From a virus, in IMG/VR virus record IMGVR_UViG_3300026078_000029, positions 3,042 through 67,041 of that record: a DNA stretch of 64,000 bases; one strand, written 5' to 3'. This document shows, one piece after another, positions 1 to 64,000 of this stretch. The notes below the pieces were generated by a model. That model did no database searches, was not told where the DNA came from, and saw only the letters and a program-made list of their open reading frames with translations. The translations under genes were made by a program, and so were the position numbers. Position 1 is the first letter of the stretch. Every line of letters begins with the position of its first letter.

Positions 1-1
1 T

Positions 2-2575
2 GCTAAATTAGACGCTGCAAGCGATAATTTACAGAAGATAGAGGAAGTGTCGCGCAAAGTTGGCTCAAAGACCTCGGCAGGCTTAAACGCCCGTAAAATG
101 ATGATACGGGATGATATGTCATTGGCTAACTTGGAAACAAAGAAGCGGGTGGCTTTGGGGCGTAAATTGACGACTGAGGAACGGGAGGATTTGCGTAAAG
201 TACATGAGGAGTACCATAAGCGCGAAAAGGAATATCAGGCTATCATTGATAAACTAACGCAAAAAAACCGTGATTTACAGGAACGGCAGGCGATTGAGAA
301 GTTGAAGGCTGAGGCGCGTAAGGAAGCTCGTACCAAACGCAGCGAGTCGCGTGGTGAAAACCGTGAAAAGTTGGTTCAGGATATTCGCGCTAAGTTAAAG
401 ATTGCGCGTACTTCTGAGCGACTTAACGTTTCCATACCATTTGCGCAGCAGGTAGCGGAACTATACAAAATTTCACCTGAACTGGCAAAGTTGGCGAAGT
501 CCTACATTGCAGAGGGTATCGATAAGTTGGAAGATCTGGTTGATAAGATACATGAGCAGTTGTCGGAGTATGACAAACGTGCTATTCGTGATGCGCTGAG
601 TGGCTACGGTAAACCAGTAGAGCGCGAAACAAAGCCTGAATCGCAGGCTAAATTGGACGCCTTAAAAACGCAGGCTAAGTTGCTGTCCAAGCTAGAGGAC
701 TTGCAGGCGAAGGAATATAAAGCACCTGAACGTAAAAAGGCGCAAATCAGCGCTGAAATAGCAGACCTGAAAAAGCAGGTTCGCGAGCTTATGCAGCCTG
801 ATATTTCACTCAAAGCCATCAAAACACGTACAGCTAACCAAATCAAAGAATATCAGCGCAGGTTGGCAGAGAAAGATTTTGAGTCTGCACTGAAAAGACC
901 ACCTACAGAACTTGACCCTGAAGCTATTAAGGCTAAGGCTGACTTGGAGCGGGTGCGAGATGAGTTTAACGCTGAACTGGAAAAAGACAGGTTAGCTAAT
1001 CGTGGCAATTGGGAGAAAGGATGGGATAAATTTTTAAAGTACCGTCGTGCTGAATTACTTCTCAACCTTTCAGGCGCGGCAAAGGTTGGTATGGCTTCTA
1101 TGTACCGTATCGTGAGCCAGCCATTACATGAGTTGGTTGGTTCAGTAGAACGGCAAGTGCCGGGACTAAAACAAATTGCTGAAAAAGCACCACGTGAGGG
1201 CTATGGTTTTGTGCCGGATGTGGAATGGAAGGCGCTTAAAACTGTTTGGAATGCTGATACGATTGCCGAAGTAAAAAAGAAGTTTAAGGGGCAGTTGGAC
1301 AATTTGGACACAGCCTTTGGTGATAAAAAAGAGCACTATGATGTTGATAGGTTACTTGACTTAGCAGGTAACATACACGCGGCCGAAAAAGAATTTGCCA
1401 AACAAAATGAGTTTAGACGTAGTGTCCTATTACGAACTAAGTACGCGGAAGAACATGGTGTCGACACAGGAAATCCATTCGTTCAGCTTCAAATAGGCAT
1501 CTCAGCATTGAAAGACGCCAACAGGCAGATATTTATGGCGGATAATGTGGCGACATCTGCGTACAGAGGGCTGTTGAGTTTGTTGGAAAGCAAATCATCC
1601 GAAACAAAATTTGGTAAAACGGCTAAAATAAGTGCAGGTATATTAAAACTTATGCTGCCAATAGTTAAAGTGCCTACTAACTACTTGATTGAAAAGGCTC
1701 AATATACACCGATATTAGGCGCTTTAAAGGCGGTTAATATCATGCGAAAAGGATTGGAAAAAATGACGCCCGATCAGGCAGACTATGTGATACGTATAAT
1801 GAAAAAGCAGGGTATTGGTGCAGGATTAGTTGCTATGGGGTATGCGCTTCCTGGTAACTTTGGCGGATTTTATATTCCTGGTAAAAAACGTGACGAGAAT
1901 GATGCTTTGGCCGCCAACGATGTATCGATATTAGGAGTTAAAATACCACACTTTTTAACACATACGCCATTGCTTACGCTTTTGCAGTTAGGCGCTACAA
2001 TAAGACGTGCAGCCGCAGGTGATGTGGCTATGGGAACAGCTAATGATTTTGCTGAAAGTACGCCTTTTTACGAAACACCAAAAGAGGCTGTAAAAGCTAT
2101 GGAAAATAGCAATAGCATGCAGCAATTCATAGGGAACACGTTACGGGGTCTTATCGTGCCTAATATGGTGTCACAGGTTGCTGAACATTATGATACAGAT
2201 GAAGAAGGGAATCAGGTCAAACGTGCGCCTAAGTCTGTTTTGCAAGGTATAGAGTCCGGAATTCCAGGATTGAGAGAACAAGTTTCTATCAAAAATCCTC
2301 ATCCGGGGTTTGATAAGATTATGATTGGTGACCATGAATACAAACTCAACAACCAACAGATACAGGAACGTCAAAAGTTCTACGAGGACTTTATGAAAAC
2401 AGAAGGCGCTAAAGCTATCAAGTTGGAGATAGCCAAAACGACCAATAAAGTCGAAAAAGAAAAGCTAACCAAGCGGCTTAAATCGATGGCGTCAAAAGTT
2501 AGTAAGCGAAAACTTGAGGCTAAGTACCACAATTCGGAAACAGGTGGATATGATTTTCAGGATGTGGAGGAATAA
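2..2575 (+). CDS. C-terminal part of a very large helical virion/ejected protein (5'-truncated)
   Basis: Frame is open from base 2; K/E/R-rich coiled coil followed by hydrophobic Gly/Ala segments typical of large injected proteins; would follow the ejection genes at the window end if the genome is circularly continuous. Confidence 0.6.
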   Translation, partial: AKLDAASDNLQKIEEVSRKVGSKTSAGLNARKMMIRDDMSLANLETKKRVALGRKLTTEEREDLRKVHEEYHKREKEYQAIIDKLTQKNRDLQERQAIEKLKAEARKEARTKRSESRGENREKLVQDIRAKLKIARTSERLNVSIPFAQQVAELYKISPELAKLAKSYIAEGIDKLEDLVDKIHEQLSEYDKRAIRDALSGYGKPVERETKPESQAKLDALKTQAKLLSKLEDLQAKEYKAPERKKAQISAEIADLKKQVRELMQPDISLKAIKTRTANQIKEYQRRLAEKDFESALKRPPTELDPEAIKAKADLERVRDEFNAELEKDRLANRGNWEKGWDKFLKYRRAELLLNLSGAAKVGMASMYRIVSQPLHELVGSVERQVPGLKQIAEKAPREGYGFVPDVEWKALKTVWNADTIAEVKKKFKGQLDNLDTAFGDKKEHYDVDRLLDLAGNIHAAEKEFAKQNEFRRSVLLRTKYAEEHGVDTGNPFVQLQIGISALKDANRQIFMADNVATSAYRGLLSLLESKSSETKFGKTAKISAGILKLMLPIVKVPTNYLIEKAQYTPILGALKAVNIMRKGLEKMTPDQADYVIRIMKKQGIGAGLVAMGYALPGNFGGFYIPGKKRDENDALAANDVSILGVKIPHFLTHTPLLTLLQLGATIRRAAAGDVAMGTANDFAESTPFYETPKEAVKAMENSNSMQQFIGNTLRGLIVPNMVSQVAEHYDTDEEGNQVKRAPKSVLQGIESGIPGLREQVSIKNPHPGFDKIMIGDHEYKLNNQQIQERQKFYEDFMKTEGAKAIKLEIAKTTNKVEKEKLTKRLKSMASKVSKRKLEAKYHNSETGGYDFQDVEE

Positions 2576-2581
2576 AACACT

Positions 2582-2812
2582 TCATCTTCTAAACTTTAAA
2601 TCAATATCCCTAATATTAGCCAACACACTTTCTCTTGTATAGCCTTTACCAAGATGGTAAACAACTTGCCCATCCTTGCTGTCTATAGCAAACGAGCCTC
2701 TTGAATCCAATTCATTTCTAATCAAGTCGGATGTTCTAAAATCTCTGTTTTCCCGCGCGGATATGCGCATATCGGTTAACTCGTCGGTTAAGAAGTCTTT
2801 GAAGTTTTCCAT
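2582..2812 (-). CDS. Stand-alone cysteinyl-tRNA synthetase C-terminal (anticodon-binding-like) domain protein
   Basis: R-x-x-AR-x-x-RDF-x-x-SDLIRNEL-x-x-RG-x-x-x-x-D-x-x-DG matches the CysS C-terminal motif. Confidence 0.6.
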   Translation of the reverse strand: MENFKDFLTDELTDMRISARENRDFRTSDLIRNELDSRGSFAIDSKDGQVVYHLGKGYTRESVLANIRDIDLKFRR

Positions 2813-3180
2813 AATTCTATTTCAAGTTCTTTACCGGTCAAAGCGAAGTAAAGGTTTTGGAATTGGTGAAGGTATTTAATCTTAATATCCTGGCCAGTAA
2901 TAGCGTGATAAAATGATTTGTTTTTATATATCAAACGCAGTTCTGATATATCATAGTAACACTCGTTGCCAAATTGTACCCTATCAAAAAACGTCTGATT
3001 AATTTTTTTAATATCTAATTTCTCTAATATTTCAGGCGTCAATGGTATTCCCTCAATATCTTCAAAGTTATCGAATCCCCAATTATTACTGCATATCATA
3101 AAATCTGAAATAGATGTTACTTTTAGTAACTGTCCTGGAGTTTTAATCCAGTTGCCTATTCTTAATTCGTTCGCTTCCAT
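2788..3180 (-). CDS. Conserved Bacteroidota phage protein (YopX-like)
   Basis: MEANELRIGNW, IPLTPEILEK and IKYLHQFQNLYFALTGKEL motifs. Confidence 0.6.
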   Translation of the reverse strand: MEANELRIGNWIKTPGQLLKVTSISDFMICSNNWGFDNFEDIEGIPLTPEILEKLDIKKINQTFFDRVQFGNECYYDISELRLIYKNKSFYHAITGQDIKIKYLHQFQNLYFALTGKELEIELWKTSKTS

Positions 3181-3261
3181 AATCCATATTGCTTTCCTCA
3201 AATTTAAACGCAAAAAACCGTATATCCAAATTCCCTATATTTACCCCTAAACAATAAGACA

Positions 3262-3600
3262 ATGGCAACAGTATTAGCGGGTAATAAGAACAATATTTAC
3301 ACTTGGGCTTTAAGCACCTCAGCAAAGACCTTAACGTTTTCTAATATCACTGGCTTTGACCTTGAAATGTCTTCATTGCAAAGCGTGTGGAGTGTTACAG
3401 CAAATAAGTATTTGACTTTGGGGGTAAATGTTGTTTCGTGTGCCATTGTGTATGCAGCGGGGTTGCCTACCTATGTTTATACATTTACGGCGATTGACTC
3501 AGGGATAGCCAATTCTGACACTCTGATAATAAGGCTCCAAATTCCTGATGCGTATTTAGACTATTCAGTACTCCTATACATTGCTGGCGCAACTATTTAA
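3262..3600 (+). CDS. Putative virion structural protein
   Basis: Thr/Ser/Val-rich beta-type protein heading the tail operon, downstream of TATATTTAC promoter-like box. Confidence 0.45.
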   Translation: MATVLAGNKNNIYTWALSTSAKTLTFSNITGFDLEMSSLQSVWSVTANKYLTLGVNVVSCAIVYAAGLPTYVYTFTAIDSGIANSDTLIIRLQIPDAYLDYSVLLYIAGATI

Positions 3601-3611
3601 ACTATTAAGAA

Positions 3612-4070
3612 ATGGCAGTAGTAGCATCCATGTCGGTAAGTTCCAATGCAGCAGGCACAGTGCTGACCTTAAGCGACACGTCAACTGGTTTGGGTACAGT
3701 ATCAGCCCGTACATTCACCATATACAATTCATTAGGTGATTTGGTGCAGGTGATAGATTCGCCTACATCCGCCACAGCAGACTACGCAGTTACCGCAGAT
3801 GCTTATTGGTCATTCACGCTTGATGTTACCGATAATACAGGGACTTATCAGGCCGTGCGGAACTATTTAGCTAACGGCATCTATTTAAGCACATACGTGA
3901 ATGTCATAGCCCAATTAGGTTGTAGCTGCAATTGCGGTAGCGAGCAACTTACTTACGCCGATATTGCTGAATTGTATAACACATCGGCGTTACGCCTCGC
4001 TTTAGGTGGCTTCGGAAATGCCGCAAATAACGCCATTGTTGCCGCAAACGCTATAATTACAGGAAGCTAA
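3612..4070 (+). CDS. Putative tail/collar structural protein
   Basis: Ig-like N-terminal part plus CSCNC motif and helical C-terminus; coupled to next gene. Confidence 0.45.
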   Translation: MAVVASMSVSSNAAGTVLTLSDTSTGLGTVSARTFTIYNSLGDLVQVIDSPTSATADYAVTADAYWSFTLDVTDNTGTYQAVRNYLANGIYLSTYVNVIAQLGCSCNCGSEQLTYADIAELYNTSALRLALGGFGNAANNAIVAANAIITGS

Positions 4071-4843
4071 TGCCATCAGCGCAATCCATAGAAAATACCT
4101 TACTAAGTGCAAGTTTGCTCATGGCAAATCAGTGTACCGCTAATTTGGTGCAATTGAGTGTTGGTAATGATGAATTGAGTTGGGCAAGCATACGGAGGTT
4201 AAACAGGAATATTAATGCGCTTCAATACCAGTATAACACAGGCCAGTACGACGCAACGACTACGGTGGCCTTATACAACTGCCTTAACAGTTTAGTAGGC
4301 TTCGACACGACGATAAATAATCTTGACCCTAACTTCCAAAATTCAACTGTAGTGTATGATGTTACTGCGGTAACTAACGCGCAGGCTAATTATGACAGAA
4401 TTATATTTGAGAATGTCGATACGGTATCTTTAAGTGATTTTCAAGCGACCTACGTTGATAGATATGGCGATAATGCTATTGTTGAGCTTTTTGTGACTAC
4501 AGACGCATTTGCTACAGTGCAGCAAGATACGGGGACAGTGCCGACAATAGTAAATTTAGGCGGTGACGTAAATAAACCCGATAGTTATACTTGGACTTTT
4601 GGCATGCCGACTACCGGATATATACAAATAACAGGTTTTGTGCCGGAAAGCGCAAATATCGTTTCACCACCAATCACTAATACAAGCTCAGTATTGCTTG
4701 ACAATGCCACGTTAAATGGGTTATATCCAACCGCACTTTGGGGGCAACTCATATTATTGCCAAACGTGCCTGCTAAATACGAAAAACTTGATAATTCATC
4801 AACAGGACAATGGGACTTACAAACTTACACACCAAACTTATAG
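4070..4843 (+). CDS. Putative tail structural protein (fibre anchor?)
   Basis: TAATG coupling; composition and position before fibre genes. Confidence 0.4.
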   Translation: MPSAQSIENTLLSASLLMANQCTANLVQLSVGNDELSWASIRRLNRNINALQYQYNTGQYDATTTVALYNCLNSLVGFDTTINNLDPNFQNSTVVYDVTAVTNAQANYDRIIFENVDTVSLSDFQATYVDRYGDNAIVELFVTTDAFATVQQDTGTVPTIVNLGGDVNKPDSYTWTFGMPTTGYIQITGFVPESANIVSPPITNTSSVLLDNATLNGLYPTALWGQLILLPNVPAKYEKLDNSSTGQWDLQTYTPNL

Positions 4844-5946
4844 TCATACTTCTGTTGGTAACGTTGGGTGCGTCTGCCCAAACTACGATCATACCAGATA
4901 AGTTGCGCATTAAAACCGTTCCTCAATCACCTGTAAGCGGGGATATGATGGTTACTGTAGACGCGAGTGGTAATATCAAAAAAGACACTATTAAATCGGG
5001 TAGCACTACCACCCACTCACTGTCCTTCACATATGGATTTTTAGGGCAGCCTTTTTCCTTTAATGGCTCTGCGCCAGTCAGTAGTCAAATCGATACTACG
5101 AAGCTACAGACCATACTAAACTTTTTCCCAAAGGGAGATACGCGATACCTGAAAAGTTCAACAGCATCCACTACCTACGCTTTACAATCGACTACCATAA
5201 GCGCAGGAACGGGGCTAACTGGTGGCGGTTCGTTAGCGGCTAACAGGACTATTAGCAGTGATACATCCGTATTGAGGACAGTTGCTAACTCGTACTCGCT
5301 TTCAGGGATGCAGACGAAGTTGAATAACTATGCTTTACTGGCTTCTCCCGTACTTACAGGAACACCCACCGCTCCAACTGCCACAGTAGGAACAAATACT
5401 ACTCAGATAGCAACTACGGCTTTCGTATTGGCTAATTCAAGCACTGTTAGCGGGGCGAATCCTTCGGCGACAGCAGGTACAAGCGCTGTGAATGGATATG
5501 CTGCTACATTCATGCGTAGTGACGCTGCACCAAAGGTGGATAGTACGGTTTTTCAGACGGTAGCTAACTTCTTTCCAAAAGGGGATACACGGTACGCAAA
5601 GATAAGCGGCACGACAAACAATGTTAGTAGTATAAACGTACCGGGTTTAATTAATGTTAATCAATCCCTATCCTATAGTGTACCATCCGGTGGCGCTTTA
5701 TTAAGAATTAATCCATGGTCTTTTTATAGAACTGGAACTGGCTCTGTCGATGTGTCACTAACATATAATGATTTGGGCGGTTCGTCCCATACGGTATCTT
5801 TTGGAAGTATAAGTTCTGGCACTCCGGTTACTAATGCATCATCAACAATTATACAAGCTCAATCTTTAAGTACAATTCAAATATCTTGGACTGTTACTGG
5901 TACAATAACTTACGATGCGGCGGCTACAATTGAAAAATTACTGTAA
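4810..5946 (+). CDS. Tail-fibre-like protein with Sec signal peptide
   Basis: Signal peptide KLIVILLLVTLGASA/Q; phage fibre repeat ASPVLTGTPTAPTATVGTNTTQIATTAFV; AGTGLTGGGSLAANRTIS fibre motif; internal NFFPKGDTRY duplication. Confidence 0.7.
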   Translation: MGLTNLHTKLIVILLLVTLGASAQTTIIPDKLRIKTVPQSPVSGDMMVTVDASGNIKKDTIKSGSTTTHSLSFTYGFLGQPFSFNGSAPVSSQIDTTKLQTILNFFPKGDTRYLKSSTASTTYALQSTTISAGTGLTGGGSLAANRTISSDTSVLRTVANSYSLSGMQTKLNNYALLASPVLTGTPTAPTATVGTNTTQIATTAFVLANSSTVSGANPSATAGTSAVNGYAATFMRSDAAPKVDSTVFQTVANFFPKGDTRYAKISGTTNNVSSINVPGLINVNQSLSYSVPSGGALLRINPWSFYRTGTGSVDVSLTYNDLGGSSHTVSFGSISSGTPVTNASSTIIQAQSLSTIQISWTVTGTITYDAAATIEKLL

Positions 5947-8900
5947 ATGAAAAAGATTTTACTATATATACTGCTTTTACTACCTGCTTGGTGCTTCGCC
6001 CAACAAGCACAGCCCGTCAATCCTGTTCAAGTTACGCAGACTACGCTTTATAACGAGCCATCTACAGGCACTCGTTGGTGGTACAACGGTGCTACATTGG
6101 GTTGGTATCCGATATTTCCTTACAGTCCCCCAAATACCGTTCTAACTGGATTGGGAATGTCAGTAGTTTCGAGTACTCTGACTGTAGCTACTGGCACTTG
6201 GCGCATAAATAGTCAGGTTTACTCTTTATCTTCGCCTGCCAACTTTACATTACAAGCAAGAGACACCATTTATTCACGATACGAGACGGTATATGCTATT
6301 AAAGCGAATAATGGGATAGGGATAAAAGTAGGTCAGCTTTCTCCTACGCCCATACAGCCAACGGTAGGTGCTGATAGCCTTGTTGTTGGAGCGGCACTGA
6401 TTACACCCACTGTCACTATAGTTATTCCACCAGGGCCTTCCAATCAATTTGTATTCGCTATTCCGGGAGTGCAACAAAGCTACGCCAATCCTTGGGTAAG
6501 AACATTGAGAGCAGATACCATTAAAGTAGCAGGTAAATATATCTTTCCAAGCGTAGACGGCACATCAGCGCAGGTATTGCAAACGGATGGCTCGGGGCAT
6601 CTGTACTGGTCAAGTCAGGCAATCTATACGCCGGGATTTGGGTTAAATTTGAATGCGCAGGCATTTAGTGTAGATACAACTAAGATTGTAACCCTAACGG
6701 CAATGCTGGACACACTGCACAATAATGCAGCTCACTTTGACACTACCCAATTCAGCGTTGTGAATGATACGATACATTGTATAGCGTGTGGAGTTTCCGG
6801 CCCGACCATCTATACTGGTGACGGAACGTTAGCGTCAGATCGAACAGTTGCATTGAATAACCACTTCTTACAATTTACCGATACAAATTCGGGATATACA
6901 GGTAATTATAATTTCGGGAATAGTGGTTTTGTTGCTCATATAGATAATGGATCTGATAACGCCGAATTTAGTAGTTCTTCTGGCCCCGTGTCTGCCACCC
7001 TTGAGATAAATACCTTAAACCTGTCAAGCGGTAGAGGGTCATCTATACTTATGGGTAATTCCAATGACGGCATGAATATCCAACATCAGGACTACACATC
7101 AGGTCATCCCGTGCAAATTAGGTTAGGTGGAGACGGTCTCAGCGCATCGAATGCTATAGATAGTACTGGCATCCGGTATACATCATACACTGACTATTGG
7201 AGAGCCGACTCACTCACCTTAATGCCTAAACAATGGATTGAGGCTTATGTAGCTGCGCATAGCGGCGGCACAACTACAAATGCCGTTACTTTTAATAATT
7301 CAGGATCAGGAGCAGCAAGCGGAACTACATTCGATGGGTCATCAGCAAAAACGATAAGCTATAATACCATAGGCGCTCAGCAGACTTTAACGCTAACCAC
7401 AACGGGGACAAGCGGTGCGGCCACGTTGGTTAGTGGTACTTTAAATATACCGCAATATAGCGGAGCCACGGCAGGAAATCCGACCGGGTTACTAACCTTT
7501 ACAGCCGCAAACGGTACGGCCTCAACCTATAAGCGTTCAGACGGCCTAAATGCTATAGATAGTACGGTTGTAGCCAGTTATGCCAACCACCCTACCTTCG
7601 CACAATTACAGACGAAGGTAAATGGATATGTACCAACGTCTACAACAGTTGCGGGCTTCGCTCTTTCGTCAAATGTTACGTTAGCCAACCATGCACCTGG
7701 ATTCGGACTTTCGGGTTCTAACTACAATGGATCGGGGGCGCAGACGTGGATTGTCGATACTACGGCGATAGCTACTCCGTACTACGTGAAATGGGTGGCT
7801 GGCCCTGACGGCATTGTGAGCGGCATGTCTCCAACGACCATAAGCGGAACAACAGCTACTGTGCCATCCGGTGTATACAGGCTGAACAACTTGCTGATCA
7901 CTAAAGCTAGCAGCACGAATGTGACCATCGATGCGCAGGACGCTACTTTGAACAGGTATGATTTGATTGTTGGCGACGCATCTGGAGTACTGACTAAGGT
8001 ATCCGGTACACTTGGCACTGATGCTGCGCAGCCGGATGTCCCTGCAAATAAGGCACTGATAGCGTATATCTATATCCCTGCTACGGGCGGAACTGTAGTG
8101 AGCGGTGGAGGCGGCGGTAAAGGAACGACACAAAATGCACTTAGTGGCGGGTACGGAGTTGTACCGTTTACCTTCAATGGCGGTACGGCGGGAATCAAGG
8201 TAGTTGTGGATACGACGAGTTCAACAGGGTTGGTAAGCAAGGGGAGGTTGGCTACTAATTTAGGTGGCTATGTAAAAAGCGTTTCGGTAGCCTCTGCAAA
8301 CGGGCTAAGCGGCACTTCATCAGGTGGACAAACGCCATCGTTAACATTAACGTTAAGCACGATCAAACCTAACGTTGTCGCTCAAACTCCTGTGGGTACA
8401 GCAGGAACAGACTCTGTGATGGTAAAGCATAGTGATGGGACTATTAAAGCTATTAGCCCGACTTATTATGGGACGGGCGGAGGGTCTACTCTTACTTTTG
8501 GAACACACCTAACCAGCGGTGGCGCTTCTTATAACGGCTCTGCGCCGGTAACGATTACTTCTGATGCAACTAATGCAGCCACCGCAAGCACTATCATGTC
8601 CCGTGACGCAAATGCAAATGTAAATGCTAATAATTTAATATATAATTATACAACAACCGCGACAACAAATACTACTACCACATTAACTGTTTCGTCTGCC
8701 AAATTACAATATTTTACAGGGACACAGGCGCAAACCGTAGTGCTACCGAATGTATCCACTCTAGTCGTGGGTATGCGATATGAAATAGTTAGTCTACTGA
8801 CGGGGACTTCAACTATAAATGTACAATCATCTGGCGGTAATGCAATTGTATCCATAGCGGCAAATAACAATGCCGTTTTTACGGTAATAAGTACATCTGG

Positions 8901-9690
8901 AACCGGCGCATCTAGTTGGGCTTTTCAATATTTCCCATCTTTAGATAATACAGGATTATTAAATATAAATTCGTTAAATGCTTCTACGCAAATTGTTTCA
9001 GGATATATACTGGCTACATCAGCTCTTGAAACAGCAGGGAATCCAGCGAATACAAACTTCATGGCCACTGGTGGTGGCAGTATGGGAAGTGACAATACAA
9101 ATCCTACTTTCGGAGGGGCAACAAAAACATCTCAAAGAGTGATGTTTAATGGAGGCAGCACCGGAACTGTTCCCAATACAGATAATTATGCCAATGTAAT
9201 ATTTGGGTCTACGCCATTTTCAGTGGCCAATGCAACAACTATTCCATGGGGGACAAATGTAGCTATAAAAGCACCCGGAACAATAACGCTTTCAGGTACC
9301 GGTACTGTGACCAATACAGCTTCTCTATACATTGATGGAGTAAGTTCTACAGGAACAAATAATTATGCTGTATATGTAGCAAGCGGTAACACTAACGTAG
9401 CGTCATTAAACACCGCTTTTGTTTCTAAATCGGCAAATTATACGTTAACAGACAATGACTATAGCGTTCTATCGAGCGGAAGCGGAACAACTATCACATT
9501 ACCTACAGCAGTAGGCAGATTAGGGCGAATATATACGATTAAACGAAACGACGGTACTAATACACAGACAGTAGGAACAACAAGTTCCCAAACTATTGAT
9601 GGTTCAACAACTTATTCGCTTTCAGCGGATAAAAAATATGTTACCGTTCAAAGTGATAATGCAAACTGGTGGATTATAGCAAATAATTAA
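5947..9690 (+). CDS. Long tail-fibre-like/adhesin protein with Sec signal peptide
   Basis: MKKILLYILLLLPAWCFA/Q; fibre motifs DGTSAQVLQTDGSGHLYW and a C-terminal ITLPTAVG...YTIKR...TIDG...VQSDNANW domain; Gly/Thr/Ser-rich. Confidence 0.7.
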   Translation: MKKILLYILLLLPAWCFAQQAQPVNPVQVTQTTLYNEPSTGTRWWYNGATLGWYPIFPYSPPNTVLTGLGMSVVSSTLTVATGTWRINSQVYSLSSPANFTLQARDTIYSRYETVYAIKANNGIGIKVGQLSPTPIQPTVGADSLVVGAALITPTVTIVIPPGPSNQFVFAIPGVQQSYANPWVRTLRADTIKVAGKYIFPSVDGTSAQVLQTDGSGHLYWSSQAIYTPGFGLNLNAQAFSVDTTKIVTLTAMLDTLHNNAAHFDTTQFSVVNDTIHCIACGVSGPTIYTGDGTLASDRTVALNNHFLQFTDTNSGYTGNYNFGNSGFVAHIDNGSDNAEFSSSSGPVSATLEINTLNLSSGRGSSILMGNSNDGMNIQHQDYTSGHPVQIRLGGDGLSASNAIDSTGIRYTSYTDYWRADSLTLMPKQWIEAYVAAHSGGTTTNAVTFNNSGSGAASGTTFDGSSAKTISYNTIGAQQTLTLTTTGTSGAATLVSGTLNIPQYSGATAGNPTGLLTFTAANGTASTYKRSDGLNAIDSTVVASYANHPTFAQLQTKVNGYVPTSTTVAGFALSSNVTLANHAPGFGLSGSNYNGSGAQTWIVDTTAIATPYYVKWVAGPDGIVSGMSPTTISGTTATVPSGVYRLNNLLITKASSTNVTIDAQDATLNRYDLIVGDASGVLTKVSGTLGTDAAQPDVPANKALIAYIYIPATGGTVVSGGGGGKGTTQNALSGGYGVVPFTFNGGTAGIKVVVDTTSSTGLVSKGRLATNLGGYVKSVSVASANGLSGTSSGGQTPSLTLTLSTIKPNVVAQTPVGTAGTDSVMVKHSDGTIKAISPTYYGTGGGSTLTFGTHLTSGGASYNGSAPVTITSDATNAATASTIMSRDANANVNANNLIYNYTTTATTNTTTTLTVSSAKLQYFTGTQAQTVVLPNVSTLVVGMRYEIVSLLTGTSTINVQSSGGNAIVSIAANNNAVFTVISTSGTGASSWAFQYFPSLDNTGLLNINSLNASTQIVSGYILATSALETAGNPANTNFMATGGGSMGSDNTNPTFGGATKTSQRVMFNGGSTGTVPNTDNYANVIFGSTPFSVANATTIPWGTNVAIKAPGTITLSGTGTVTNTASLYIDGVSSTGTNNYAVYVASGNTNVASLNTAFVSKSANYTLTDNDYSVLSSGSGTTITLPTAVGRLGRIYTIKRNDGTNTQTVGTTSSQTIDGSTTYSLSADKKYVTVQSDNANWWIIANN

Positions 9691-9691
9691 C

Positions 9692-10057
9692 ATGAAAAAA
9701 TACATCACATTATTATTCCTGATAGCAGCTATCGGAGCAAGTGCGCAGACAAGGGTCACAAGCGTGGCTTTAGGCGATCAGATATGGCTACCGAGGGGCG
9801 CAGTTGAAATAGCACCTATTCCTATAAATATGGCAAAGGATTCTGTTAGAACGATGTCATATACCTTTCTTTCTCCGCGCGATACAACAGCCGTAACTAT
9901 AATAAGTGTTTTTGGTTATGATAAAAATGGAACAGCTATTTATAACACACAAATTTCATTAGTGGGTACAGCGTACCACAAATGGAAGTCGCTTATTACC
10001 CCTTTGGATAGCTACATATCCACACAGCTTAAACGAATAACTCAGTTAACCCAATGA
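9692..10057 (+). CDS. Small secreted protein (possible fibre chaperone)
   Basis: MKKYITLLFLIAAIGASA/Q signal peptide; directly follows fibre gene. Confidence 0.55.
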   Translation: MKKYITLLFLIAAIGASAQTRVTSVALGDQIWLPRGAVEIAPIPINMAKDSVRTMSYTFLSPRDTTAVTIISVFGYDKNGTAIYNTQISLVGTAYHKWKSLITPLDSYISTQLKRITQLTQ

Positions 10058-10248
10058 CCTTCACCACCATCATACAAGCCATCGACCCGCATACAGGCGA
10101 ATTCGCGGAGTACGCAGGCCCACTGATTGAGGCTGATAGTTGGGAGCAGGCACAGTTACGATGCGACACGCTTGGGTTAGGCTATTGCAAGGTTGATGGA
10201 GAATTTACAGGAGAACATACACATATTTTTAAACACGAACTAAATTAA
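10054..10248 (+). CDS. Hypothetical phage protein
   Basis: ATGA overlap; 64-aa ORF. Confidence 0.5.
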   Translation: MTFTTIIQAIDPHTGEFAEYAGPLIEADSWEQAQLRCDTLGLGYCKVDGEFTGEHTHIFKHELN

Positions 10249-10255
10249 AATCACA

Positions 10256-10420
10256 ATGGGAGACTTACAACAAATCATTAGCGACCTGATTAATCAGCAT
10301 GGTCAGGAAGCGGTACAAGAGGCGGTTAATAAGCATGTGGCGAATACAAGCGGGGCTACGCCTACCTGCCCAAAAGGCTATTACTGGAACGGCTCTGAAT
10401 GCGTTTTGGACGTAGGATGA
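10256..10420 (+). CDS. 54-aa peptide with C-terminal Cys loop (CPKGYYWNGSEC); absent from ORF track
   Basis: Translated by hand; A-rich leader; TGA overlaps ATG of next gene. Confidence 0.7.
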   Translation: MGDLQQIISDLINQHGQEAVQEAVNKHVANTSGATPTCPKGYYWNGSECVLDVG

Positions 10421-10788
10421 AGGCAAGGCTCATTATAACAACATTCGCGCTAATCTTATATCTGGCTTTGTTCAACCTGTATATATTTGAAATTAAGCGC
10501 CTCGATATTCAGTCCTATAAACTGTTTTACAATTACCTAACGGCAGGAATGACCGTTTTTTATGTAGCCGATTGGAAGGCAGGATTTGTAAATAGGTATC
10601 ACGAACATATAAATTTTATTTGTATATTGTGCGTATTAGTTAACTATTTAATAATAATCCTTACACATCACACAGTGTTACATCAAGATAAACCAATAGA
10701 GTTGTTCTATGCTTTTAACGGCTCGGTTTTTGCAGTTACGGTATTGATTGTTATTAACTTCATTAAGCATGGCTACTATAAAAGCTAA
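10417..10788 (+). CDS. Four-helix integral membrane protein
   Basis: Four hydrophobic stretches; ATGA-coupled to the peptide gene. Confidence 0.7.
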   Translation: MKARLIITTFALILYLALFNLYIFEIKRLDIQSYKLFYNYLTAGMTVFYVADWKAGFVNRYHEHINFICILCVLVNYLIIILTHHTVLHQDKPIELFYAFNGSVFAVTVLIVINFIKHGYYKS

Positions 10789-10789
10789 G

Positions 10790-11038
10790 ATGGCAAATTT
10801 ACCTATCCCTACTAATCAATGGTTGCAGCTTTTTGAAGACCTGTTGCCGTATTGTACCGTTTTTGGTTTATGTTGGAAAGCATTTGACCTTGTGTTTAAA
10901 TATTTTTCGGACAAGCAAAAGGAGGCCGTTAAGGAACTTATACGAACAGAAGTGAAGCCCGACATTGAAAGGCTGAACGGCAATTTTGAGAGTTTAGAGA
11001 AAGCTATTTGGGCCTTAGAGAAAAAGATCATATCATGA
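10790..11038 (+). CDS. Single-TM protein with C-terminal coiled coil (holin-like)
   Basis: LLPYCTVFGLCWKAFDLVF segment then heptad-rich tail. Confidence 0.5.
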   Translation: MANLPIPTNQWLQLFEDLLPYCTVFGLCWKAFDLVFKYFSDKQKEAVKELIRTEVKPDIERLNGNFESLEKAIWALEKKIIS

Positions 11039-11427
11039 AACTCAGCGTCCTTTGCCTCGATGACGAACCCGTAATCCTTGAATGGATGAGGCACGTATTT
11101 GAAGATGAGGTGTACGACCTGAAAACCTTCAAAGAGCCGCAGGAATTTATAGCTGCATTCACTGCCGACACCGACCTTGTCATTACCGATATGCGCGTAC
11201 CTGGTTACGACCTGTACTCTACGCTCGAACACTTCCACGAGATCAATAAGGGTGTTTACATTATTGTTATTTCGGCCTACTTCGACGATGCTATTTACGA
11301 ACGGCTGTTTGAACTTGGCGTTGACCGTGTGATACAAAAAAATAAGCCAGAATGGATTCATAAGATCGGGCAGTATGTCAATGAGCTGTTTCCACGTATC
11401 CATCAACGCGCGCAATTATCACAGTAA
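11035..11427 (+). CDS. Stand-alone CheY-like response regulator receiver domain
   Basis: LDDEP acidic pocket, ITDMRVPG phospho-acceptor Asp, ISAY switch Ser, IQK Lys all present. Confidence 0.9.
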   Translation: MKLSVLCLDDEPVILEWMRHVFEDEVYDLKTFKEPQEFIAAFTADTDLVITDMRVPGYDLYSTLEHFHEINKGVYIIVISAYFDDAIYERLFELGVDRVIQKNKPEWIHKIGQYVNELFPRIHQRAQLSQ

Positions 11428-11582
11428 TGGATGCGGGGCTTATTACTCTGGTTTTGGCTATCATAGGTTTTGCAGCAGGGTTTATTAAACTTTACGTAGA
11501 CAATGTGGATTTGAAAAGGGAGTTAGAACGAAAGGACGAGAAGATCGCTGAATTAAAAGAGTTTATAAAAGACTCGAAATGA
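11427..11582 (+). CDS. 51-aa single-TM plus coiled-coil protein; absent from ORF track
   Basis: MDAGLITLVLAIIGFAAGFIKLYVDNVDLKRELERKDEKIAELKEFIKDSK; TAATG-coupled. Confidence 0.65.
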   Translation: MDAGLITLVLAIIGFAAGFIKLYVDNVDLKRELERKDEKIAELKEFIKDSK

Positions 11583-11600
11583 ATTTGTAACTTTATTAGC

Positions 11601-13436
11601 ATGAAACGATTACTCTCCCTAATTATTTTCCTTCTCCCCCTATTCACCCATGCCCAATACATCTCCGGTTGCGGCCCGTACACCACTTCGGGGCCAATAA
11701 CACTCGCGTCTAATACCACAGTAAGCGGCAAGTTGATTGACCTCGCAGGCGCGAATACAGTAGGTATAACAGGCAACGGCGTTACCAACGTTCATATCAC
11801 CAAGTGTAAGATCATCAATAACACCAACTTCGGCATTTTACTTAATGGCTGTACCAATATCACAATTGACTCTTGCTATATTTCTAACGTTGGTTTCGGA
11901 GTATACGCGCAATCAGGGTCGTCGCAGATAAAAGTTAATGGCAATTACTTTCTGAATATCAACGGCATCAGCACCGCCTTTCTCGGGCATGCGGTTCAGT
12001 TTAATGGCGTTAATGGCGGTGGTAGCCAAATCAATAATAATAGGGTAGAGAACATTGCGGGCGTGGCAATCCATCCTCACGATATGCTGAACGTTTACCA
12101 ATCTAATGGCCTGCCGGGCGACTCCATACAGGTTATAGGAAACTGGGTAAGAGGAGGACAGTACTACTTCTGGCCAGACGCTAATAGTGGCGCAGCGGGG
12201 ATTATTATGGGGGATGTGGGCGGGTCATACCAAGTATGCAGGAATAACATACTCGTTAATACAGGATATTCCGGCATTCAATGCAACGGCACAGGAACGC
12301 ATATTAAGATTGATCATAACCAAATGTTCAGCACCTATGCGCCGGTATCGCATCAGGCAATCACTATTTTAGATGCTAATCAGATTGAATGCAGTTATAA
12401 CCAAACGAACTGGACGAACTATAATAACCTGAATGTGCTTTATTCAGACGGGGAGACGCAATACTACCTCGGGTCAACTCCGTCACCGACTCCTGTAGGC
12501 TTTGCTACCAATACTTGGAAAGCGAACATTACGGCGAATATTCTGCCATCTTCGCTGATTCCAGCCTGCGGGACTACGGCAACTCGGCCAAACATAGCAT
12601 ACAATCCGACTATCTACATCTTTACGGTTGGCGTTTCAGCATCCATAGGCGCGCCAACGAATAGTGGGGGCAATGGGACGTTTAGCGTATCGCCTGCGTT
12701 GCCTACTGGGCTTACATTGAGTTCTACGGGCGCAATCTCGGGAGTGCCGTCAGTGGCAACGGCGCAGGGGGTGTATACAGTTAGTTGTGTGAATAGCGGT
12801 GGCAGCAGCTCTGTCCCCTTGCAGATCACAATAAATAATCCTGTTGTAGCTGTTCCAAAAATAACGTACAATCCTAATACGGTAAATGTAACCGTTAGCA
12901 GCACTATACCGACCTTGAACCCTTCAAGCAGTGGGGGCGCGGTAGCAAGTTGGGGAATCTCACCATCTTTACCAAGCAATTTGACATTCGTTAACGGAGT
13001 AATTTCCGGGCAGGCTTTAACTACCCAGGCATCTACGCCATATGTTGTGAGCGCAACCAATGCAAGTGGCGTATCTAATGCCACCGTTTATATCCAGGTA
13101 AATCCGCAGCCTCCGTTAGCACCGTCAATAAGTTATCCGGCTTCGAGTTATGCATTACAACAGAATACAAGTATAACCATTCAGCCCACAAATAGTGGGG
13201 GAGTTGGGATGTATGCCGTTACGGCGGGGAGTCTTCCCGCTTCGTTGAGTCTAAATTCACAAACAGGCGTTATTCAAGGTAGTTTAACGGCCATACAGAG
13301 TCCGACGAATGTGACAATAACCTGTACGAATGCCACCGGCAGCAGCCCATTTGTAATTAGCTTTGGGGTTAATGCTGCACCGACCAATCACTGGTTTCTG
13401 ATCAACAATACATGGTTCGGGCCTGTGTTTCAGTAG
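11601..13436 (+). CDS. Secreted right-handed beta-helix protein with three putative Ig (He_PIG-like) domains; possible polysaccharide-binding/depolymerase
   Basis: Signal peptide MKRLLSLIIFLLPLFTHA/Q; Asn-ladder beta-helix repeats; three LP-x-x-L-x-x-x-x-G-x-I-x-G repeats. Confidence 0.75.
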   Translation: MKRLLSLIIFLLPLFTHAQYISGCGPYTTSGPITLASNTTVSGKLIDLAGANTVGITGNGVTNVHITKCKIINNTNFGILLNGCTNITIDSCYISNVGFGVYAQSGSSQIKVNGNYFLNINGISTAFLGHAVQFNGVNGGGSQINNNRVENIAGVAIHPHDMLNVYQSNGLPGDSIQVIGNWVRGGQYYFWPDANSGAAGIIMGDVGGSYQVCRNNILVNTGYSGIQCNGTGTHIKIDHNQMFSTYAPVSHQAITILDANQIECSYNQTNWTNYNNLNVLYSDGETQYYLGSTPSPTPVGFATNTWKANITANILPSSLIPACGTTATRPNIAYNPTIYIFTVGVSASIGAPTNSGGNGTFSVSPALPTGLTLSSTGAISGVPSVATAQGVYTVSCVNSGGSSSVPLQITINNPVVAVPKITYNPNTVNVTVSSTIPTLNPSSSGGAVASWGISPSLPSNLTFVNGVISGQALTTQASTPYVVSATNASGVSNATVYIQVNPQPPLAPSISYPASSYALQQNTSITIQPTNSGGVGMYAVTAGSLPASLSLNSQTGVIQGSLTAIQSPTNVTITCTNATGSSPFVISFGVNAAPTNHWFLINNTWFGPVFQ

Positions 13437-13485
13437 CCTTTCACGCGCTGTGCTAAGCGCTTTTTCATAGGTAATAAATTGGTAG

Positions 13486-13514
13486 AGTCTTGGCGCGAGG
13501 TCAGGACTTTTTTT
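13486..13514 (+). terminator. Intrinsic terminator
   Basis: AGTCTTG/CAGGACT stem plus T tract. Confidence 0.6.
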
Positions 13515-13558
13515 GTATATTTACAACGAGCAATGTAGCTCAATTAAAATCTTACATT

Positions 13559-14068
13559 ATGTCACGTATCACAAAACAGATAGCTGAAGCTGTCGCCAAT
13601 CAACTTGTTTTACCTAAAAGGCAAGAACTTCAAAAGGAAGAACAAAAATTACATCAAATTACTACCGACATTTATTTAAAGCACATTCCGTCACAGGTAA
13701 TGGATGCTTATGATAAGTATCATGAATGGTTTAATAAAACCGAATCCGTTTATTTAAACACTAACGGTTTTAATTATGAATATTTAGCGTTAACAAAAAA
13801 TTATCCAAAACAACGTAATAAATACCCTGAGTTTACAGCCGCTGAATCAGCCAAAATAAGAGTTCAATTTGACATAGTGGCCGATTTGAAAAAATCAATA
13901 GAAAAGTTAAAATTTGATATTGAAACCGCTGTATTTAATTTACGTACTTATAGCAATGTCGAAAAAGAATTTCCAGAGGCGTTTAAATTGTTACCAGCTA
14001 AACAAACAACTGCGCTGATAGTTAATTTAAAAGACATTCGCTGTCAACTGGACAAAGCAAACTGCTAA
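13559..14068 (+). CDS. Nmad5-like (nucleotide-modification-associated domain) protein
   Basis: RITKQIAEAV...IP...L..IETAVFNLRTYSNVEKEFPEA pattern; low GC, own promoter-like box and terminator. Confidence 0.6.
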   Translation: MSRITKQIAEAVANQLVLPKRQELQKEEQKLHQITTDIYLKHIPSQVMDAYDKYHEWFNKTESVYLNTNGFNYEYLALTKNYPKQRNKYPEFTAAESAKIRVQFDIVADLKKSIEKLKFDIETAVFNLRTYSNVEKEFPEAFKLLPAKQTTALIVNLKDIRCQLDKANC

Positions 14069-14098
14069 AGGTTTGTAAGATTTCCAATAGTAGCTAAG

Positions 14099-14123
14099 AG
14101 CCTCATTAACTTGGGGCTTTTTT
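14099..14123 (+). terminator. Intrinsic terminator
   Basis: AGCCTCA/TGGGGCT stem plus T tract. Confidence 0.6.
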
Positions 14124-14152
14124 ATTTCCAAAACTTTTCCTTAAATTAGTAT

Positions 14153-14245
14153 ATGGATAAACCTACGCTCTATAGCATCCTTCTTTGGGCAGCATTACTC
14201 ATAATGTCTATTGGTGTTCCAATTTGGTTAATGCTCACTAACTGA
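14153..14245 (+). CDS. 30-aa transmembrane peptide
   Basis: MDKPTLYSILLWAALLIMSIGVPIWLMLTN, translated by hand. Confidence 0.5.
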   Translation: MDKPTLYSILLWAALLIMSIGVPIWLMLTN

Positions 14246-14246
14246 T

Positions 14247-14381
14247 ATGAACGACCAATACCTCCGCTTTCACCTCCCGCCTAATCCATTCCTATGGCTA
14301 CTGTTCGGCTTGGTTATCCTCTGCCTTTTCATACTGATTGGCGATAAGATGTTGAGTGTTTGGAATTATGGATTAGAGTAA
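14247..14381 (+). CDS. 44-aa transmembrane peptide
   Basis: Contains FLWLLFGLVILCLFILIG; translated by hand. Confidence 0.5.
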   Translation: MNDQYLRFHLPPNPFLWLLFGLVILCLFILIGDKMLSVWNYGLE

Positions 14382-14393
14382 GTAACTTTAGAT

Positions 14394-14486
14394 ATGGTAC
14401 TCACACTTTTCCTTATTGCATTTGCCCTGTTCATTTTCTTGACGGGCCTCTGTATGGAGTTGGATGAAAGGCAGGGGAGAAGATGA
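14394..14486 (+). CDS. 30-aa transmembrane peptide coupled to endolysin
   Basis: MVLTLFLIAFALFIFLTGLCMELDERQGRR; ATGA overlap with lysin start. Confidence 0.5.
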   Translation: MVLTLFLIAFALFIFLTGLCMELDERQGRR

Positions 14487-15115
14487 TACGCGGAACAGAC
14501 CGATCTCACTGGAATGCAAAAGTCTCGTTGTCCGATTTGGTAGCAAAAGGTGTAAAATTTATCTGGTTCAAATCAACTCAGGCAGACACCTACCAAGACC
14601 CGACGTTTAACACTTCATGGCAAGAGGCTAAAGCAACTACTGGCCTTATTCGAGGGGCCTATCATTTCTTTGACCCTCGTATTGACGGCATAATCCAGGC
14701 TAAGCATTATTTAGCTACAGGCATCAACTTTTCAAACGAGGGTTGCCTTATGCCTTGTGTTGACGTAGAAGACCTCACAGGCAGTGACGCGGCTCAAGCT
14801 AACAGATGGGTTGCTGTTAACTATAAGATCGCTATAACGCGCCTAAATGACTTCTTGGGCTATGTTAAAGAGCACACTAACAGGGATTGCATGATCTATA
14901 CGTACAATAACTATCCTAAAGAGTATTTTCACGGATATGGGTTTCCAGTTAACCCGATGTGGCTATCTTCGCTACAGACCAACTGTCCCAACCGATATGA
15001 TACCGGGAAGCAGCCTGAATTTTGGCAGTGGACGTACAATTGGAATGGGACGGATATGGATGGTAACTATTTTACAGGCACACAGGACGAGTTAAATAAA
15101 TTGGCAAACTTGTAG
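14483..15115 (+). CDS. GH25 muramidase endolysin
   Basis: GTDRSHWN, GAYHFF, DVE catalytic motif, FWQWT, DMDGN. Confidence 0.9.
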   Translation: MIRGTDRSHWNAKVSLSDLVAKGVKFIWFKSTQADTYQDPTFNTSWQEAKATTGLIRGAYHFFDPRIDGIIQAKHYLATGINFSNEGCLMPCVDVEDLTGSDAAQANRWVAVNYKIAITRLNDFLGYVKEHTNRDCMIYTYNNYPKEYFHGYGFPVNPMWLSSLQTNCPNRYDTGKQPEFWQWTYNWNGTDMDGNYFTGTQDELNKLANL

Positions 15116-15136
15116 TATATTTAAAATAAAAAAACA

Positions 15137-15367
15137 ATGGAACAATCAAAATTCTTATCACTGAACTGGGGAGATGTGCTAAAGGGTCTTATCATGGCAG
15201 TTGGCACACCTGCATTGCTGATTATTCAACAAGCCATAGCAAATGGACAGTTTGTATTCAATTGGAAGCAAATCGGCATGGCGGCTATCGCGGGGGGCGT
15301 GGCTTATTTACTGAAAAACTTCTTTACGCCTCCTGCGTCGAAGTCGGATAGCCCGGTGGCGAAATAA
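15137..15367 (+). CDS. Holin (2 TM)
   Basis: SKFLSLNWGDVLKGLIMAV...AGGVAYLLKNFFT; follows lysin. Confidence 0.75.
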   Translation: MEQSKFLSLNWGDVLKGLIMAVGTPALLIIQQAIANGQFVFNWKQIGMAAIAGGVAYLLKNFFTPPASKSDSPVAK

Positions 15368-15381
15368 ATCACAAACTAATT

Positions 15382-16065
15382 TCAAGTTCCTTGCCATGCC
15401 GACCCCCAATTGCAACTATTATTGTCTTTTGGATATGGCAAAGGGGCGTGTTTTAGTTTATTAATAATATTCTTCCTTTGCTTTTTATGGAGTATATATA
15501 AATATCTGTGTTTTTTCTTGGTTTCAATTCTTCTATAATTTGGATCTATTTTAAGAAGTTCAACGGTATTGATAGTCCCAAATTTAGCCACTACACTTCT
15601 TGGATGCATTATTTCGCCGTTTATTTGATGTAAGTACCCTTTAATAAGCATCGTATTATTCCCTTGATAAATCCAATTAGTTGCTTGATAAATTACTCCA
15701 ACATGCCCAGCCATTGGGTCGGAATAGCTTATTAATACTTTTATTGATGTGTGCTGCCTTAGCCAATCAAATGTCATAGCTATAAAATGGGATTCTGAAT
15801 TTTTAGGTTCTTCGTCCCTTAGCCATAATCTTGTCAATTCCAATACCTCATTATTTTCAAGGTCTACAGTTATACTTTTCACGGTTTGGCGACCGATCGG
15901 GAAACCATATATGGCTATTCCGCATAGCTCGTCAATGTCATTGAATAGGCCTATTGAATATCTACATGAAGTCCATTTGTGAGAATAATGGTTTTTTATT
16001 ATAGTAGCTTTGGCTACTTCCTTATCTATAATGGAGATGTGATAATTCTTCATTAGTCCGGTCAT
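15382..16065 (-). CDS. mom: Mom-like adenine modification enzyme (GNAT-fold)
   Basis: NHYSHK, LELTRLWL, NSESHFI, LISYSDP..GHVGVIYQATNWIYQG motifs. Confidence 0.8.
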   Translation of the reverse strand: MTGLMKNYHISIIDKEVAKATIIKNHYSHKWTSCRYSIGLFNDIDELCGIAIYGFPIGRQTVKSITVDLENNEVLELTRLWLRDEEPKNSESHFIAMTFDWLRQHTSIKVLISYSDPMAGHVGVIYQATNWIYQGNNTMLIKGYLHQINGEIMHPRSVVAKFGTINTVELLKIDPNYRRIETKKKHRYLYILHKKQRKNIINKLKHAPLPYPKDNNSCNWGSAWQGT

Positions 16066-16244
16066 CTTATTAAGATATAAAACTCTATATTATTTTCTTT
16101 TTGACTTTTAAATATACCTTCAGTAATAGCCATTTCACATAGCGTTCGTGCTTTTATTCTTGATATTTGGAATGATTGGCAAATATCATCAACTGTTATG
16201 CGTTCTGGATTTAACAATTTTATCCTATCAAGTATGATTTCCAT
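16062..16244 (-). CDS. Small winged-helix-like protein
   Basis: ITVDDICQSFQISRIKARTLCEMA HTH-like pattern; coupled to mom. Confidence 0.45.
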   Translation of the reverse strand: MEIILDRIKLLNPERITVDDICQSFQISRIKARTLCEMAITEGIFKSQKENNIEFYILIR

Positions 16245-16308
16245 ATCATTTAAGTTTTAAAAAAAACCGGATGATTAGTCCGGTTCTGAAAAAGTCGGTG
16301 CGGGGGAG

Positions 16309-16797
16309 TTACACAGCCGAAACTGGTGTAGTCGGCAAACTAACCAACTTAATTTCCTTATTTCTAAAGAACTCATTATAGACAAATTCTATCACGGTAC
16401 TTATTATTCCAAATGGTGTAGCAGAGCCTGTTAGAACGTCTGCAACAACCTGCGCGCCTGTAGATAACACTCTATCCCATTCGCTGTCTTGTAGGCTCTT
16501 TAAATGCTCTTGTATGACAACTATCAAATCTTCCAACGTCGCCGGAACGGTTAACTTCCAGTAATTAGCTAAAACGGATAGCGACGAATACAGCAGATCG
16601 GCATTGATTGGCAAATTGGCCTGTAATGTAGCGATGGTCAGCTTCGGATCTTGCCCGATAAATTGTTGTAAGATGTTGATAATACCTGAACCGTTTTTAA
16701 TCTGTTCCTGGATTTGTGAAGGGATGTGATTCCATGCCCGGCGGGTGGCTGAAAAGATGCTCGTGAATAGTTCGCCTAAAAAAGAGAAGATGCTCAT
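16309..16797 (-). CDS. Hypothetical helical protein with amphipathic N-terminus
   Basis: ORF with A-rich start; followed by hairpin near 16265-16284. Confidence 0.5.
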   Translation of the reverse strand: MSIFSFLGELFTSIFSATRRAWNHIPSQIQEQIKNGSGIINILQQFIGQDPKLTIATLQANLPINADLLYSSLSVLANYWKLTVPATLEDLIVVIQEHLKSLQDSEWDRVLSTGAQVVADVLTGSATPFGIISTVIEFVYNEFFRNKEIKLVSLPTTPVSAV

Positions 16798-16826
16798 TTG
16801 ATTTGAATTTAATTGTTTATGTAAAG

Positions 16827-17060
16827 TTATGATTTGTTTACTGCATTATAGGCATCCATATCCACAATTACAAGCACTGGGCGATACCTTTTGTTATCGT
16901 TTATGATATTCATTGCGACTTCAGCAGGCACTCCCATTTTCACATATCCATTACGGCCTTTTACATCGCAACTTACCATTTCAAAGCAGCATCCTGCTTT
17001 TGCTGTTTTATCCTTATCATCTTGCTGATTAAGGATGTCGAGTGTTTCAAATAGTCTCAT
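16827..17060 (-). CDS. Hypothetical phage protein
   Basis: ORF in leftward small-gene array. Confidence 0.5.
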   Translation of the reverse strand: MRLFETLDILNQQDDKDKTAKAGCCFEMVSCDVKGRNGYVKMGVPAEVAMNIINDNKRYRPVLVIVDMDAYNAVNKS

Positions 17061-17067
17061 ATATTTT

Positions 17068-17358
17068 TTAATTTGTTGGTTTCTTAGGTTGCTCCTTAAC
17101 CGGATGAAATTTCATGTACTGACTGCGAAGCACAGAGTCTATGTGCAATACAGCCGCATGATAAGCATTGTAATCCTTCGTGCTAATCTTGTCGGAATTA
17201 CCCGCTGCGACTTCGCCAAAGTAGAGTAATTGGCTAATCTGGCTGACCTGGCTCTCTGTGAGCTTGTAGTACATAATCGGAGTGTCCTTTTTAGTTGTTT
17301 GCGCAAATCCGGCTAATGCTGCAAAAGCCAGAGCGAGTGTTATGGTGGTTCGTTTCAT
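17068..17358 (-). CDS. Small secreted protein
   Basis: MKRTTITLALAFAALAGFA/Q signal peptide. Confidence 0.6.
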   Translation of the reverse strand: MKRTTITLALAFAALAGFAQTTKKDTPIMYYKLTESQVSQISQLLYFGEVAAGNSDKISTKDYNAYHAAVLHIDSVLRSQYMKFHPVKEQPKKPTN

Positions 17359-20300
17359 TATAAATTTAATAAATCTTTTGCTTCTTGTAATATTTCGTCT
17401 TGACCTATAGCATCGTCAATGCTATCATGAACAACTTTAGCCAAACTACCAATATTTATCTTACCCTCTACAATGTGGTTTCTCTTGTATTTATCCTCTG
17501 CAACGATATACCATTGGTCGGAATGGAGTAGATAGAGGAATATTTTAAAGGCTTTGGATAGTTTCATCTTTCTACTTTTTAATGCTTGCTATCAGTTTCT
17601 CTTGGCTGAAACGGAGACTTAATACCTTCAATATCTATTCCTGCCTCTTTTAGTTTATCCTGTAAATGACTGCGCCAATAATATCGTGGCCTGCCTTCTA
17701 CGGGTGGTTCGGGGAAGTCATAATATCCTAATAGCCATTTAAATATTTCGTCACGTGATTCTAGCGCCTTAGTCAACCTTTCTATGGTGGTGGATTGGGT
17801 GGCTGTATATTCATCCATAAGCTTAGCGACATTGTCTCTTGAGAACATATTGTTAAATGGCAGTTTTGTAGGATATTTTGATTCTATAAATTCCTCTGCC
17901 GTACCTGTTACTAATGGGGACTCGCGGTCAAGGTTGTAGGATTGCTGCATAGCATTGAGGACCGATGTGGTAATCAGATATCCACACCCCATTTTGTTCA
18001 ATATCTGTTCAAACTTGGGAATTATTTCGCTTTGTTTCTTTTCCATGTTGTTATCCCTCCCAAGGTTGTAGATTATCAAATTCGATTGGATTCATTTTAC
18101 CTATTATTACTTTTTCAACATCTCTTAACGAGAATGCACCTGATTTTATTAATCCACGCCAACCTCCTTCTTGTTCCCATTGCTCCAATGAGAATATATA
18201 ATCGGGTAAGTCGTAAAACTTTACCACTTTGACGTTTACGGGTTCGTATACTCCTTTGTAATTATAGTCGCTCATATCATTTTCCTTTAAGTGTTACTTT
18301 TTATTCCCCAATTCAAAACATCTTAACATTACATCATTAAGGTCGTAGTCTCCTTTTTCAAATCGGTTCTTTATCTTTTCAAATTCTGTTAGTGGCAACT
18401 TCCCTTCCCCCTCTTTCTGCTCGACAATTGGAACCCATATTTGGCGAAAGGCATCAGGCATATCATTTACCAATTCTTCTGCATAATAAGCATTAGCATC
18501 TTTCCACCTAATTTCTTTATCAATTCCTGCTTGCACCAAATCTTTATTTACTCTTATTTGCCACCTCAATTCTGCTAAAATAGTTTTTCCTGGTTCGGTG
18601 TTGACGATGGCCGGGCAGGGGAACCACGGCTGTTTAGCATAAAATGAATCGGACGCGGCTTTATTCGAAAAAGCGTAATCTTTGGCTTCTGTACCCATGT
18701 AGTCTTTTACAATAATTTGGGTGGGTTGGTTCATGGCTTAATTAGTTTAAGTTTATCAATATCATCTTCATAAAAGTTCAATGAGAATTTAGCACCAATT
18801 TTAATGCGTCTAATCTCCCCATCAGGGTTAAACTCTACATTCCTTATCTTGCCATTGCGCCAAATAGGATAGTTATCCCTAATCTCTTTTGGTATGTCAT
18901 GTTTATTAATCTTTGGCTTTCCTGAGCTGTGACACATTAAATCTACTTGACATATGTTTTGATATTCCTGAGTCCCCTTAAACTCTTCCAACGCCTTTTT
19001 ATGGTCGTAAGTCAAGTATTGAAATTTACCGCCATTTAATGCGTGGTCGAGGATTGTTTTAAGATTTGTCTCCATATCCTTTTACTCACTTGCTTTTGGG
19101 GTTAATAATGATTTGTAGTAGGAAACGCCCCGATTTAATGGTTTCGGGAATGCTTCTATATTCTTTAGCATTTCGGCGGTAGCATCTTCCACCCGTTGCC
19201 AACTTTTGCCTTTTGGCTCGAATACGGGCAATCCGTAAACTACACAATAAGCCATTACCTTATCGTAATCTTCTACGGCTGTGACTTTCATAACCGCATG
19301 GTGCATTGATACTATACTCATAATTCTTTCTCCATTTTAATCCACCCGAAAACAAGGGCGGCTGATTAATTATACCAGTTATGATGGCAGCGTAAACAAT
19401 ACGCCTGACCGCCTCCAATGCCCATATTACTAATCAATGTTGGAATAGTACAGGAACACCATGTATTGCCCGAATCATCCGTGTGTGGCTTCCTGTAGCC
19501 AAATAACGGGGACTTGCTATACTCCTGCTTTTCGGTCTGCTCTTTTGGTATGTTCATTGGGTGGGGTTATTTAATTTTATTATATACTAATTCTGCCATT
19601 TTTTGAACGGCTTCAAATGTTTCTTTATCTGAATTTGGATTCATATTTACATGAATGGTCCCCACCTTTGTGGACAGATAAAAGTGATTTTTAAGATTAT
19701 TTCGCTTGGCCTTTTTCATTTTTCTCCCCCTTTTAATTATTGTTACCTATTGATAGGATGTGGTTAAACATTAGAATACCCTTTATAAAAATAACTTGAG
19801 TTGACAGCATGTGTTGAATTGTCGGTTTCATACAATGGCACCCACGGGCAATCGTATGTATCCATTTCAGAAGATGTTGCAGCATTGTTTCCAACTCTCA
19901 ATACAGGTATACCACAAACCTTACTTTCATCATAGTACCTGCTTTCGTGGCAATCAACAAATAAAAAGTATTGTGGCGGATAAGCCATGTTTCTCAAGCC
20001 TGCTGCAACTTTTTCAATTTCAGTTTTCATACTCTTTGGTGTTTTACTGTTTTATATTGATTAGGGGTTAACGATCTAATGTGTTTGATGCTGAACCATC
20101 TTTGCCAATTGATATGTGATGTTTTTCCCAATTAGGATGACGTGACGATACATTATTTACAAATCCTTGTCGCCACTCTTCGGCTTCTTTTCTGGCTTCT
20201 GCCAATTGTTTTTTAAGTTGTGAAACCTCAAAACTATCACCACGAGTATCAACATATCCAAATGCCATAGATTGCGTTTCGATAGCTCCGATAATGCCAT

Positions 20301-20424
20301 CAGCTATTTCATTTTGCTTTTCGCGTGGTATTGAGTTCCAAATATCAGCAAGTCCAGCCTCGTCAAATATGCACGATAGTGATTCGGCGTAATAATCTAT
20401 TTTGTATTGTTCTTGTTTCATCAT
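17358..20424 (-). other. Leftward array of small hypothetical phage genes (17358-17567, 17579-18046, 18051-18275, 18294-18734, 18731-19075, 19082-19321, 19366-19557 Cys-rich, 19764-20030, 20068-20424)
   Basis: Tightly packed co-oriented ORFs; no recognisable domains. Confidence 0.55.
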
Positions 20425-20624
20425 CTTAAGTTTAGTTTCTATTAATACCCCGGCTGTATTTCAGCAAGAGGGCTGTTTGGTTATAAAATTGTAAATATTA
20501 TACATGCCAAGTGCAGCGATCAGCGTGTAAGCACCCATACCTAACCAATCCGATTTAACTAAATCTATACCACATATAATGCCTGATAAAAAGCAGAGTA
20601 ATGCCTGCAGGATTATTCTTGTTC

Positions 20625-20885
20625 TCATCTAGTGCTATCCTTTCTGATTTCAGAATGGTCGGCTATAAATGAAGCGGTGTCAATCCTAGTAGTGTCAAAT
20701 CTCACATAATTGGCGGCAGTCACAATTACGCAGGTGTCAATCGATATTGTTCCCATACTGGCAATAGTGACACTGTCCTGTGCCTGTGTGCTACTCTCTG
20801 CCTTGCGTTGCCTCTCACACCCAATCGCCAAAATTATCAAAATGGCGAGGAGGCAGGCGGTTTCGGTGGGGGAAAGTTTTTTCAT
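20625..20885 (-). CDS. Putative lipoprotein
   Basis: Hydrophobic stretch ending LAIG-C lipobox; several D-S/T motifs. Confidence 0.5.
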   Translation of the reverse strand: MKKLSPTETACLLAILIILAIGCERQRKAESSTQAQDSVTIASMGTISIDTCVIVTAANYVRFDTTRIDTASFIADHSEIRKDSTR

Positions 20886-21082
20886 GATATACGGGTTACT
20901 TTATAAACACCATTTTCAGTTTCAGCCACAATTACTATCGGGGCGAAGTTCTTATTATGATAACGCCAAGCCGTGAGCATGGAATTATACTTTGATTTCT
21001 TCACGTTAAAACTATCACCGACTTGCATAGTCTTAAATGGATAGGTTTGCTTACGCTCTTTTAATATTGAGTTGTTTGCCAT
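20882..21082 (-). CDS. Small conserved phage protein (YPF..M.VGDSF family)
   Basis: TYPFKTMQVGDSF...V.R motif. Confidence 0.5.
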   Translation of the reverse strand: MANNSILKERKQTYPFKTMQVGDSFNVKKSKYNSMLTAWRYHNKNFAPIVIVAETENGVYKVTRIS

Positions 21083-21119
21083 TATATTAAATTCAGTTTT
21101 TTTTGCCGACTTAAGATAG

Positions 21120-21272
21120 TTACATATTTATCCTAACCCGTTCATATCTTTTTATCATTTCTTTAGCATCATTCCATCTGCCTTGTTTGCAGTATTTTAA
21201 TGCCGAATCATTTATATGAGCCAGCGTTGACATTTTTCGGAATGGATATAATAATGCTTTTAAAAAATTCAT
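21120..21272 (-). CDS. Hypothetical protein
   Basis: Likely start MNFLKALL; the upstream in-frame extension runs through hairpins. Confidence 0.4.
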   Translation of the reverse strand: MNFLKALLYPFRKMSTLAHINDSALKYCKQGRWNDAKEMIKRYERVRINM

Positions 21273-21469
21273 TTCTAATATTTTATTGTCCCCATATCTC
21301 TTGCTTTCGCATTGTAGGCGTGACATGGACGCCTCGTTATTTATATGGTGCCAGCGGAGGCCACCTTTAGGGTGGCTTTCCTTCATGTTACTCATACAGG
21401 TTTGTTTCGAACCGCCCCTATACTTTCTTAAGACGTGCTATATTGACACTATCCCCGCCATGTATTTGT

Positions 21470-21620
21470 CTTTCGACTTTGTAAAGGTAAAAACTATTTC
21501 CCATATACGCAACAAAAATATTTAAAAATATTTTAAAATAAATTTCCTAATATCAAAACTTATACCCAACTTTGTTCCCACACCCCGAAAGATTGGAGGG
21601 GGAAAGGAGAGTAAAACAAG
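21470..21620. promoter_or_regulatory. Divergent promoter region between leftward and rightward operons
   Basis: Strand switch; AT-rich AAAATATTT repeats; TACCTTTAC (minus) and AACTTTG (plus) -7-like boxes. Confidence 0.55.
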
Positions 21621-21621
21621 C

Positions 21622-21915
21622 ATGAACTTAGCAACCTATACACAAGAATATACTCAACAATTTTTTGAGTTTAAAGATTGGGAACAAGCTTTCAGAGTAT
21701 ACTATGAAGATTATAAATTGCATGGTGATAATATTCAATTTGTAGTTAGCTTTAATCCGTATGATAGTGGTTATTGGATTGAAAAAGCAGGGACTGAATT
21801 AGGTGGTTCAGCAAGGATTTATAATCATAAAAAAATTATCGCTTTAAAGTCGCGTATTAAAAAGGAAATAGCATTGGCTAAAATTGAGGGGCGTTCACCA
21901 AGATTTATATCATAA
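21622..21915 (+). CDS. Hypothetical protein
   Basis: First ORF of rightward operon. Confidence 0.5.
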   Translation: MNLATYTQEYTQQFFEFKDWEQAFRVYYEDYKLHGDNIQFVVSFNPYDSGYWIEKAGTELGGSARIYNHKKIIALKSRIKKEIALAKIEGRSPRFIS

Positions 21916-21935
21916 ACCAAATAACTCATTGACAT

Positions 21936-22169
21936 ATGGAAAAGCAAATAGAAGAAACATTCGACGCAAAGCAGGCCCACGAAGTACACGCCAAATGGTG
22001 TAAAGACAACCAATGGCCTCACTTTGCACCCACTCAATTCTGCTACGATTGCAGGCAGGATATTTATAAGCAAATCGATCACGGCACTTATAAAACAGGT
22101 ATATCAGTCGAGCGTGCTAATGGCCCTATTACTGGTTGCCCTCATTGCCATCATTCTTATTGCGATTAA
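21936..22169 (+). CDS. Zn-finger-like protein
   Basis: CYDC and CPHC motifs. Confidence 0.55.
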   Translation: MEKQIEETFDAKQAHEVHAKWCKDNQWPHFAPTQFCYDCRQDIYKQIDHGTYKTGISVERANGPITGCPHCHHSYCD

Positions 22170-22214
22170 ACCCTTTCACCCCCGGTTAGCAAGTGAGGGG
22201 AAAATAAAAGAGAT

Positions 22215-22559
22215 ATGAAAGAATTTGAAGGAACAAAAGGCCCGTGGTTGGTACATGATACCTACGAAGAGTATAATGATTATACGCCTGAAAATCCACA
22301 AATAATAGTTTGGGACGGCGACGAACAAGCCTCAAAATATATTTGTGATATGGGCGAAATGGGTGATTTTAATTATGCAGAAGAATTGGCTAATGCCAAA
22401 CTGATTGCTGCCGCACCAGAATTATTAGAGGCACTACAATTACTATTAAGCCACGCGCCAAGTATAGAAGACTTAGGGGGCAAAAAAACTGCCTTTAGTA
22501 ATTCATTCGGCGAAGCTATTGGAAAAGCAGAATCCGCACTTAACAAAGCATTATCATGA
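22215..22559 (+). CDS. Conserved phage protein (ANAKLIAAAPELLEAL family)
   Basis: TKGPW and ANAKLIAAAPELLEAL motifs. Confidence 0.65.
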   Translation: MKEFEGTKGPWLVHDTYEEYNDYTPENPQIIVWDGDEQASKYICDMGEMGDFNYAEELANAKLIAAAPELLEALQLLLSHAPSIEDLGGKKTAFSNSFGEAIGKAESALNKALS

Positions 22560-22750
22560 GCCTCCCCACCCTCCTCCAACAACTTGAATCCGGTTCAATA
22601 TCGGCTGCGCAGGCAGAGCAGGAAATTAGGGATGAGATTGAACGGGTGCGGAACGAGTCGTTCCACTTGGTTTGGCGCAGTGCTTGCAGAGAGTTGAAAA
22701 TGGCGTTTGAATTAGAAACTAAATCACATAAACATGAAAATAGAAATTAA
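22556..22750 (+). CDS. Hypothetical protein
   Basis: ATGA-coupled ORF. Confidence 0.45.
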   Translation: MSLPTLLQQLESGSISAAQAEQEIRDEIERVRNESFHLVWRSACRELKMAFELETKSHKHENRN

Positions 22751-23006
22751 CTTAAACGGCAACAAATACTCAATCACGGTTGAGGGTAATTGCTTTACTG
22801 CCACTAAGTATGGCGAAAACCAAAAGTCAGGCGAAGAAACATCGCGGGATTTAGGATACTTCAATAAGCTATCTAACGCTTGTTTACGGCTATGTAGGGA
22901 AGAGGTAGCGCAATCGGATGACGTTGTAGACCTGAAAGAGTTTGCCTCGCGTATAGAGGCTATAAATAAGCAATTACTGGAACAATTGGAAGGGGTACAG
23001 ATATGA
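22734..23006 (+). CDS. Hypothetical phage protein
   Basis: LGYF..LS.A motif; operon context. Confidence 0.5.
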   Translation: MKIEINLNGNKYSITVEGNCFTATKYGENQKSGEETSRDLGYFNKLSNACLRLCREEVAQSDDVVDLKEFASRIEAINKQLLEQLEGVQI

Positions 23007-23173
23007 GCAAACATCGATCAATCCAATCAACCGTACACCCGCCAAAAAGACTGCCGTTTAATAAATGGGCGCTCTACATAAAGGCGCAGATAATCAAGTC
23101 CAATTAAGTGGCTTTATAGCTTGATAAGATTTTAAAAAAGCAATTTCTATAACATAACATAATACTTAACAAC

Positions 23174-23983
23174 ATGAAAAAAGAACAATTACAGGTTATG
23201 GGCGAACAGTCGGCCATAAGCCAATTCAGTCAAACAGACGTTGACATTATTAAAAATTCGGTTGCCAAAGGTACAACGGATGCAGAGTTAAAGTACTTCC
23301 TTGCCGTTGCCGCATCAACCGGGCTTAACCCATTTCAAAAAGAAATATGGTGTTACAAGTCAGGCAACGATATGCTGATCTTCGCCGGGCGCGATGGCTT
23401 CCTTTCCAACGCACAACGCAAATCTGATTTTCGCGGTATCCGGTCCGCGTACGTTTGTGAAAAGGACAAATTTAAAATGAATGTTGTATCCGGCCATATT
23501 GAACACGAGTTTTCACAGGCTGATCGCGGTAATATCGTTGGGGCTTATGCCATAGTGAAACGTGACAATATGGATAGTTTTATTGCTTGGGCTTCATTTG
23601 CTGAATTTAACAAGGGTTACAACGCATGGAAATCAAATCCTGGCAGCATGATTAAAAAGGTTGCCGAAGCCCACGCGCTAAAGCAGGCTTACTCGCTATC
23701 GGGTATTGACTCCGAACACGATTATGACTTTCAGCGCAATACTTTTGCCTCTCCGTCAGAAGACACCGACTTCACAGAAATAATTCCTCCTGCACCATTA
23801 GAAGTGCCTGAAACGATCATTAACGCCATTGCTGATGCAAAGACATTGGATGAACTGACGGCAATCTTTAATGACAATACCGCGCTACATGGCGAGGCTT
23901 TGTTTATAAAGGCGATGGGAGAACGTAAACAGCAAATTAAAAAGGCGGCCAAAAATGAACAAGCAGCAAACGTTCAACCGTAA
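23174..23983 (+). CDS. recT: RecT/Bet single-strand annealing protein
   Basis: GLNPFQKEIW, GRDGF, WKSNPGSMIKKVAEAHALKQAY motifs. Confidence 0.85.
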   Translation: MKKEQLQVMGEQSAISQFSQTDVDIIKNSVAKGTTDAELKYFLAVAASTGLNPFQKEIWCYKSGNDMLIFAGRDGFLSNAQRKSDFRGIRSAYVCEKDKFKMNVVSGHIEHEFSQADRGNIVGAYAIVKRDNMDSFIAWASFAEFNKGYNAWKSNPGSMIKKVAEAHALKQAYSLSGIDSEHDYDFQRNTFASPSEDTDFTEIIPPAPLEVPETIINAIADAKTLDELTAIFNDNTALHGEALFIKAMGERKQQIKKAAKNEQAANVQP

Positions 23984-24146
23984 GGAAGTTCGGGAGTTGC
24001 TCAAAAGGCAAATTAAAGCCAGTGTGGAAAGTTACAACCGCGCTGGCCCCGACCCTTTTCTCATTAGGTTCTGCATGTCGCAATATTGCGATGAAATGGG
24101 CAGAACATCAAAGCGTCTTAAAAATGTTAAACCTATCAAATTTTAA
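23955..24146 (+). CDS. Hypothetical protein
   Basis: ORF between recT and nuclease. Confidence 0.4.
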   Translation: MNKQQTFNRKEVRELLKRQIKASVESYNRAGPDPFLIRFCMSQYCDEMGRTSKRLKNVKPIKF

Positions 24147-24149
24147 ACC

Positions 24150-25013
24150 ATGTCAGAATTAGTAGAAGAAATAGAAGAGGTCGTCATTATCCAAGACTTC
24201 AAACAAAAATTAGATCAGCTAATTGATGATTTAATGACCGGCAAAAAACTATTGTCATTCAGTAGTTTAAAAAAATTCAGAGATACCCCCATAGATTTTG
24301 TAAATTACGTCTTACAAAAGCCGGAGCAAACAGAGGCTATGTTTTTAGGCACCGTCATTCACTGCCTGGTTTTAGAGCCTGAAAAGTTTGACGAACGATA
24401 TACAGTCATGGATGACACGGCAAAGGTGGCTGAAATTGGTGGTGGTAACCCACGCAATACCAATCTATACAAGGAATGGAAAGCGAATTTTTTGGCTAAT
24501 GTTAAAGGTACTGTAATCACAATTAAGATACATGAACAGGCAAAAGCCATCGCAAATAATATAATGTTCAACCGGGCTGCAAAAAAGATAATATCTTTAT
24601 GTCCTGAACGTGAAAAGTACATTGAATGGCAATATAAAAACTTCGGCTTTAGAGGATATATTGATCTTAACGGCCAGAAGTTAAAAGCTGACCTTAAATT
24701 AGTCCCAGATGCTTCACCACGTAAGGCACAACGCACTATTATTGACAGATGGATATACGGGCAGGCTGCAATGTATCTTACAGAGGAGGGCGTTAAAGTG
24801 CCGTTTTATATAATAGCCTTTGATCGCAAGGGAGGCGTGTCGGTTCACAAATTGGATAAGTCACTTATTGATCACGGCTTAGAGGAATACGAAACGGTTG
24901 TAGACAAATTTAACGAATGTTTGATCAAAGAAAACTTTAATCAATCGTACGACTTCTGGGCAGAAAGTTGGGACGGAATTTTCGTCTGCGATAAGCCAGC
25001 ATATATGTATTAA
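24150..25013 (+). CDS. PD-(D/E)XK exonuclease (RecE/ExoVIII-like)
   Basis: LSFSSLK, GTVIHCLVLEP, RGYID...DLK, Q.AMY motifs; adjacent to recT. Confidence 0.8.
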   Translation: MSELVEEIEEVVIIQDFKQKLDQLIDDLMTGKKLLSFSSLKKFRDTPIDFVNYVLQKPEQTEAMFLGTVIHCLVLEPEKFDERYTVMDDTAKVAEIGGGNPRNTNLYKEWKANFLANVKGTVITIKIHEQAKAIANNIMFNRAAKKIISLCPEREKYIEWQYKNFGFRGYIDLNGQKLKADLKLVPDASPRKAQRTIIDRWIYGQAAMYLTEEGVKVPFYIIAFDRKGGVSVHKLDKSLIDHGLEEYETVVDKFNECLIKENFNQSYDFWAESWDGIFVCDKPAYMY

Positions 25014-25261
25014 CCCCCATACCTAACGCAAGCAGTTTAAAAAAGATGACATATTTTGCAGCCCAAGACATCCGCAGTTACAACCGTTCCCAATATTGCG
25101 CCCAAAACGACCCGCTAACCCTCATTCGCTCAGATGGCCTAGAGTGGGTCAGCGCTTCCCCTGCCTGGTTGAGATGCTTAGCGAGAATGAGGTGGTGGTT
25201 TTGGTGGAAGAGGAAATAAAGGAAGTTAAAAGTCAGTTAAGTTTATTTTAGTATATTAGTT

Positions 25262-25347
25262 TACCCGGCCAGCCAGCGGAATTAAGAAGCTTTAAAACGA
25301 GCTATTAGGGGGATCGTCTGGCTGGCGTGAACCCGAATAGCTTTTTT
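25262..25347 (+). promoter_or_regulatory. Leader RNA A (5' segment complementary to terminator loop)
   Basis: GCCAGCCAG 25268-76 pairs with CTGGCTGGC 25318-26 inside the AGCTATT/AATAGCT hairpin plus T tract. Confidence 0.6.
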
Positions 25348-25353
25348 GATTTT

Positions 25354-26721
25354 ATGGATTATATACAATTCTTAGAACGGAAAAAACATCTAATTGGTGA
25401 CTTTGGTTTTGAAGCTACGTGGTATCCCGATATCGCTTTTGATTTCCAAAGGTTTATAATAGAGAAATCTATCAGAAAAGGCCGGATAGGTAATTTCATT
25501 GACACTGGATTGGGCAAGACACTTATTCAACTTTCGGAAGCTTTCAACATCATTTTACACACCAATAAAAAAGTACTAATCTTAACGCCGCTGGCAGTTG
25601 CTTTCCAGTTCATATTAGAGGCTGAAAAGATTGGTATTGATGATATTGAATACTCAAAAGATGGCAAGCATACTAAAAAAATCGTACTTTGTAATTACGA
25701 ACGGTTACACCTTTTTGATACATCTGATTTTGTTGCCGTCATATGTGACGAAAGTTCAATACTTAAAAACTTTGATGGTAAAATAAAGGCACAAATAACA
25801 GCTTTTGTAAAGAAAATACCTTATCGTTTCTTATCGACCGCGACCCCTTCGCCTAATGATTTTATAGAACTTGGCACATCATCCGAAGCTTTAGGATATA
25901 TGGGATATATGGATATGTTAGGTAAATTCTTTAAGAACAATCAAAATAGCGTTGATAGTTCAAACCGGAATATTGGCGAAAAATGGTATCTGAAACCACA
26001 TGCCGAAAATGATTTTTTTGCTTGGGTAAACCAATGGTCTATTATGTGTAAGATGCCATCCGACTTAGGATTTTCAGATGAGCGTTATATTTTGCCTAAC
26101 CTAATTATTAACGATCACGTTGTAAAAAATCAATCACTTATCGACGTCAACGGTCAGATCCAAATGTTTACGCCTATGGCTAAATCCATGACCGAAGTCA
26201 GGCATGAACAAAAACAAACCGAAACTAAACGTTGTGAAAAAGCTTGCGAATTAGCTGCCGGTAAAATTTCTGTCTATTGGTGTAACACAAATAATGAAAG
26301 CGCGTTACTCCGGGGTCTGGATAAAGAAGCCGTAGAAATAATAGGCAGCCAATCTATTGAGCAAAAAGAAGAAGCTTTAAAGGCATTTGCGTCTGGCGAT
26401 ATAAAGCGGCTAATCACCAAAGCTAAAATGACAGGCATGGGCCTTAACTGGCAGCACTGCAACCATTCAGTATTTTTTCCTACCTGGAGCTATGAGCAGT
26501 GGTATCAATCTATCCGCAGGTTTTGGCGTTTCGGACAGGTCAACGATGTGACTATCGACCGGGTAACATCGGACGGTCAGCGCCGGGTTATGGATGCCAT
26601 AGACCAAAAAACAGATAAGGCCATAAACCTGCACGGGAAATTAACCCAAAGTGTAAACAGTTCTTTTACGCATACATATAAACCATTTAATAAAGAAGTT
26701 TTAAAACCCTCATTTATATGA
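25354..26721 (+). CDS. SNF2-like SF2 helicase
   Basis: DTGLGKT, DESS, TATPSPND, GMGLNWQ, QSIRRFWRFGQ. Confidence 0.85.
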   Translation: MDYIQFLERKKHLIGDFGFEATWYPDIAFDFQRFIIEKSIRKGRIGNFIDTGLGKTLIQLSEAFNIILHTNKKVLILTPLAVAFQFILEAEKIGIDDIEYSKDGKHTKKIVLCNYERLHLFDTSDFVAVICDESSILKNFDGKIKAQITAFVKKIPYRFLSTATPSPNDFIELGTSSEALGYMGYMDMLGKFFKNNQNSVDSSNRNIGEKWYLKPHAENDFFAWVNQWSIMCKMPSDLGFSDERYILPNLIINDHVVKNQSLIDVNGQIQMFTPMAKSMTEVRHEQKQTETKRCEKACELAAGKISVYWCNTNNESALLRGLDKEAVEIIGSQSIEQKEEALKAFASGDIKRLITKAKMTGMGLNWQHCNHSVFFPTWSYEQWYQSIRRFWRFGQVNDVTIDRVTSDGQRRVMDAIDQKTDKAINLHGKLTQSVNSSFTHTYKPFNKEVLKPSFI

Positions 26722-27797
26722 AAAAAATCACAGAAAATATTGCCAATCCGAAACGTAAAAATCCAAATACACTTACCACTACGTTATCAGGCACAACAAA
26801 GGAGCAATTAATAACCGATCAATATGCAATTTATAATTCTGATTGCATGGAAGTATTGCCAACACTCGCTAATGAAAGTATTGATTTATCCATATACTCA
26901 CCCCCATTTGCAGGGCTTTATAACTATTCCAGCGATCACCGCGACTTTTCCAACTGTGAATCTAAAGAGCAATTTTTAGAACAGTATGAATTTTTAATTG
27001 CTGAAATTGCCAGGGTAACTAAACCCGGCCGGATATCGGCTGTTCATTGCACAGATGTTTTTGATAACACTTGCAGGCTTTGGGATTTCCCACATGAAAT
27101 TATTAAACTGCACGAAAAATATAGCTTTGAATACCGAAACCGGATAACTATTTGGAAAGAGCCATTAAAAGTGCGCATGCGCACTATGGTGCAATCATTA
27201 ATGCATAAATTTATAGTTGAAGATAGCACCAAATGCTTTACCGCTATGCCTGATTATGTATTGGTGTTTACCAAAAAGGGTGATAATTTAGTCCCAGTTA
27301 TACACCCATTTGGCATTAACGAATATGCCGGAGAAACTCCAATATTGCCAAATATACTGCGGGCCTGGAATAATGCTAATAATAGCAATCTTAATGAAGA
27401 TCAACTTTGGGAACACCTTAATAAAATTAATGAGGAAGATAAAATAACCAAACTTAATCATTACATCTGGCAACGCTATGCTTCCTCTGTTTGGGATGAT
27501 ATTCGGATTGATAATGTTTTGCCATTCAGAGATAGTAAAGACCCAGATGATGAAAAGCACGTTCATGCTCTACAATTAGATGTTATTGATAGGCTGGTTG
27601 AATTATATAGCAATCCTGGCGAAGTTGTGTTAACACCTTTTATGGGCGTTGGAAGCGAATGTTATAGCCCTGTTTCAATGGGACGAAAAGCTATCGGCAT
27701 AGAGCTAAAGGATAGCTATTATAAACAGGCAATTGAAAATATGAAATTAGTAAAAAGTAGGTATCGTGTAAAAGTTCAACAAACCCCCCTATTTTAA
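26718..27797 (+). CDS. DNA amino-methyltransferase (N4-C/N6-A, beta class)
   Basis: SPPF catalytic motif precedes PFMGVGS SAM-binding motif; IGIELK. Confidence 0.85.
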   Translation: MKKITENIANPKRKNPNTLTTTLSGTTKEQLITDQYAIYNSDCMEVLPTLANESIDLSIYSPPFAGLYNYSSDHRDFSNCESKEQFLEQYEFLIAEIARVTKPGRISAVHCTDVFDNTCRLWDFPHEIIKLHEKYSFEYRNRITIWKEPLKVRMRTMVQSLMHKFIVEDSTKCFTAMPDYVLVFTKKGDNLVPVIHPFGINEYAGETPILPNILRAWNNANNSNLNEDQLWEHLNKINEEDKITKLNHYIWQRYASSVWDDIRIDNVLPFRDSKDPDDEKHVHALQLDVIDRLVELYSNPGEVVLTPFMGVGSECYSPVSMGRKAIGIELKDSYYKQAIENMKLVKSRYRVKVQQTPLF

Positions 27798-27823
27798 CCA
27801 CCCCGTAAAAAATTATCACAAAA

Positions 27824-28306
27824 ATGGAACAATTCGAATGGAGCGAAAGCGGATTGCAATTACTGGCTATATTCAAAGGTAAAATAGCATCAGAGGGCGG
27901 ACATTTCGCATTATGGTCTAAAATGCGCCGGGAACTAAGGCCAGTATTACAACATGCCATACCGGTTCGTAAAGCTAAACGCAGCCCATATAAACACCCC
28001 CATGCGCGATTTGTACTTGATAATTGGAAGGAGATGAGTGTTTATAAAATGGCTGCAATGACAGGAATGTCTCCGGCTGGTGTGTCCAGGTTAAGTAAAG
28101 CACTTCGGCTTCGGAATAAAAAATATATTTGGAATAAGACAGGTCGAAAGCCGGTTGAGAAATCATTAGTATTCGATACTGAAACCGGTATATTTTATTT
28201 TTCTTGCGCTGAGGCTTCGCGCGCTTTATGTATTAACGAGCGGACTTTTCAATGTTATATGTCTGGCGCCCGCAAATGGTATACCCGCTGTGTTCGCCTC
28301 TGTTAA
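27824..28306 (+). CDS. Basic HTH DNA-binding protein
   Basis: Two HTH-like segments (SVYKMAAMTGMSPAGVSR; SCAEASRALCINERT, NUMOD1-like). Confidence 0.5.
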   Translation: MEQFEWSESGLQLLAIFKGKIASEGGHFALWSKMRRELRPVLQHAIPVRKAKRSPYKHPHARFVLDNWKEMSVYKMAAMTGMSPAGVSRLSKALRLRNKKYIWNKTGRKPVEKSLVFDTETGIFYFSCAEASRALCINERTFQCYMSGARKWYTRCVRLC

Positions 28307-28395
28307 CAACTTTCTCCAAAGTTTGTTTTGTTTTTGCGTGTTGGAATGGTATATTTAGTAAGAAAAACGTTCTTTATCTTTTTAATCTAAATTAG

Positions 28396-28490
28396 TATTT
28401 TTGTGAGGTAGTAGCCACGGAGATACTACGCTTATACACACATTAATATTAAAACTGCCCGCGCTTGCTACTACCTTGCCGGGCTTTTTT
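28396..28490 (+). promoter_or_regulatory. Promoter plus leader RNA B
   Basis: TATTTTTG box; AGGTAGTAGC 28406-15 pairs with GCTACTACCT 28467-76 inside the GCCCG/CGGGC hairpin plus T tract. Confidence 0.6.
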
Positions 28491-28519
28491 GTCTTTATGC
28501 TTTTTTACCTTTAATCTTT

Positions 28520-28969
28520 ATGATACCTAATAATCACAAACCAACTGCAACTATCCCAAAACAACCGGATGCTTCGGCCCATCAGCAGGTAATAAGAGAC
28601 GCACATAAAGCAACCAAAGACGCGCGATTGGAGTCACGTTACTACCAGTCGCTTGCAGGGTCATACCAGTTACTTTATAATAAAGACACCGAGGCGTGGA
28701 AAGCAATAACGACAATTGAGGGAATTACTTATGAGTTACTGCAAGAACTAACTGAATATGCTGAAAAAAATGGGTATACAGAACGGGTGAAAAAATCACT
28801 TTCGCGGCTAATGCTTTTTGAAGCTAATATCGGTACACTAAGTAAAATACAATTAGATAATTTCAACTTATCCAACACACTAAGGAATGAACGGATAGAA
28901 AATGGTAAGCTGCGCCAGGAAATAACCGACCTTAACCGAAGATTACAATTACATACCGAAAATATATGA
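28520..28969 (+). CDS. Hypothetical coiled-coil protein
   Basis: Coupled to helicase gene. Confidence 0.55.
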   Translation: MIPNNHKPTATIPKQPDASAHQQVIRDAHKATKDARLESRYYQSLAGSYQLLYNKDTEAWKAITTIEGITYELLQELTEYAEKNGYTERVKKSLSRLMLFEANIGTLSKIQLDNFNLSNTLRNERIENGKLRQEITDLNRRLQLHTENI

Positions 28970-30450
28970 CTGCAATTAAACCAAGGGACTATCAAATTGA
29001 ATTTGTTAACTCAATTATAAAAAAACTTTCAGAGGGGCACACAAGGGTATGTTGCCAGTTGGCAACAGGAGCTGGTAAAACGATCTGTTTTTCTTATCTA
29101 TTACAACGATATCTTTCCCGTTATCCGTCTGCTAAGATTGCTATTTTAGTACACAGGCAGGAGTTGATGATGCAGACCAAGAAAACGCTTTCTATTTTTG
29201 GAATAGAAAATGTATATGTAGAAATGGTCGAGACTTTTAATAATAAACTTAAAAAAGTTCCTGATATATATTTCGATCTTATCATCTTAGATGAAACACA
29301 TATAGGAAATTTCTTTAAGCTAATAGACCATTTCATTGAACGGGAACGCGCAGGACAAAAAGCTACAATTATTCTTGGCTTTTCAGCAACACCAAAATCT
29401 TCAAGTAAAAAACATCCACTAAATGGATACTATCAGGCAATTGTTACAGGGGTGGAAATCAACAAACTAATAGAATTACAACATCTTTCTCCGGCAATAC
29501 ACCACGCACCACCTACGCAATTAAACTCAAAGAATATTAAGGTGACGGCTGGAGAATATAACATGGCCGCAATGGGGATTGAATTTTCTAAGCCCAAATT
29601 AGTAGACGCAGTGGTCGATGCGTACGAAAAATTTTGTAAAGGGAAAAAAACATTGGTATTCAATACAACAATTGAACATTCTAATTTAGTTCATGAGTGC
29701 TTCAAGAATAACGGGTATAATAGCAGGTCGCTTGACAGTAAATCAGTAACTGATGAAGTCCGGAAAGAAACATTTGAATGGTTATCAAATACTCCCAACG
29801 CAATTCTAAATAATGTAGGGATTGCTACAACTGGATTTGATGACCCAACTATCGAGGCTATTATTTTCAATAGAAAGACTAAATCACTTCCGCTTTGGTT
29901 GCAATGTTGTGGACGCGGATCCCGACTATCGCCTCAAACAGGAAAAGAATACTTCATAATAATAGATTTAGGAGATAATATACGCGGGGAAAAATTTGGT
30001 TATTGGAATGAAAAACATGATTGGAAGGGTTATTTTTATAACCCAGACAAACCAGGAGAAGGCGCGCCACCAATGAAAGTATGCCCAAATGAAAAAGTAC
30101 CGACAATCGACACACAAACAGGGAAAGAAATATTAGTACCTTGTGAAGCACTAATTTATATGGCTGCAACGATTTGCCCATATTGTGGTTTTGAAATGCC
30201 GAGGCAAACCGTATATTCGGATATGATAATGGAGCTGGAAATTTTACCCGACACCCCTATTCGTAAAAATTCTCAAACATTTCTCCATAGTCTTATTAAG
30301 CAAATTACAGAACGTATTAAACCACTTCAACTTACCACAAATGAAAAAAAAGAAATGATGTTCTACGCGTTTAAAGAAGCGCATGAAAAAACAGGATTTG
30401 AACCTAAGCAACATATTTTATCACATTTAGTATCAGTTTATGGTAAATAA
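28966..30450 (+). CDS. DEAD/DEAH-type SF2 helicase with C-terminal Zn finger
   Basis: LATGAGKT, DETH, SATP, TGFD, QCCGRGSR; CP..CE/CPYCG. Confidence 0.88.
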   Translation: MTAIKPRDYQIEFVNSIIKKLSEGHTRVCCQLATGAGKTICFSYLLQRYLSRYPSAKIAILVHRQELMMQTKKTLSIFGIENVYVEMVETFNNKLKKVPDIYFDLIILDETHIGNFFKLIDHFIERERAGQKATIILGFSATPKSSSKKHPLNGYYQAIVTGVEINKLIELQHLSPAIHHAPPTQLNSKNIKVTAGEYNMAAMGIEFSKPKLVDAVVDAYEKFCKGKKTLVFNTTIEHSNLVHECFKNNGYNSRSLDSKSVTDEVRKETFEWLSNTPNAILNNVGIATTGFDDPTIEAIIFNRKTKSLPLWLQCCGRGSRLSPQTGKEYFIIIDLGDNIRGEKFGYWNEKHDWKGYFYNPDKPGEGAPPMKVCPNEKVPTIDTQTGKEILVPCEALIYMAATICPYCGFEMPRQTVYSDMIMELEILPDTPIRKNSQTFLHSLIKQITERIKPLQLTTNEKKEMMFYAFKEAHEKTGFEPKQHILSHLVSVYGK

Positions 30451-31861
30451 AATGTCGGTGGCTTACAGAGCCTCCGAAAAACAATTCCCCCATTTTACTT
30501 TATATAGGGCTAAGCAAAATGGCGGATGGGAATTTGACTTTGTGAAGTTAACTGCCTTCTTCACTTCACGTGGATATTTCATTTACAGAACTTCTATTGA
30601 CCGGTTTATACCTATACGCATAATAGACAATATCGTAAAGCAGGTAGGTAAAAAAGAACTGAAGGACGAAATACTAAATTTTCTCATCCTAGTTGATGAC
30701 TGCCCTGAATATATTCATCAGTTTGCGCTTAAAGATATTTCAAAAGCTGTATCTGATGATTTTCTTGAAACACTGCCAGCAAAACAGGTAGAATTCAGGA
30801 AAGACAGGAAAGACGCTATGCAGCTTTACTATCAGAATTGTATAGTCAAAATAACAAAAAATAAGATTACTACACATCCTTACACTGAATTGGATGGGTA
30901 TATATGGGAAAGTCAAATTTTACCCCGTGTCTACAATACATCTGTAAACCCAGATCAAATTGAGTCTGATTTTAAAAAATTCGTTTTTAATATATCTAAC
31001 AAGGATAATAATAGGTATAAATCTATTTGTTCTGTTTTAGGATTTTTAATACATAATTACAAATCCCCTGCATACTGCCCAGCAATTATTTTAAATGACG
31101 AAGTTATTTCAAGTAACCCGGAGGGAGGGACAGGAAAAGGCTTATTAATAAAGGCGGTAGAGCAATTCTTAACAACCATTACAATAGAAGGGAAAACATT
31201 TAGCTTCGATAAAAATTTCGTTTACCAATCCGTAAATGCAGATACAAAATTAATAGCCTTCCAAGATGTGAATAAATCATTTGACTTTGAACGTTTATTT
31301 GCCGTATTGACAGATGGAATTAATATTGAAAAAAAAGGGAAGGATGCCATACATTATACATTCCAAGATACTCCAAAAATAGTTATAACAACTAACTACG
31401 CAATTAAAGGCGCGGGGAACTCACATGAACGCAGACGGTTTGAATTGGAAATTTCACAGCACTATAACAGACAAAGAACGCCATTGGACGATTTTAAAAA
31501 AATGATGTTCGTGGAATGGTCGCAAAATGACTACGAGTCATTTGACGCATTTATAGTCGATTGCTGCCAATTTTATTTAAAGGCAGGGTTAGTATCCCAA
31601 ACACTAATAAACTTGCCTGAGAAGCGATTAATTGCAGAAACAAACATAGATTTTATAAAGTTCATGACTGATTTTGATTTTAGAACAATAGCTCGGGCAG
31701 AATTATACCGATCGTTTACTGAGCAATTCGATGAATATCTTAGTAATAAATATTTTACTAAGCAATTATTCTCAAAATGGGTTAATGTATATGCTGAAAG
31801 CAAGGGTTATTCGGTTGAAGATTATATATACCAGTCCGTACGGCACTATAAGTTTACGTAA
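30440..31861 (+). CDS. SF3/primase-associated P-loop replicative helicase lacking an obvious primase domain
   Basis: EGGTGKG Walker A, FQD Walker B, ITTN sensor, SHERR; immediately upstream of iterons. Confidence 0.75.
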   Translation: MVNKMSVAYRASEKQFPHFTLYRAKQNGGWEFDFVKLTAFFTSRGYFIYRTSIDRFIPIRIIDNIVKQVGKKELKDEILNFLILVDDCPEYIHQFALKDISKAVSDDFLETLPAKQVEFRKDRKDAMQLYYQNCIVKITKNKITTHPYTELDGYIWESQILPRVYNTSVNPDQIESDFKKFVFNISNKDNNRYKSICSVLGFLIHNYKSPAYCPAIILNDEVISSNPEGGTGKGLLIKAVEQFLTTITIEGKTFSFDKNFVYQSVNADTKLIAFQDVNKSFDFERLFAVLTDGINIEKKGKDAIHYTFQDTPKIVITTNYAIKGAGNSHERRRFELEISQHYNRQRTPLDDFKKMMFVEWSQNDYESFDAFIVDCCQFYLKAGLVSQTLINLPEKRLIAETNIDFIKFMTDFDFRTIARAELYRSFTEQFDEYLSNKYFTKQLFSKWVNVYAESKGYSVEDYIYQSVRHYKFT

Positions 31862-32159
31862 TTACAAAGTTTGTAACCAAATTACAAACTAATTACAAAA
31901 AAATTACAAAGTTTAAAAGTGTAAACACTTGCAAATCAAATAATTAACACCAAAATTACAGAAATTACAAAGCTTTACCCTATATATATACCAATTATAT
32001 CACGTACGTAAAATATATAAAAAGTTTGTAATGTTTGTAACAAAGTGCCATAACTCATTGGAAATGCACTTTTGAAATTACAAAGTTTGATAAAAATTAC
32101 AAAGTTGCCTTAAAAAGGGGCAAAAAATTACAAAGTTTACCCCCAAAATTACAAAGTTT
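31860..32159. repeat. Iteron array, putative replication origin
   Basis: About 10 direct copies of AATTACAAA(GT) plus inverted TTTGTAA copies around a central AT-rich TATATATA segment. Confidence 0.8.
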
Positions 32160-32552
32160 ATGAACCGAAAAGAGGAAATATTACATCAACAGGTTGCTGA
32201 AGCATGGAGAAACTCACATCTTCCTTCCAATCCAGACCCAAACGCATATCGTAACCACCAACGACTTATATGCAACTGGGCTAACAGCGAAACAGGACGA
32301 TCTGGGAATAAGGCTCGTAGCATGGGGGTAAAAAAAGGAATAGCTGATTGGTTATATATGCGAGAGAATGGAGGTGTTATTTGGATAGAATTAAAAACGG
32401 ATACAGGAAACCAATCAAAAGAACAGAAACTTTTCGAAACGCTATGCAAATCTTTAGGTCACGAATACCATATTTGCAGGGATTATTATCACTTTTGGGA
32501 TATAATAGGAGTAGAGCCTCCATTTAAACTTAATGAATTACTAACAAAGTGA
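32160..32552 (+). CDS. VRR-NUC nuclease
   Basis: MGVKKGIADW...WIELKT..G.QS.EQK.F. Confidence 0.85.
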   Translation: MNRKEEILHQQVAEAWRNSHLPSNPDPNAYRNHQRLICNWANSETGRSGNKARSMGVKKGIADWLYMRENGGVIWIELKTDTGNQSKEQKLFETLCKSLGHEYHICRDYYHFWDIIGVEPPFKLNELLTK

Positions 32553-32848
32553 TTATGATGTTTATTTTAATTATCCCGATAAGAGGGCGTTAAAAAGATT
32601 TAGCTACTTGGTTTACTATGTAAAAAGTACTTTTTTATACAAAGTGCAAGGTAGATAACCTCACTTTTACCCTTATAAACACACAAAAAGTATTGTTTTC
32701 GCAAGGTTTTTTCCCACTTTTAACTAAAAGTAGCCAAAAACAAGTGTGTTTTTCCCACTTAGCTTAAAAACGTGGGATAGGGCAGAAAAGTTTAGGAAAC
32801 GCAGCGGGTTAGTGCGTCTGGATCACCCAAACCGCTACCATCCAGGCA

Positions 32849-32875
32849 TAAAAAAAGCCCGCGTTAGGCGAGCTT
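32849..32875 (-). terminator. Terminator of the leftward early operon
   Basis: AAGCTCGC..GCGGGCTTTTTT on minus strand. Confidence 0.55.
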
Positions 32876-32878
32876 GTG

Positions 32879-32894
32879 TGTTCCATGTGGAACA
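32879..32894. promoter_or_regulatory. parS-like palindrome
   Basis: TGTTCCATGTGGAACA, one mismatch from the parS palindrome TGTTCCACGTGGAACA. Confidence 0.65.
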
Positions 32895-32910
32895 AATGTC
32901 AGAGTGACGG

Positions 32911-33108
32911 TTAATTCGTGTCTTCCGTTCTTAAGTCGTTCAAGATTGTCAAACTAAAACTATAATCACCAACAACTTGACGTTTACCAAGCGCCGTGTA
33001 TACCTCGGGTTCGTTTAGACCTAAGGCTTTAGCGGCTTCAGATGTTGTATTGTACTTGGTTGTTAGTTTAGTTTTCCAGTTATAAGTTAATATTATTTGT
33101 GTTTTCAT
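32911..33108 (-). CDS. Small HTH (NUMOD1-like) protein
   Basis: YNTTSEAAKALGL; preceded by TATATTTG. Confidence 0.5.
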   Translation of the reverse strand: MKTQIILTYNWKTKLTTKYNTTSEAAKALGLNEPEVYTALGKRQVVGDYSFSLTILNDLRTEDTN

Positions 33109-33281
33109 ATCGTTTAGTTCAAATATATGTAATGAACCGTATCAAGGTATCTCCACATTTGATACCTGTACCGGGTGTTGTTTGAGTAGTGGGTGAGGAT
33201 GTACATATCTACAATGTGCTAAGTAATCCCAAAATAATCATTATGACTATTATGGTTAGGGTGGTGTGTTGGTCTTTCATC

Positions 33282-33539
33282 TCACTTCGTTTTTTGGTTG
33301 AGGGCTTCAATGAGGGCGTCAGCTTGGTTGATTGCCAATTTAGCCAAGTCGTTCGGATGTCGAGTTAGGCCGCCATTTTCGGTTTGAGCACCCATCTGTA
33401 ACATGCCTTGCATAGCCATAGCTGCAAAGTATTCGCGCTTAGTGAGGCCTGGTATTTTAATATCAATTTCACGCCAATCATTGGGGATTTCTTGCGTTAC
33501 AACTGATGGGTGTATTGAATGATCGCCTTCCGTTTTCAT
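33282..33539 (-). CDS. Conserved phage protein (GLTKREYFAAMAMQG family)
   Basis: GLTKREYFAAMAMQG...ADALIEAL motif. Confidence 0.7.
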   Translation of the reverse strand: MKTEGDHSIHPSVVTQEIPNDWREIDIKIPGLTKREYFAAMAMQGMLQMGAQTENGGLTRHPNDLAKLAINQADALIEALNQKTK

Positions 33540-34366
33540 CTTTTGTGGTTTAAAGGGTTTTAAATTTGTTACTGGCTTCCATCTTAACCATAGCCTCTAA
33601 GATACGAATCCCGATCCGTGTATACCTGTATGCTACGTCATACATCTCAAGATTCCAATACTCATCATGGTGGTAGTTCGCCGTGTCGAGCATACGCTTC
33701 AGGTCTGAGTAAGTGAGCTTCCGGCAGCGGTGGTTACGTTCCATAGACTTCGCCAGTGCTTGGACTCCGGCAATTGTGCCGTTCCACCCTTCGCGGACTG
33801 ATTTTGTGGGGGTGATTTTCATAGCGTAGCCTCCTTGTATGCCTGGTCACAGTCATAGAAACCCACTAAGCCGTTTATATTTTCGTCACCGGCTGCTATA
33901 TCATAAGGATGGCGCTTGGTATGAATTTTAAAGTAATAGGCATCTTGATAGTGTTTTACATAAGTGCCTTTTGTACCCATTGTATCAAGCAGATACATTT
34001 TACCGGGCGTGTGCGGATCGTTTGCTTTCATTGGTTTATCAGGTTTAAATATTCGGTTTTGGTTAAATAATCTTGTGCGTATTCGCGCCCGTCCTGTGTG
34101 TATTGTACACTGGTTAGTCCGCGTTCGTCGGTAATTTGGCGCAGGATATGGACTTTGTGTGAGCTTATACAGTTAGCTGTAAAGCATAGGGCGGCGATCA
34201 GTGTTAGTGTTTTCATGGCTATCTAAGGTTAGCTATTGATAAAACAATAATCAGTGCCGGGGTTGCAATGGTTAGGAATACAATTGCCTTGTCTCTGTTA
34301 GCGCCTTCACCCTGAGCGATAACGGCACGGAATGCGGTTTTTAAAGTGTTCATGGTCATTAATTTT

Positions 34367-34457
34367 AATTGAGAAACATCTCTCACCACCAAATCCCCGC
34401 CGTTGTTTCAGGGCGAGGCTGGCGGTTGCTACTGGGGAATGACCAGTAACCCGGTAG
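34367..34457 (-). ncRNA. Structured intergenic RNA (c4/P4-CI-like candidate)
   Basis: Minus-strand hairpins TACTGG-TCATTCC-CCAGTA and ACCGCCAG-CCTCGCC/GGCGGGG-TTGGTGGT, several G-U pairs. Confidence 0.5.
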
Positions 34458-35293
34458 TTAGTTTTTAGGATATAATTCCTTAAATTTGGTTGTGGTTTTT
34501 ACATGATCTAATCCGCAATCAATATGTAATTTAGCGTATCTTACAGAACCGACCATACTTAAACAAACTCCATCTTTCACAATATCATATTGTGAACTTG
34601 AATATCTGTAAATCTCATACCCGTTATATTGAATTGGCGTTTCATCGCGTGGAGTTATAAACTCATGGATATACGGATTGTTACGGTGTTGCTCAGGCTT
34701 GTAAAAGCTATTTTTGTAGGTTTTCATGTTTTTGGTCATTATTAAAATAGGTGGTGAAATTGGGTTAGTTATATTTCTCTGTTTTCATATGAATAGCCGC
34801 GATAAAATTCAACATAGCTTAAGTCTTTAGTATAAGCCACACGCAATGGTTTAGAACCAATACCCCAATAAACACCGCCTTTATCGTATGCAGCATCCGA
34901 CATTGGTACAAAGCAATCAAAAATAGCTATTTGGTTAGCTTTAACTATTTTACAATTACGGCCTGATGTTATTGTAGTTGGGCGTTCGCCTATATTATTA
35001 CGTCCCATTGGCGCCCCATAGGTACAATTTACTTTGGTAATGATTTTTGATAAAGTTGATTGAGTTTTCATACTGGTCATTATTTAATATTTGTTTTACG
35101 TTATACAAGTTTATTAACTGTACCTATTTGACGATATTTTTTGTCATTCAAAACACTAATTTGCTCACATATTTCAAATATTAAATGAGCTTTTTTGAAT
35201 TGCATGTAATTCTCTGTCTTTTCGATAATTTTTAGAGCTTTCTCTAAATCTTTAATATCCTTATCAATCGATTGTAAGTTCATGGTCTTTACG

Positions 35294-35452
35294 TTATTGG
35301 TTATTTAATTGTTTCAGTTGTTTTTCCAACTCTACCTGGCGCTTTACAAAAGTCGCCAGTGATCCGTGTTGTTTAAGGATGTAGCTGTAACACTTGTCGG
35401 ATAGTCTGACAGTCCTAACCTTTGCTACATCGTCGTCGTTTAGTTTTCTCAT
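35294..35452 (-). CDS. Ribbon-helix-helix-like regulator (52 aa); absent from ORF track
   Basis: KVRTVRLSDKCYSYILKQHGSLATFVKRQVE strand-helix-helix pattern, translated by hand. Confidence 0.5.
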   Translation of the reverse strand: MRKLNDDDVAKVRTVRLSDKCYSYILKQHGSLATFVKRQVELEKQLKQLNNQ

Positions 35453-36491
35453 ATAAATTTATGGGTTGTTGATTAATTATACGTCATAAGCTACACGTAA
35501 TTTTACTGTAACTCTATTATGTTTATATTCAAATTCAAAATATCGGCCGCATACACGACCTGTACAGTCATAATCCGAATAGATAGGTATTCCACCACTA
35601 TTTGCGCGACAAAAACGATATAATATCTTATAACGTGCTTTTGTTATTCTACCGCTAAATGAGCGGCAAAATACAGCTTCGTCATAGTCGCCACCGTTGG
35701 GCTTAAACCGATTGTAGTTGATGTTACTTGGTTGATCTGGGTCATTGTGGTATGTTCTCATGTTTTTAAGTTTTAAGCTGCCTTAACACGTTACGATCAT
35801 GTTTCTTAGATAACCATATCAAAGGCAAACAATACAGCATTAGTATTATGCTTAGCACTAATAAATCAAAGAACCTTTCTAAGTACATCCTAACTCGAAC
35901 GCTATCACAGCGGCTAATAGTTCGCTTAACTAATCAAATCCTTGCGATCTGATATAACAAAGGTAATACGTATTACGATATAATCCAAATTTATTTGATT
36001 TTTGTCGCTAATTAGTTTGTAAGGTGAGTTTGCGACACTAACACATATACGCGCGTAGGATCCAATAGGGCAGGAGGGAGGTTTTAGTATTACTAAACAA
36101 AATTTACTTAACATAATGATATTTATGAGACGTATTATTGCCGGTTTAGGTTATAACGTGGCGTTATACTGCATTCCGTTCTCCCATACATACGCGCGCG
36201 CGTTTCCTTTTCACTCCTTCCTTCACGCGCGTTCCTGCTGCGTTTTCAAAACAGTTGTTCGGGTTTCAGCAGAATCATTTTAGTTTTTCCAGGTAAGAGG
36301 AGTTTCGTTTTGGAATTTATAGCCTACCCCGGCTTTTACTTTTCAATCTATCTTCGCACCGCACCCCCTCAAATCACGGGCGGTTATCTCCACGCCCCAT
36401 ACCCACACATTTTTTTTCTACACCCCACCCCACAAAATTTTATTTGGAAATGTGCGTACCAATCGCGTAACTTTATAGGAAAAGCAGTCCG

Positions 36492-36659
36492 ATGCCCCAA
36501 AACGAAGTCATAATTGAGTTACAGAACGAGCGAACCTACCTCACCTTTGTTCGAGAAGGCGTCAAATTGTACGGCCTTAGTTGCTCCACCGACGACATTC
36601 AGAAGATGATTGAGCAGCATATCAGGTCGCACGTCAATAGCGAGGGGGTGTTGAAGTGA
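36492..36659 (+). CDS. Hypothetical protein (55 aa)
   Basis: Translated by hand; GTGA overlap with next gene. Confidence 0.45.
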   Translation: MPQNEVIIELQNERTYLTFVREGVKLYGLSCSTDDIQKMIEQHIRSHVNSEGVLK

Positions 36660-36982
36660 CGATCACCGCCCAAATAGCCTACATCAAATCACATCCGTTC
36701 TATAGGCTGGCGCTCGCAGACGAGGCGGCTATGGAGTTGTTACTATTCGAGGTTATGTTTCACACCTACACTGTTGCAAGTGGAAACTGCGCTCGCGCTT
36801 ACAGGCAGGCTCGCCGGATGAATGGCCCTCAAATCGTTGAAGCGATACGGGATTGTGCGCCGCCAGCTAACCTTGACCTGCGGTTGCCGATACCGGAGCC
36901 TGAGTGTGTCGTTGTGTCAATTAAAAATGCCGCCAGTATTTCAGTGGCAGCTCAGGGGGAGTTAGGGGAGTTAGAAGGCTAA
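36656..36982 (+). CDS. Hypothetical protein
   Basis: Coupled ORF. Confidence 0.45.
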   Translation: MTITAQIAYIKSHPFYRLALADEAAMELLLFEVMFHTYTVASGNCARAYRQARRMNGPQIVEAIRDCAPPANLDLRLPIPEPECVVVSIKNAASISVAAQGELGELEG

Positions 36983-37263
36983 GTCGCTGAAATTACGGAA
37001 GCTGTCGCCTCAGACACTAAAATAGTTCCGGTAAATCGTTGATTCTTATTGAACCATTGAATATTCACGGAGGTTAATGCCGGAGGGAACGCCGCTATTT
37101 GCGCTGCCGTTGCCGCTGATATACCCTGTATAGCTCGGTTACTCAGCCCAAATATAGGGCATGGTGACGTTGCTGTGGGTAATGTTCCAGGAAATGTTTG
37201 ATCCTGTGTGCCAACCGCCATCCCGTTGAAGGATAGAAGGTGAACTGATTGTACTACTGCCAT
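36979..37263 (-). CDS. Small Ala/Thr-rich protein, possible capsid decoration
   Basis: MAVVQ start and composition of structural proteins; own TACTTTTA box. Confidence 0.4.
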   Translation of the reverse strand: MAVVQSVHLLSFNGMAVGTQDQTFPGTLPTATSPCPIFGLSNRAIQGISAATAAQIAAFPPALTSVNIQWFNKNQRFTGTILVSEATASVISAT

Positions 37264-37322
37264 CTTATTTCAGATTTATCTGCGATAAAAGTAATAAATT
37301 TGGTAATGTGGTTTTTGAATTG

Positions 37323-37461
37323 TAGATTTACGTCAGCAATATGTTATTAGTGAAAATCAGTAAGACATTTAAATTATTCGCCCGGACTACCAGCACTTGT
37401 GATTTTCATGACATATTGCTTTATATCTTGTATTCTAATTGCTGCCGGGCGATATTTTTTT
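37323..37461 (+). promoter_or_regulatory. Promoter plus leader RNA C
   Basis: AGCAATATGT and TGAAAATCA pair with ACATATTGCT and TGATTTTCA inside the TCGCCCGG/CCGGGCGA stem plus T tract. Confidence 0.6.
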
Positions 37462-37465
37462 AATT

Positions 37466-37735
37466 ATGAGCATCATTTCACTAACACCAGAACAGCACGA
37501 GCTTCTTGTCAAAGGAGGTATGGAGCGTTTTTTTTCGCCTATGTCCACTGAAGATATGTACGAAATAATTCCGTTACATGCGCAGGAGGGCGGGGACGAC
37601 ATGGATATGTACTGTTATGAGCGAGAAGAAAGAGAGAAATGTTTGGATATAGCCTGCAATGTTCCGGTTAAAAGTTTGGACGAGTTATTTTCTAACGCTG
37701 AAAAGATTCGGGTGTGGTTGGAGGGTGGTATCTAA
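37466..37735 (+). CDS. Hypothetical protein
   Basis: First ORF after leader C. Confidence 0.5.
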   Translation: MSIISLTPEQHELLVKGGMERFFSPMSTEDMYEIIPLHAQEGGDDMDMYCYEREEREKCLDIACNVPVKSLDELFSNAEKIRVWLEGGI

Positions 37736-38436
37736 TGTGTGCGCTCCTGAGTATGTGCGCCTATTGCACCCCCGAAAATGGTAAAGAAAAGTACCTGATA
37801 CAGACGTTAGAATCGTTACGCGCTACCGTCAACTTTGATAAACATCGCCTAATTGTCATCAATAACGGTATGGATGTTCCATGTCTGCACCAAAACTGGT
37901 TCACACTATTGGAGTCCGACACGAACTTAGGGACAGCAGAAGGCATAAACAGGGGGCTTATACTTCGTGAGTATGGCGAGCCATTTGTAAAATGCGACGA
38001 TGATTGGACGACGGAACACGTAGGGTGGGTTGATGATATGGTTCGAGTGCTATGCGAGCATTCTGGGATTGGTATACTTGGCCTAAAGCGTGACGATGTG
38101 TACGGCGAGTTAATTGAGGATGGGGAATTGCTTTGGAACTCGGACATAATGGGGACTTGCACAATGTTTCAGCCGGAGATGTTGGAGAAAGTTGGCTACA
38201 TGTGGAGTCCTGGGGTATATGGATATGATGACGTCACGATGTCAGTGAGGTCTGAGTGCGCAGGGTTTAAGAACGCCTTCATGAAAAACATACGCATAAC
38301 TAACCTTGACGAGGGTGGAACTTTGTTCACGGAGTGGAAGAAAAGAGAGGCCAGCGAGCATATGAATGAGGTATCTATAGTGTGTGATAAGTATAGGGAC
38401 GGAACGTTGGGTGTTTATTATAATCCGTTTGAGTGA
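37735..38436 (+). CDS. GT-A (GT2-like) glycosyltransferase
   Basis: IVINNG, NLGTAEGINRG, KCDDD, GYDDV motifs. Confidence 0.8.
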   Translation: MCALLSMCAYCTPENGKEKYLIQTLESLRATVNFDKHRLIVINNGMDVPCLHQNWFTLLESDTNLGTAEGINRGLILREYGEPFVKCDDDWTTEHVGWVDDMVRVLCEHSGIGILGLKRDDVYGELIEDGELLWNSDIMGTCTMFQPEMLEKVGYMWSPGVYGYDDVTMSVRSECAGFKNAFMKNIRITNLDEGGTLFTEWKKREASEHMNEVSIVCDKYRDGTLGVYYNPFE

Positions 38437-39047
38437 TGATCGAAGGAGATAGTGGTGAATACGAATTTCTAACTGAAGCTGTGCGCTTATCTGCTAACAT
38501 TGATGCGCCTACGGTTGAAATTGGCGTACGATCAGGACTTGGAAGTGCTACTATGATGGATGCTATAGTTGAATATTGTCCAGGTAAAACTCACATCGGT
38601 ATCGATCCTTACGGAAGCATCTTATACGCAATGAAAGAGAACATCGAACCGTGTCGGTTGGATTATACAAACGACATGTACAAGCAATGCATGGTAGATT
38701 TGTTTACGCATATCATTGGTAAACCGGTGGAGTTTGTTCATTTTAAGATGACTGATATTGAATATTTTGAACGATTTAGTGATGACACTCCCATTTATTG
38801 CACTAACGAATATTATTACAAAATTTATTCATGTGTGCATTTTGATGGGCCGCATACTGCCGATGCTGCTCTTTCTGAAGTTCATTTTTTCCATTACCGT
38901 ACTCCATCTGGAGCAACCTTCGTATTCGATGATATTGGCGTTGAGGACTTTTTCTATACGCATTCTCGCGTACACGATTGGTTGTTAAAACATGGGTGGG
39001 AATGTTTAAAAACGGGGGTTAAGAAGGCTTTATATCAGAAAAAATGA
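38433..39047 (+). CDS. Class I SAM methyltransferase (Methyltransf_24/TylF-like)
   Basis: VEIGVRSG, GIDPY, VHFDGPH, VFDD. Confidence 0.8.
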   Translation: MMIEGDSGEYEFLTEAVRLSANIDAPTVEIGVRSGLGSATMMDAIVEYCPGKTHIGIDPYGSILYAMKENIEPCRLDYTNDMYKQCMVDLFTHIIGKPVEFVHFKMTDIEYFERFSDDTPIYCTNEYYYKIYSCVHFDGPHTADAALSEVHFFHYRTPSGATFVFDDIGVEDFFYTHSRVHDWLLKHGWECLKTGVKKALYQKK

Positions 39048-39202
39048 GAATTTTACAATTTATAGTATGGATGCTATACGGAATCACATTAGGAATGATG
39101 ATTGGCGACAGAGGTATTTGGACTGGAATTCCTGTTATTATAGGTTTAACCATATCAATAACTGCACTTATAATAAAATTAAATCCTAATGACCAACATT
39201 AA
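39044..39202 (+). CDS. 52-aa two-TM protein
   Basis: Translated by hand; ATGA-coupled. Confidence 0.5.
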   Translation: MRILQFIVWMLYGITLGMMIGDRGIWTGIPVIIGLTISITALIIKLNPNDQH

Positions 39203-39848
39203 ACTCATAACCGTATGCTCCCACCCTGAACACGCCGAAGCGCTGAGAAGAAGTGCGGAGTTGCATAATTGGGATTTCGTGTGCATTCACGTTCCTGAAT
39301 GGAAGGGGTTTGGGATGAAACTTATTGAAACATACAACTATCTAAAGGCGCATCCTGAAGTAGAACGGTTTGTTTTTTGTGATGCTTTTGATGTAGTGGT
39401 ATTTGGGACGCCGGAGGAGTTTGAGGAGAAACATATTTGGCATGACAATATGCTATTATCTTGTGAACGTGGGCTGTGGCCTCCAATATTACATCCATTT
39501 AAAGAAAGGTATATTGAGTATAAGCACAGGTTTAATTATATTAATAGTGGTTTGTATTACTCACCTTCAGGCACTTTCATTAGCTTAGTAGAGAAATACA
39601 AGCCAAGTTTCGATACAGACGATCAGTATTGGATGAATATGGTTTACCTATTTGAAGGGATGGATTTAAACATAATGGAAGATAGTTGCCAAAGAGTTTT
39701 TAACTCTCATAGTTTTATAGATGAGGGGCAGTATGGGTATGATGGGGGTCGTATTCAAATAATGAATTGCGAACCGGTGTTCGTTCACTCGAACGGAAGA
39801 TCAGTTGATCCGAAATTAGATGAATTAGTAAAGGAGATGTTGGGATGA
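39189..39848 (+). CDS. PLOD/procollagen-galactosyltransferase-like glycosyltransferase
   Basis: FVFCDAFDV, LSCE..LWP, YINSGLY, DDQYW, VHSNG motifs. Confidence 0.75.
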   Translation: MTNIKLITVCSHPEHAEALRRSAELHNWDFVCIHVPEWKGFGMKLIETYNYLKAHPEVERFVFCDAFDVVVFGTPEEFEEKHIWHDNMLLSCERGLWPPILHPFKERYIEYKHRFNYINSGLYYSPSGTFISLVEKYKPSFDTDDQYWMNMVYLFEGMDLNIMEDSCQRVFNSHSFIDEGQYGYDGGRIQIMNCEPVFVHSNGRSVDPKLDELVKEMLG

Positions 39849-40066
39849 AAACTATATTTGCTATATTTTTAGTGGTATTATTAATATCAGCACTTGATTT
39901 ACTTTTCTTTTTATTATATAAAGAAACATTCCTTATGGAAAATTCAAATAGCGTAAAAGAAAGTTTTCAAGTATGTAAGTGGGTTGTAATGCCGATGTTG
40001 ATAATACTTTTTAACTCTTTAGGAATATTCTTTGTAAAATTTATATACGATAGTAGAAACTTATGA
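39845..40066 (+). CDS. Two-TM membrane protein
   Basis: Two hydrophobic helices; coupled on both sides. Confidence 0.55.
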   Translation: MKTIFAIFLVVLLISALDLLFFLLYKETFLMENSNSVKESFQVCKWVVMPMLIILFNSLGIFFVKFIYDSRNL

Positions 40067-40758
40067 CCCTCGCCGACCTCCGCGACAACTGGCAAGACGT
40101 GCCAGCGTTCCATCAATCGATACACGAGCATTTCATGGCACTTGTTAATGCTGACCCGAAACTCGACGCCCACAGAACATATGTTGAATCAAAAGTATTC
40201 GGCATGGGTGAACGTTCATTCTGGTGGTTATGGAAGCTACTACTCGAAACACTACCCGAAAACCCAAAGCTGCTTGAGGTGGGAGTTTTTAAGGCGGCTA
40301 CCATGTCGCTCTGGAAGATGCTGCGGCCGGACGCTACCTGCTATGGCGTTACGCCACTTGACGGACGCGGCACAGGTTGGACAGAAGACGACTACTTCGC
40401 ACATATCACTAAGATACACCACGATTTTGGGTTGGATATGCCAATTCTGTATGTGGGTGGAAGCGCTGAAACTCCAATCATTGAACAAGTATATCACTCA
40501 CGTCCGTATGATATTATTTATGTGGATGGCGATCATAGCGAAGTTGGGGCTTTAGCAGACCTTAATAACTACGCAAGATGTGTAAAACAAGGCGGCTATT
40601 TAGTCATTGATGATTGTTGCTGTGACTTTCATATGCAATTCGGCTATTTCCAAGGCATACAATCAGTTCAAGACGCTTTTGACCAGTGGGATAGTTCTGA
40701 GTTTAAGTTTGTTTGCAATGTTGTTCACCTTAGAGTTTTGAGGAGGATATCAATATGA
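40063..40758 (+). CDS. Class I SAM methyltransferase (Methyltransf_24-like)
   Basis: LEVGVF, YDIIYVDGDH, GGYLVIDD. Confidence 0.8.
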   Translation: MTLADLRDNWQDVPAFHQSIHEHFMALVNADPKLDAHRTYVESKVFGMGERSFWWLWKLLLETLPENPKLLEVGVFKAATMSLWKMLRPDATCYGVTPLDGRGTGWTEDDYFAHITKIHHDFGLDMPILYVGGSAETPIIEQVYHSRPYDIIYVDGDHSEVGALADLNNYARCVKQGGYLVIDDCCCDFHMQFGYFQGIQSVQDAFDQWDSSEFKFVCNVVHLRVLRRISI

Positions 40759-40877
40759 CTTTTATAAAACAACACTGGCCTGCCATCCTCGCATCCTTAG
40801 GTTTCGTTGCACTTATTGGTGTGTCGGCGTGGTTGGTGGCAGGGCATTGGGAGTGGGTTAGGGGGACTCTTAAATGA
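40755..40877 (+). CDS. 40-aa TM peptide
   Basis: MTFIKQHWPAILASLGFVALIGVSAWLVAG...; ATGA overlaps at both ends. Confidence 0.5.
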   Translation: MTFIKQHWPAILASLGFVALIGVSAWLVAGHWEWVRGTLK

Positions 40878-41833
40878 AGCGAATCCTCTACTACAAATTC
40901 TTTGACGGCGGCTCAGAGTTCTACCGAATCAAACCTCTCGAATACATCCACGATAAAGAACTTACCCTTGTTGAGTGCCGGGACTCAACGCTAAACTTCC
41001 AATTACTTGACTCCTTTGACACTGTGTTCCTGCTCAGGCCACAGGGTCAAATCGCTATTGACTTTATCAAAACAGCTAAACGTTGGCACAAGAAGGTGAT
41101 AATAGACTGGGATGACTCCCCCCTGTCATTAGGTACGCTGAATCCGCTCTATATGCAATACGAACACGAAAAGAAATCGACCATTGACTGCATTACATTA
41201 GCAGATGATGTTTGGGTGTCTACTCCTGAAATTAAGAGCGCATTTAGGTTGTATAACAAGAACATTCACGTCATCCCAAACGCCCACGATGACCTTCTGC
41301 TGCCCGTTCGCAACAAACGCCCATTTACGTACAACAAAATAGCTACCTATCGCGGTGGAGACTCCCATTATGGCGATATGTACGACATCGGTGTACCGGA
41401 GAAAATCATCAGTATGGTAAACGGTAATAAGGATTGGCAATTCGTTTTCTTCGGACAGCGATTTCATTATTTAGAAAACAGGTGTGGGGATAACTACATT
41501 GCCTATACAGGTGGTCTGAATATGGTGGAGTATATGCAGTGGATGATGAATCAGAACGCTTGCGTAGCCTTTTACCCGCTCGCTAATACGAAGTTTAATA
41601 GGAGTAAGTCTAATATCTTCTTCTTAGAAATGGTATACTGCGGGTCAGCTGTATTTGGGAATAAAGATTTGCCGGAGTACGACAATGTACCATGCTATCA
41701 GTGGCACGAAAATATTACGAAGGTATCTGAGTCGGAGTTGAAAATGGCTAATGAACTGTCTTGGAATTACATTAAAGAAAATTTATTATTGTCTAAAGTA
41801 AACTTGTTAAGAATAGAAAGGCTGAAAGCATGA
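40874..41833 (+). CDS. GT-B fold glycosyltransferase
   Basis: FYRI.P, IIDWDD, VSTP, VIPNA, PL....FN.SKSNI..LE motifs. Confidence 0.75.
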   Translation: MKRILYYKFFDGGSEFYRIKPLEYIHDKELTLVECRDSTLNFQLLDSFDTVFLLRPQGQIAIDFIKTAKRWHKKVIIDWDDSPLSLGTLNPLYMQYEHEKKSTIDCITLADDVWVSTPEIKSAFRLYNKNIHVIPNAHDDLLLPVRNKRPFTYNKIATYRGGDSHYGDMYDIGVPEKIISMVNGNKDWQFVFFGQRFHYLENRCGDNYIAYTGGLNMVEYMQWMMNQNACVAFYPLANTKFNRSKSNIFFLEMVYCGSAVFGNKDLPEYDNVPCYQWHENITKVSESELKMANELSWNYIKENLLLSKVNLLRIERLKA

Positions 41834-42438
41834 AGTGCATCCATAATCGCATACGTGTAAAGTTTGAAACGACTCATAATAAGATTTTCGATGTAGGAGG
41901 TGTTCAGCTAATACGCCCCGATGACTGGCGCGACACATATGATGAAAAGTCACAGGAGAACGTAAATTATCTCGAAACGAAACCACAGATTTGTACAGTG
42001 CTGGCGACTAATGACAAGTACCCGTATAAGGTAGGTGACAGGCTATTCGTCCATTACATGGCGCACGAGACGGCCAGCTGCGGCGACATCTTGACTAACG
42101 AAGCCTTCATCATAGCCGACTACGTCTTTTTTACCTTCCGGACTGACGAAGAATGGGAACTTGTGCCAGGAACGTACTTGGGCAAGCAGGTTTATACGCC
42201 TGAACAGGCCACAAAATCGGGTCTTATCTACGAATTGGGCGGCAAAAAAGAGAACTTGCAGGTACAGATTACACATGTACCGCCCGATGCTGAAGAAATT
42301 TCAATTGGGGATACGGTATTGTCCATAGATAAGTACAACTATGAGTTCACCATCTACCCCGACAGATACATCCGACTCACCAAAGAAGAAATTGTAGGAA
42401 AAGTTATCCATGCCGAAAAAGAAGAAGCTATCGCATGA
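41830..42438 (+). CDS. Tandem GroES-like co-chaperonin
   Basis: Two GroES-like halves (KVGDRLFVH; TKSGLIY...IGDTVL). Confidence 0.6.
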   Translation: MKCIHNRIRVKFETTHNKIFDVGGVQLIRPDDWRDTYDEKSQENVNYLETKPQICTVLATNDKYPYKVGDRLFVHYMAHETASCGDILTNEAFIIADYVFFTFRTDEEWELVPGTYLGKQVYTPEQATKSGLIYELGGKKENLQVQITHVPPDAEEISIGDTVLSIDKYNYEFTIYPDRYIRLTKEEIVGKVIHAEKEEAIA

Positions 42439-42949
42439 AGTTATAGCCGAACTGAGGGCAAAGATTAAGTCAATGAACTTAAATCTTCACCGGATTCGCA
42501 AGCAGTACTACATGTACGGTTACAATAAGTGTGTAAAAGAGTTAGGCAAGCCTATTAAGCCGCCAAAAATTAAGAAAGTTAAGGTAGTTAAGAAGGTTAC
42601 AAAAGAAGTAACCGTTCCAATACAGCGCGGACGAGGCGAATTTGCCGACATGGTGTCTGATACCATAGTTGTAAGCAGGTTTTGCGCAGAAAGCGGCATT
42701 CATATCACCATCTTCCCCATTTTATTAGCTATTCTAACCCTCGAGACCCCAACTTTGCCTAAATTAAAGCAATTTGGGTGGGATTATAGTGTTTTGAGAT
42801 ACCGAATGCAGTACTTGGAGCAAGAGGGATGGGTGGAAGTGTTCAGGAACAGTACCAAAGCAATGACAATCGTGCCAAGTTTGAAAGGTCAGAAGTTATT
42901 TAGTAGCTTTAAGGAATATTATGGAAACAGCAAGCGCAAACCTGATTGA
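42410..42949 (+). CDS. Winged-helix DNA-binding protein
   Basis: LEQEGWVE...PSLKGQ MarR-like wing; basic N-terminus. Confidence 0.45.
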   Translation: MPKKKKLSHEVIAELRAKIKSMNLNLHRIRKQYYMYGYNKCVKELGKPIKPPKIKKVKVVKKVTKEVTVPIQRGRGEFADMVSDTIVVSRFCAESGIHITIFPILLAILTLETPTLPKLKQFGWDYSVLRYRMQYLEQEGWVEVFRNSTKAMTIVPSLKGQKLFSSFKEYYGNSKRKPD

Positions 42950-43187
42950 AGAACTGAATAAGATTTTCGAGATATATACCAACGAGCTGAAGGCGTGGCG
43001 TGAGGGGAAAGGGAAAGGGACGTATCTTCTCGACGAGGATATGTTCGATGTTGTTATCAAACTACTGGACAAGTCTGATAAGATTAAGAAGTTGAATCAG
43101 ACGGATGAGGGCGAGAGCGGGGGGAAAGCGGAAGGGGCTAAGGTTCGTAATATTCAGGACATCATACTAAATGGTACTAAGAAATGA
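42921..43187 (+). CDS. Putative terminase small subunit
   Basis: Small helical ORF coupled directly upstream of TerL. Confidence 0.45.
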   Translation: METASANLIEELNKIFEIYTNELKAWREGKGKGTYLLDEDMFDVVIKLLDKSDKIKKLNQTDEGESGGKAEGAKVRNIQDIILNGTKK

Positions 43188-45268
43188 CGGTTCAGGAGAT
43201 TAAAGATGCTATTGGGCGGTTTGAGAGGGAGAGACTCATTGGTGAAATAACAGTAATCCAACCTGAACCGCCGAAGGATTACAAGACTATTGCCAATTGG
43301 AACTTACCTGCTAAGGAACAGTTTTTTACTTACACGGTACAGCCAGACCGTAACCGTGATCCATCGCAAGAGTTTTTAGTTACCGAAGCACTCCGGTTCA
43401 AGTATGGATATTGGCTATTCATCAATGGTGAACTATATTGGTTCACACCTTTCTACTATTTTTTTCTGAACTACTGGACTGACAAAGGCAAGCGGATGAG
43501 GTTTGTTGATAGTCAGTTACACGCCTCTCTATGGTTTTGGCAGATAGAGCAGATGGATAATATGGCTGGCGGTAATCTCATCACTAACCGGCGTTTTGGT
43601 AAAACGGTCTGGTCTACCGGATTGGCTTATTTCCGAACAATGACTAATCCATTCCATCGTTGCGGTATACAATCAAAGACGAATGCCGACGGCAAATTGG
43701 TTTTCAGTAAGCTGATAAAATCATGGCAGAAATTACCCAATTGGTTAAAGCCTATTGATAGTGGCGAAACGCGCCCTGCTACTGTGTTAGAGTTTAGTGA
43801 GCCTCGTACGCGCAGCACAAATAAGGAAAAGAAAGTATACGGGGAGGTATTGGATAGCTCAATTGACTTTAGGGCATCCGAGGAAGATGGATATGACGGG
43901 GATGAATTGCACACTTACTTTGAGGATGAATTTGGGAAATGTATATCGTCCAATACCGATACAAGATGGGGCGTTGTGCAATTCTGTTTGGTTATAGGCG
44001 CTAATATCGTAGGTAAAGCTATACGTACTACCACTGTAGAGGAAATGGAGCGCCGGGGCGGTAAAAACGCCAAGAAAACATGGGACGATAGTATGATTTC
44101 AACCCTTAATCCTGAGACAAATCGTACCAATTCTATGTTAACCAACCTGTTCATCCCCGCAGATTTCGGATTTTCAGGGCATCACCCAATAACAAAACAG
44201 CCTTTTGTTGATGAGTACGGTATATCTAATAGGGATTTGGCGCGAGAATACATTCTCTCTACTTGGGCTAACCTTAAAGATGAAAAGCTAAAGGCCGCGC
44301 AGCGTAAAAATCCCCTTACCCTCAAACACGCTTTTCAAGTATCCGAAAACTCCGGTACGTTCGACCAAGAGATATACGACTATTTGGAACAACAGAAAGA
44401 ATATTTGGACGGCACAAGCCTGACAGGCGAGAAAGCGCCCAAAAATTTGCGCCGCACAGTTACCTTCTACCGCGACATAGATGGATTGGCAAAGTGGCGA
44501 GACGACCCGCAAGGGCATGCCTCATTCATTTGGGATTTCCCAAAGCCAACCATGTCCAATGCCCGTAAGCCGGGCGAACTAAACCAGTGGCGACCGCTCA
44601 ACTGTGAGGAGTTTGTTGGGGGATGTGACCCATTCGCTGCTACGATTGTGTCTGGACCAGGCTCTATGGGTGTGCTGTACATTTTCCGTAAGGGCAACGC
44701 TGATGACTACGAAAATTCGGGTCTACCCATTCTACGTTACGCCCAACGTACACGGCGCGTAGAAGACTTCCATAAAAACGTTATGATTATCCTGCAATAC
44801 TTTGGGTGCAAGGTAAACTATGAATCGGATGTACCGGACTATTACGAAACATTTGTTCGAGAGTTGTTTCGCAACTATGTCATGTGGACGCCTCGGGTAG
44901 CAATTGATCCTACCAAACGAAACCATACGCCCCGTCCGGGAACATTATCAAAAGACCCCTACGCTTTTCAGAAGCAATTTCAGGTATTGGTTTCCTACTT
45001 GTACGCAAGATGGCACAAAATATACTTTATTGAACTGATTGACCAATTAATTGATTTCGATGTGAACGACCGCACCAAGTCAGATGAGGTGATCGCTTTC
45101 TCTATGGCGCTGTTAGGTGGATGGGAGACGGGAGAGCAGCCTAAGAAAGATACGCGGACACCACAGTTTTTGAAGTTTAAGAATAATCAGAAGCGGCAGG
45201 ATGCTAATGGAGGGTATATTGATTTATCGAAATATCATGAGCCTATTAGTGATAAAATACCGTTTTAG
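43184..45268 (+). CDS. terL: Terminase large subunit
   Basis: NRRFGKT Walker A, YDG...EDEFGK Walker B, GCDPF nuclease Asp, terminal DE..A. Confidence 0.9.
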   Translation: MTVQEIKDAIGRFERERLIGEITVIQPEPPKDYKTIANWNLPAKEQFFTYTVQPDRNRDPSQEFLVTEALRFKYGYWLFINGELYWFTPFYYFFLNYWTDKGKRMRFVDSQLHASLWFWQIEQMDNMAGGNLITNRRFGKTVWSTGLAYFRTMTNPFHRCGIQSKTNADGKLVFSKLIKSWQKLPNWLKPIDSGETRPATVLEFSEPRTRSTNKEKKVYGEVLDSSIDFRASEEDGYDGDELHTYFEDEFGKCISSNTDTRWGVVQFCLVIGANIVGKAIRTTTVEEMERRGGKNAKKTWDDSMISTLNPETNRTNSMLTNLFIPADFGFSGHHPITKQPFVDEYGISNRDLAREYILSTWANLKDEKLKAAQRKNPLTLKHAFQVSENSGTFDQEIYDYLEQQKEYLDGTSLTGEKAPKNLRRTVTFYRDIDGLAKWRDDPQGHASFIWDFPKPTMSNARKPGELNQWRPLNCEEFVGGCDPFAATIVSGPGSMGVLYIFRKGNADDYENSGLPILRYAQRTRRVEDFHKNVMIILQYFGCKVNYESDVPDYYETFVRELFRNYVMWTPRVAIDPTKRNHTPRPGTLSKDPYAFQKQFQVLVSYLYARWHKIYFIELIDQLIDFDVNDRTKSDEVIAFSMALLGGWETGEQPKKDTRTPQFLKFKNNQKRQDANGGYIDLSKYHEPISDKIPF

Positions 45269-45277
45269 TTTATTCAT

Positions 45278-45285
45278 TATATTTG
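45278..45285 (+). promoter_or_regulatory. Bacteroidota -7 promoter box 4 nt before portal ATG
   Basis: TATATTTG-AAAC-ATG. Confidence 0.6.
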
Positions 45286-45289
45286 AAAC

Positions 45290-47806
45290 ATGAATGAAGT
45301 ATCAGCCGCAATCAACCCGCTTTTAACAGACGAAGATAAAAACAATGAGGCTTATGGGTTAAAAATGATGAAAGCGGCTGCCGCACAATGGCAGACAGGC
45401 TATTTAGGTACGTCGAGACTCCAACGTAAACAACGCTTTGACTACAACCGTTCCTATGCGTTGGGCAAGTACAATATGGATGAATTTAAAGACATTCTTG
45501 ACCTTGACGGCGAGTTTTCGGTACTTAACCTGCCTTACGATTGTTTGAACATCCTTAAACCTTATCTTAATAGACTCAAAGATCGTTACAACCAGCGCGA
45601 CGAACTTATTCAGTGCTATGCCACCGACCCTTTTACCTCATCCAAGAAAGACCAAGCAAAACAAGCGGCTATATTCAAGCTAAAACACAAAGACGATATA
45701 CAAGCCGTTCAGCAGCAATCAGGCATACAGACTGAGGAGTTTAGTGAGAATGACCCTGAAACCGAAGCTGACATCAATATGGAGTTTGGCTTCAGCTACA
45801 AGGAACGCGAAGAAGTTATCATGGAAAACTTAATCAACATCGTTTTCTATGAAAATGGCTTTACCGATGTGGTGAAGGATAGGCTGTTGGATGACCTGAT
45901 CAATTGCGGAATAGCAGGCACTAAGACCTATGTTGATGGAACGGGGCGAATAAAGATACGATGCATCAAACCCGAAAACCTTATCACTTCTTACAGTGAA
46001 TGGAATGACTTTAGAGATTGGCAGTACTTGGGCGAGATATACTATCTGTCCATCATGGAAATTCGCCTACTTTACCCCGGAAAGGTAGACGAGCAGGAGT
46101 TGTATAACCTTTCTCAAACATTAGTCGGGCAATACGGAAACCCTGCTATGTGGGGCTTTACCTGGACGCCACTTTACTATACTTCTATAGCGCGTCCTTA
46201 CGATGCTTGGCGTGTACCAGTTGTCGAGATCGATTTCAAGACGCTGTACAATATGAAAAAGTCAGTTGTCACCAATAAGTTTGGCCGCGAGTCGATTGTG
46301 GATGAAGTCACCAACCCGAATGCCGACGTGAGCGAGCTTGACTCAAACCCCTACTACGTGTCATACACTGGTGTTTATATCATGGACACCAACCATGTTT
46401 TGCGATGGGGGCTATCCAAGAATATGGTGAAACCTGAAAAGAACTTGGAAGAAATCATTTCGCAGTATTGTGTATATATGTACGACAATACGGAAATGTC
46501 CAATAAGCCTTTGATGGAACAGCTCATACCTTCTGTTAAGAAGATGACGCTGTATGAACTGCAACAATTGAAGATTGTAGCCGCCGCAGCGCCGGATGGG
46601 TACGATATAGACGTTGCTTTGATGTCGGATATATCTTTGGACGGCGGTAATACCACAATGTCACCACAGGGTTTATATGAGGTCTATAAGCAAACAGGTA
46701 TACGTTATTATAAATCGATACCAGATGAAGGTATTGAAGGCGGTCAGCGTCGCGTACCTGTACAGGCAAACCAAGTACCGTTTAGCCCCAAACTGGAGGC
46801 ATTGCAGCAATTGAAGCAAAATGAGTTGTTGGTTATTACAAACATTATTTCCAATGAACTCGACAGTGGCAACATACGCAACCAGGCTGTGGGACAGAAG
46901 GTATTGCAAGAAGCTAAACAGACAGGCGAGTCAACCAGCAACTACATCTACAACTCATTCCTAAATGTCTTGCAACGAACGAGCAAAGTTGTTCAGCTTC
47001 GTGGATGGGACATACTCATGTATGGGAAGAAATGGGGGGTACAATTCTATGACGGATACAGACAGGCGTTAGGAACAGGTAAGGTTGAATACCTGAAAAT
47101 GGAAGCGACGCCGGATTGGGGGCAAACCGCCTTTGATATTCAGATAAAAACCATTATTGGCGACACCGAACAGGTTGCTTTGGAAAATAACATTCAGGCA
47201 GCGTTGGCAAATGATAAGATTGAGTTTTCCGATGCCTTGGACATACGGGAATTGGCAGTAACTAATGTGAAGTGGGCATCTTATGTGATGTCGCAGCGGA
47301 TTAATAAGCGGCAGAAGACGCTACAGGAAAACCAGATGGCGCTCAGTCAGCAGAATACGCAGGCAGCAGTTGCAGGCGCACAGGCTAAGACGCAGGGTGA
47401 ATTACAGTTATCGCAGTTTACGGCAGAACAGAAGGCGGCGGCTGATTTGAGGGAGAGGGAGACGCAAATGCTCGTCGAGCAGGAAAAGTTTGCTGGTATA
47501 CTTAAGGCGAACATAGCTCAGTCGGTGCTGCAAGCAGGTGGAAAGATAACCGATATACCAACGTTTGTTTTTGAAGGTTTACCATTGCAGAAAGCACTTG
47601 ACCACGCCAACGCAATGAACTATTTACAAACGATGGCACAAGCGGCAGGTGTGCAGCAACAGCGGGCAGACGCTCAGCAAGCGCAGCAGGAACAACCAGA
47701 ATCAATGACTGTTCAGATGCCAGACGGAACTCGTGGGCAAATACCTAAACATAGGTATGATGAGTTTGCTCAAAAATATCCAGATCATCAGGTAGAAGCA
47801 GCATAA
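45290..47806 (+). CDS. Portal protein
   Basis: Follows TerL; 838 aa; DLINCGIAGTK, Y.GEI...SI.E motifs, Gln-rich barrel tail. Confidence 0.85.
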   Translation: MNEVSAAINPLLTDEDKNNEAYGLKMMKAAAAQWQTGYLGTSRLQRKQRFDYNRSYALGKYNMDEFKDILDLDGEFSVLNLPYDCLNILKPYLNRLKDRYNQRDELIQCYATDPFTSSKKDQAKQAAIFKLKHKDDIQAVQQQSGIQTEEFSENDPETEADINMEFGFSYKEREEVIMENLINIVFYENGFTDVVKDRLLDDLINCGIAGTKTYVDGTGRIKIRCIKPENLITSYSEWNDFRDWQYLGEIYYLSIMEIRLLYPGKVDEQELYNLSQTLVGQYGNPAMWGFTWTPLYYTSIARPYDAWRVPVVEIDFKTLYNMKKSVVTNKFGRESIVDEVTNPNADVSELDSNPYYVSYTGVYIMDTNHVLRWGLSKNMVKPEKNLEEIISQYCVYMYDNTEMSNKPLMEQLIPSVKKMTLYELQQLKIVAAAAPDGYDIDVALMSDISLDGGNTTMSPQGLYEVYKQTGIRYYKSIPDEGIEGGQRRVPVQANQVPFSPKLEALQQLKQNELLVITNIISNELDSGNIRNQAVGQKVLQEAKQTGESTSNYIYNSFLNVLQRTSKVVQLRGWDILMYGKKWGVQFYDGYRQALGTGKVEYLKMEATPDWGQTAFDIQIKTIIGDTEQVALENNIQAALANDKIEFSDALDIRELAVTNVKWASYVMSQRINKRQKTLQENQMALSQQNTQAAVAGAQAKTQGELQLSQFTAEQKAAADLRERETQMLVEQEKFAGILKANIAQSVLQAGGKITDIPTFVFEGLPLQKALDHANAMNYLQTMAQAAGVQQQRADAQQAQQEQPESMTVQMPDGTRGQIPKHRYDEFAQKYPDHQVEAA

Positions 47807-47886
47807 TTACAGATTCCCGTAAAATAATGTAAAAAGTTTATTTTATACTTGTATCGGCAATTCAGCCAAATTAAAAAAATACTAAA

Positions 47887-48342
47887 ATGCAAGAAAATGT
47901 AAAAGTATTTACACCGGAGGTATTAGTAAATATTTTCGGTAATGTAAAGATCAAGGGCGATTTTACCTACAAACTCCATGTTGGGCACATTAATAGTCGC
48001 GAACTATCTGAACTGGTAAATGTAAATAAGGAATATGGAATGGATTTTCATATTAGTCGTTCGGGGAAGGGGTTAATTATTTACTGTCCAACAATTATAG
48101 CATCGGAAGAATTATCTCAAACCACAGAACCAATCACAAACAAAAAAAGAACTATTCGCGACTTCTTTGAGTTAGATTTACCCAACCAGGAAGCGAGAAT
48201 GGCGGCCTTTGAGAATACAGCAAAGGTAAGATTGGATTTGGAAGTTAATAGTTTATCAGAAGCAATCTTACAATCTTTTTATATTAGCGACACTAAGCAA
48301 GGTGCTGAATATTGGCAGGATATAATGGTCAATGCGATATGA
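47887..48342 (+). CDS. Hypothetical (moron-like) protein
   Basis: Low-GC ORF between portal and scaffold. Confidence 0.5.
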   Translation: MQENVKVFTPEVLVNIFGNVKIKGDFTYKLHVGHINSRELSELVNVNKEYGMDFHISRSGKGLIIYCPTIIASEELSQTTEPITNKKRTIRDFFELDLPNQEARMAAFENTAKVRLDLEVNSLSEAILQSFYISDTKQGAEYWQDIMVNAI

Positions 48343-48553
48343 AAAGGCAACCAAAAACGGTATTTGATAAAATATGCGAAAAGTATGGACTAAAATACCC
48401 ATGCGCATCAATTATTAAAGCGTTATCTGCTGCTTATCGGTTAGGGAAACGCGAAAGCCACTTAAAATAAACTTCCCAAACATTTTTTTCAAGTGAATAA
48501 ATCAAGCCATACAGTTGTGAAATTGAATGGCTTTTTTGTTTTATATTTGATTT

Positions 48554-49408
48554 ATGTCTATAGGAGACCCATTTTCAGAATTTGGAGGAAGTGCATTCTC
48601 GAACAATCCATTCAAAGAGTTTGGAGGTGATGTAATTAATCCAAATACAACGGACACTCTTCAAAAAAAATTTTATGCTAATTATATGTCGTCTCCAATA
48701 TACAAACAGAGATTAAATAATTTTGATATAAAAGACAAGCCAGATATATCTAATATTTTAAATACAAATATATCGCATATTACCGGAGTAGGATCAAAGG
48801 CTATGACAAAAGATGTAACCGCAAACAATACCATTAAAACAGCAGGATTCCCTATAAAACAAGGATTGTCTAATGTTAACATAGATAACAATCAGTTAGG
48901 GCAAATAAACAAGCAGTATAATGTAAATACGAAATTAGATGATGTAGTAGCTCACGAATTATCACATGTTTCAAGGCAACTAACTCCGAAAGAAGAAGAA
49001 TTTATAGCGTCTATGAATAAGCAAAAGATAGCCTCTGATTTATTCAAAGAATTTAAAAAACAAGGGCCGGTATACGATTCAAAAACGCTGAAACCCGCGG
49101 GATTTTCAGAGTGGTTATCAAATAGCTACGAACCAAACCCTGCTGTACATGATTCTAGTCCAAACGAAATTAAAGCAGACCTTGATGCCTTGCGATTTCA
49201 AATGCAAAAAAAGGGAATTTATGATGTTTCAAAAAGAAATATGAGTGCTGATGATTTTAAAAAGGCAACTCAAGATAAGGATATACAAAATAGTGTAGAG
49301 TTTAAGAGACTAATGCAGCGATTTAATCCAAATAACATTATTAAATTAAATAATACGATAGCTCTTAATTATAATAAATCAAATGGCGAGCAGGGGAATA
49401 TGGCATAA
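48554..49408 (+). CDS. Zincin-like (HExxH) protein
   Basis: AHELSH plus downstream NE..AD; N-terminal PFxEFGG repeat; TATATTTG 4 nt upstream. Confidence 0.55.
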   Translation: MSIGDPFSEFGGSAFSNNPFKEFGGDVINPNTTDTLQKKFYANYMSSPIYKQRLNNFDIKDKPDISNILNTNISHITGVGSKAMTKDVTANNTIKTAGFPIKQGLSNVNIDNNQLGQINKQYNVNTKLDDVVAHELSHVSRQLTPKEEEFIASMNKQKIASDLFKEFKKQGPVYDSKTLKPAGFSEWLSNSYEPNPAVHDSSPNEIKADLDALRFQMQKKGIYDVSKRNMSADDFKKATQDKDIQNSVEFKRLMQRFNPNNIIKLNNTIALNYNKSNGEQGNMA

Positions 49409-49438
49409 AAAAGCCCCGGCGAGCGAGGCTTTAATTTC

Positions 49439-49624
49439 TTACGCAGAAGGTGGAGTAGGTGCTACCGAAGCGGTGAATGTGATTTGGAAAGCCTCGAAAG
49501 CAGCGATTGCAGCCTGAGCGTTGGTAAGCGCAGTTTGAAAGTCGTCAGATGCTTTGGTGATTTGCGCCTTCAAAGCGTCAAGGTCAGCCTGGTTGTCGTC
49601 TACATTAATTGAAATGATTGCCAT
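49439..49624 (-). CDS. Small Ala-rich coiled-coil protein
   Basis: MAIISINVDD start with A-rich leader; shared hairpin terminator near 49408-49432. Confidence 0.5.
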   Translation of the reverse strand: MAIISINVDDNQADLDALKAQITKASDDFQTALTNAQAAIAAFEAFQITFTASVAPTPPSA

Positions 49625-49731
49625 TTTTTGAATGTTTTTAATTGTTAATACTTCTTTACCATTGATATACACATAAAGGTTTTCGCTGAAACGTGTGAAT
49701 CTCATAGCGTAAAGTTACTAAATTAAATGAT

Positions 49732-50211
49732 ATGACACCACCGGACAATTACGGAGAAAAACCGAAACCGCTAACAGCGCAAGACAAGGCTAAGTGGAAT
49801 AAATTTATTGGCTTTGTTGAGGCTAATAATATGAAGAACAATCCTATTTTGGATCAGCGCAACAAACAAGTTGGCATGAGTCTTTTACAAAAGTTCAACT
49901 TAGCTAATCCTAAAGACGCTTTGCCGACTGACATCATTCCAAAAGTTCAGCAGGAATTGCAAGATTATCGCACTAATTTGGTTAATCAGTGGAAAGCGGG
50001 AAGAATTGCGCCGATCGAGGGCGTTAAGACGGAAGATGATTTGATGTCTGGAATCAGCAAAGTCGATGGGTGGCCCGGTACAAAAACCCTTAGCAGCCGT
50101 TTCCCTACCGCGCAGATAACAATTGTTACGCCGGAAGGTAAACAGGTAAAGGATTATGGAACTGATATAGGAGCGTACGATAAGGCGCAGGGAATAACTG
50201 GCTCAAAATAG
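49732..50211 (+). CDS. Hypothetical virion-associated protein
   Basis: VDGWPGTKT motif; precedes scaffold. Confidence 0.5.
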   Translation: MTPPDNYGEKPKPLTAQDKAKWNKFIGFVEANNMKNNPILDQRNKQVGMSLLQKFNLANPKDALPTDIIPKVQQELQDYRTNLVNQWKAGRIAPIEGVKTEDDLMSGISKVDGWPGTKTLSSRFPTAQITIVTPEGKQVKDYGTDIGAYDKAQGITGSK

Positions 50212-50272
50212 CAACTCGAAAAGTACATTAATATTTGTTTTAAATTGCGTACAAATAATTTAAAACAATTTT

Positions 50273-51322
50273 ATGGCAAACGAACCAATGTTTTCGCCGG
50301 TAGCACCCGACGCGGTATACACCCCGGAAACACCAATCGAAACTCCGGCTGAAGTGACTGCCGAAGTAACGCCGCCAGTAGTAACAGAAGAAACTCCTGC
50401 GGCTGAACCCACACTTGAAGCACCCGCAGAAGCTACCGCACCAACTCAGGTTGAAGTCATACGCGAGGTAGAGAAGATCGTCGAGAAGTATCCTGAAATG
50501 GATGAGTACACTTCTGAACTTTTCACTGCGCTTATGGAGGGGAAAGAGGATGTTTTACTCAACTACCTTTCCGAAAAGCACCGCGACTATAAGAAGATGT
50601 CGGACTATGACGCTATCAAAGCCAACTTGCTTAAGTCTAATCCACACTATTCGGATGAAGATGCGGCACTCAAAATAGAGATGCAATACGGGGATGTGGT
50701 GAAGATTGACCTGTCGGGCCTCGATGCAGAAAGTGAGGAGTATGCCGAAGCAGTGGCGCACAACAAAACAGTAGAGCGCAACCAAAAGCTACTAAAGCTC
50801 GATGCTGTAGAAGCCCGCGCTGCTTTAGAGGCCGCAAAAAAAGAAATTAAACTACCAAAAATAAAACAACAGGAAGTCGTAGTAGATAACCAACCAACAC
50901 CTGAAGCAATCGAGCAGGGACGCAGAGATTGGCAGGCATACGTTGATAATAGTATTCCAGAAGTAAAGGATTTCACCTACAAAGTGGGGGACGAGGATGT
51001 CTCTTATCAGGTATCCGATGCGGAAAGAAAAGAAATGTCAACGCTGTTAAAGGAATCCAGCGGCAACCAAATCCTGCAAGAATTGGGATGGGTAGATAAA
51101 GAAGGTAAGCAAAATGTTTCAAAGATAGCCGGGGATGTGCTGAAATTGAAAAAAATGGCTACACTCATATCTAACGCCTACACTCAAGGAAAGACCGCAG
51201 GGACTAAATCAACAGTGGCAGAAATCAAGAACCTTGACCTGTCACAAAATAATTCAACAACAGTCGCAGCGCAACAAGCCGACATTGGCTTATTGGGCTT
51301 TGCGCATTTAAACCCTAAGTAA
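50273..51322 (+). CDS. Capsid scaffolding protein
   Basis: Acidic, P/E/T-rich N-terminus, helical; immediately upstream of capsid gene. Confidence 0.7.
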   Translation: MANEPMFSPVAPDAVYTPETPIETPAEVTAEVTPPVVTEETPAAEPTLEAPAEATAPTQVEVIREVEKIVEKYPEMDEYTSELFTALMEGKEDVLLNYLSEKHRDYKKMSDYDAIKANLLKSNPHYSDEDAALKIEMQYGDVVKIDLSGLDAESEEYAEAVAHNKTVERNQKLLKLDAVEARAALEAAKKEIKLPKIKQQEVVVDNQPTPEAIEQGRRDWQAYVDNSIPEVKDFTYKVGDEDVSYQVSDAERKEMSTLLKESSGNQILQELGWVDKEGKQNVSKIAGDVLKLKKMATLISNAYTQGKTAGTKSTVAEIKNLDLSQNNSTTVAAQQADIGLLGFAHLNPK

Positions 51323-51338
51323 AAAAAATTAAACAACA

Positions 51339-52685
51339 ATGGCAGCATCAACCATCCCCGCAAGTTTCTCCGCCCCGCAGGTCACCCGGTACGGATTAAT
51401 CAACTCCCTGAACGTAATCAATGTTACGGCTTTTGGTGAGATAGTACAAAAATTTGGCTTTACCCCATATATCGGCTTGAACGAATTGGCAGGTAATGAA
51501 GAAAAATCAGACAACAAACAGGTACGTTGGTACGAAGAACACGGGCGCGCATTGAACTTTGTTACCGCAGCAGGTGCAGTGTCAGGCGCAGCAGGCGCTT
51601 CAATCACCGTAACTGTAGGTGCAGGCAACTACTGGTCAAACGGTACGCTATCCCTACCATCGGTAGGCATGGAGTTCCGCAGCGCACAGACAGGTATCAT
51701 TACCCGCTGTACCGCAGTGAACCGTACCACTCCGTTCGCACACACATTTTCTATTACCCCGATTGTATCTACTCAGGCAGCTACCGTAGCAGCAGGTGAA
51801 GAATTACTTTCTATGGGCTTTTATCAGGTAGGCGGTTCTTCGGACGTTACCGAAACCATCATTCCTACTGTTGACCGTTACAGCAACTACAACACCGAAC
51901 TTCGTTGGGACACCACTCTGGATGACCTTGCGATGATGGAAAAGGTGGAGTTTTCCTGCAACGGATCACACGCATGGTTTACTTTCCAACAGCAGAAAGA
52001 CGAGTTGCGTCAATACCTGCAACGCGAGTACAACTTGATGAACGGCATTCAGGCAAATAACCTGCCTTATGACGAATCCGGATCTGACGGTGTATTGGCA
52101 CAGGTAGCCGCAAATGGACAGACTCTGAATTATAGCCAATTCGGAACTCAAACCGTAATGGCTCAGGTTGACCGTATGCTATCGGCTGTAGGCGCTCCGG
52201 GTGAGTACGATGTTTTGGCGGCTAAATTACCGTTCCAGGACATGCAGAACTCAATCGCCAATGAAATTAACAACGGTGCTATTATCTACGCAGAAGGTTC
52301 GCCTATGGGTGGTTATGACATCAAAGCTAACTTCAAGAGCATCACCATGTACAACCGTAAACTGAACTTAACCAACTACCAAATCTTCGACGAACAGTTT
52401 ATGTTCGGCGCAAGCGGTACTGGTATTCAGTCTAACTTGTCGCTATGGGTTCCAAGAGGTAAAACCACTGGCTTAGGTCAAGATCAGAAAACACAAGTCA
52501 TCGTACCTCGTTTCTGCCTGACCTATCAGCAGATTGGTGGTGCTAACAAATGGCACATGTGGCAATCAGGTGGTTATGCAGATAACCCGAACGGTACTAT
52601 CGCTAACAAATCGTACCATAACATCGCTTACTTTGGTGTTAAACTGTACGGCGCGATACAGTACCTGACTACTTACAAACAGTAA
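51339..52685 (+). CDS. Major capsid protein
   Basis: 448 aa; after scaffold; strongly biased codons; strong terminator; VRWYEE motif. Confidence 0.85.
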   Translation: MAASTIPASFSAPQVTRYGLINSLNVINVTAFGEIVQKFGFTPYIGLNELAGNEEKSDNKQVRWYEEHGRALNFVTAAGAVSGAAGASITVTVGAGNYWSNGTLSLPSVGMEFRSAQTGIITRCTAVNRTTPFAHTFSITPIVSTQAATVAAGEELLSMGFYQVGGSSDVTETIIPTVDRYSNYNTELRWDTTLDDLAMMEKVEFSCNGSHAWFTFQQQKDELRQYLQREYNLMNGIQANNLPYDESGSDGVLAQVAANGQTLNYSQFGTQTVMAQVDRMLSAVGAPGEYDVLAAKLPFQDMQNSIANEINNGAIIYAEGSPMGGYDIKANFKSITMYNRKLNLTNYQIFDEQFMFGASGTGIQSNLSLWVPRGKTTGLGQDQKTQVIVPRFCLTYQQIGGANKWHMWQSGGYADNPNGTIANKSYHNIAYFGVKLYGAIQYLTTYKQ

Positions 52686-52692
52686 TACTATC

Positions 52693-52723
52693 AAAGGGAC
52701 AGGAAAGTGAGCCTGTCCCTTTT
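52693..52723 (+). terminator. Intrinsic terminator after capsid gene
   Basis: AAAGGGACAGG/CCTGTCCCTTT perfect stem. Confidence 0.8.
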
Positions 52724-52748
52724 AACTTAATCTATACAAACAATTAAA

Positions 52749-53684
52749 ATGGCAACTATCGAAAAGAAGCGCGGAAATCCGAACTTCGTCAAAAGAACAG
52801 TAGAACCGGACATCGCAGGAATTAACAACGCTCCGAACCTGCACAAAGAGTACATCTTCCAACTTATCAGAACCCACGAAAAGCAAAAGCCGATCTCCGC
52901 AAAGATGGGCGACTTAGGCGGGGAAATCTTATCACCTTATCAGCCTTTCTTCGCTGTAGTCAATTCAGGACTGGCATGGGACGCACATTATGTCCCGCGA
53001 GAAGGCGCAAAACCGGGGGCGTCACGCAGATGGCGCTATCTTCACGGCTTCCCTACCATATGGGTTGACGAGCAGATAGACCCTGAACCAACCAAAGAAG
53101 AAATTGCAAGCAACCTTAATGACATCGTATTCCGTAATGGGATATTGCGCGTGTTTGAGCATGAGCAGACCAAATTACAGGCTGTTATGCTGAATGACGC
53201 GTTTGAGGGTTGTAAAAGGCCATTAAAGAATGTGCCGCATCAGTACAGGTTATTGGATCAGGATAAGATTGATAAAGAAGTTCTGAGCCAACTTGACGAG
53301 CAATTTGAAGCTGAAAAAGCGGCGCGCGAGGCTACTCCACAGGAAATGTATGCCCTTGCATACTTTTTCGGAATTGACTTGGCGCAGACCGACGAGGCTA
53401 TACGCAAGCACTTCATTACGAAGGCGCGTAGTAACCCCGGCATATTTCGTCGCGAATTTGTGAACCCTAAAAATAAATATAAATACATCTTTATGACGGC
53501 ATTGGGTCAGAACATCATATCTGACACAAGAATCCCAGGTCATGTCTATTTAGTAGAAGCTGACAGGCCAGTATATGACTTGAGGACAGACAATACCATT
53601 GAGGAACTATCCGCAGCGGTGATGGGAAATGACCAAAAGTCCACTGACCTATATAATCAGTTGCGAAAAATGATTGAAGATTAA
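52749..53684 (+). CDS. Conserved post-capsid protein of crAss-like morphogenesis blocks
   Basis: RY...PTIWVDEQ, IVFRNG.L.V motifs; position. Confidence 0.55.
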   Translation: MATIEKKRGNPNFVKRTVEPDIAGINNAPNLHKEYIFQLIRTHEKQKPISAKMGDLGGEILSPYQPFFAVVNSGLAWDAHYVPREGAKPGASRRWRYLHGFPTIWVDEQIDPEPTKEEIASNLNDIVFRNGILRVFEHEQTKLQAVMLNDAFEGCKRPLKNVPHQYRLLDQDKIDKEVLSQLDEQFEAEKAAREATPQEMYALAYFFGIDLAQTDEAIRKHFITKARSNPGIFRREFVNPKNKYKYIFMTALGQNIISDTRIPGHVYLVEADRPVYDLRTDNTIEELSAAVMGNDQKSTDLYNQLRKMIED

Positions 53685-53719
53685 TTGGTAAAGCCCCGTA
53701 GAGATTTGGGGCTTTATTT

Positions 53720-53878
53720 TTACCCCTTCACTCGTTTTAACGCTTTGTTTTTGCTACCTGCTTTTTTAGCCTTACGACTTGCAGAAGCAATGATGGCTCC
53801 AGCGCTCTTTTTTGAATATCCTTCTTTTTCTACAGATTTTACAGCTCCTTTAAAACCCACATGTTTTATCTTTGCCAT
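53720..53878 (-). CDS. Small highly basic protein
   Basis: MAKIKHVGFKGAVKSVEKEGYSKKSAGAIIASASRKAKK... Confidence 0.6.
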   Translation of the reverse strand: MAKIKHVGFKGAVKSVEKEGYSKKSAGAIIASASRKAKKAGSKNKALKRVKG

Positions 53879-53931
53879 GACTTTTTTTTGTTTTAAAGAT
53901 AAGTATTTTGTAGATTTGCTTTTAAAGCAAT

Positions 53932-54201
53932 ATGGAAACAATTACAATTAATGATCGGGAATACCCATTATCTACCACCAAAGAGGAATTGATGGATAAT
54001 CTAATCGTGTTGGGAGAAAGCGCACACAAGATTAAAGATGAGCCAATACAGAAAAAAGAAAGCCACTACCTCACCCCCCGAAACCACCTAAAAGACCTTA
54101 AATATCATATTGAGGCATTAAAGCGGTTAGCGCCGGGAAGTCCGACGTTAGCTATTAAGGAGATGCAGTATGAAGCGGGGTTACGTGCGCTTAGTGAATA
54201 A
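53932..54201 (+). CDS. Hypothetical protein
   Basis: TAGATTTG box upstream. Confidence 0.5.
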   Translation: METITINDREYPLSTTKEELMDNLIVLGESAHKIKDEPIQKKESHYLTPRNHLKDLKYHIEALKRLAPGSPTLAIKEMQYEAGLRALSE

Positions 54202-54358
54202 ACCTCGTAAATATTAACCACCAACCTAATATTGCCAGTATAGCACACGCAGCCAGTATAGCCCAATGAAACACAAACGTAGGCGCAGCGAATGGTAGAA
54301 TCGTGATTATGGTAAACACTATTGTGCTTATCCAAATGTAGATTGGTAAAATGCTCAT
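54191..54358 (-). CDS. 55-aa two-TM protein; absent from ORF track
   Basis: Translated by hand; almost entirely hydrophobic. Confidence 0.5.
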   Translation of the reverse strand: MSILPIYIWISTIVFTIITILPFAAPTFVFHWAILAACAILAILGWWLIFTRFIH

Positions 54359-54406
54359 ATAATCTCAACACAAAATAACATTACTTGTTTTTGTTATATT
54401 TGGGCT

Positions 54407-55588
54407 ATGACGGTAGACCAAGTTTTTCAAAGAGTATTGACACTTTCGGCTAAGTCTGGATTTACCGGGACAATTTCAAGTGTCAATTTCAATCAGAACT
54501 TTCCGTTCGCAGAAAGGCGCTATTATCAAAAACTTTACGGCAACCAAAATGAGTATCGTTATGGTGACCCTGTCCCTCGTATTGCTTACCCAAGCACAAT
54601 AAAAGTTAGTTCTTCGCTTTCTAAGTTCAGTTCAGCACCGCAGATATTAACCATCGATGCAAATGGACACGCACCAAAGCCTACCGATTTGTTCTTTGTA
54701 GACTCCCTTAGCCATATCATGTATGAAAATGGGGGCGCAATAAATGGAAGCATTACAGCGGGTACGGCCTACACTAACGGAGTATATACAGGAATTCCCT
54801 TAACTGGCGGGAGTGGTACTGGCGCAATAGCAACTATAACGATAGCAGGAAACTTAGTCACTCAGGTTCGGGTCACAACAAATGGTACGGGATATAAACC
54901 TGGCGATACATTAAGCGCCCTTGCTGCGAATATTGGCGGAACAGGGAGCGGATTTTCATACTATGTCCTATCTGTAGGGACTACGCCAACAGCAGTTAGG
55001 CGTGTTGAAAAACAGGATTTGGCAGATAATCTATTTAGCTACTATGAATATCCAACTGAAATGTTCCCTATTTATGTGGAATATGAGGATTATTTTCAAT
55101 TCTATCCAACTACGTTAATATCGGCTACATTGACGTATCTAATGAACCCGACTACCTGTTATTGGGGATATACGTTGAATGGCACAATTAGCACTACCAA
55201 TACACTTGTTGGCGGTAGTGGCTATACTAACGGCACGTATCCAAATGTAAACTTCACAGGAGGCGCGGGCAACAGCGCAAGCGGCACTGTAGTGGTTTCA
55301 GGCGGCGTCGTTACGTCGGTAACAATTACCAATGGTGGGTTTCAGTATAAGGTTGGGGATACGCTGACGGGAACGTTACCTGTTGGTGCGGGGTGGTCAT
55401 TTAAAGTTGCAAGTATCACTAACGCGCGACAGGTTTATGATTCCGCAACAAGTGTTGATCCTATTTGGTTGGACATCGACATAGATAACATAATTTATAT
55501 GTTTTTGACCGACATGGGCGCGTTCTTGAAGGATTCGGAATTAGAAGGCTATGCTACGGCGAATAGCAGGAATGGAGGCATATCATGA
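54407..55588 (+). CDS. Tail ring/tubular protein with two inserted Gly-rich beta domains
   Basis: Ring-like N- and C-termini; two YTNG.Y...TGG.G..A...V..V..T..G..YK.GDTL repeats. Confidence 0.6.
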   Translation: MTVDQVFQRVLTLSAKSGFTGTISSVNFNQNFPFAERRYYQKLYGNQNEYRYGDPVPRIAYPSTIKVSSSLSKFSSAPQILTIDANGHAPKPTDLFFVDSLSHIMYENGGAINGSITAGTAYTNGVYTGIPLTGGSGTGAIATITIAGNLVTQVRVTTNGTGYKPGDTLSALAANIGGTGSGFSYYVLSVGTTPTAVRRVEKQDLADNLFSYYEYPTEMFPIYVEYEDYFQFYPTTLISATLTYLMNPTTCYWGYTLNGTISTTNTLVGGSGYTNGTYPNVNFTGGAGNSASGTVVVSGGVVTSVTITNGGFQYKVGDTLTGTLPVGAGWSFKVASITNARQVYDSATSVDPIWLDIDIDNIIYMFLTDMGAFLKDSELEGYATANSRNGGIS

Positions 55589-56208
55589 CGTACGGAAAAT
55601 TGGCTGAGTTGATTATAACAGCCTACTACAAGGCGTATCCTAATCAGAATGCAAACTATACGCTACGCCAGATTAGTGAATTTATCGCCCAAGAAGTAGC
55701 TTCTCACGCCTTTTTAGATGCGGTAGCTCAGGACAGGCTTGGGGAAAGCGTCTACTCCAACGACCAATTTCTCTGCACTTACAACGGACTATCCGTCCAA
55801 ACAGAGTCGGCTACAGGCAGAAAGTACATTACGATGCCAAATACGCCTGCCGGATTACCGCAGGGACGAGAATTGGCATATATAGCCTTCAACGGCAATA
55901 AAAAGACGCAGATATTCCCGATGCGGAATAAGGATAGATTTATGCAACAGCTTACGGTTACGCCGAAGTGGATGGTACTCGCGTACATTGAAGGTGGCAA
56001 CATCTATTTGGATAACGTAAGTAGCCTCGTTTCAGCAACGGTGAACCTAACTTTGGTAGGTAGCGTTCCTGTCGGCACAGAATTGGTTGATTTGCCACTG
56101 AACTTACCAAAATCGGTTGAATCGGCTATAGTTGATAAGATATTGAATAGGTTGAATATGGTGAGGAATGTACTCCCCGATGGCGTTAATGACAACGTGT
56201 CAAAGTAA
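55585..56208 (+). CDS. Tail ring protein
   Basis: Position and coupling in tail block. Confidence 0.55.
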   Translation: MTYGKLAELIITAYYKAYPNQNANYTLRQISEFIAQEVASHAFLDAVAQDRLGESVYSNDQFLCTYNGLSVQTESATGRKYITMPNTPAGLPQGRELAYIAFNGNKKTQIFPMRNKDRFMQQLTVTPKWMVLAYIEGGNIYLDNVSSLVSATVNLTLVGSVPVGTELVDLPLNLPKSVESAIVDKILNRLNMVRNVLPDGVNDNVSK

Positions 56209-56214
56209 AAGGAT

Positions 56215-56997
56215 ATGCTAACATTAAGAGAAGTAGTAGGCCAATTGTTGGACAGTCAGGATTCCAGTTCTCATACGTTCCGGCGTTTGTATAATCTTGG
56301 CGTCTTTGGCATGAAGACTGAATTTGGTTTGGATGTAAAAAATTCAATAAAAACAGTCCTTCTCGACATAAATCCCAACAAAACCTGTGAACTCCCTTGT
56401 GATTACGTAACGCTTAGTAAGATGGGGGTTGTTAATTCGTATGGTGAGATAAGTTGCTTTAAGCGCAATGAAAGACTCTCCATGTACCACGCCGAATACT
56501 TTACTCAAACAAACCGTAACGCAGGTGTACCGACTTTGCCGACTTATGGATGGTACGGAGGCTTAAACGGGGGGCTGGTTGACTACAATGCTTTTGCCTA
56601 CCTGAACTATTGGTACTCCGGCACAACCTTTAACCTATACGGACTTGGTTCAGGCACAGCAGATGTTGGCGAATATAAGATTGACGAAACAAACCGAATC
56701 ATTCTGTTTAACGAGCAGTTTCACTGGACGCAATTCTTGCTTGAGTATATGTCGGATGGTAGTGATGAGGAAAATGATGATTATCCGGTTGATATTCGGA
56801 TGGCAGAAGCGGTGAAATGCTGGCTGAGGTGGCAGGATAAGATCGATAAGAAAAACGTAGGAATAGGGGAGAAAAACAAACTCAAACTCGACTATTATAA
56901 TCAGAAGCGCCTCTCAAGAATGCGTATTAACCCAATTATTCTTAACGAAATGCAAAATATTGAGCGCAGAAGTTGGAGAATGGTTGCAAAAGCATAA
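56215..56997 (+). CDS. Tail ring protein
   Basis: LPCDYV, LEYMSDG motifs typical of P22 gp4-like/crAss ring proteins. Confidence 0.6.
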   Translation: MLTLREVVGQLLDSQDSSSHTFRRLYNLGVFGMKTEFGLDVKNSIKTVLLDINPNKTCELPCDYVTLSKMGVVNSYGEISCFKRNERLSMYHAEYFTQTNRNAGVPTLPTYGWYGGLNGGLVDYNAFAYLNYWYSGTTFNLYGLGSGTADVGEYKIDETNRIILFNEQFHWTQFLLEYMSDGSDEENDDYPVDIRMAEAVKCWLRWQDKIDKKNVGIGEKNKLKLDYYNQKRLSRMRINPIILNEMQNIERRSWRMVAKA

Positions 56998-57130
56998 AGT
57001 ATTATTTATATTTATAATGTTTTTCATAAGGAAGTAGTTTTTGGTTTTAGAAAGTCTCCATGCGATACACGATCCGGGGGACTTTTTTTATGCCCAAAAA
57101 TGACTGCCTATTTTATGTTAAATTTGAGGA

Positions 57131-60100
57131 ATGGCTGTAATTTCAAATCTTATAACTTTTTATCACGGCGGTCAAGATCAGGACGACGCTCCTATCAAAA
57201 TTCAGCCCGGCGACTACATTGCTGCGTACAACTGCCGAAATTCAGGCACAGTATCAGGAGAGGACGGCTACACGACCAATATCGAATCCAACATCTTCAT
57301 TCAAGGCTCACTTCCATCAGGTATTAACAAAATTGTAGGCGCACAGGGATTTGAGCAAATACGTAAATCTGTTTGGTTTATCTACAATTCAGAAGGCTTT
57401 CACCAAATAGGGGTATTAGACTACGATACCAATGTATTAACGATTGCTTTTGAGAACCTGACCGACTCAGCAGATGTAGATATTCTAGCGCTGTCCCCCA
57501 ATAATTATGTACTTGACATCAAGTTAGTCAATGACGACTTTCTCATTTGGAATGATGGTAAAGCGCCTGTTGGGTATACTAATTTAACCAAGTTGCTTGC
57601 GGGTGGTTACGGCACATTGATAGCCGAAGATTTGGCATTGCTGAAACCACAGATACTTCAGCCGCCAACTGGCACATATGGCAGTGATAACGGGCAGCCA
57701 TCGAATGACCTTTTCGCCCTATTGCCGCAATTTACCGTTCAGTATATCAACGCTGAATTTAATTATTCAGCATGGGGTACGTGGTCTAAGCGCATTGTCC
57801 CTTACCAACAGGATACGCCATCTTTAGGAAGCGATGTGTCTCAAAATAACTACATCGTTGTTAGCGTAAATATCGGCTCTGAACGCGCGAATACTTTAAA
57901 TATAGCATGCAGGTTCGGGACTAATATTTTCAATATTATTAAATCGGTTGACAGGGCTTATATACTCGCATTACCCCATTCGGCAGTAGATGTAGACAAT
58001 GAGATTTACGAGGCATATAATTCCGGTACAAATACGTATAGTTTTGCCTTTTATAATAATGACATCACCATTCCGGTCAATCCGCTTGAAACCGACCTGT
58101 TTTATGACTATATATGGCCTTGCGGCGCAACGGAAGTGGTCAATGGAACGATCATAGCCAATGCGGATATTCATGCGGGGTATGAAAGGCCAACAACAAG
58201 CGTTACGGTGACTGGTATAGGGTATGATCCCAACATTGATATTCCCGCAGGAACATATCCTAACCCACTGAAGGTATTAAGTTATTTCCCAGGCGCATCC
58301 GGCAGCGGGGCAGGCGATCATAAACGTATTATGAGCTTTACGCTTGGCGGGACTCCACATACAGGCGATAAGATCATTGTTGTTGTATATGATATTAGAA
58401 ATTCCGCATCCACCAAAAACTATACCTACACCGTTCCAAGCGCATTGGATGGTAATTTAGCCGGGGTAATTGCTGCGTTCGCGCCATTTTTTCCTCGTTC
58501 TTCTTACACCACCAATAGTATCACGTGGACGGACGACCCTTACTTTACTATGCAGAATATAGCAATACAGCTATTTTTTGCGGGGGCTACTGTAGCAAAT
58601 TCAATTGAAAGCGTATTGGATAACCAGCCCTACCAGGCGGCATTATCCTACAGGGACAGCAATGGAACTCCATTCCCGTTACGTACAGATAGTTCATTTC
58701 AATTTATTACCCCATCAAGGGCGCAGGTTAACGGTCAGGCAGTCGAAGTGTCGTGGACTATCAATGATATGGCTGCGCCTGTTGGGGCAGTAGATTATCA
58801 GTGGCTATTAACCAAACCGGCATTACCGCAATTGGTGGAAACTACCGCTACCATCTTAAACTTCAAAGGTACATGGAATGCTTCTACCAATACGCCAACA
58901 TTGGCTGTGAATGATGGCAGCGCAAAGGTAGGAGACACTTATCAGGTAACAACGCCTGCGCGCCCTGAATTTACGCCTTATCATGATTTAGGCAATGGTG
59001 CGGTATATGATACAGGGGACTATGTGGTTTATAACGGACAGCTTTGGAATGTCTTGCCGAAAAACTTTGGTGACTTGACCGATACTGGAAATATACTTGC
59101 CTTTTCGCTTAATCCGTTGCAATTATTCAATTCAGAATACGCGACACAGGGCGTATCGACTATTTTAGGTTATGAATATGTTGTCAATGATAGGTGTACC
59201 CTGCACTATTATATTGATGGTAGCGGAACTAAACAATATTTTAATCAGCCATGCGTAAACCTGTCTGTTTTTGGGTTTGATGCGGCATCCTATATCGTAA
59301 AAGTAGAAAAATCAGCCTCCTTCACGGTATCTGGTGGCAATGTGCTTTATAACGGACAGCAAATAAATGGACTGAATATATTTTTAAGGCTATATTCTCC
59401 TGCGCCACAAGACCAATCTTCATCGGCAGTTCTTAACGGAACGGTTTATTACGAAGTTGGAGAGCGTTTTACGATCACTAACGGGCAGCATGATGTATTA
59501 TCAGGAACTTTTGCTTCCGGTGGCGTTTATTACAAGACCCGTCAAATGCCGGATGCTTTATTGCCTTACGCCAATCCGCCTGTAGACGTACTGTCAACCG
59601 ATTTTAACTATTCTGATTTTTACCCATCCGCATTCGGCTCATTCGGAAGACCGCGCTATTATAATGATGAACTGGAAAAAACAGAGCGAAAGGCAGTTAT
59701 TACATGGTCTGATACTTATGTATTGGGCAGTAAGCGGAATGGGCTTACTCGGTTCTACCCTGAAAATGTATACGGAGTGCAGGGTGGTCAAACCTCGGCC
59801 AATTACGGGCGAATCGTGAAGATGCTGCAAGTAAACAATGAGTTGGTGATTCTACAGCAACTAAATCATGGTAGTATACCTGTTTATCAGGTGGTATACA
59901 CGGATGCTTTGCAGAAAACTACCGTTGCTGTCAGCGAAAAACTATTTAACCCTATCCGGTACACCACAAGTAAGCACATCGGAATTGGGGATGCAAAGGA
60001 AAGCGTCGCTATTTACAACAACGTTATTTACTGGATTGACCCTAACAGGTCGCAACCCGTAAGATGGGAAGGTGATGGGTGTTTCCCTATTTCGCTTAAA

Positions 60101-61048
60101 ATGTCGAAATATTTCAAAACGACATTGCAGGCGGCATTTGGGTTGGGGTATAAGATAATTGGGTGGTATGATATATTTAATGATGAATATGTTATCTCCA
60201 TTCAGCAACCGGGCGGTATCATTAGTACCTTTGCTTTCTCGGCAGCAAACTGGCAGTATTTAGAGACGTACACTATTGCGCCGGGTGATATAACCATTAC
60301 TACGCCACCAACGCACTCTACGCCGTCTTATGATAGCGGCACAGGAGTTGTTACGCTGACGCCAGATGCTAACTACGTTGGCTCAGACACAATGGTTATT
60401 TCTTTTCCTGCGCCGGGGTTGGGGACGGTAACTAAAAACGTATGCTTTAGTTGGACTGCCGGAAGTGGAAGCGTTAATCCTTTTGCATTTACGTCTATTG
60501 ATAACGCACTACTTGATACTTTATATTCCTCTAATGTTATCGGGGTTTCTGGCAATGATTACGCTGTACCGATCAGCATTACTAGTGGAGAATACAGTAT
60601 AAATGGTGGCGCATGGACTTCATCAGCAGGAACGGTTAATAATGGCGACTCAGTACAAGTAAGGCAAACCAGTTCAGGTAGCAATGATACCACTACGACT
60701 ACAACTTTAACTATTGACAGCCAATCTGCAAATTTTGATGTAACTACGCAAGCATCAACCCCCGCATTTAATGTTAATATTTATAATAATTCTTCTTCTG
60801 TTCTAATTGTAAGCACAACTATAGGCTCAAATGTATATGGTAATGTGAATCCAGGCGGGTCTATGAGTTTAAATGTCGCAGCTGGAACTTATACTGTCCA
60901 AGTTAAAACAGGAGCCGGAGGAACTAGATATGTGAATTGTACCGGGCAGACAGAGCAAAGTGGTGGCGCTGGATTTTTAGCTTCATTTACAGGTGTAGTA
61001 ATATCCCTTGCTACTATAACGGTTATAGATATACAAGATACGCCATGA
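57131..61048 (+). CDS. Tail stabilisation/nozzle protein, N-terminal part with inserted Ig-like domains
   Basis: GG..QDD....I..GDY..A.N start; SDFYPS...FGRP, ITWSD, NGL..F motifs; Ig-like C-terminal additions. Confidence 0.7.
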   Translation: MAVISNLITFYHGGQDQDDAPIKIQPGDYIAAYNCRNSGTVSGEDGYTTNIESNIFIQGSLPSGINKIVGAQGFEQIRKSVWFIYNSEGFHQIGVLDYDTNVLTIAFENLTDSADVDILALSPNNYVLDIKLVNDDFLIWNDGKAPVGYTNLTKLLAGGYGTLIAEDLALLKPQILQPPTGTYGSDNGQPSNDLFALLPQFTVQYINAEFNYSAWGTWSKRIVPYQQDTPSLGSDVSQNNYIVVSVNIGSERANTLNIACRFGTNIFNIIKSVDRAYILALPHSAVDVDNEIYEAYNSGTNTYSFAFYNNDITIPVNPLETDLFYDYIWPCGATEVVNGTIIANADIHAGYERPTTSVTVTGIGYDPNIDIPAGTYPNPLKVLSYFPGASGSGAGDHKRIMSFTLGGTPHTGDKIIVVVYDIRNSASTKNYTYTVPSALDGNLAGVIAAFAPFFPRSSYTTNSITWTDDPYFTMQNIAIQLFFAGATVANSIESVLDNQPYQAALSYRDSNGTPFPLRTDSSFQFITPSRAQVNGQAVEVSWTINDMAAPVGAVDYQWLLTKPALPQLVETTATILNFKGTWNASTNTPTLAVNDGSAKVGDTYQVTTPARPEFTPYHDLGNGAVYDTGDYVVYNGQLWNVLPKNFGDLTDTGNILAFSLNPLQLFNSEYATQGVSTILGYEYVVNDRCTLHYYIDGSGTKQYFNQPCVNLSVFGFDAASYIVKVEKSASFTVSGGNVLYNGQQINGLNIFLRLYSPAPQDQSSSAVLNGTVYYEVGERFTITNGQHDVLSGTFASGGVYYKTRQMPDALLPYANPPVDVLSTDFNYSDFYPSAFGSFGRPRYYNDELEKTERKAVITWSDTYVLGSKRNGLTRFYPENVYGVQGGQTSANYGRIVKMLQVNNELVILQQLNHGSIPVYQVVYTDALQKTTVAVSEKLFNPIRYTTSKHIGIGDAKESVAIYNNVIYWIDPNRSQPVRWEGDGCFPISLKMSKYFKTTLQAAFGLGYKIIGWYDIFNDEYVISIQQPGGIISTFAFSAANWQYLETYTIAPGDITITTPPTHSTPSYDSGTGVVTLTPDANYVGSDTMVISFPAPGLGTVTKNVCFSWTAGSGSVNPFAFTSIDNALLDTLYSSNVIGVSGNDYAVPISITSGEYSINGGAWTSSAGTVNNGDSVQVRQTSSGSNDTTTTTTLTIDSQSANFDVTTQASTPAFNVNIYNNSSSVLIVSTTIGSNVYGNVNPGGSMSLNVAAGTYTVQVKTGAGGTRYVNCTGQTEQSGGAGFLASFTGVVISLATITVIDIQDTP

Positions 61049-61950
61049 GTAACTACTCCGCAATAGAGAATAACCAATTACAAATCCTGCTGACTGACGT
61101 CTCTCGGTCAACAGGATGGAGTGTGTCTGGAAGTGTCGCTTCGCACGAATCTTGTAATAATGGCAGTATCTACTTACTCGGCTATCCTTTAACCATCGGG
61201 GCTACCTACGAGTATACATTTGAGGTATTGACTATAACAAGTGGTGTCGTGGAAACCAATATAGGTGCGTCACACTCGACTACTGGGTGGGTTCATGAGA
61301 TTGAAGTGGCGACTTCGAGCCAGCTGTCCATATTCTCCAACGGTAACTGCTCCATCACAAACTTCACCATACGGCTTGTCGAGACAATCAACGACAACAA
61401 GGCGCAAAATACCATATCGTTCAGCGAAAAGACAAAAAAATGGGTGTCGTTCTATTCGTATATACCAGAAATGGCTATGTCGATGTTTACTAAGGTATTC
61501 AGTGGATTTGATGGCGATATTTACGTGCATGAGGCAGGAAGCGATTCGCGGAATAACTTTTATGGCGTACAATATCAATCTATCATACAGTTTGTAGATA
61601 ATATCGAACCTGCTATACCTAAAACGTTCCAATCCCTATCAATTCAGTGCAATGAGCTGATGATAACAACCCCAAATGGTATACAGACGAGTTTGGGGCA
61701 GATAAGTGAATTGGCCGCAATAGACTACGTAAAGGCGTTCCTTGACGATGGTGTATCTCAGGTGAATGTGCAAGCATTGGAGGGTGTATATGCTGCCAAT
61801 TTCAACAGAGATGCTAACACGGGGCTGTTGGATGGTGATGTACTTCGTGGCAATTACATGATCGTTGAACTAATCAGTACGGGCGCAGAAAGTTTGTTGC
61901 TATATACTATAAATGTGGTGAGTAGGCATTCGTCAATTGGTTCACGATAA
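61045..61950 (+). CDS. Tail stabilisation protein, C-terminal part
   Basis: TISFSE..KWVSFYSYIPE, NNFYG.QY, K.FQSL, EG.Y.A...RD, GD.LRG motifs; ATGA-coupled. Confidence 0.65.
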   Translation: MSNYSAIENNQLQILLTDVSRSTGWSVSGSVASHESCNNGSIYLLGYPLTIGATYEYTFEVLTITSGVVETNIGASHSTTGWVHEIEVATSSQLSIFSNGNCSITNFTIRLVETINDNKAQNTISFSEKTKKWVSFYSYIPEMAMSMFTKVFSGFDGDIYVHEAGSDSRNNFYGVQYQSIIQFVDNIEPAIPKTFQSLSIQCNELMITTPNGIQTSLGQISELAAIDYVKAFLDDGVSQVNVQALEGVYAANFNRDANTGLLDGDVLRGNYMIVELISTGAESLLLYTINVVSRHSSIGSR

Positions 61951-61968
61951 TTACTTATATTTGGTCAG

Positions 61969-62463
61969 ATGGAATCTATTGAACTCAGCAAAGACATAGC
62001 ACTCGACTTATTTCAGGTTGAATTGAGTAAAGGAAAAGTGTTCCATGCGCCTCTGGTGCATTTATTTACGCCGGGAATGTACACGCGCCAGATTTTAATG
62101 GAAGCTAAGCAAATTAATGTAGATGGCGAAGAATTGGAGAATTGGCACATTAGCAAAGTCCATAAAACTACACATGCTTTTTGTGTTTTAGCAGGGAAAG
62201 CAGCAGTTTATAATGGTGCAGACCAATTTTTAGGTTTAATTGAAGCGCCATTTACCGGAATCACAATTAAAGGCTCAAGGCGCATATTAAGGATATTTGA
62301 AGATATGATTTGGACTACCTCTCACCCATTGCCATATATTACAGGTGAGGAAAATAGTTGGAGTTCAGAAATGAAAGAAATGTTATTAATGCGAATTGAA
62401 GATGATTTGGTGGAAACACGCGAACTAAATATGGAGGAATTGAAGTGGCATTTGCAGCAGTAA
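61969..62463 (+). CDS. Cupin-like protein preceding ejection genes
   Basis: HLFTPGMYTR, SKVHKTTH, EAP...R......ED.IW...H. Confidence 0.6.
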   Translation: MESIELSKDIALDLFQVELSKGKVFHAPLVHLFTPGMYTRQILMEAKQINVDGEELENWHISKVHKTTHAFCVLAGKAAVYNGADQFLGLIEAPFTGITIKGSRRILRIFEDMIWTTSHPLPYITGEENSWSSEMKEMLLMRIEDDLVETRELNMEELKWHLQQ

Positions 62464-63140
62464 GCGCAGGAATAGGCGCGGCGAGCATAGGGATCGGCAT
62501 ATATAAAGGGATAAAAGCAAGTCATGACGCTAATGCTATTGCCAAAAACAATCCCCGTCCCACCTATCGGATACCTGAAGAATATAAACAGAATTTGGCT
62601 TTAGCGAAACAAATGGCTCAAATAGGCTTGTCGCAGCAGGCGTATAACCAACAGCAGAACGCTATTACTTCAAATCAGGCAGGCGCGGTATCGGCGTTAG
62701 GTAATTCAGGCAATCCGGGCGGAAATTTGGCGGCTATTGTTCGCGCAGGAAATAATTCTATCGGGCAACTTAATGCACAGGATGCTTTGGCAAGACAGCA
62801 GGGTACGCGTTCTGTTATGGCAGCTAATAGCGCCATTGCGAATCAGAAATTGCAAGCGCAGCAGTATAACCAGTTTGATAAGTACTCGGAAAACTTTAAC
62901 AGGGCGCAGGCATTACGGTCAGCCTCTAATCAGGATTGGAATAACGCCCTAAATGGTGCAGCAGGGTTAGCGGGTGGTTTGGCAAGTAATAACTTGGGAT
63001 TTGGGAAACAAAGTTCCACCAGTTTAGCGCCGGGAACTGCAACCAACCTGCAAATACCACAACAGTTTTGGAACAGTCCAGGATTAGGCTATCAAAATCA
63101 ACCTAATATGCCTATTGGCAGTAATTGGCAGCAATTCTAA
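62445..63140 (+). CDS. Ejection/DNA-pilot protein
   Basis: Gly/Ala hydrophobic N-terminus, Q/A/N-rich coiled coil. Confidence 0.6.
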   Translation: MAFAAVSAGIGAASIGIGIYKGIKASHDANAIAKNNPRPTYRIPEEYKQNLALAKQMAQIGLSQQAYNQQQNAITSNQAGAVSALGNSGNPGGNLAAIVRAGNNSIGQLNAQDALARQQGTRSVMAANSAIANQKLQAQQYNQFDKYSENFNRAQALRSASNQDWNNALNGAAGLAGGLASNNLGFGKQSSTSLAPGTATNLQIPQQFWNSPGLGYQNQPNMPIGSNWQQF

Positions 63141-64000
63141 TGGCAGGCAATCATCTAAATATCGCTCCCGGTGTTGGCGAAAGTGCGTATTGGGATACAA
63201 CTCCCGCTATACAGGCTTTTACCAATGTACTTGCGCAGCGTAAAGCAGAACAGGCTAAGAAGGATCAGGATTTAATAAATCAGGCATCCAAACTTAACCC
63301 TGAAGCCATACGCGATGCAGATAGGCAGGATTATATCAATAAATACAACGATTGGAAGCAGACGCAGATGGCTGCAAACCAACTGCCAACCAACTCACGT
63401 CAACGTTTAGACCAATTGGCGACAGCACAGCAGAAGTACAATGATTTGAATAACTTCATTTACGAGAGTAAAAAAGAGGCTGCTAATGAGCATGGCGTAT
63501 CTAACATGTTGCTTCAAAATCCGCATATGTTTAGCGATGAAGCGCATGGGCAACTCATTAAATCTATGCAGTCTCCGATGTCACACTCTGATTTTATACC
63601 GGGGAATAATTACAATAGGTTAGAGCGGTACATCGATCATACGAAAGTTGATGAGGGCTTTGATGCTGCAAATAAAGAGGCGCTTAAGCAGCAGGAATGG
63701 AGCAATCCTATACAATCACAGGGCAGAGACAGGCAAGGTAATAAAACAGGTGTAGTGGTGCATAATGAACGCCAGGTAGAGCCTGAAGATTTGTTAGCTA
63801 CTCACGCTCACATGTATACCCTATCGCCTGACATACGGGCCTCTATTGACAAGAGGTATGCAAACATAGAGGGGCAGAACCCGCAGGAAACTATGATGCT
63901 TAGATTACGCCAGAATGCTATTGATAGAGGGGATTTGACAGTTGGCCCAAATGGACAGTTACAAACTGCGGTTAATGAAAAGACGAAGCCTGAGTTTAAG
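63140..64000 (+). CDS. Internal virion/ejection protein (3'-truncated)
   Basis: TAATG-coupled ATG; frame open to window end; Q/K/D-rich helical. Confidence 0.55.
   Translation, partial: MAGNHLNIAPGVGESAYWDTTPAIQAFTNVLAQRKAEQAKKDQDLINQASKLNPEAIRDADRQDYINKYNDWKQTQMAANQLPTNSRQRLDQLATAQQKYNDLNNFIYESKKEAANEHGVSNMLLQNPHMFSDEAHGQLIKSMQSPMSHSDFIPGNNYNRLERYIDHTKVDEGFDAANKEALKQQEWSNPIQSQGRDRQGNKTGVVVHNERQVEPEDLLATHAHMYTLSPDIRASIDKRYANIEGQNPQETMMLRLRQNAIDRGDLTVGPNGQLQTAVNEKTKPEFK

What the first reader, a model, noticed from the sequence alone, without database searches (positions are those of the whole stretch)
4810..10057. Tail-fibre-like proteins carrying Sec signal peptides: virion parts routed through the periplasm?
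Seen: three consecutive tail-operon genes (4810, 5947, 9692) each begin with a signal peptide ending A-x-A/Q. Two also contain canonical fibre motifs (ASPVLTGTPTAPTA..TNTTQIATTAFV; AGTGLTGGG.L..NRTI; QVLQTDGSG.L.W). Established: tailed-phage fibres normally fold and assemble in the cytoplasm, and Gln at +1 is the Bacteroidota SPase I pattern that yields pyroglutamate. Inference: these fibres are exported and matured in the periplasm, then either join the virion at or after lysis or act as phage-encoded surface adhesins. The upstream tail proteins (3262-4843) lack signal peptides and could be the docking site.
Basis: partly seen in the sequence, partly recalled or inferred. Interest (0 to 1): 0.85.

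Follow-up and report, generated by a model that had tools for sequence, protein, structure and literature searches.

The report
Phage tail fibres carrying export signals
A complete 67-kb short-tailed phage of Bacteroidota puts its host's secretion signal on its tail-fibre proteins, so its host-recognition parts probably mature outside the cytoplasm where phage particles are built.

Summary
By a crude home-made signal-peptide test, 4 of 55 non-nested ORFs of at least 100 aa pass, and all four have Gln at +1. The signals are kept in relatives: 20 of 23 representatives of fibre 2, and all six related viral loci. The proteins are real receptor-binding parts. Fibre 1 matches tail-fibre PHROGs. Fibre 2 has a shoulder domain like those of phage p2, 1358 and Mtd. 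Both have a conserved start and a swappable distal part, and both have signal-less homologues.

No T9SS C-terminal domain was found, so the periplasm is the expected destination. In the cultured Cellulophaga phage phi18:3, three analogous but not homologous signal-bearing proteins are annotated as found in virions by MS/MS.

My best reading (about 0.5) is export, cleavage before Gln, folding in the periplasm, and docking onto particles at lysis. Export and docking are inferred. Sequon evidence is mixed.

This scan has noted the same theme on other DNA. My literature searches found no paper describing it. Interest 0.7.

The parts
3262..3600 (+). 112-aa signal-less protein, first gene of the fibre operon; candidate tail adaptor part
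   Evidence: ORF. It fails the signal test. Counterparts of 111-189 aa lie at or near this position in L007-L009, and L004-L006 have a single 165-aa ORF in place of the two small genes. No Pfam or PHROG match.
3612..4070 (+). 152-aa signal-less protein, conserved neighbour
   Evidence: 151-152 aa counterparts in L007-L009; L004-L006 have one 165-aa ORF in place of the two small genes. No family match above cut-off.
4070..4843 (+). 257-aa signal-less protein; candidate docking adaptor. Its last 62 residues occur only where fibre 1 is present
   Evidence: Alignment: the extension is present in the window, L004, L005 and L007 (L006 carries a 261-aa ORF with the same start as L005 but was not aligned); all of these have fibre 1. 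It is absent in L008 and L009, which lack fibre 1. No signal.
4810..4878 (+). Signal peptide of fibre 1 (23 codons, cleavage predicted between A-S-A and Q)
   Evidence: The same N-terminus is kept in L004, L005, L006, L007 and P0122-P0124.
4810..5946 (+). Fibre 1 (378 aa): signal, then a conserved anchor of about 40 residues, then a common tail-fibre core, then a variable distal part
   Evidence: PHROG tail-fibre hits on residues 118-263. Alignment (relatives are 440-648 aa with unrelated distal parts). 1915 homologues at E<=0.001, and of the best 120 only 6 pass the signal test.
5947..6000 (+). Signal peptide of fibre 2 (18 codons, cleavage predicted between F-A and Q-Q)
   Evidence: 20 of 23 representatives with the N-domain at the protein start pass the test.
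5947..9690 (+). Fibre 2 (1247 aa): signal, conserved N-terminal segment, receptor-binding-protein shoulder domain (about residues 58-166, nt 6118-6444), repeat motif, long variable shaft and tip
   Evidence: Model (model residues 50-140 at pLDDT 80-94). VIA-align (SPP1 gp22 Z 8.4, Mtd 8.1, phage 1358 RBP 7.2, p2 RBP 6.7, TssK 6.3). BFVD gave 65 hits at E<=0.001, many named receptor binding protein or minor tail protein. Modular conservation is shown.
9692..10057 (+). 121-aa protein with signal peptide (18 codons); phage-specific family of unknown fold, partner or accessory of the fibres (inferred)
   Evidence: Family members in L007, L008, L009 and P0378 at 39-50% identity, all with a signal and Q-T at the cleavage site. 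The nearest ESM Atlas clusters are viral and unnamed. The model has low confidence, pLDDT 60.5.
10399..10788 (+). 129-aa multi-pass membrane protein following the fibre genes
   Evidence: translation. ORFs of 122-129 aa lie at this position in L005, L006, L007 and L009. No family match. A role in lysis is inference.
11601..13436 (+). 611-aa exported beta-helix enzyme (probable polysaccharide depolymerase) with three Ig-like He_PIG repeats. The signal covers the first 18 codons (11601-11654), and there are 10 Cys
   Evidence: Pfam Beta_helix 2e-11 and He_PIG 3.5e-18. Signal. Relatives with a signal and the same Cys-containing mature start are found in 5 of the 5 loci that reach this far. Cys count.
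14483..15115 (+). GH25 endolysin without signal peptide, so lysis needs a holin and the virions wait in the cytoplasm
   Evidence: Pfam Glyco_hydro_25 1.5e-31. PHROG endolysin families. It does not pass the signal test.

Best explanation
The window is almost the whole genome of an uncultured podovirus of Bacteroidota. Its receptor-binding cassette consists of fibre 1, fibre 2, a 121-aa accessory protein and a beta-helix enzyme. The four proteins are made as Sec pre-proteins.

Shown here:
- All four carry conserved signal peptides of the Bacteroidota SPase I/Q-rule type.
- Fibres 1 and 2 are true tail-fibre/receptor-binding proteins, each with a conserved N-terminal anchor that begins exactly at the predicted cleavage site and a swappable distal part.
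- Signal-less homologues of both exist.
- No T9SS C-terminal domain is present.
- The endolysin has no signal.

Inferred:
- Late in infection the four proteins cross the inner membrane.
- They are cleaved before Gln, which the host cyclase turns into pyroglutamate.
- They fold and trimerise in the periplasm. The beta-helix enzyme would form disulfides, and fibre 2 may receive the host O-glycan.
- They wait there while fibre-less particles are completed in the cytoplasm.
- When holin and endolysin break the envelope, the two pools mix, and the fibres dock by their N-terminal anchor and shoulder domain onto signal-less adaptor proteins of the tail (genes 3262-4843).
- The beta-helix enzyme has no N-terminal anchor and may act as a free depolymerase instead.
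For: Signals. 4 of 55 ORFs pass the signal test, all with Gln at +1 and all within 4810-13436. 20 of 23 representative homologues of fibre 2 keep the signal; of the other three, one is truncated and one is signal-like but has zero net charge. All six related loci carry signals on every gene in this position. The signal codons are under purifying selection, with 9 synonymous against 5 non-synonymous changes.

Fibre identity. PHROG tail-fibre hits. The shoulder-domain fold: the top 11 VIA rows are all phage receptor-binding proteins, phage tail or baseplate proteins, or TssK, at Z 5.2-8.4, and the next rows fall to 4.8 (IglD) and 3.8. 65 BFVD hits. Conserved N-terminus with variable distal parts.

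Docking. The C-terminal extension of the 257-aa protein co-occurs with fibre 1: present in the window, L004, L005 and L007, absent in L008 and L009.

Compartment. No T9SS domain at E<=1. The endolysin has no signal.

Precedent in culture. Phi18:3 gp085-087 start with Q-rule signals and are annotated 'structural protein, experimental MS/MS'. Phi46:3 has five such genes in a row.

Sequons. D-[ST]-[AILVMT] occurs 254 times against 97.2 expected in the fibre 2 family, while control motifs lie at 0.77-1.28 times expectation. Homologues with a signal and Gln are at 1.80 times expectation; signal-less ones are at 0.91.

Literature. The Q-rule and its stabilising effect: PMC5837995 and PMC10653852 (listing with start of abstracts). 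O-glycosylation occurs only on non-cytoplasmic proteins: PMC12871550 (passages).
Against: Nothing here shows export, cleavage or presence in the virion for this phage.
- The signal test is my own crude one, not SignalP.
- The phi18:3 proteins are analogous, not homologous. An MS/MS annotation cannot tell whether the signal is removed, or whether the proteins merely co-purify.
- A related cultured phage, phi40:1, has MS-annotated fibres without signals. So do signal-less homologues of the shoulder domain. The cytoplasmic route therefore works for the same fold.
- The sequon evidence is mixed. The enrichment sits mostly in the shared N-part (6.7 times expectation, against 1.42 elsewhere), so the family members are not independent. 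At least two sequon aspartates are structural and also occur in signal-less homologues. The beta-helix proteins are not enriched. The signal-bearing proteins of phi18:3 and phi46:3 are depleted, at 0.31 and 0.19 times expectation.
- Other receptor-binding proteins without signals in the tail module (for example 54407-55588 and 57131-61048) are not excluded.
Confidence: 0.5

Rival explanations
1. The proteins are exported but are not virion parts. They act in the periplasm or, after lysis, in the medium. Possible roles are free depolymerase, receptor-masking or exclusion factors, decoys that stop progeny sticking to debris, or adhesins. The particle would use other, signal-less proteins to bind its host.
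For: The beta-helix enzyme starts its catalytic fold right after the signal and has no N-terminal anchor. It lies apart from the fibre operon, close to the lysis genes. The 121-aa protein has no recognisable fibre feature. Other candidate tail proteins exist. P. gingivalis prophages carry Q-rule proteins that the authors read as modifiers of the host envelope (PMC10367356, passages). The repeat motif of fibre 2 (residues 186-235) also occurs in giant signal-bearing cellular proteins: 47 of 127 other hits pass the signal test, 33 of them with Gln at +1.
Against: Fibres 1 and 2 have the build of virion-anchored receptor-binding proteins: a conserved N-terminal anchor, a shoulder domain and exchangeable tips. 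They are translationally coupled to signal-less genes, one of which co-varies with fibre 1. The analogous proteins of phi18:3 are annotated as MS-detected in virions. No outer-membrane route was found.
Confidence: 0.2
2. The hydrophobic N-termini are not used for export in the infected cell. The fibres stay in the cytoplasm or tethered to its face of the inner membrane. They assemble on the particle in the usual way, and the N-terminal segment is buried, removed by another protease, or serves as a temporary membrane tether.
For: This would remove the compartment problem. Signal-less homologues of both fibres assemble by the ordinary route. Nothing here measures export.
Against: Apart from one truncated start, every signal-type N-terminus of the fibre 2 family keeps small residues at -3/-1 and Gln at +1, as does every signal-bearing gene in the six related loci. 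That makes sense only if SPase I cuts there and the new end is cyclised. The h-regions are short (about 10-13 residues), which is typical of cleaved signals and not of membrane anchors. Sequons are enriched in the signal-plus-Gln homologues only.
Confidence: 0.15
3. Artefact: the true starts lie downstream, or the resemblance to signal peptides is chance.
For: Fibre 1 has an invariant Met-Met at residues 46-47 that could serve as an extra internal start.
Against: Residues 1-45 of fibre 1 and 1-60 of fibre 2 are conserved as protein, with an excess of synonymous changes. Fibre 2 has no Met between residues 1 and 71. Only 4 of 55 ORFs pass the test and they are clustered.
Confidence: 0.02

Closest known systems
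Cellulophaga phages phi18:3 (gp085-087) and phi46:3 (gp079-083), family Pachyviridae
   Same: These are podoviruses of Flavobacteriia whose portal is distantly related to the one here. Each has a run of large fibre/lyase-type genes, every one starting with a Q-rule signal peptide, followed by small membrane proteins and a signal-less endolysin. The phi18:3 proteins are annotated as found in virions by MS/MS.
   Different: There is no detectable sequence similarity to the proteins here beyond the signal itself. The cassette sits before the terminase gene and not after the giant internal protein gene. Their sequons are depleted, not enriched. The records do not mention the signals.
Shoulder domain of receptor-binding proteins of siphoviruses (lactococcal phages p2 and 1358), SPP1 gp22, Bordetella phage Mtd, and the N-domain of T6SS TssK
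   Same: The same beta-sandwich fold, placed near the N-terminus (Z 6.3-8.4, 93-102 residues aligned, rmsd 2.9-3.6 A). In p2 and TssK this domain fixes the trimer to the baseplate; that statement is recalled from the literature, not from a call.
   Different: Those proteins have no signal peptide and assemble in the cytoplasm. Sequence identity is 6-12%. Here the domain follows a signal and a 40-residue segment.
Bacteroidota Q-rule substrates of signal peptidase I (PMC5837995, PMC10653852)
   Same: Signal peptide ending in small residues with Gln at +1; the host cyclase makes pyroglutamate, which stabilises extracytoplasmic proteins (start of abstracts).
   Different: The described substrates are cellular proteins; here they are structural-type proteins of a lytic tailed phage.
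Q-rule proteins of unknown function in Porphyromonas gingivalis prophages (PMC10367356)
   Same: Phage-encoded proteins with Q-rule signals, noted in print (passages).
   Different: There are five genes of unknown function in temperate siphovirus-type prophages, read as modifiers of the host outer membrane. They are not described as tail fibres or virion parts.
Late addition of tailspikes or fibres to finished particles (P22 tailspike, T4 long fibres) and Sec-exported or SAR endolysins
   Same: Receptor-binding proteins can join complete particles as the last step, even in vitro, and some phage late proteins do use the host Sec system. Both statements are recalled, not from a call.
   Different: In those phages the fibres are cytoplasmic, and the exported proteins are lysis enzymes, not virion parts.

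Membership tests
Sec/SPase I signal peptide of the Bacteroidota Q-rule type | Positive n-region, hydrophobic h-region of about 7-15 residues, small residues at -3 and -1 | tested here: met
   My own crude test: 4 of 55 ORFs pass. SignalP was not available.
Sec/SPase I signal peptide of the Bacteroidota Q-rule type | Gln at +1 | tested here: met
   All 4 proteins in the window; the 20 passing representatives of fibre 2 plus P0016; every signal-bearing gene in the six loci.
Sec/SPase I signal peptide of the Bacteroidota Q-rule type | Kept in relatives while the residues vary | tested here: met
   9 synonymous against 5 non-synonymous changes in the signal codons.
Sec/SPase I signal peptide of the Bacteroidota Q-rule type | Actual export, cleavage and pyroglutamate formation | not testable with these tools
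   Needs N-terminal proteomics or reporter fusions.
Phage tail fibre / receptor-binding protein | Sequence or fold match to known fibre or receptor-binding modules | tested here: met
   Fibre 1: PHROG tail-fibre families, best 7.6e-12. Fibre 2: shoulder fold at Z up to 8.4 and 65 BFVD hits. The 121-aa protein has no match.
Phage tail fibre / receptor-binding protein | Conserved N-terminal attachment part with exchangeable distal part | tested here: met
   Fibre 2: 68-73% identity over residues 1-279, then unrelated sequence. Fibre 1: the first 66 residues are conserved and the rest is unrelated.
Phage tail fibre / receptor-binding protein | Presence in the virion | not testable with these tools
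   There is only an analogy: the phi18:3 gp085-087 MS/MS annotation.
T9SS cargo (surface display or secretion in Bacteroidota) | C-terminal sorting domain (type A or B) | tested here: not met
   No NCBIfam family at E<=1 and no Pfam family at E<=0.01 on the C-termini of the four proteins. This was a sequence-profile search only.
Lipoprotein (SPase II substrate) | Lipobox with Cys at +1 | tested here: not met
   +1 is Gln in all four. The one Cys near the site in fibre 2 is at -3 and is Val in L004.
Bacteroidota O-glycoprotein | Excess of the D-[ST]-[AILVMT] sequon on an exported protein | tested here: inconclusive
   Fibre 2: 13 against 5.3 expected, p about 0.0015. Family: 2.61 times expectation. 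The excess tracks signal plus Gln. But it is concentrated in the shared N-part, is partly structural, is absent in the beta-helix proteins, and is reversed in phi18:3 and phi46:3.
Crassvirales-like / flavobacterial podoviruses | Related terminase, portal and muzzle-type tail protein; giant internal proteins | tested here: inconclusive
   TerL phrog_6681 2.3e-51 and portal phrog_6547 2.5e-58. crAss_MUZ_C at 27.1 bits against a cut-off of 27. The portal is 21-26% identical to 87 phage records, all but one from Flavobacteriia hosts. No family assignment was attempted.

The most novel reading that the evidence does not exclude
In a broad set of podoviruses of Bacteroidota (Pachyviridae, relatives of this phage, crAss-like phages), the last step of virion assembly happens outside the cytoplasm. 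Fibre-less particles receive receptor-binding proteins that were exported by Sec, capped with pyroglutamate and perhaps glycosylated in the periplasm, and the two meet only when the cell lyses. The phage's own glycosyltransferase/methyltransferase cluster (37714-41833) might even tailor the glycan.
Probability: 0.4. Interest if true: 0.85.

Novelty: new variant of a known kind. Interest (0 to 1): 0.7.

Why it matters
Tailed phages are taken to build the whole virion in the cytoplasm, and the lack of signal peptides has even been used as an argument that a binding protein is of phage origin (PMC6199706, passage). A conserved export signal on true tail fibres would mean a two-compartment assembly route. 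It would give phage receptor-binding proteins access to host periplasmic chemistry: pyroglutamate capping, disulfides and O-glycans. It would also change how these proteins should be expressed for structural work, host-range engineering or depolymerase use, namely without the signal or in the periplasm. Finally, the Q-rule signal is a simple sequence marker that assigns uncultured phages to Bacteroidota hosts. Cultured Cellulophaga phages make the idea directly testable.

Tried and rejected
- Complex prediction on the 257-aa protein plus fibre 1 residues 24-100 gave no verdict: score 0.00 against a mark of 0.32, and the controls were not run. It counts neither for nor against docking.
- The model of the 121-aa protein had pLDDT 60.5. 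I ran no fold search on it because low-confidence models give meaningless matches. The ESM Atlas gave only unnamed viral clusters for it, and only sub-0.8 leads for the 257-aa protein.
- No similarity was found in the 50,697 phage records for the region (DNA), fibre 1, fibre 2 or the fibre 2 N-part (the last returned a single E=0.3 row).
- The PDB sequence search gave nothing for fibre 2, or for the 1305-aa and 393-aa tail proteins. Fibre 1 gave one weak row, 9d93 tail collar fibre, E 0.0026.
- Foldseek against the PDB gave no row at E<=0.001. VIA-align was needed.
- The genome-contig scan with the fibre 2 alignment found no relative, so I have no named host genome.
- The promoter, terminator and TAnnTTTG scans did not define the operon: 25 promoter-like sites against 34.7 in shuffles, and 84 against 72.4 for the box.
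- The viral-contig scan with P0295 returned only C-terminal motif matches.
- The listing of cluster members gave no names.
- Literature searches that found no description of signal peptides on tailed-phage fibres. One search was wasted, because 'crass' matched oysters and Neurospora.
- Holmfeldt et al. 2013, the source of the phi18:3 MS/MS annotation, is not held. The DOI and PMC id I tried were recalled.
- In one search I left the two shortest family members (P0253, P0258) out of the 23. In one search only plus-strand ORFs of at least 100 aa were listed. In L008 and L009 the longest-ORF rule overshoots the MKK start of fibre 2, which I then set by eye.

Full report
WHAT THE WINDOW IS. The window is bases 3042-67041 of a 67,041-base virus record that CheckV rates 100% complete. 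The last 126 bases repeat bases 6-131, so the record closes into a circle or is terminally redundant. It encodes a large terminase (phrog_6681, 2.3e-51), a portal (phrog_6547, 2.5e-58) and a protein with a borderline crassvirus muzzle C-domain (27.1 bits, cut-off 27). Read across the junction, it also has a 506-aa and a 1612-aa internal-type protein. The portal finds 87 phage records at 21-26% identity: 68 Flavobacterium, 15 Cellulophaga, 2 Tenacibaculum, 1 Maribacter and 1 uncultured. I read it as a podovirus of a Bacteroidota host. No named host genome was found.

THE OBSERVATION. Genes 3262, 3612, 4070, 4810, 5947, 9692 and 10054 are packed with overlaps or gaps of 0-12 nt. No convincing terminator lies inside this run. 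A crude signal-peptide test that I wrote looks for a hydrophobic 9-residue window, net positive charge before it, and small residues at -3/-1. It passes 4 of 55 non-nested ORFs of at least 100 aa, all four with Gln at +1: 4810, 5947, 9692 and 11601.

The starts are not artefacts. The first residues are invariant in alignments. The conserved mature sequence starts at the predicted cleavage site. The signal codons of fibre 2 show 9 synonymous against 5 non-synonymous differences between the window and L005.

CONSERVATION. Six related viral loci were fetched; L005 and L006 are near-identical. All keep the same order: a roughly 500-aa protein, a giant protein, small signal-less proteins (two, or one 165-aa ORF in L004-L006), a 192-261-aa signal-less protein, then two or three signal-bearing proteins, a membrane protein, a signal-bearing beta-helix protein, and in the loci that reach that far an endolysin-type gene. 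Every signal-bearing gene has Gln at +1.

Fibre 1 is present in L004-L007 and absent in L008 and L009. Its 34-nt overlap with the upstream gene has the same length in L004, L005 and L007.

I searched the first 300 residues of fibre 2 against 1.84 billion representatives and got 823 hits at E<=0.001. In 23 of the 150 listed, the N-domain sits at the protein start. Of these, 20 pass the signal test. Of the other three, one is truncated inside the signal, one looks like a signal but has zero net charge, and one has none.

WHAT THE PROTEINS ARE. Fibre 1 matches 8 PHROGs, 6 of them named tail fibre or tail protein, through residues 118-263. It has 1915 homologues at E<=0.001. Of the best 120, only 6 pass the signal test, and 4 of those are its close kin. 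Its core is therefore the ordinary, signal-less tail-fibre module. Its first 66 residues (signal plus anchor) are conserved, while the distal parts of relatives are unrelated and 440-648 aa long.

Fibre 2 has no Pfam or PHROG match. A model of residues 19-300 from 20 sequences has mean pLDDT 66, with 80-94 over model residues 50-140. It contains a beta-sandwich. The best 11 structural neighbours of that sandwich among 48,161 chains are all phage receptor-binding proteins, phage tail or baseplate proteins, or TssK: SPP1 gp22 (Z 8.4), Mtd (8.1), Haloferax virus fibre (7.5), cyanophage A-1(L) fibre (7.3), phage 1358 RBP (7.2), p2 RBP (6.7) and TssK (6.3). The next rows drop to 4.8 (IglD) and 3.8. 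These Z values are middling by the tool's own note, but the list is uniform. BFVD gives 65 hits at E<=0.001, many named receptor binding protein or minor tail protein. This is the shoulder domain.

The N-part of fibre 2 is 68-73% identical to L004 and L005 over residues 1-279, after which the proteins are unrelated.

The same shoulder domain occurs in proteins that start with an ordinary signal-less 45-residue segment. One such locus, L024 on a 100-kb viral contig, has a signal-less fibre and signal-less neighbours in a similar gene order.

The 121-aa protein belongs to a small phage-only family. Its fold was not resolved.

WHERE THEY WOULD GO. None of the four has a T9SS C-terminal domain at E<=1 or a lipobox. 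Sec export would therefore leave them in the periplasm. The GH25 endolysin (1.5e-31) has no signal, so lysis needs a holin and particles wait in the cytoplasm.

A DOCKING CANDIDATE. The 257-aa signal-less protein has a well-conserved 62-residue C-terminal extension in the window, L004, L005 and L007, all of which have fibre 1. The extension is missing in L008 and L009, which lack fibre 1; L006 was not in the alignment. This fits an adaptor, but physical linkage of the two gene segments could give the same pattern.

A CULTURED PRECEDENT. In Cellulophaga phage phi18:3 (Pachyviridae), gp085, gp086 and gp087 (547, 785 and 559 aa) each begin with a Q-rule signal. They are annotated 'structural protein, annotation based on experimental MS/MS proteomics analysis'. 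Small membrane proteins and a signal-less glycosyl hydrolase follow them. Phi46:3 has five such genes in a row, annotated virion structural protein, pectate lyase and tail fiber protein. They share nothing with the proteins here beyond the signal, so this is analogy. A third relative, phi40:1 (Pervagoviridae), has MS-annotated fibres without signals. Both routes therefore exist among these phages.

SEQUONS. The host O-glycosylation motif D-[ST]-[AILVMT] (PMC8550257, start of abstract) marks only non-cytoplasmic proteins (PMC12871550, passages).
- Fibre 2 has 13 sequons against 5.3 expected (p about 0.0015). Fibre 1 has 3 against 1.8, the 121-aa protein 2 against 0.5, and the beta-helix protein 1 against 0.8. 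Signal-less virion proteins are at or below expectation.
- Across 23 fibre 2 relatives there are 254 against 97.2, with 21 of 23 individually below p 0.05. Control motifs lie at 0.77, 1.28 and 1.04 times expectation.
- Among 155 homologues, those with a signal and Gln are at 1.80 times expectation (n=57), those with a signal but no Gln at 0.84 (n=14), and those without a signal at 0.91 (n=84).
- Other signal-bearing proteins of the loci are at 1.77 (n=17) and signal-less neighbours at 0.64 (n=23).

Against this reading:
- The excess is mostly in the shared N-part, 6.7 times expectation against 1.42 elsewhere.
- Some sequon aspartates are also present in signal-less homologues.
- The signal-bearing proteins of phi18:3 and phi46:3 are depleted, at 0.31 and 0.19.

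I treat glycosylation as open.

MECHANISM. I commit to the following. The four proteins are Sec substrates cleaved before Gln. They mature in the periplasm. Fibres 1 and 2 join fibre-less particles when lysis mixes the compartments, docking through the anchor and shoulder onto the signal-less proteins encoded just upstream. The beta-helix enzyme may stay free. The signals, the fibre identity and the lack of an outer-membrane route are shown. Export, cleavage, timing and docking are inferred. I put this at about 0.5. The rivals are exported but not virion-bound (0.2), not exported at all (0.15), and artefact (0.02); the remainder is unassigned.

WHAT IS KNOWN. In the held library I found no paper that describes signal peptides on fibres of tailed phages.
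- The nearest is Matrishin et al. 2023, which reports five Q-rule genes of unknown function in P. gingivalis prophages, read as envelope modifiers (PMC10367356, passages).
- Benler et al. 2018 used the absence of signals as support for phage origin of binding proteins (PMC6199706, passage).
- Gilbert et al. 2017 counted two and one signal peptides in two Bacteroides phages without naming the proteins (PMC5723332, passages).

This scan has reported the same theme on other DNA. One of those notes gave me the lead to phi18:3, which I checked myself. Another note covers the sequons on this same stretch.

VERDICT. This is a new variant of a known kind: tail fibres with an export signal. Interest 0.7.

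Noticed in passing
window 11008-11427 (+): A stand-alone response-regulator receiver domain (Pfam Response_reg, 54.6 bits, 1.4e-14) encoded between the fibre operon and the beta-helix gene, with no kinase seen nearby. A 139-aa counterpart with a near-identical start lies in L007.
   Followed up: partly
window 37714-41833 (+): A cluster just upstream of the packaging genes contains a PLOD-type glycosyltransferase domain (48.3 bits) and two Methyltransf_24 proteins, one with a weak rhamnosyl O-methyltransferase match. A small hydrophobic ORF (39845-40066) lies between them. It might modify a glycan; any link to the exported fibres is speculation.
   Followed up: partly
window 15382-16065 (-): A Mom-family protein (Pfam PF25680, 195 bits), pointing to a DNA modification function.
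   Followed up: no
window 17068-17358 (-): A fifth Q-rule signal peptide, on a 96-aa protein in the leftward (early-looking) gene block. It might be an exported exclusion or envelope-modifying factor.
   Followed up: no
window 45278, 48542, 54395, 57119, 61956 (+): The Bacteroidota -7 box TAnnTTTG (mostly TATATTTG) ends 4-5 nt before the ATG of five late genes. Over the whole window the motif is not enriched (84 against 72.4 in shuffles).
   Followed up: partly
L005 6878-9181, L009 14220-14582, L008 14568-14942, L003 34544-36901 (phi18:3 gp086): Several unrelated signal-bearing proteins begin their mature part with a similar short strand-like motif, Q-T-x-(I/K)-K-(I/V)-K. It could be a shared docking strand or only a common first beta-strand.
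   Followed up: no
record ends (window 63870-64000 and the 131 bases at the record start): A 126-base direct repeat at the two ends of a record classed as linear. The first 5 bases of the record do not match, which looks like an assembly end effect.
   Followed up: yes
L003, L023 (phi18:3, phi46:3): The signal-bearing fibre proteins of these cultured phages carry far fewer O-glycosylation sequons than chance (3 against 9.7, and 3 against 15.5). This is the opposite of the fibre 2 family here.
   Followed up: partly

Follow-up and report, generated by a model that had tools for sequence, protein, structure and literature searches.

When a phage lyses its host sets both its burst size and its fitness. 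Timers known so far comprise holin clocks, antiholins, and lysis inhibition of the T4 or N4 type; lambda S105/S107 and T4 T/RI are small membrane proteins of this kind, encoded near the endolysin and equipped with cytoplasmic regulatory surfaces. To our knowledge, none of these timers uses the two-component chemistry of the host, and we know of no lysis regulator that employs a two-component receiver domain. The full texts searched contained no phage receiver domain acting in lysis. For phage N4, a preprint proposes a cytoplasmic signal acting on the pinholin; where it describes gp63, "Receiver domain" is merely the name of a region of that protein, an unrelated use of the term (PMC12642591).

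A comparable arrangement is found in two cultured Alteromonas phages. In vB_AmeP_R8W, a tail fibre gene is followed by genes for a class II holin, a 98-aa TM-helical protein, a 153-aa receiver-only protein, and a 130-aa membrane protein; the receiver gene overlaps its neighbors by 4 nt on both sides, these genes being gp47-gp49, and no kinase was found in this phage. The product of R8W gp48 is annotated as a DNA-binding PhoB auxiliary metabolic gene (PMC8228385). Despite this annotation, a receiver domain alone was detected in it. In vB_AmaS-R9Y2, the genes gp13-gp11 encode a 121-aa TM-helical protein, a 150-aa receiver, and a lysozyme, respectively, all with 4-nt overlaps.

The locus analyzed here belongs to IMGVR_UViG_3300026078_000029, a phage record of 67,041 bp that contains terminase, portal, and helicase genes and has a CheckV completeness of 100%. 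It is the complete 67-kb genome of an uncultured lytic soil phage whose host is probably a member of the Bacteroidota. By the window we mean the whole 64,000-nucleotide stretch of this record that was analyzed; GenBank phages provided no DNA match to window positions 9000-14000. An earlier note on this DNA described five ORFs in positions 10256-11582, and rechecking of the coordinates reproduced both the ORFs and their ATGA, 1-nt gap, ATGA, and TAATG junctions. The coupled chain begins even before 10256, as the ORFs at 5947-9690, 9692-10057, and 10054-10248 are equally tightly joined. The last of them (10054..10248, plus strand, as are all genes described below) is ATGA-coupled to the gene before it and encodes a 64-aa soluble protein that is present in close relatives only (dN/dS 0.04-0.11). 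Further downstream are the GH25 endolysin gene (14483..15115; Pfam Glyco_hydro_25, E 1.5e-31, and PHROG endolysin families) and, directly 3' of it, a gene for a 76-aa two-TM protein (15137..15367), a separate holin candidate that shares 47% identity with a 99-aa protein from locus L095 and matched no named family. The late position between fibres and lysin, also claimed in the earlier note, is thus borne out. The five ORFs are real late genes in a small membrane-protein gene cluster between the tail-fibre genes and the endolysin, and their dN/dS values relative to two relatives (0.00-0.24 across all five) indicate that all of them are under purifying selection.

The first gene (10256..10420) encodes a 54-aa peptide with a variable helical N-terminus followed by the conserved C-terminal pattern C-x2-G-Y-Y-W-x5-C-V-x-D-V-G. 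Residues C38, G41, Y42, W44, C49, and G54 are invariant in 10 homologues, and dN/dS is 0.19-0.24 (two relatives); the "leader" at the N-terminus is hypervariable, and conservation lies at the C-terminus. In the AF2 model (mean pLDDT 66) helices span residues 4-31 and a hairpin is formed by 42-44/49-51. The hairpin pattern C-x2-G-Y-x-W-x(5-7)-C is observed directly upstream of the 4-TM gene in all 11 of 11 contigs, compared with just four relaxed matches elsewhere in approximately 0.8 Mb read in six frames. The Protein Atlas held nothing for the peptide. Its pattern C-x-x-G-[YF]-x-W...C resembles the last disulfide-closed hairpin (C5-C6) of EGF modules, and residues 37-50 give weak Pfam matches to EGF_3 and cEGF (E 0.18-0.2) that are far below the cut-offs (12.5 bits vs. 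28.5 for EGF_3); however, an EGF domain has six Cys and three disulfides, whereas the peptide has two Cys. No hydrophobic signal segment is present in its 54 aa, and since it lacks a signal peptide, the disulfide is not assured.

The second gene (10417..10788), overlapping the peptide gene by ATGA, encodes a 123-aa four-TM (4-TM) protein of an unnamed family. Its AF2 model (pLDDT 83, pTM 0.74) contains helices 2-24, 31-54, 60-84, and 93-117, and dN/dS is 0.03-0.05 (two relatives). The family comprises 140 representative clusters at 50% identity (E<=1e-3), 84 of them at <=1e-10. No Pfam or NCBIfam match was obtained; its single PHROG match, to phrog_19469, is weak (E 0.0063, with no function assigned there), and in the Protein Atlas only unnamed clusters were matched. 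No tblastn match was found among GenBank phages, no relative was found in a pattern-based scan of 185,579 species genomes that may miss members, and Foldseek of the model against the PDB yielded no match at E<=1e-3. The top weak Foldseek matches are to pentameric ligand-gated channels, namely to their generic four-helix TM bundle. Together with the hairpin peptide, the protein represents a sizeable unannotated family without a fold relative, and the position of the pair is constant among the examined phages, which are relatives of Bacteroidota phages.

Several functional candidates were rejected. A His/Cys-rich stretch of the 4-TM protein suggested an AgrB-like protease; this idea was discarded because the Cys is not conserved, those of the ICILC stretch being substituted in several members, and because Pfam gave no AgrB match at E<=1 (H62, too, is substituted in L097 and L098). 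A dual-start holin/antiholin motif was considered, but the upstream in-frame ATG at 10399 occurs in just 5 of 10 loci and is explained by the overlapping Cys codon. The window proteins gave no significant matches to a GtrA-like flippase, a PorX mimic, an Rz-type spanin, or XhlA. As a side observation, a 137-aa slot protein of one relative weakly matches a PHROG termed "hemolysin" (E 0.0014).

The third gene (10790..11038), 1 nt after the 4-TM gene, encodes an 82-aa protein with a Pro-rich N-terminal stretch, a marginal hydrophobic segment (residues 18-36), and an amphipathic helical tail. Of the earlier description of this protein as "TM-coiled coil," the helical tail stands, whereas the TM segment is marginal, its best 19-residue Kyte-Doolittle mean of 1.39 being below the threshold of 1.6. 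Its dN/dS is 0.00-0.03 (two relatives), and in 8 of 10 loci inspected a homologue follows the 4-TM gene.

The fourth gene (11035..11427), overlapping the third by ATGA, encodes a 130-aa stand-alone receiver assigned to PF00072 (CheY-like; 54.9 bits vs. the cut-off of 30.2, residues 5-103), which a profile search of the genome found again at 54.6 bits. Its pocket consists of the acidic pair D9/D10, D52, S80, and K102; no substitution of D10, D52, S80, or K102 occurs in any of the 17 family sequences, down to 40% identity, and D9 is almost constant, in agreement with the earlier claim that DD, phospho-Asp, Ser, and Lys are kept. The C-terminal helix is unusually conserved as well (W107, Y114, N116, L118, P120). 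The family includes 14 clusters, all of 130-133 aa, in a search that covered stand-alone forms. With dN/dS of 0.02 (two relatives), the receiver is functional as judged from its sequence. Pfam detects neither a second domain nor an output domain in it, and HATPase_c, HisKA, and Hpt have no matches across the whole 67,041-bp record. Thus, the earlier observations of a missing output domain and of no histidine kinase in the window hold, the latter also for the whole record, and of a complete two-component system or phosphorelay, neither a kinase or Hpt nor a regulator output domain was found. In the four other receiver-bearing phage records searched there was likewise no HATPase_c match. No GenBank phage was matched by tblastn at E<=1e-3, and most of what a metagenome search with the receiver alignment retrieved was generic bacterial regulators; only 2 of the 80 retained loci belonged to the family.

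The fifth gene (11427..11582) is joined to the receiver gene by a TAATG junction and encodes a 51-aa single-pass membrane protein with a TM segment at residues 4-22 and a charged helical tail. An equivalent gene is located 3' of the receiver with overlapping stop and start codons in L003, L010, and L006, so that co-translation of the receiver with a single-pass helical protein is observed in 4 of 4 family loci. A relative with a diverged TM segment has the same C-terminal 17 residues as the 51-aa protein. Among such single-pass proteins, the flank N-terminal to the TM segment carries a net negative charge in 9 of 10 and the C-terminal flank a net positive one in 8 of 10, which points to an N-out/C-in topology; the charge of the window's own protein is ambiguous (-1 in both flanks). 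Probably, the helical tail of the membrane partner faces the cytoplasm. Complex prediction for the receiver (17-row alignment) and the 51-aa partner (5 rows) scored 0.00 against a mark of 0.32, a result that speaks neither for nor against contact.

Comparison of related phages indicates that the five genes fall into two neighboring cassettes with independent inheritance rather than forming one signaling chain. Cassette 1 consists of the Cys-hairpin peptide, the 4-TM protein and, usually, the weakly hydrophobic 82-aa helical protein; this trio is widespread, unnamed, and works without any receiver. Cassette 2 is a conserved co-translated pair of a kinase-less single-domain receiver and a small single-pass membrane protein. 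Whole records were searched for receivers in nine relatives with the peptide and the 4-TM protein, seven of them rated 100% complete (the record of L097 and that of the receiver locus L010 lay outside the whole-record searches). A receiver was present only in the nearest, near-identical relative, and the seven complete records contained no PF00072 receiver at all. The receiver is thus dispensable in the lineage, being absent from seven complete relatives. In one close relative, the region 10052-11043 is kept at 90% nucleotide identity and the genes of the receiver and the 51-aa protein are swapped for those of two other membrane proteins. Conversely, receiver relatives in L010 (49% identity) and L006 (40%) are still followed by the single-pass helical protein, its start codon overlapping the receiver stop, and this pair sits 3' of small membrane proteins non-homologous to those of the window: the upstream 4-TM proteins were missed by the family HMM (E 0.46 and 3, respectively), and the small peptides are without the Cys hairpin. 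A short contig from another sample, in which the match starts at 11035 and the preceding 44 bases are unlike, weakly suggests a breakpoint at the receiver start codon. The synteny search proposed in the earlier note therefore splits its claim: independent occurrence across phages is observed for the five-gene unit and not for the receiver and 51-aa pair.

Several features may connect the cluster to lysis. In all nine loci checked, an endolysin gene (GH25, M15, or CHAP) is located 0-4.3 kb downstream on the same strand. Direct adjacency is seen only in L095, whose trio lies right next to a CHAP endolysin gene; the window receiver is 2.9 kb away from its endolysin, with a 611-aa beta-helix gene and another ORF in between. 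The TM proteins had been called "holin-like," and small TM proteins are indeed present: the 4-TM and 51-aa proteins both have the size and at least one TM segment typical of holins, a feature that is not specific. The family assignment does not follow: searches of Pfam, PHROGs, and NCBIfam linked no protein of the five to a family of holins, antiholins, or spanins (the best lysis-family match is PHROG Rz-like, E 0.12-0.14). The spanin pattern of Rz/Rz1 is absent too, the charge bias being N-out/C-in and no ORF having a signal peptide with a lipobox Cys. The evidence that suggests control of lysis timing is the gene position; and because the cluster, directly 3' of the tail-fibre genes in every locus examined, is equally near these genes, a role in entry, exclusion, or receptor masking fits the position as well.

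We tentatively favor a reading that is possible but short of probable. Within two side-by-side cassettes, the receiver would take its phosphoryl group from a host histidine kinase or from acetyl phosphate and would act through protein contact, as CheY or DivK do. It would target the tail that its membrane partner exposes to the cytoplasm and perhaps also that of the 82-aa protein. Such a contact would bias a late membrane event, most probably the time of membrane permeabilization for lysis.

A different role for the receiver is that of a host-takeover decoy that drains phosphate from, or competes in, a single host two-component pathway (for example, envelope stress or, in Bacteroidota, PorXY/type IX secretion), with an incidental place among membrane genes. 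The pocket is intact and no phage kinase is present, so any phosphoryl group must be host-derived; the best PDB relative is Spo0F (E 7e-9), a type of receiver-only protein that serves as a phosphate shuttle or sink; and within this lineage the receiver gene is an accessory one, a frequent trait of host-takeover genes. We nevertheless consider this role unlikely, because the gene belongs to the late structural/lysis operon and not to an early region (no strong terminator-like hairpin is found between 5947 and 13436) and is constantly co-translated with the membrane protein. Moreover, no specific similarity to a named host regulator was observed, all NCBIfam matches, including PorX (E 0.0014), being far below the cut-offs, and a scan of 185,579 species genomes with two peptide patterns, which may miss members, returned no relatives.

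Less likely still is that the cluster serves superinfection exclusion or receptor masking and that the receiver modulates this function, not lysis. The model would be coliphage Cor and Llp, whose genes adjoin receptor-binding genes, just as the cluster adjoins the tail-fibre genes in every locus, and a separate holin candidate is encoded beside the endolysin. However, known exclusion lipoproteins bear signal peptides with a lipobox, which none of the five ORFs has, and both the L095 trio next to its endolysin and the R9Y2 receiver gene overlapping that of the lysozyme speak against this role.

That the receiver is a pseudo-receiver, a phosphorylation-independent structural adaptor of a membrane complex, seems improbable. 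The absence of Pro after the receiver Lys, the unusual conservation of the C-terminal helix, and Val at what we take to be the aromatic switch position (from hand alignment of K102 to CheY K109) would fit an adaptor, but the phosphorylation-site residues are invariant throughout the family, which is unexpected if phosphorylation were irrelevant.

Finally, the single unit proposed in the earlier note, in which the 4-TM protein would process or export the peptide in an agr- or quorum-like manner and a host phosphorelay would pass the signal to the receiver, accords with the coupling of all five genes, the helical N-terminus and conserved hairpin of the peptide, and the strict linkage of the peptide and 4-TM genes, but the finding that the two sets occur independently already refutes it in large part, the peptide-to-receiver chain losing its support because comparative genomics splits the module, and it is hardly credible given a peptide with no signal segment and a hypervariable N-terminus, a 4-TM protein with no AgrB match and no conserved Cys, and the lack of a kinase and of a LytTR output.

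The favored reading, a host-phosphorylated receiver contacting its membrane partner, allows a more speculative generalization, which we regard as doubtful. Kinase-less receivers tethered to or co-translated with N-out single-pass helical proteins could be a widespread unrecognized input device, by which tailed phages of unrelated hosts (Bacteroidota, Alteromonas) read the phospho-signaling or acetyl-phosphate state to set lysis; separately, the peptide and 4-TM pair could be a new, common membrane machine of the late/lysis region of phages akin to those of Bacteroidota, one possibility being a holin-like channel with a peptide cofactor released upon permeabilization. If so, a receiver wired to late membrane genes would provide a direct read-out of host physiology at exit, and the "PhoB" auxiliary-gene annotations in cultured marine phages would be wrong.

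Among known systems, agr (AgrD/AgrB/AgrC/AgrA) resembles the locus in having a short peptide with an amphipathic N-terminus beside a small multi-pass membrane protein, with a receiver gene nearby. The differences are as follows: the window is without an AgrB match, a conserved catalytic Cys, a kinase, or a LytTR output, the conserved part of the peptide is its C-terminal hairpin, and peptide and receiver are inherited independently. The N-terminal secretion signal of arbitrium-type pro-peptides is absent from the 54-aa peptide. Hence the earlier statement that the locus resembles neither arbitrium nor a complete agr locus is upheld. Holin/antiholin timing systems such as N4 gp62/gp63 share small membrane proteins near the endolysin and cytoplasmic regulatory surfaces, but have no sequence or profile similarity to the window proteins.

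The R8W and R9Y2 loci share the layout of the window, a membrane-anchored helical protein next to a receiver-only gene with overlapping stop and start. Their hosts belong to another phylum, the similarity is too low for tblastn, and the membrane partner is encoded upstream, not downstream; thus, the Alteromonas examples are analogous in layout and not demonstrably orthologous to the window receiver. Single-domain response regulators (CheY-FliM, Spo0F, DivK, CpdR) are likewise receivers alone, of approximately 130 aa, with the full acidic pocket, phospho-Asp, Ser, and Lys. The window receiver differs from them in three respects: (i) it is phage-encoded, with no cognate kinase or phosphotransferase in the genome, (ii) it is co-translated with a single-pass membrane protein in a late structural/lysis operon, and (iii) its C-terminal helix bears a conserved family-specific motif.

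Five short genes that an earlier note had read as one signalling module almost certainly belong to two cassettes. Their boundaries and junctions are exactly those it described. The gene for a 54-aa Cys-hairpin peptide (10256-10420) shares an ATGA overlap with that for a 123-aa four-TM protein (10417-10788); the gene for an 82-aa protein (10790-11038) follows after 1 nt and overlaps, again by ATGA, the gene for a 130-aa receiver (11035-11427), which is joined by TAATG to that for a 51-aa single-pass membrane protein (11427-11582). Because junctions of the same type occur in the packed upstream ORFs 5947-9690, 9692-10057, and 10054-10248, five is not a natural boundary. Every ORF is under purifying selection (dN/dS 0.00-0.24 against two relatives), with the highest value in the peptide, whose linker varies. 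Terminator-like hairpins are not enriched (9 vs. 9.9 ± 3.2 in shuffles), and the two longest, of 11 and 10 pairs, lie only 3' of a 611-aa gene (13484-13510 and 14096-14121), a picture that fits co-transcription of the five genes with tail-fibre and beta-helix genes.

The first cassette comprises the peptide, the four-TM protein and, usually, an 82-aa-type protein; the second one comprises the receiver and the single-pass helical protein. In the related phage locus L004, the nucleotide sequence is 90% identical to that of 10052-11043 but differs beyond this point, with 89-aa TM-helical and 95-aa multi-TM proteins in the receiver/51-aa slot. In further relatives, the slot holds a pair of the L004 type, a helical protein of 132-137 aa with a C-terminal membrane anchor, or, with nothing in between, a CHAP endolysin. 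Whole-record searches found PF00072 in none of seven complete records with the peptide and four-TM pair, and among all nine pair-carrying records searched, a set that excludes the record of related locus L097, only a 91%-identical relative has it. In the related loci L010 and L006 (49% and 40% receiver identity), a single-pass helical protein is retained downstream of the receiver with overlapping stop and start codons, and in L010 its C-terminal motif is almost that of the 51-aa protein. The preceding genes encode a small helical peptide, a TM-helical protein and, between these, a four-TM protein about 115 aa long; the Cys hairpin is absent from them, and the HMM of the four-TM family misses their four-TM proteins (E 0.46 and 3). 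Thus, the two gene sets occur separately across phages, and the five-gene unit is not supported.

The receiver and the single-pass helical protein are a conserved, co-translated pair. A 50-aa homologue of the latter has a diverged TM segment and an identical C-terminal stretch of 17 residues; the longest contig of its cluster is 5,044 bp, as is that of the cluster of a 70%-identical receiver, a hint that both lie on one contig. The cassette boundary falls at the receiver start codon in the window (11035-11043), in L004 (about 6616-6623), and in a 170-nt contig from another sample (run X12), which matches from 11035 onward and has 44 unlike bases before it. This suggests gene-boundary recombination. 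Two other related loci carry inserted homing-endonuclease genes (GIY-YIG, HNH_3) that separate the membrane-gene cluster from the endolysin (L095 8182-8808, L096 9424-9993), which marks this region as a recombination hotspot.

The peptide and the four-TM protein represent an unnamed but sizeable family. An exhaustive profile search with the four-TM protein retrieved 140 representative clusters at E<=1e-3, with 84 of them passing <=1e-10; almost all of these proteins are stand-alone and of similar length. The four-TM protein has no significant family match, and nothing in the PDB shares its fold at E<=1e-3. Its model is a confident one of four helices (pLDDT 83, pTM 0.74). The family is present on 10 further IMG/VR contigs, and in all 11 contigs including the window an ORF of 39-60 aa lies directly 5' of the four-TM gene, usually with a 4-nt overlap, and ends in the motif C-x2-G-Y-[YV]-W-x(5-7)-C-[VI]-x-[DN]-x-G. 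The N-terminal part is hypervariable: some peptides have an acidic, helical stretch there and others a Lys/Pro-rich one. The conserved end is predicted by AF2 to form a small beta-hairpin. A relaxed form of the hairpin motif occurs only four more times in about 0.8 Mb of six-frame translation, always in frames of 24-25 codons. The hairpin is similar to the last one of EGF modules; by the criteria of the EGF family, the peptide is not a member. An 82-aa-type protein follows the four-TM gene in eight of 10 loci examined.

The receiver belongs to the CheY-like family by profile (PF00072, residues 5-103, 54.9 bits vs. a cut-off of 30.2) and residue criteria. In 17 sequences, including two further members from the loci, there is no change at D10, D52, S80, or K102 and almost none at D9, and a C-terminal helix is conserved (W107, Y114, N116, L118, P120). 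The family is small (14 clusters, 49-98% identity, all 130-133 aa), and its best solved structural relative is Spo0F (E 7e-9). No second domain was detected. HATPase_c, HisKA, and Hpt are absent from the whole phage record, and HATPase_c from four other receiver-bearing records searched. The earlier description of an intact receiver with neither output domain nor accompanying histidine kinase is therefore upheld. In L007, a 94-kb complete phage, a more distantly related receiver, with 28% identity and a PF00072 score of 90 bits, is flanked by 146-aa TM-helical and 150-aa multi-TM proteins (2220-3541), a third case of a receiver with membrane neighbours; this group adjoins baseplate-like genes, with no lysin seen nearby.

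The receiver pair sits in a late membrane-gene cluster upstream of an endolysin, between fibres and lysin as first noted: tail-fibre-like genes precede it, and a GH25 endolysin (14483-15115) follows. In all nine loci checked, the same strand carries a gene of endolysin type (GH25, M15, or CHAP) 0-4.3 kb further downstream, beyond beta-helix and, in some loci, homing-endonuclease genes. Directly 3' of the window endolysin is a separate holin candidate, a two-TM protein of 76 aa (15137-15367). Two different unnamed two-TM families occur right after or near endolysins here and in L004 (10450-10758), L006 (11772-12029), and L095 (9065-9364); they match no described holin family and are likely the true holins. 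A Mom-like DNA-modification gene on the minus strand (15382-16065; phrog_1384, E 9e-62) faces the end of the late operon.

The window covers bases 3042-67041 of a 67,041-bp IMG/VR virus record of 100% completeness (CheckV), coding for a large terminase, portal, helicases, virion and tail-fibre-like proteins. The host is probably a member of Bacteroidota, since the terminase matches 89 GenBank phage records (all <60% identity), mainly from phages of Flavobacterium (68) and Cellulophaga (15), with Tenacibaculum (2) and Maribacter (1). At the N-termini of tail-fibre-like and beta-helix/He_PIG proteins (5947-9690, 9692-10057, 11601-13436), M-K-K is followed by a hydrophobic run and then A/S/G-Q, as it is in proteins of L004 (3575-5638) and L006 (4372-5970, 9605-11122). 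These starts resemble a secretion signal of the Bacteroidota type, which one would not expect on virion proteins, as these are assembled in the cytoplasm; the proteins may be secreted and depolymerase-like rather than tail parts.

The positive-inside rule would place the helical tails in the cytoplasm: of 10 single-pass helical proteins, nine have a net negative N-flank and eight a net positive C-flank, the bias of the 51-aa protein itself being ambiguous. A host kinase or acetyl phosphate would phosphorylate the receiver, which would bind its partner's tail, as CheY and DivK bind theirs, and so bias some late event at the membrane, of which lysis timing is the most probable. We favour this chain tentatively as a whole. 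That the receiver, with its intact pocket, is a decoy for a host pathway is unlikely; exclusion or receptor masking by the membrane cluster is also unlikely, and a phosphorylation-independent adaptor, given the invariant residues, very unlikely. Integrated signalling from peptide to receiver, the reading of the earlier note, is scarcely credible with the two sets found apart.

A layout analogous to that of the window, with genes not demonstrably orthologous, is seen in cultured Alteromonas phages. In vB_AmeP_R8W, tail fibre gp45 and class II holin gp46 are followed by gp47, a 98-aa protein with a TM segment at its N-terminus and a helical tail, by gp48, a 153-aa protein in which PF00072 (77 bits) is the sole domain, and by the membrane protein gp49 (130 aa); the gp48 gene overlaps both neighbours by 4 nt, and no kinase was found in this phage. 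The R8W paper annotates gp48 as a DNA-binding PhoB auxiliary metabolic gene (PMC8228385). In the siphophage vB_AmaS-R9Y2, gp13 (121 aa, TM and helical tail), a receiver 47% identical to gp48, and a lysozyme follow each other with 4-nt overlaps throughout. The R8W receiver matches only 99 of 50,697 GenBank phage records, and many of the 99 seem to be bacterial sequence deposited under a phage label, e.g., records of 250-380 kb with phoB/creB/rstA annotations; genuine receiver genes are therefore rare in deposited phages. In full-text searches of main texts, no account turned up of a phage receiver domain that acts in lysis. The region does not make up a complete two-component system, fits neither agr nor arbitrium, as already noted, and its proteins belong to none of the described holin and spanin families. 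What it holds is a response regulator of one domain, in a phage context not previously described, beside an unnamed family of peptide and four-TM proteins.
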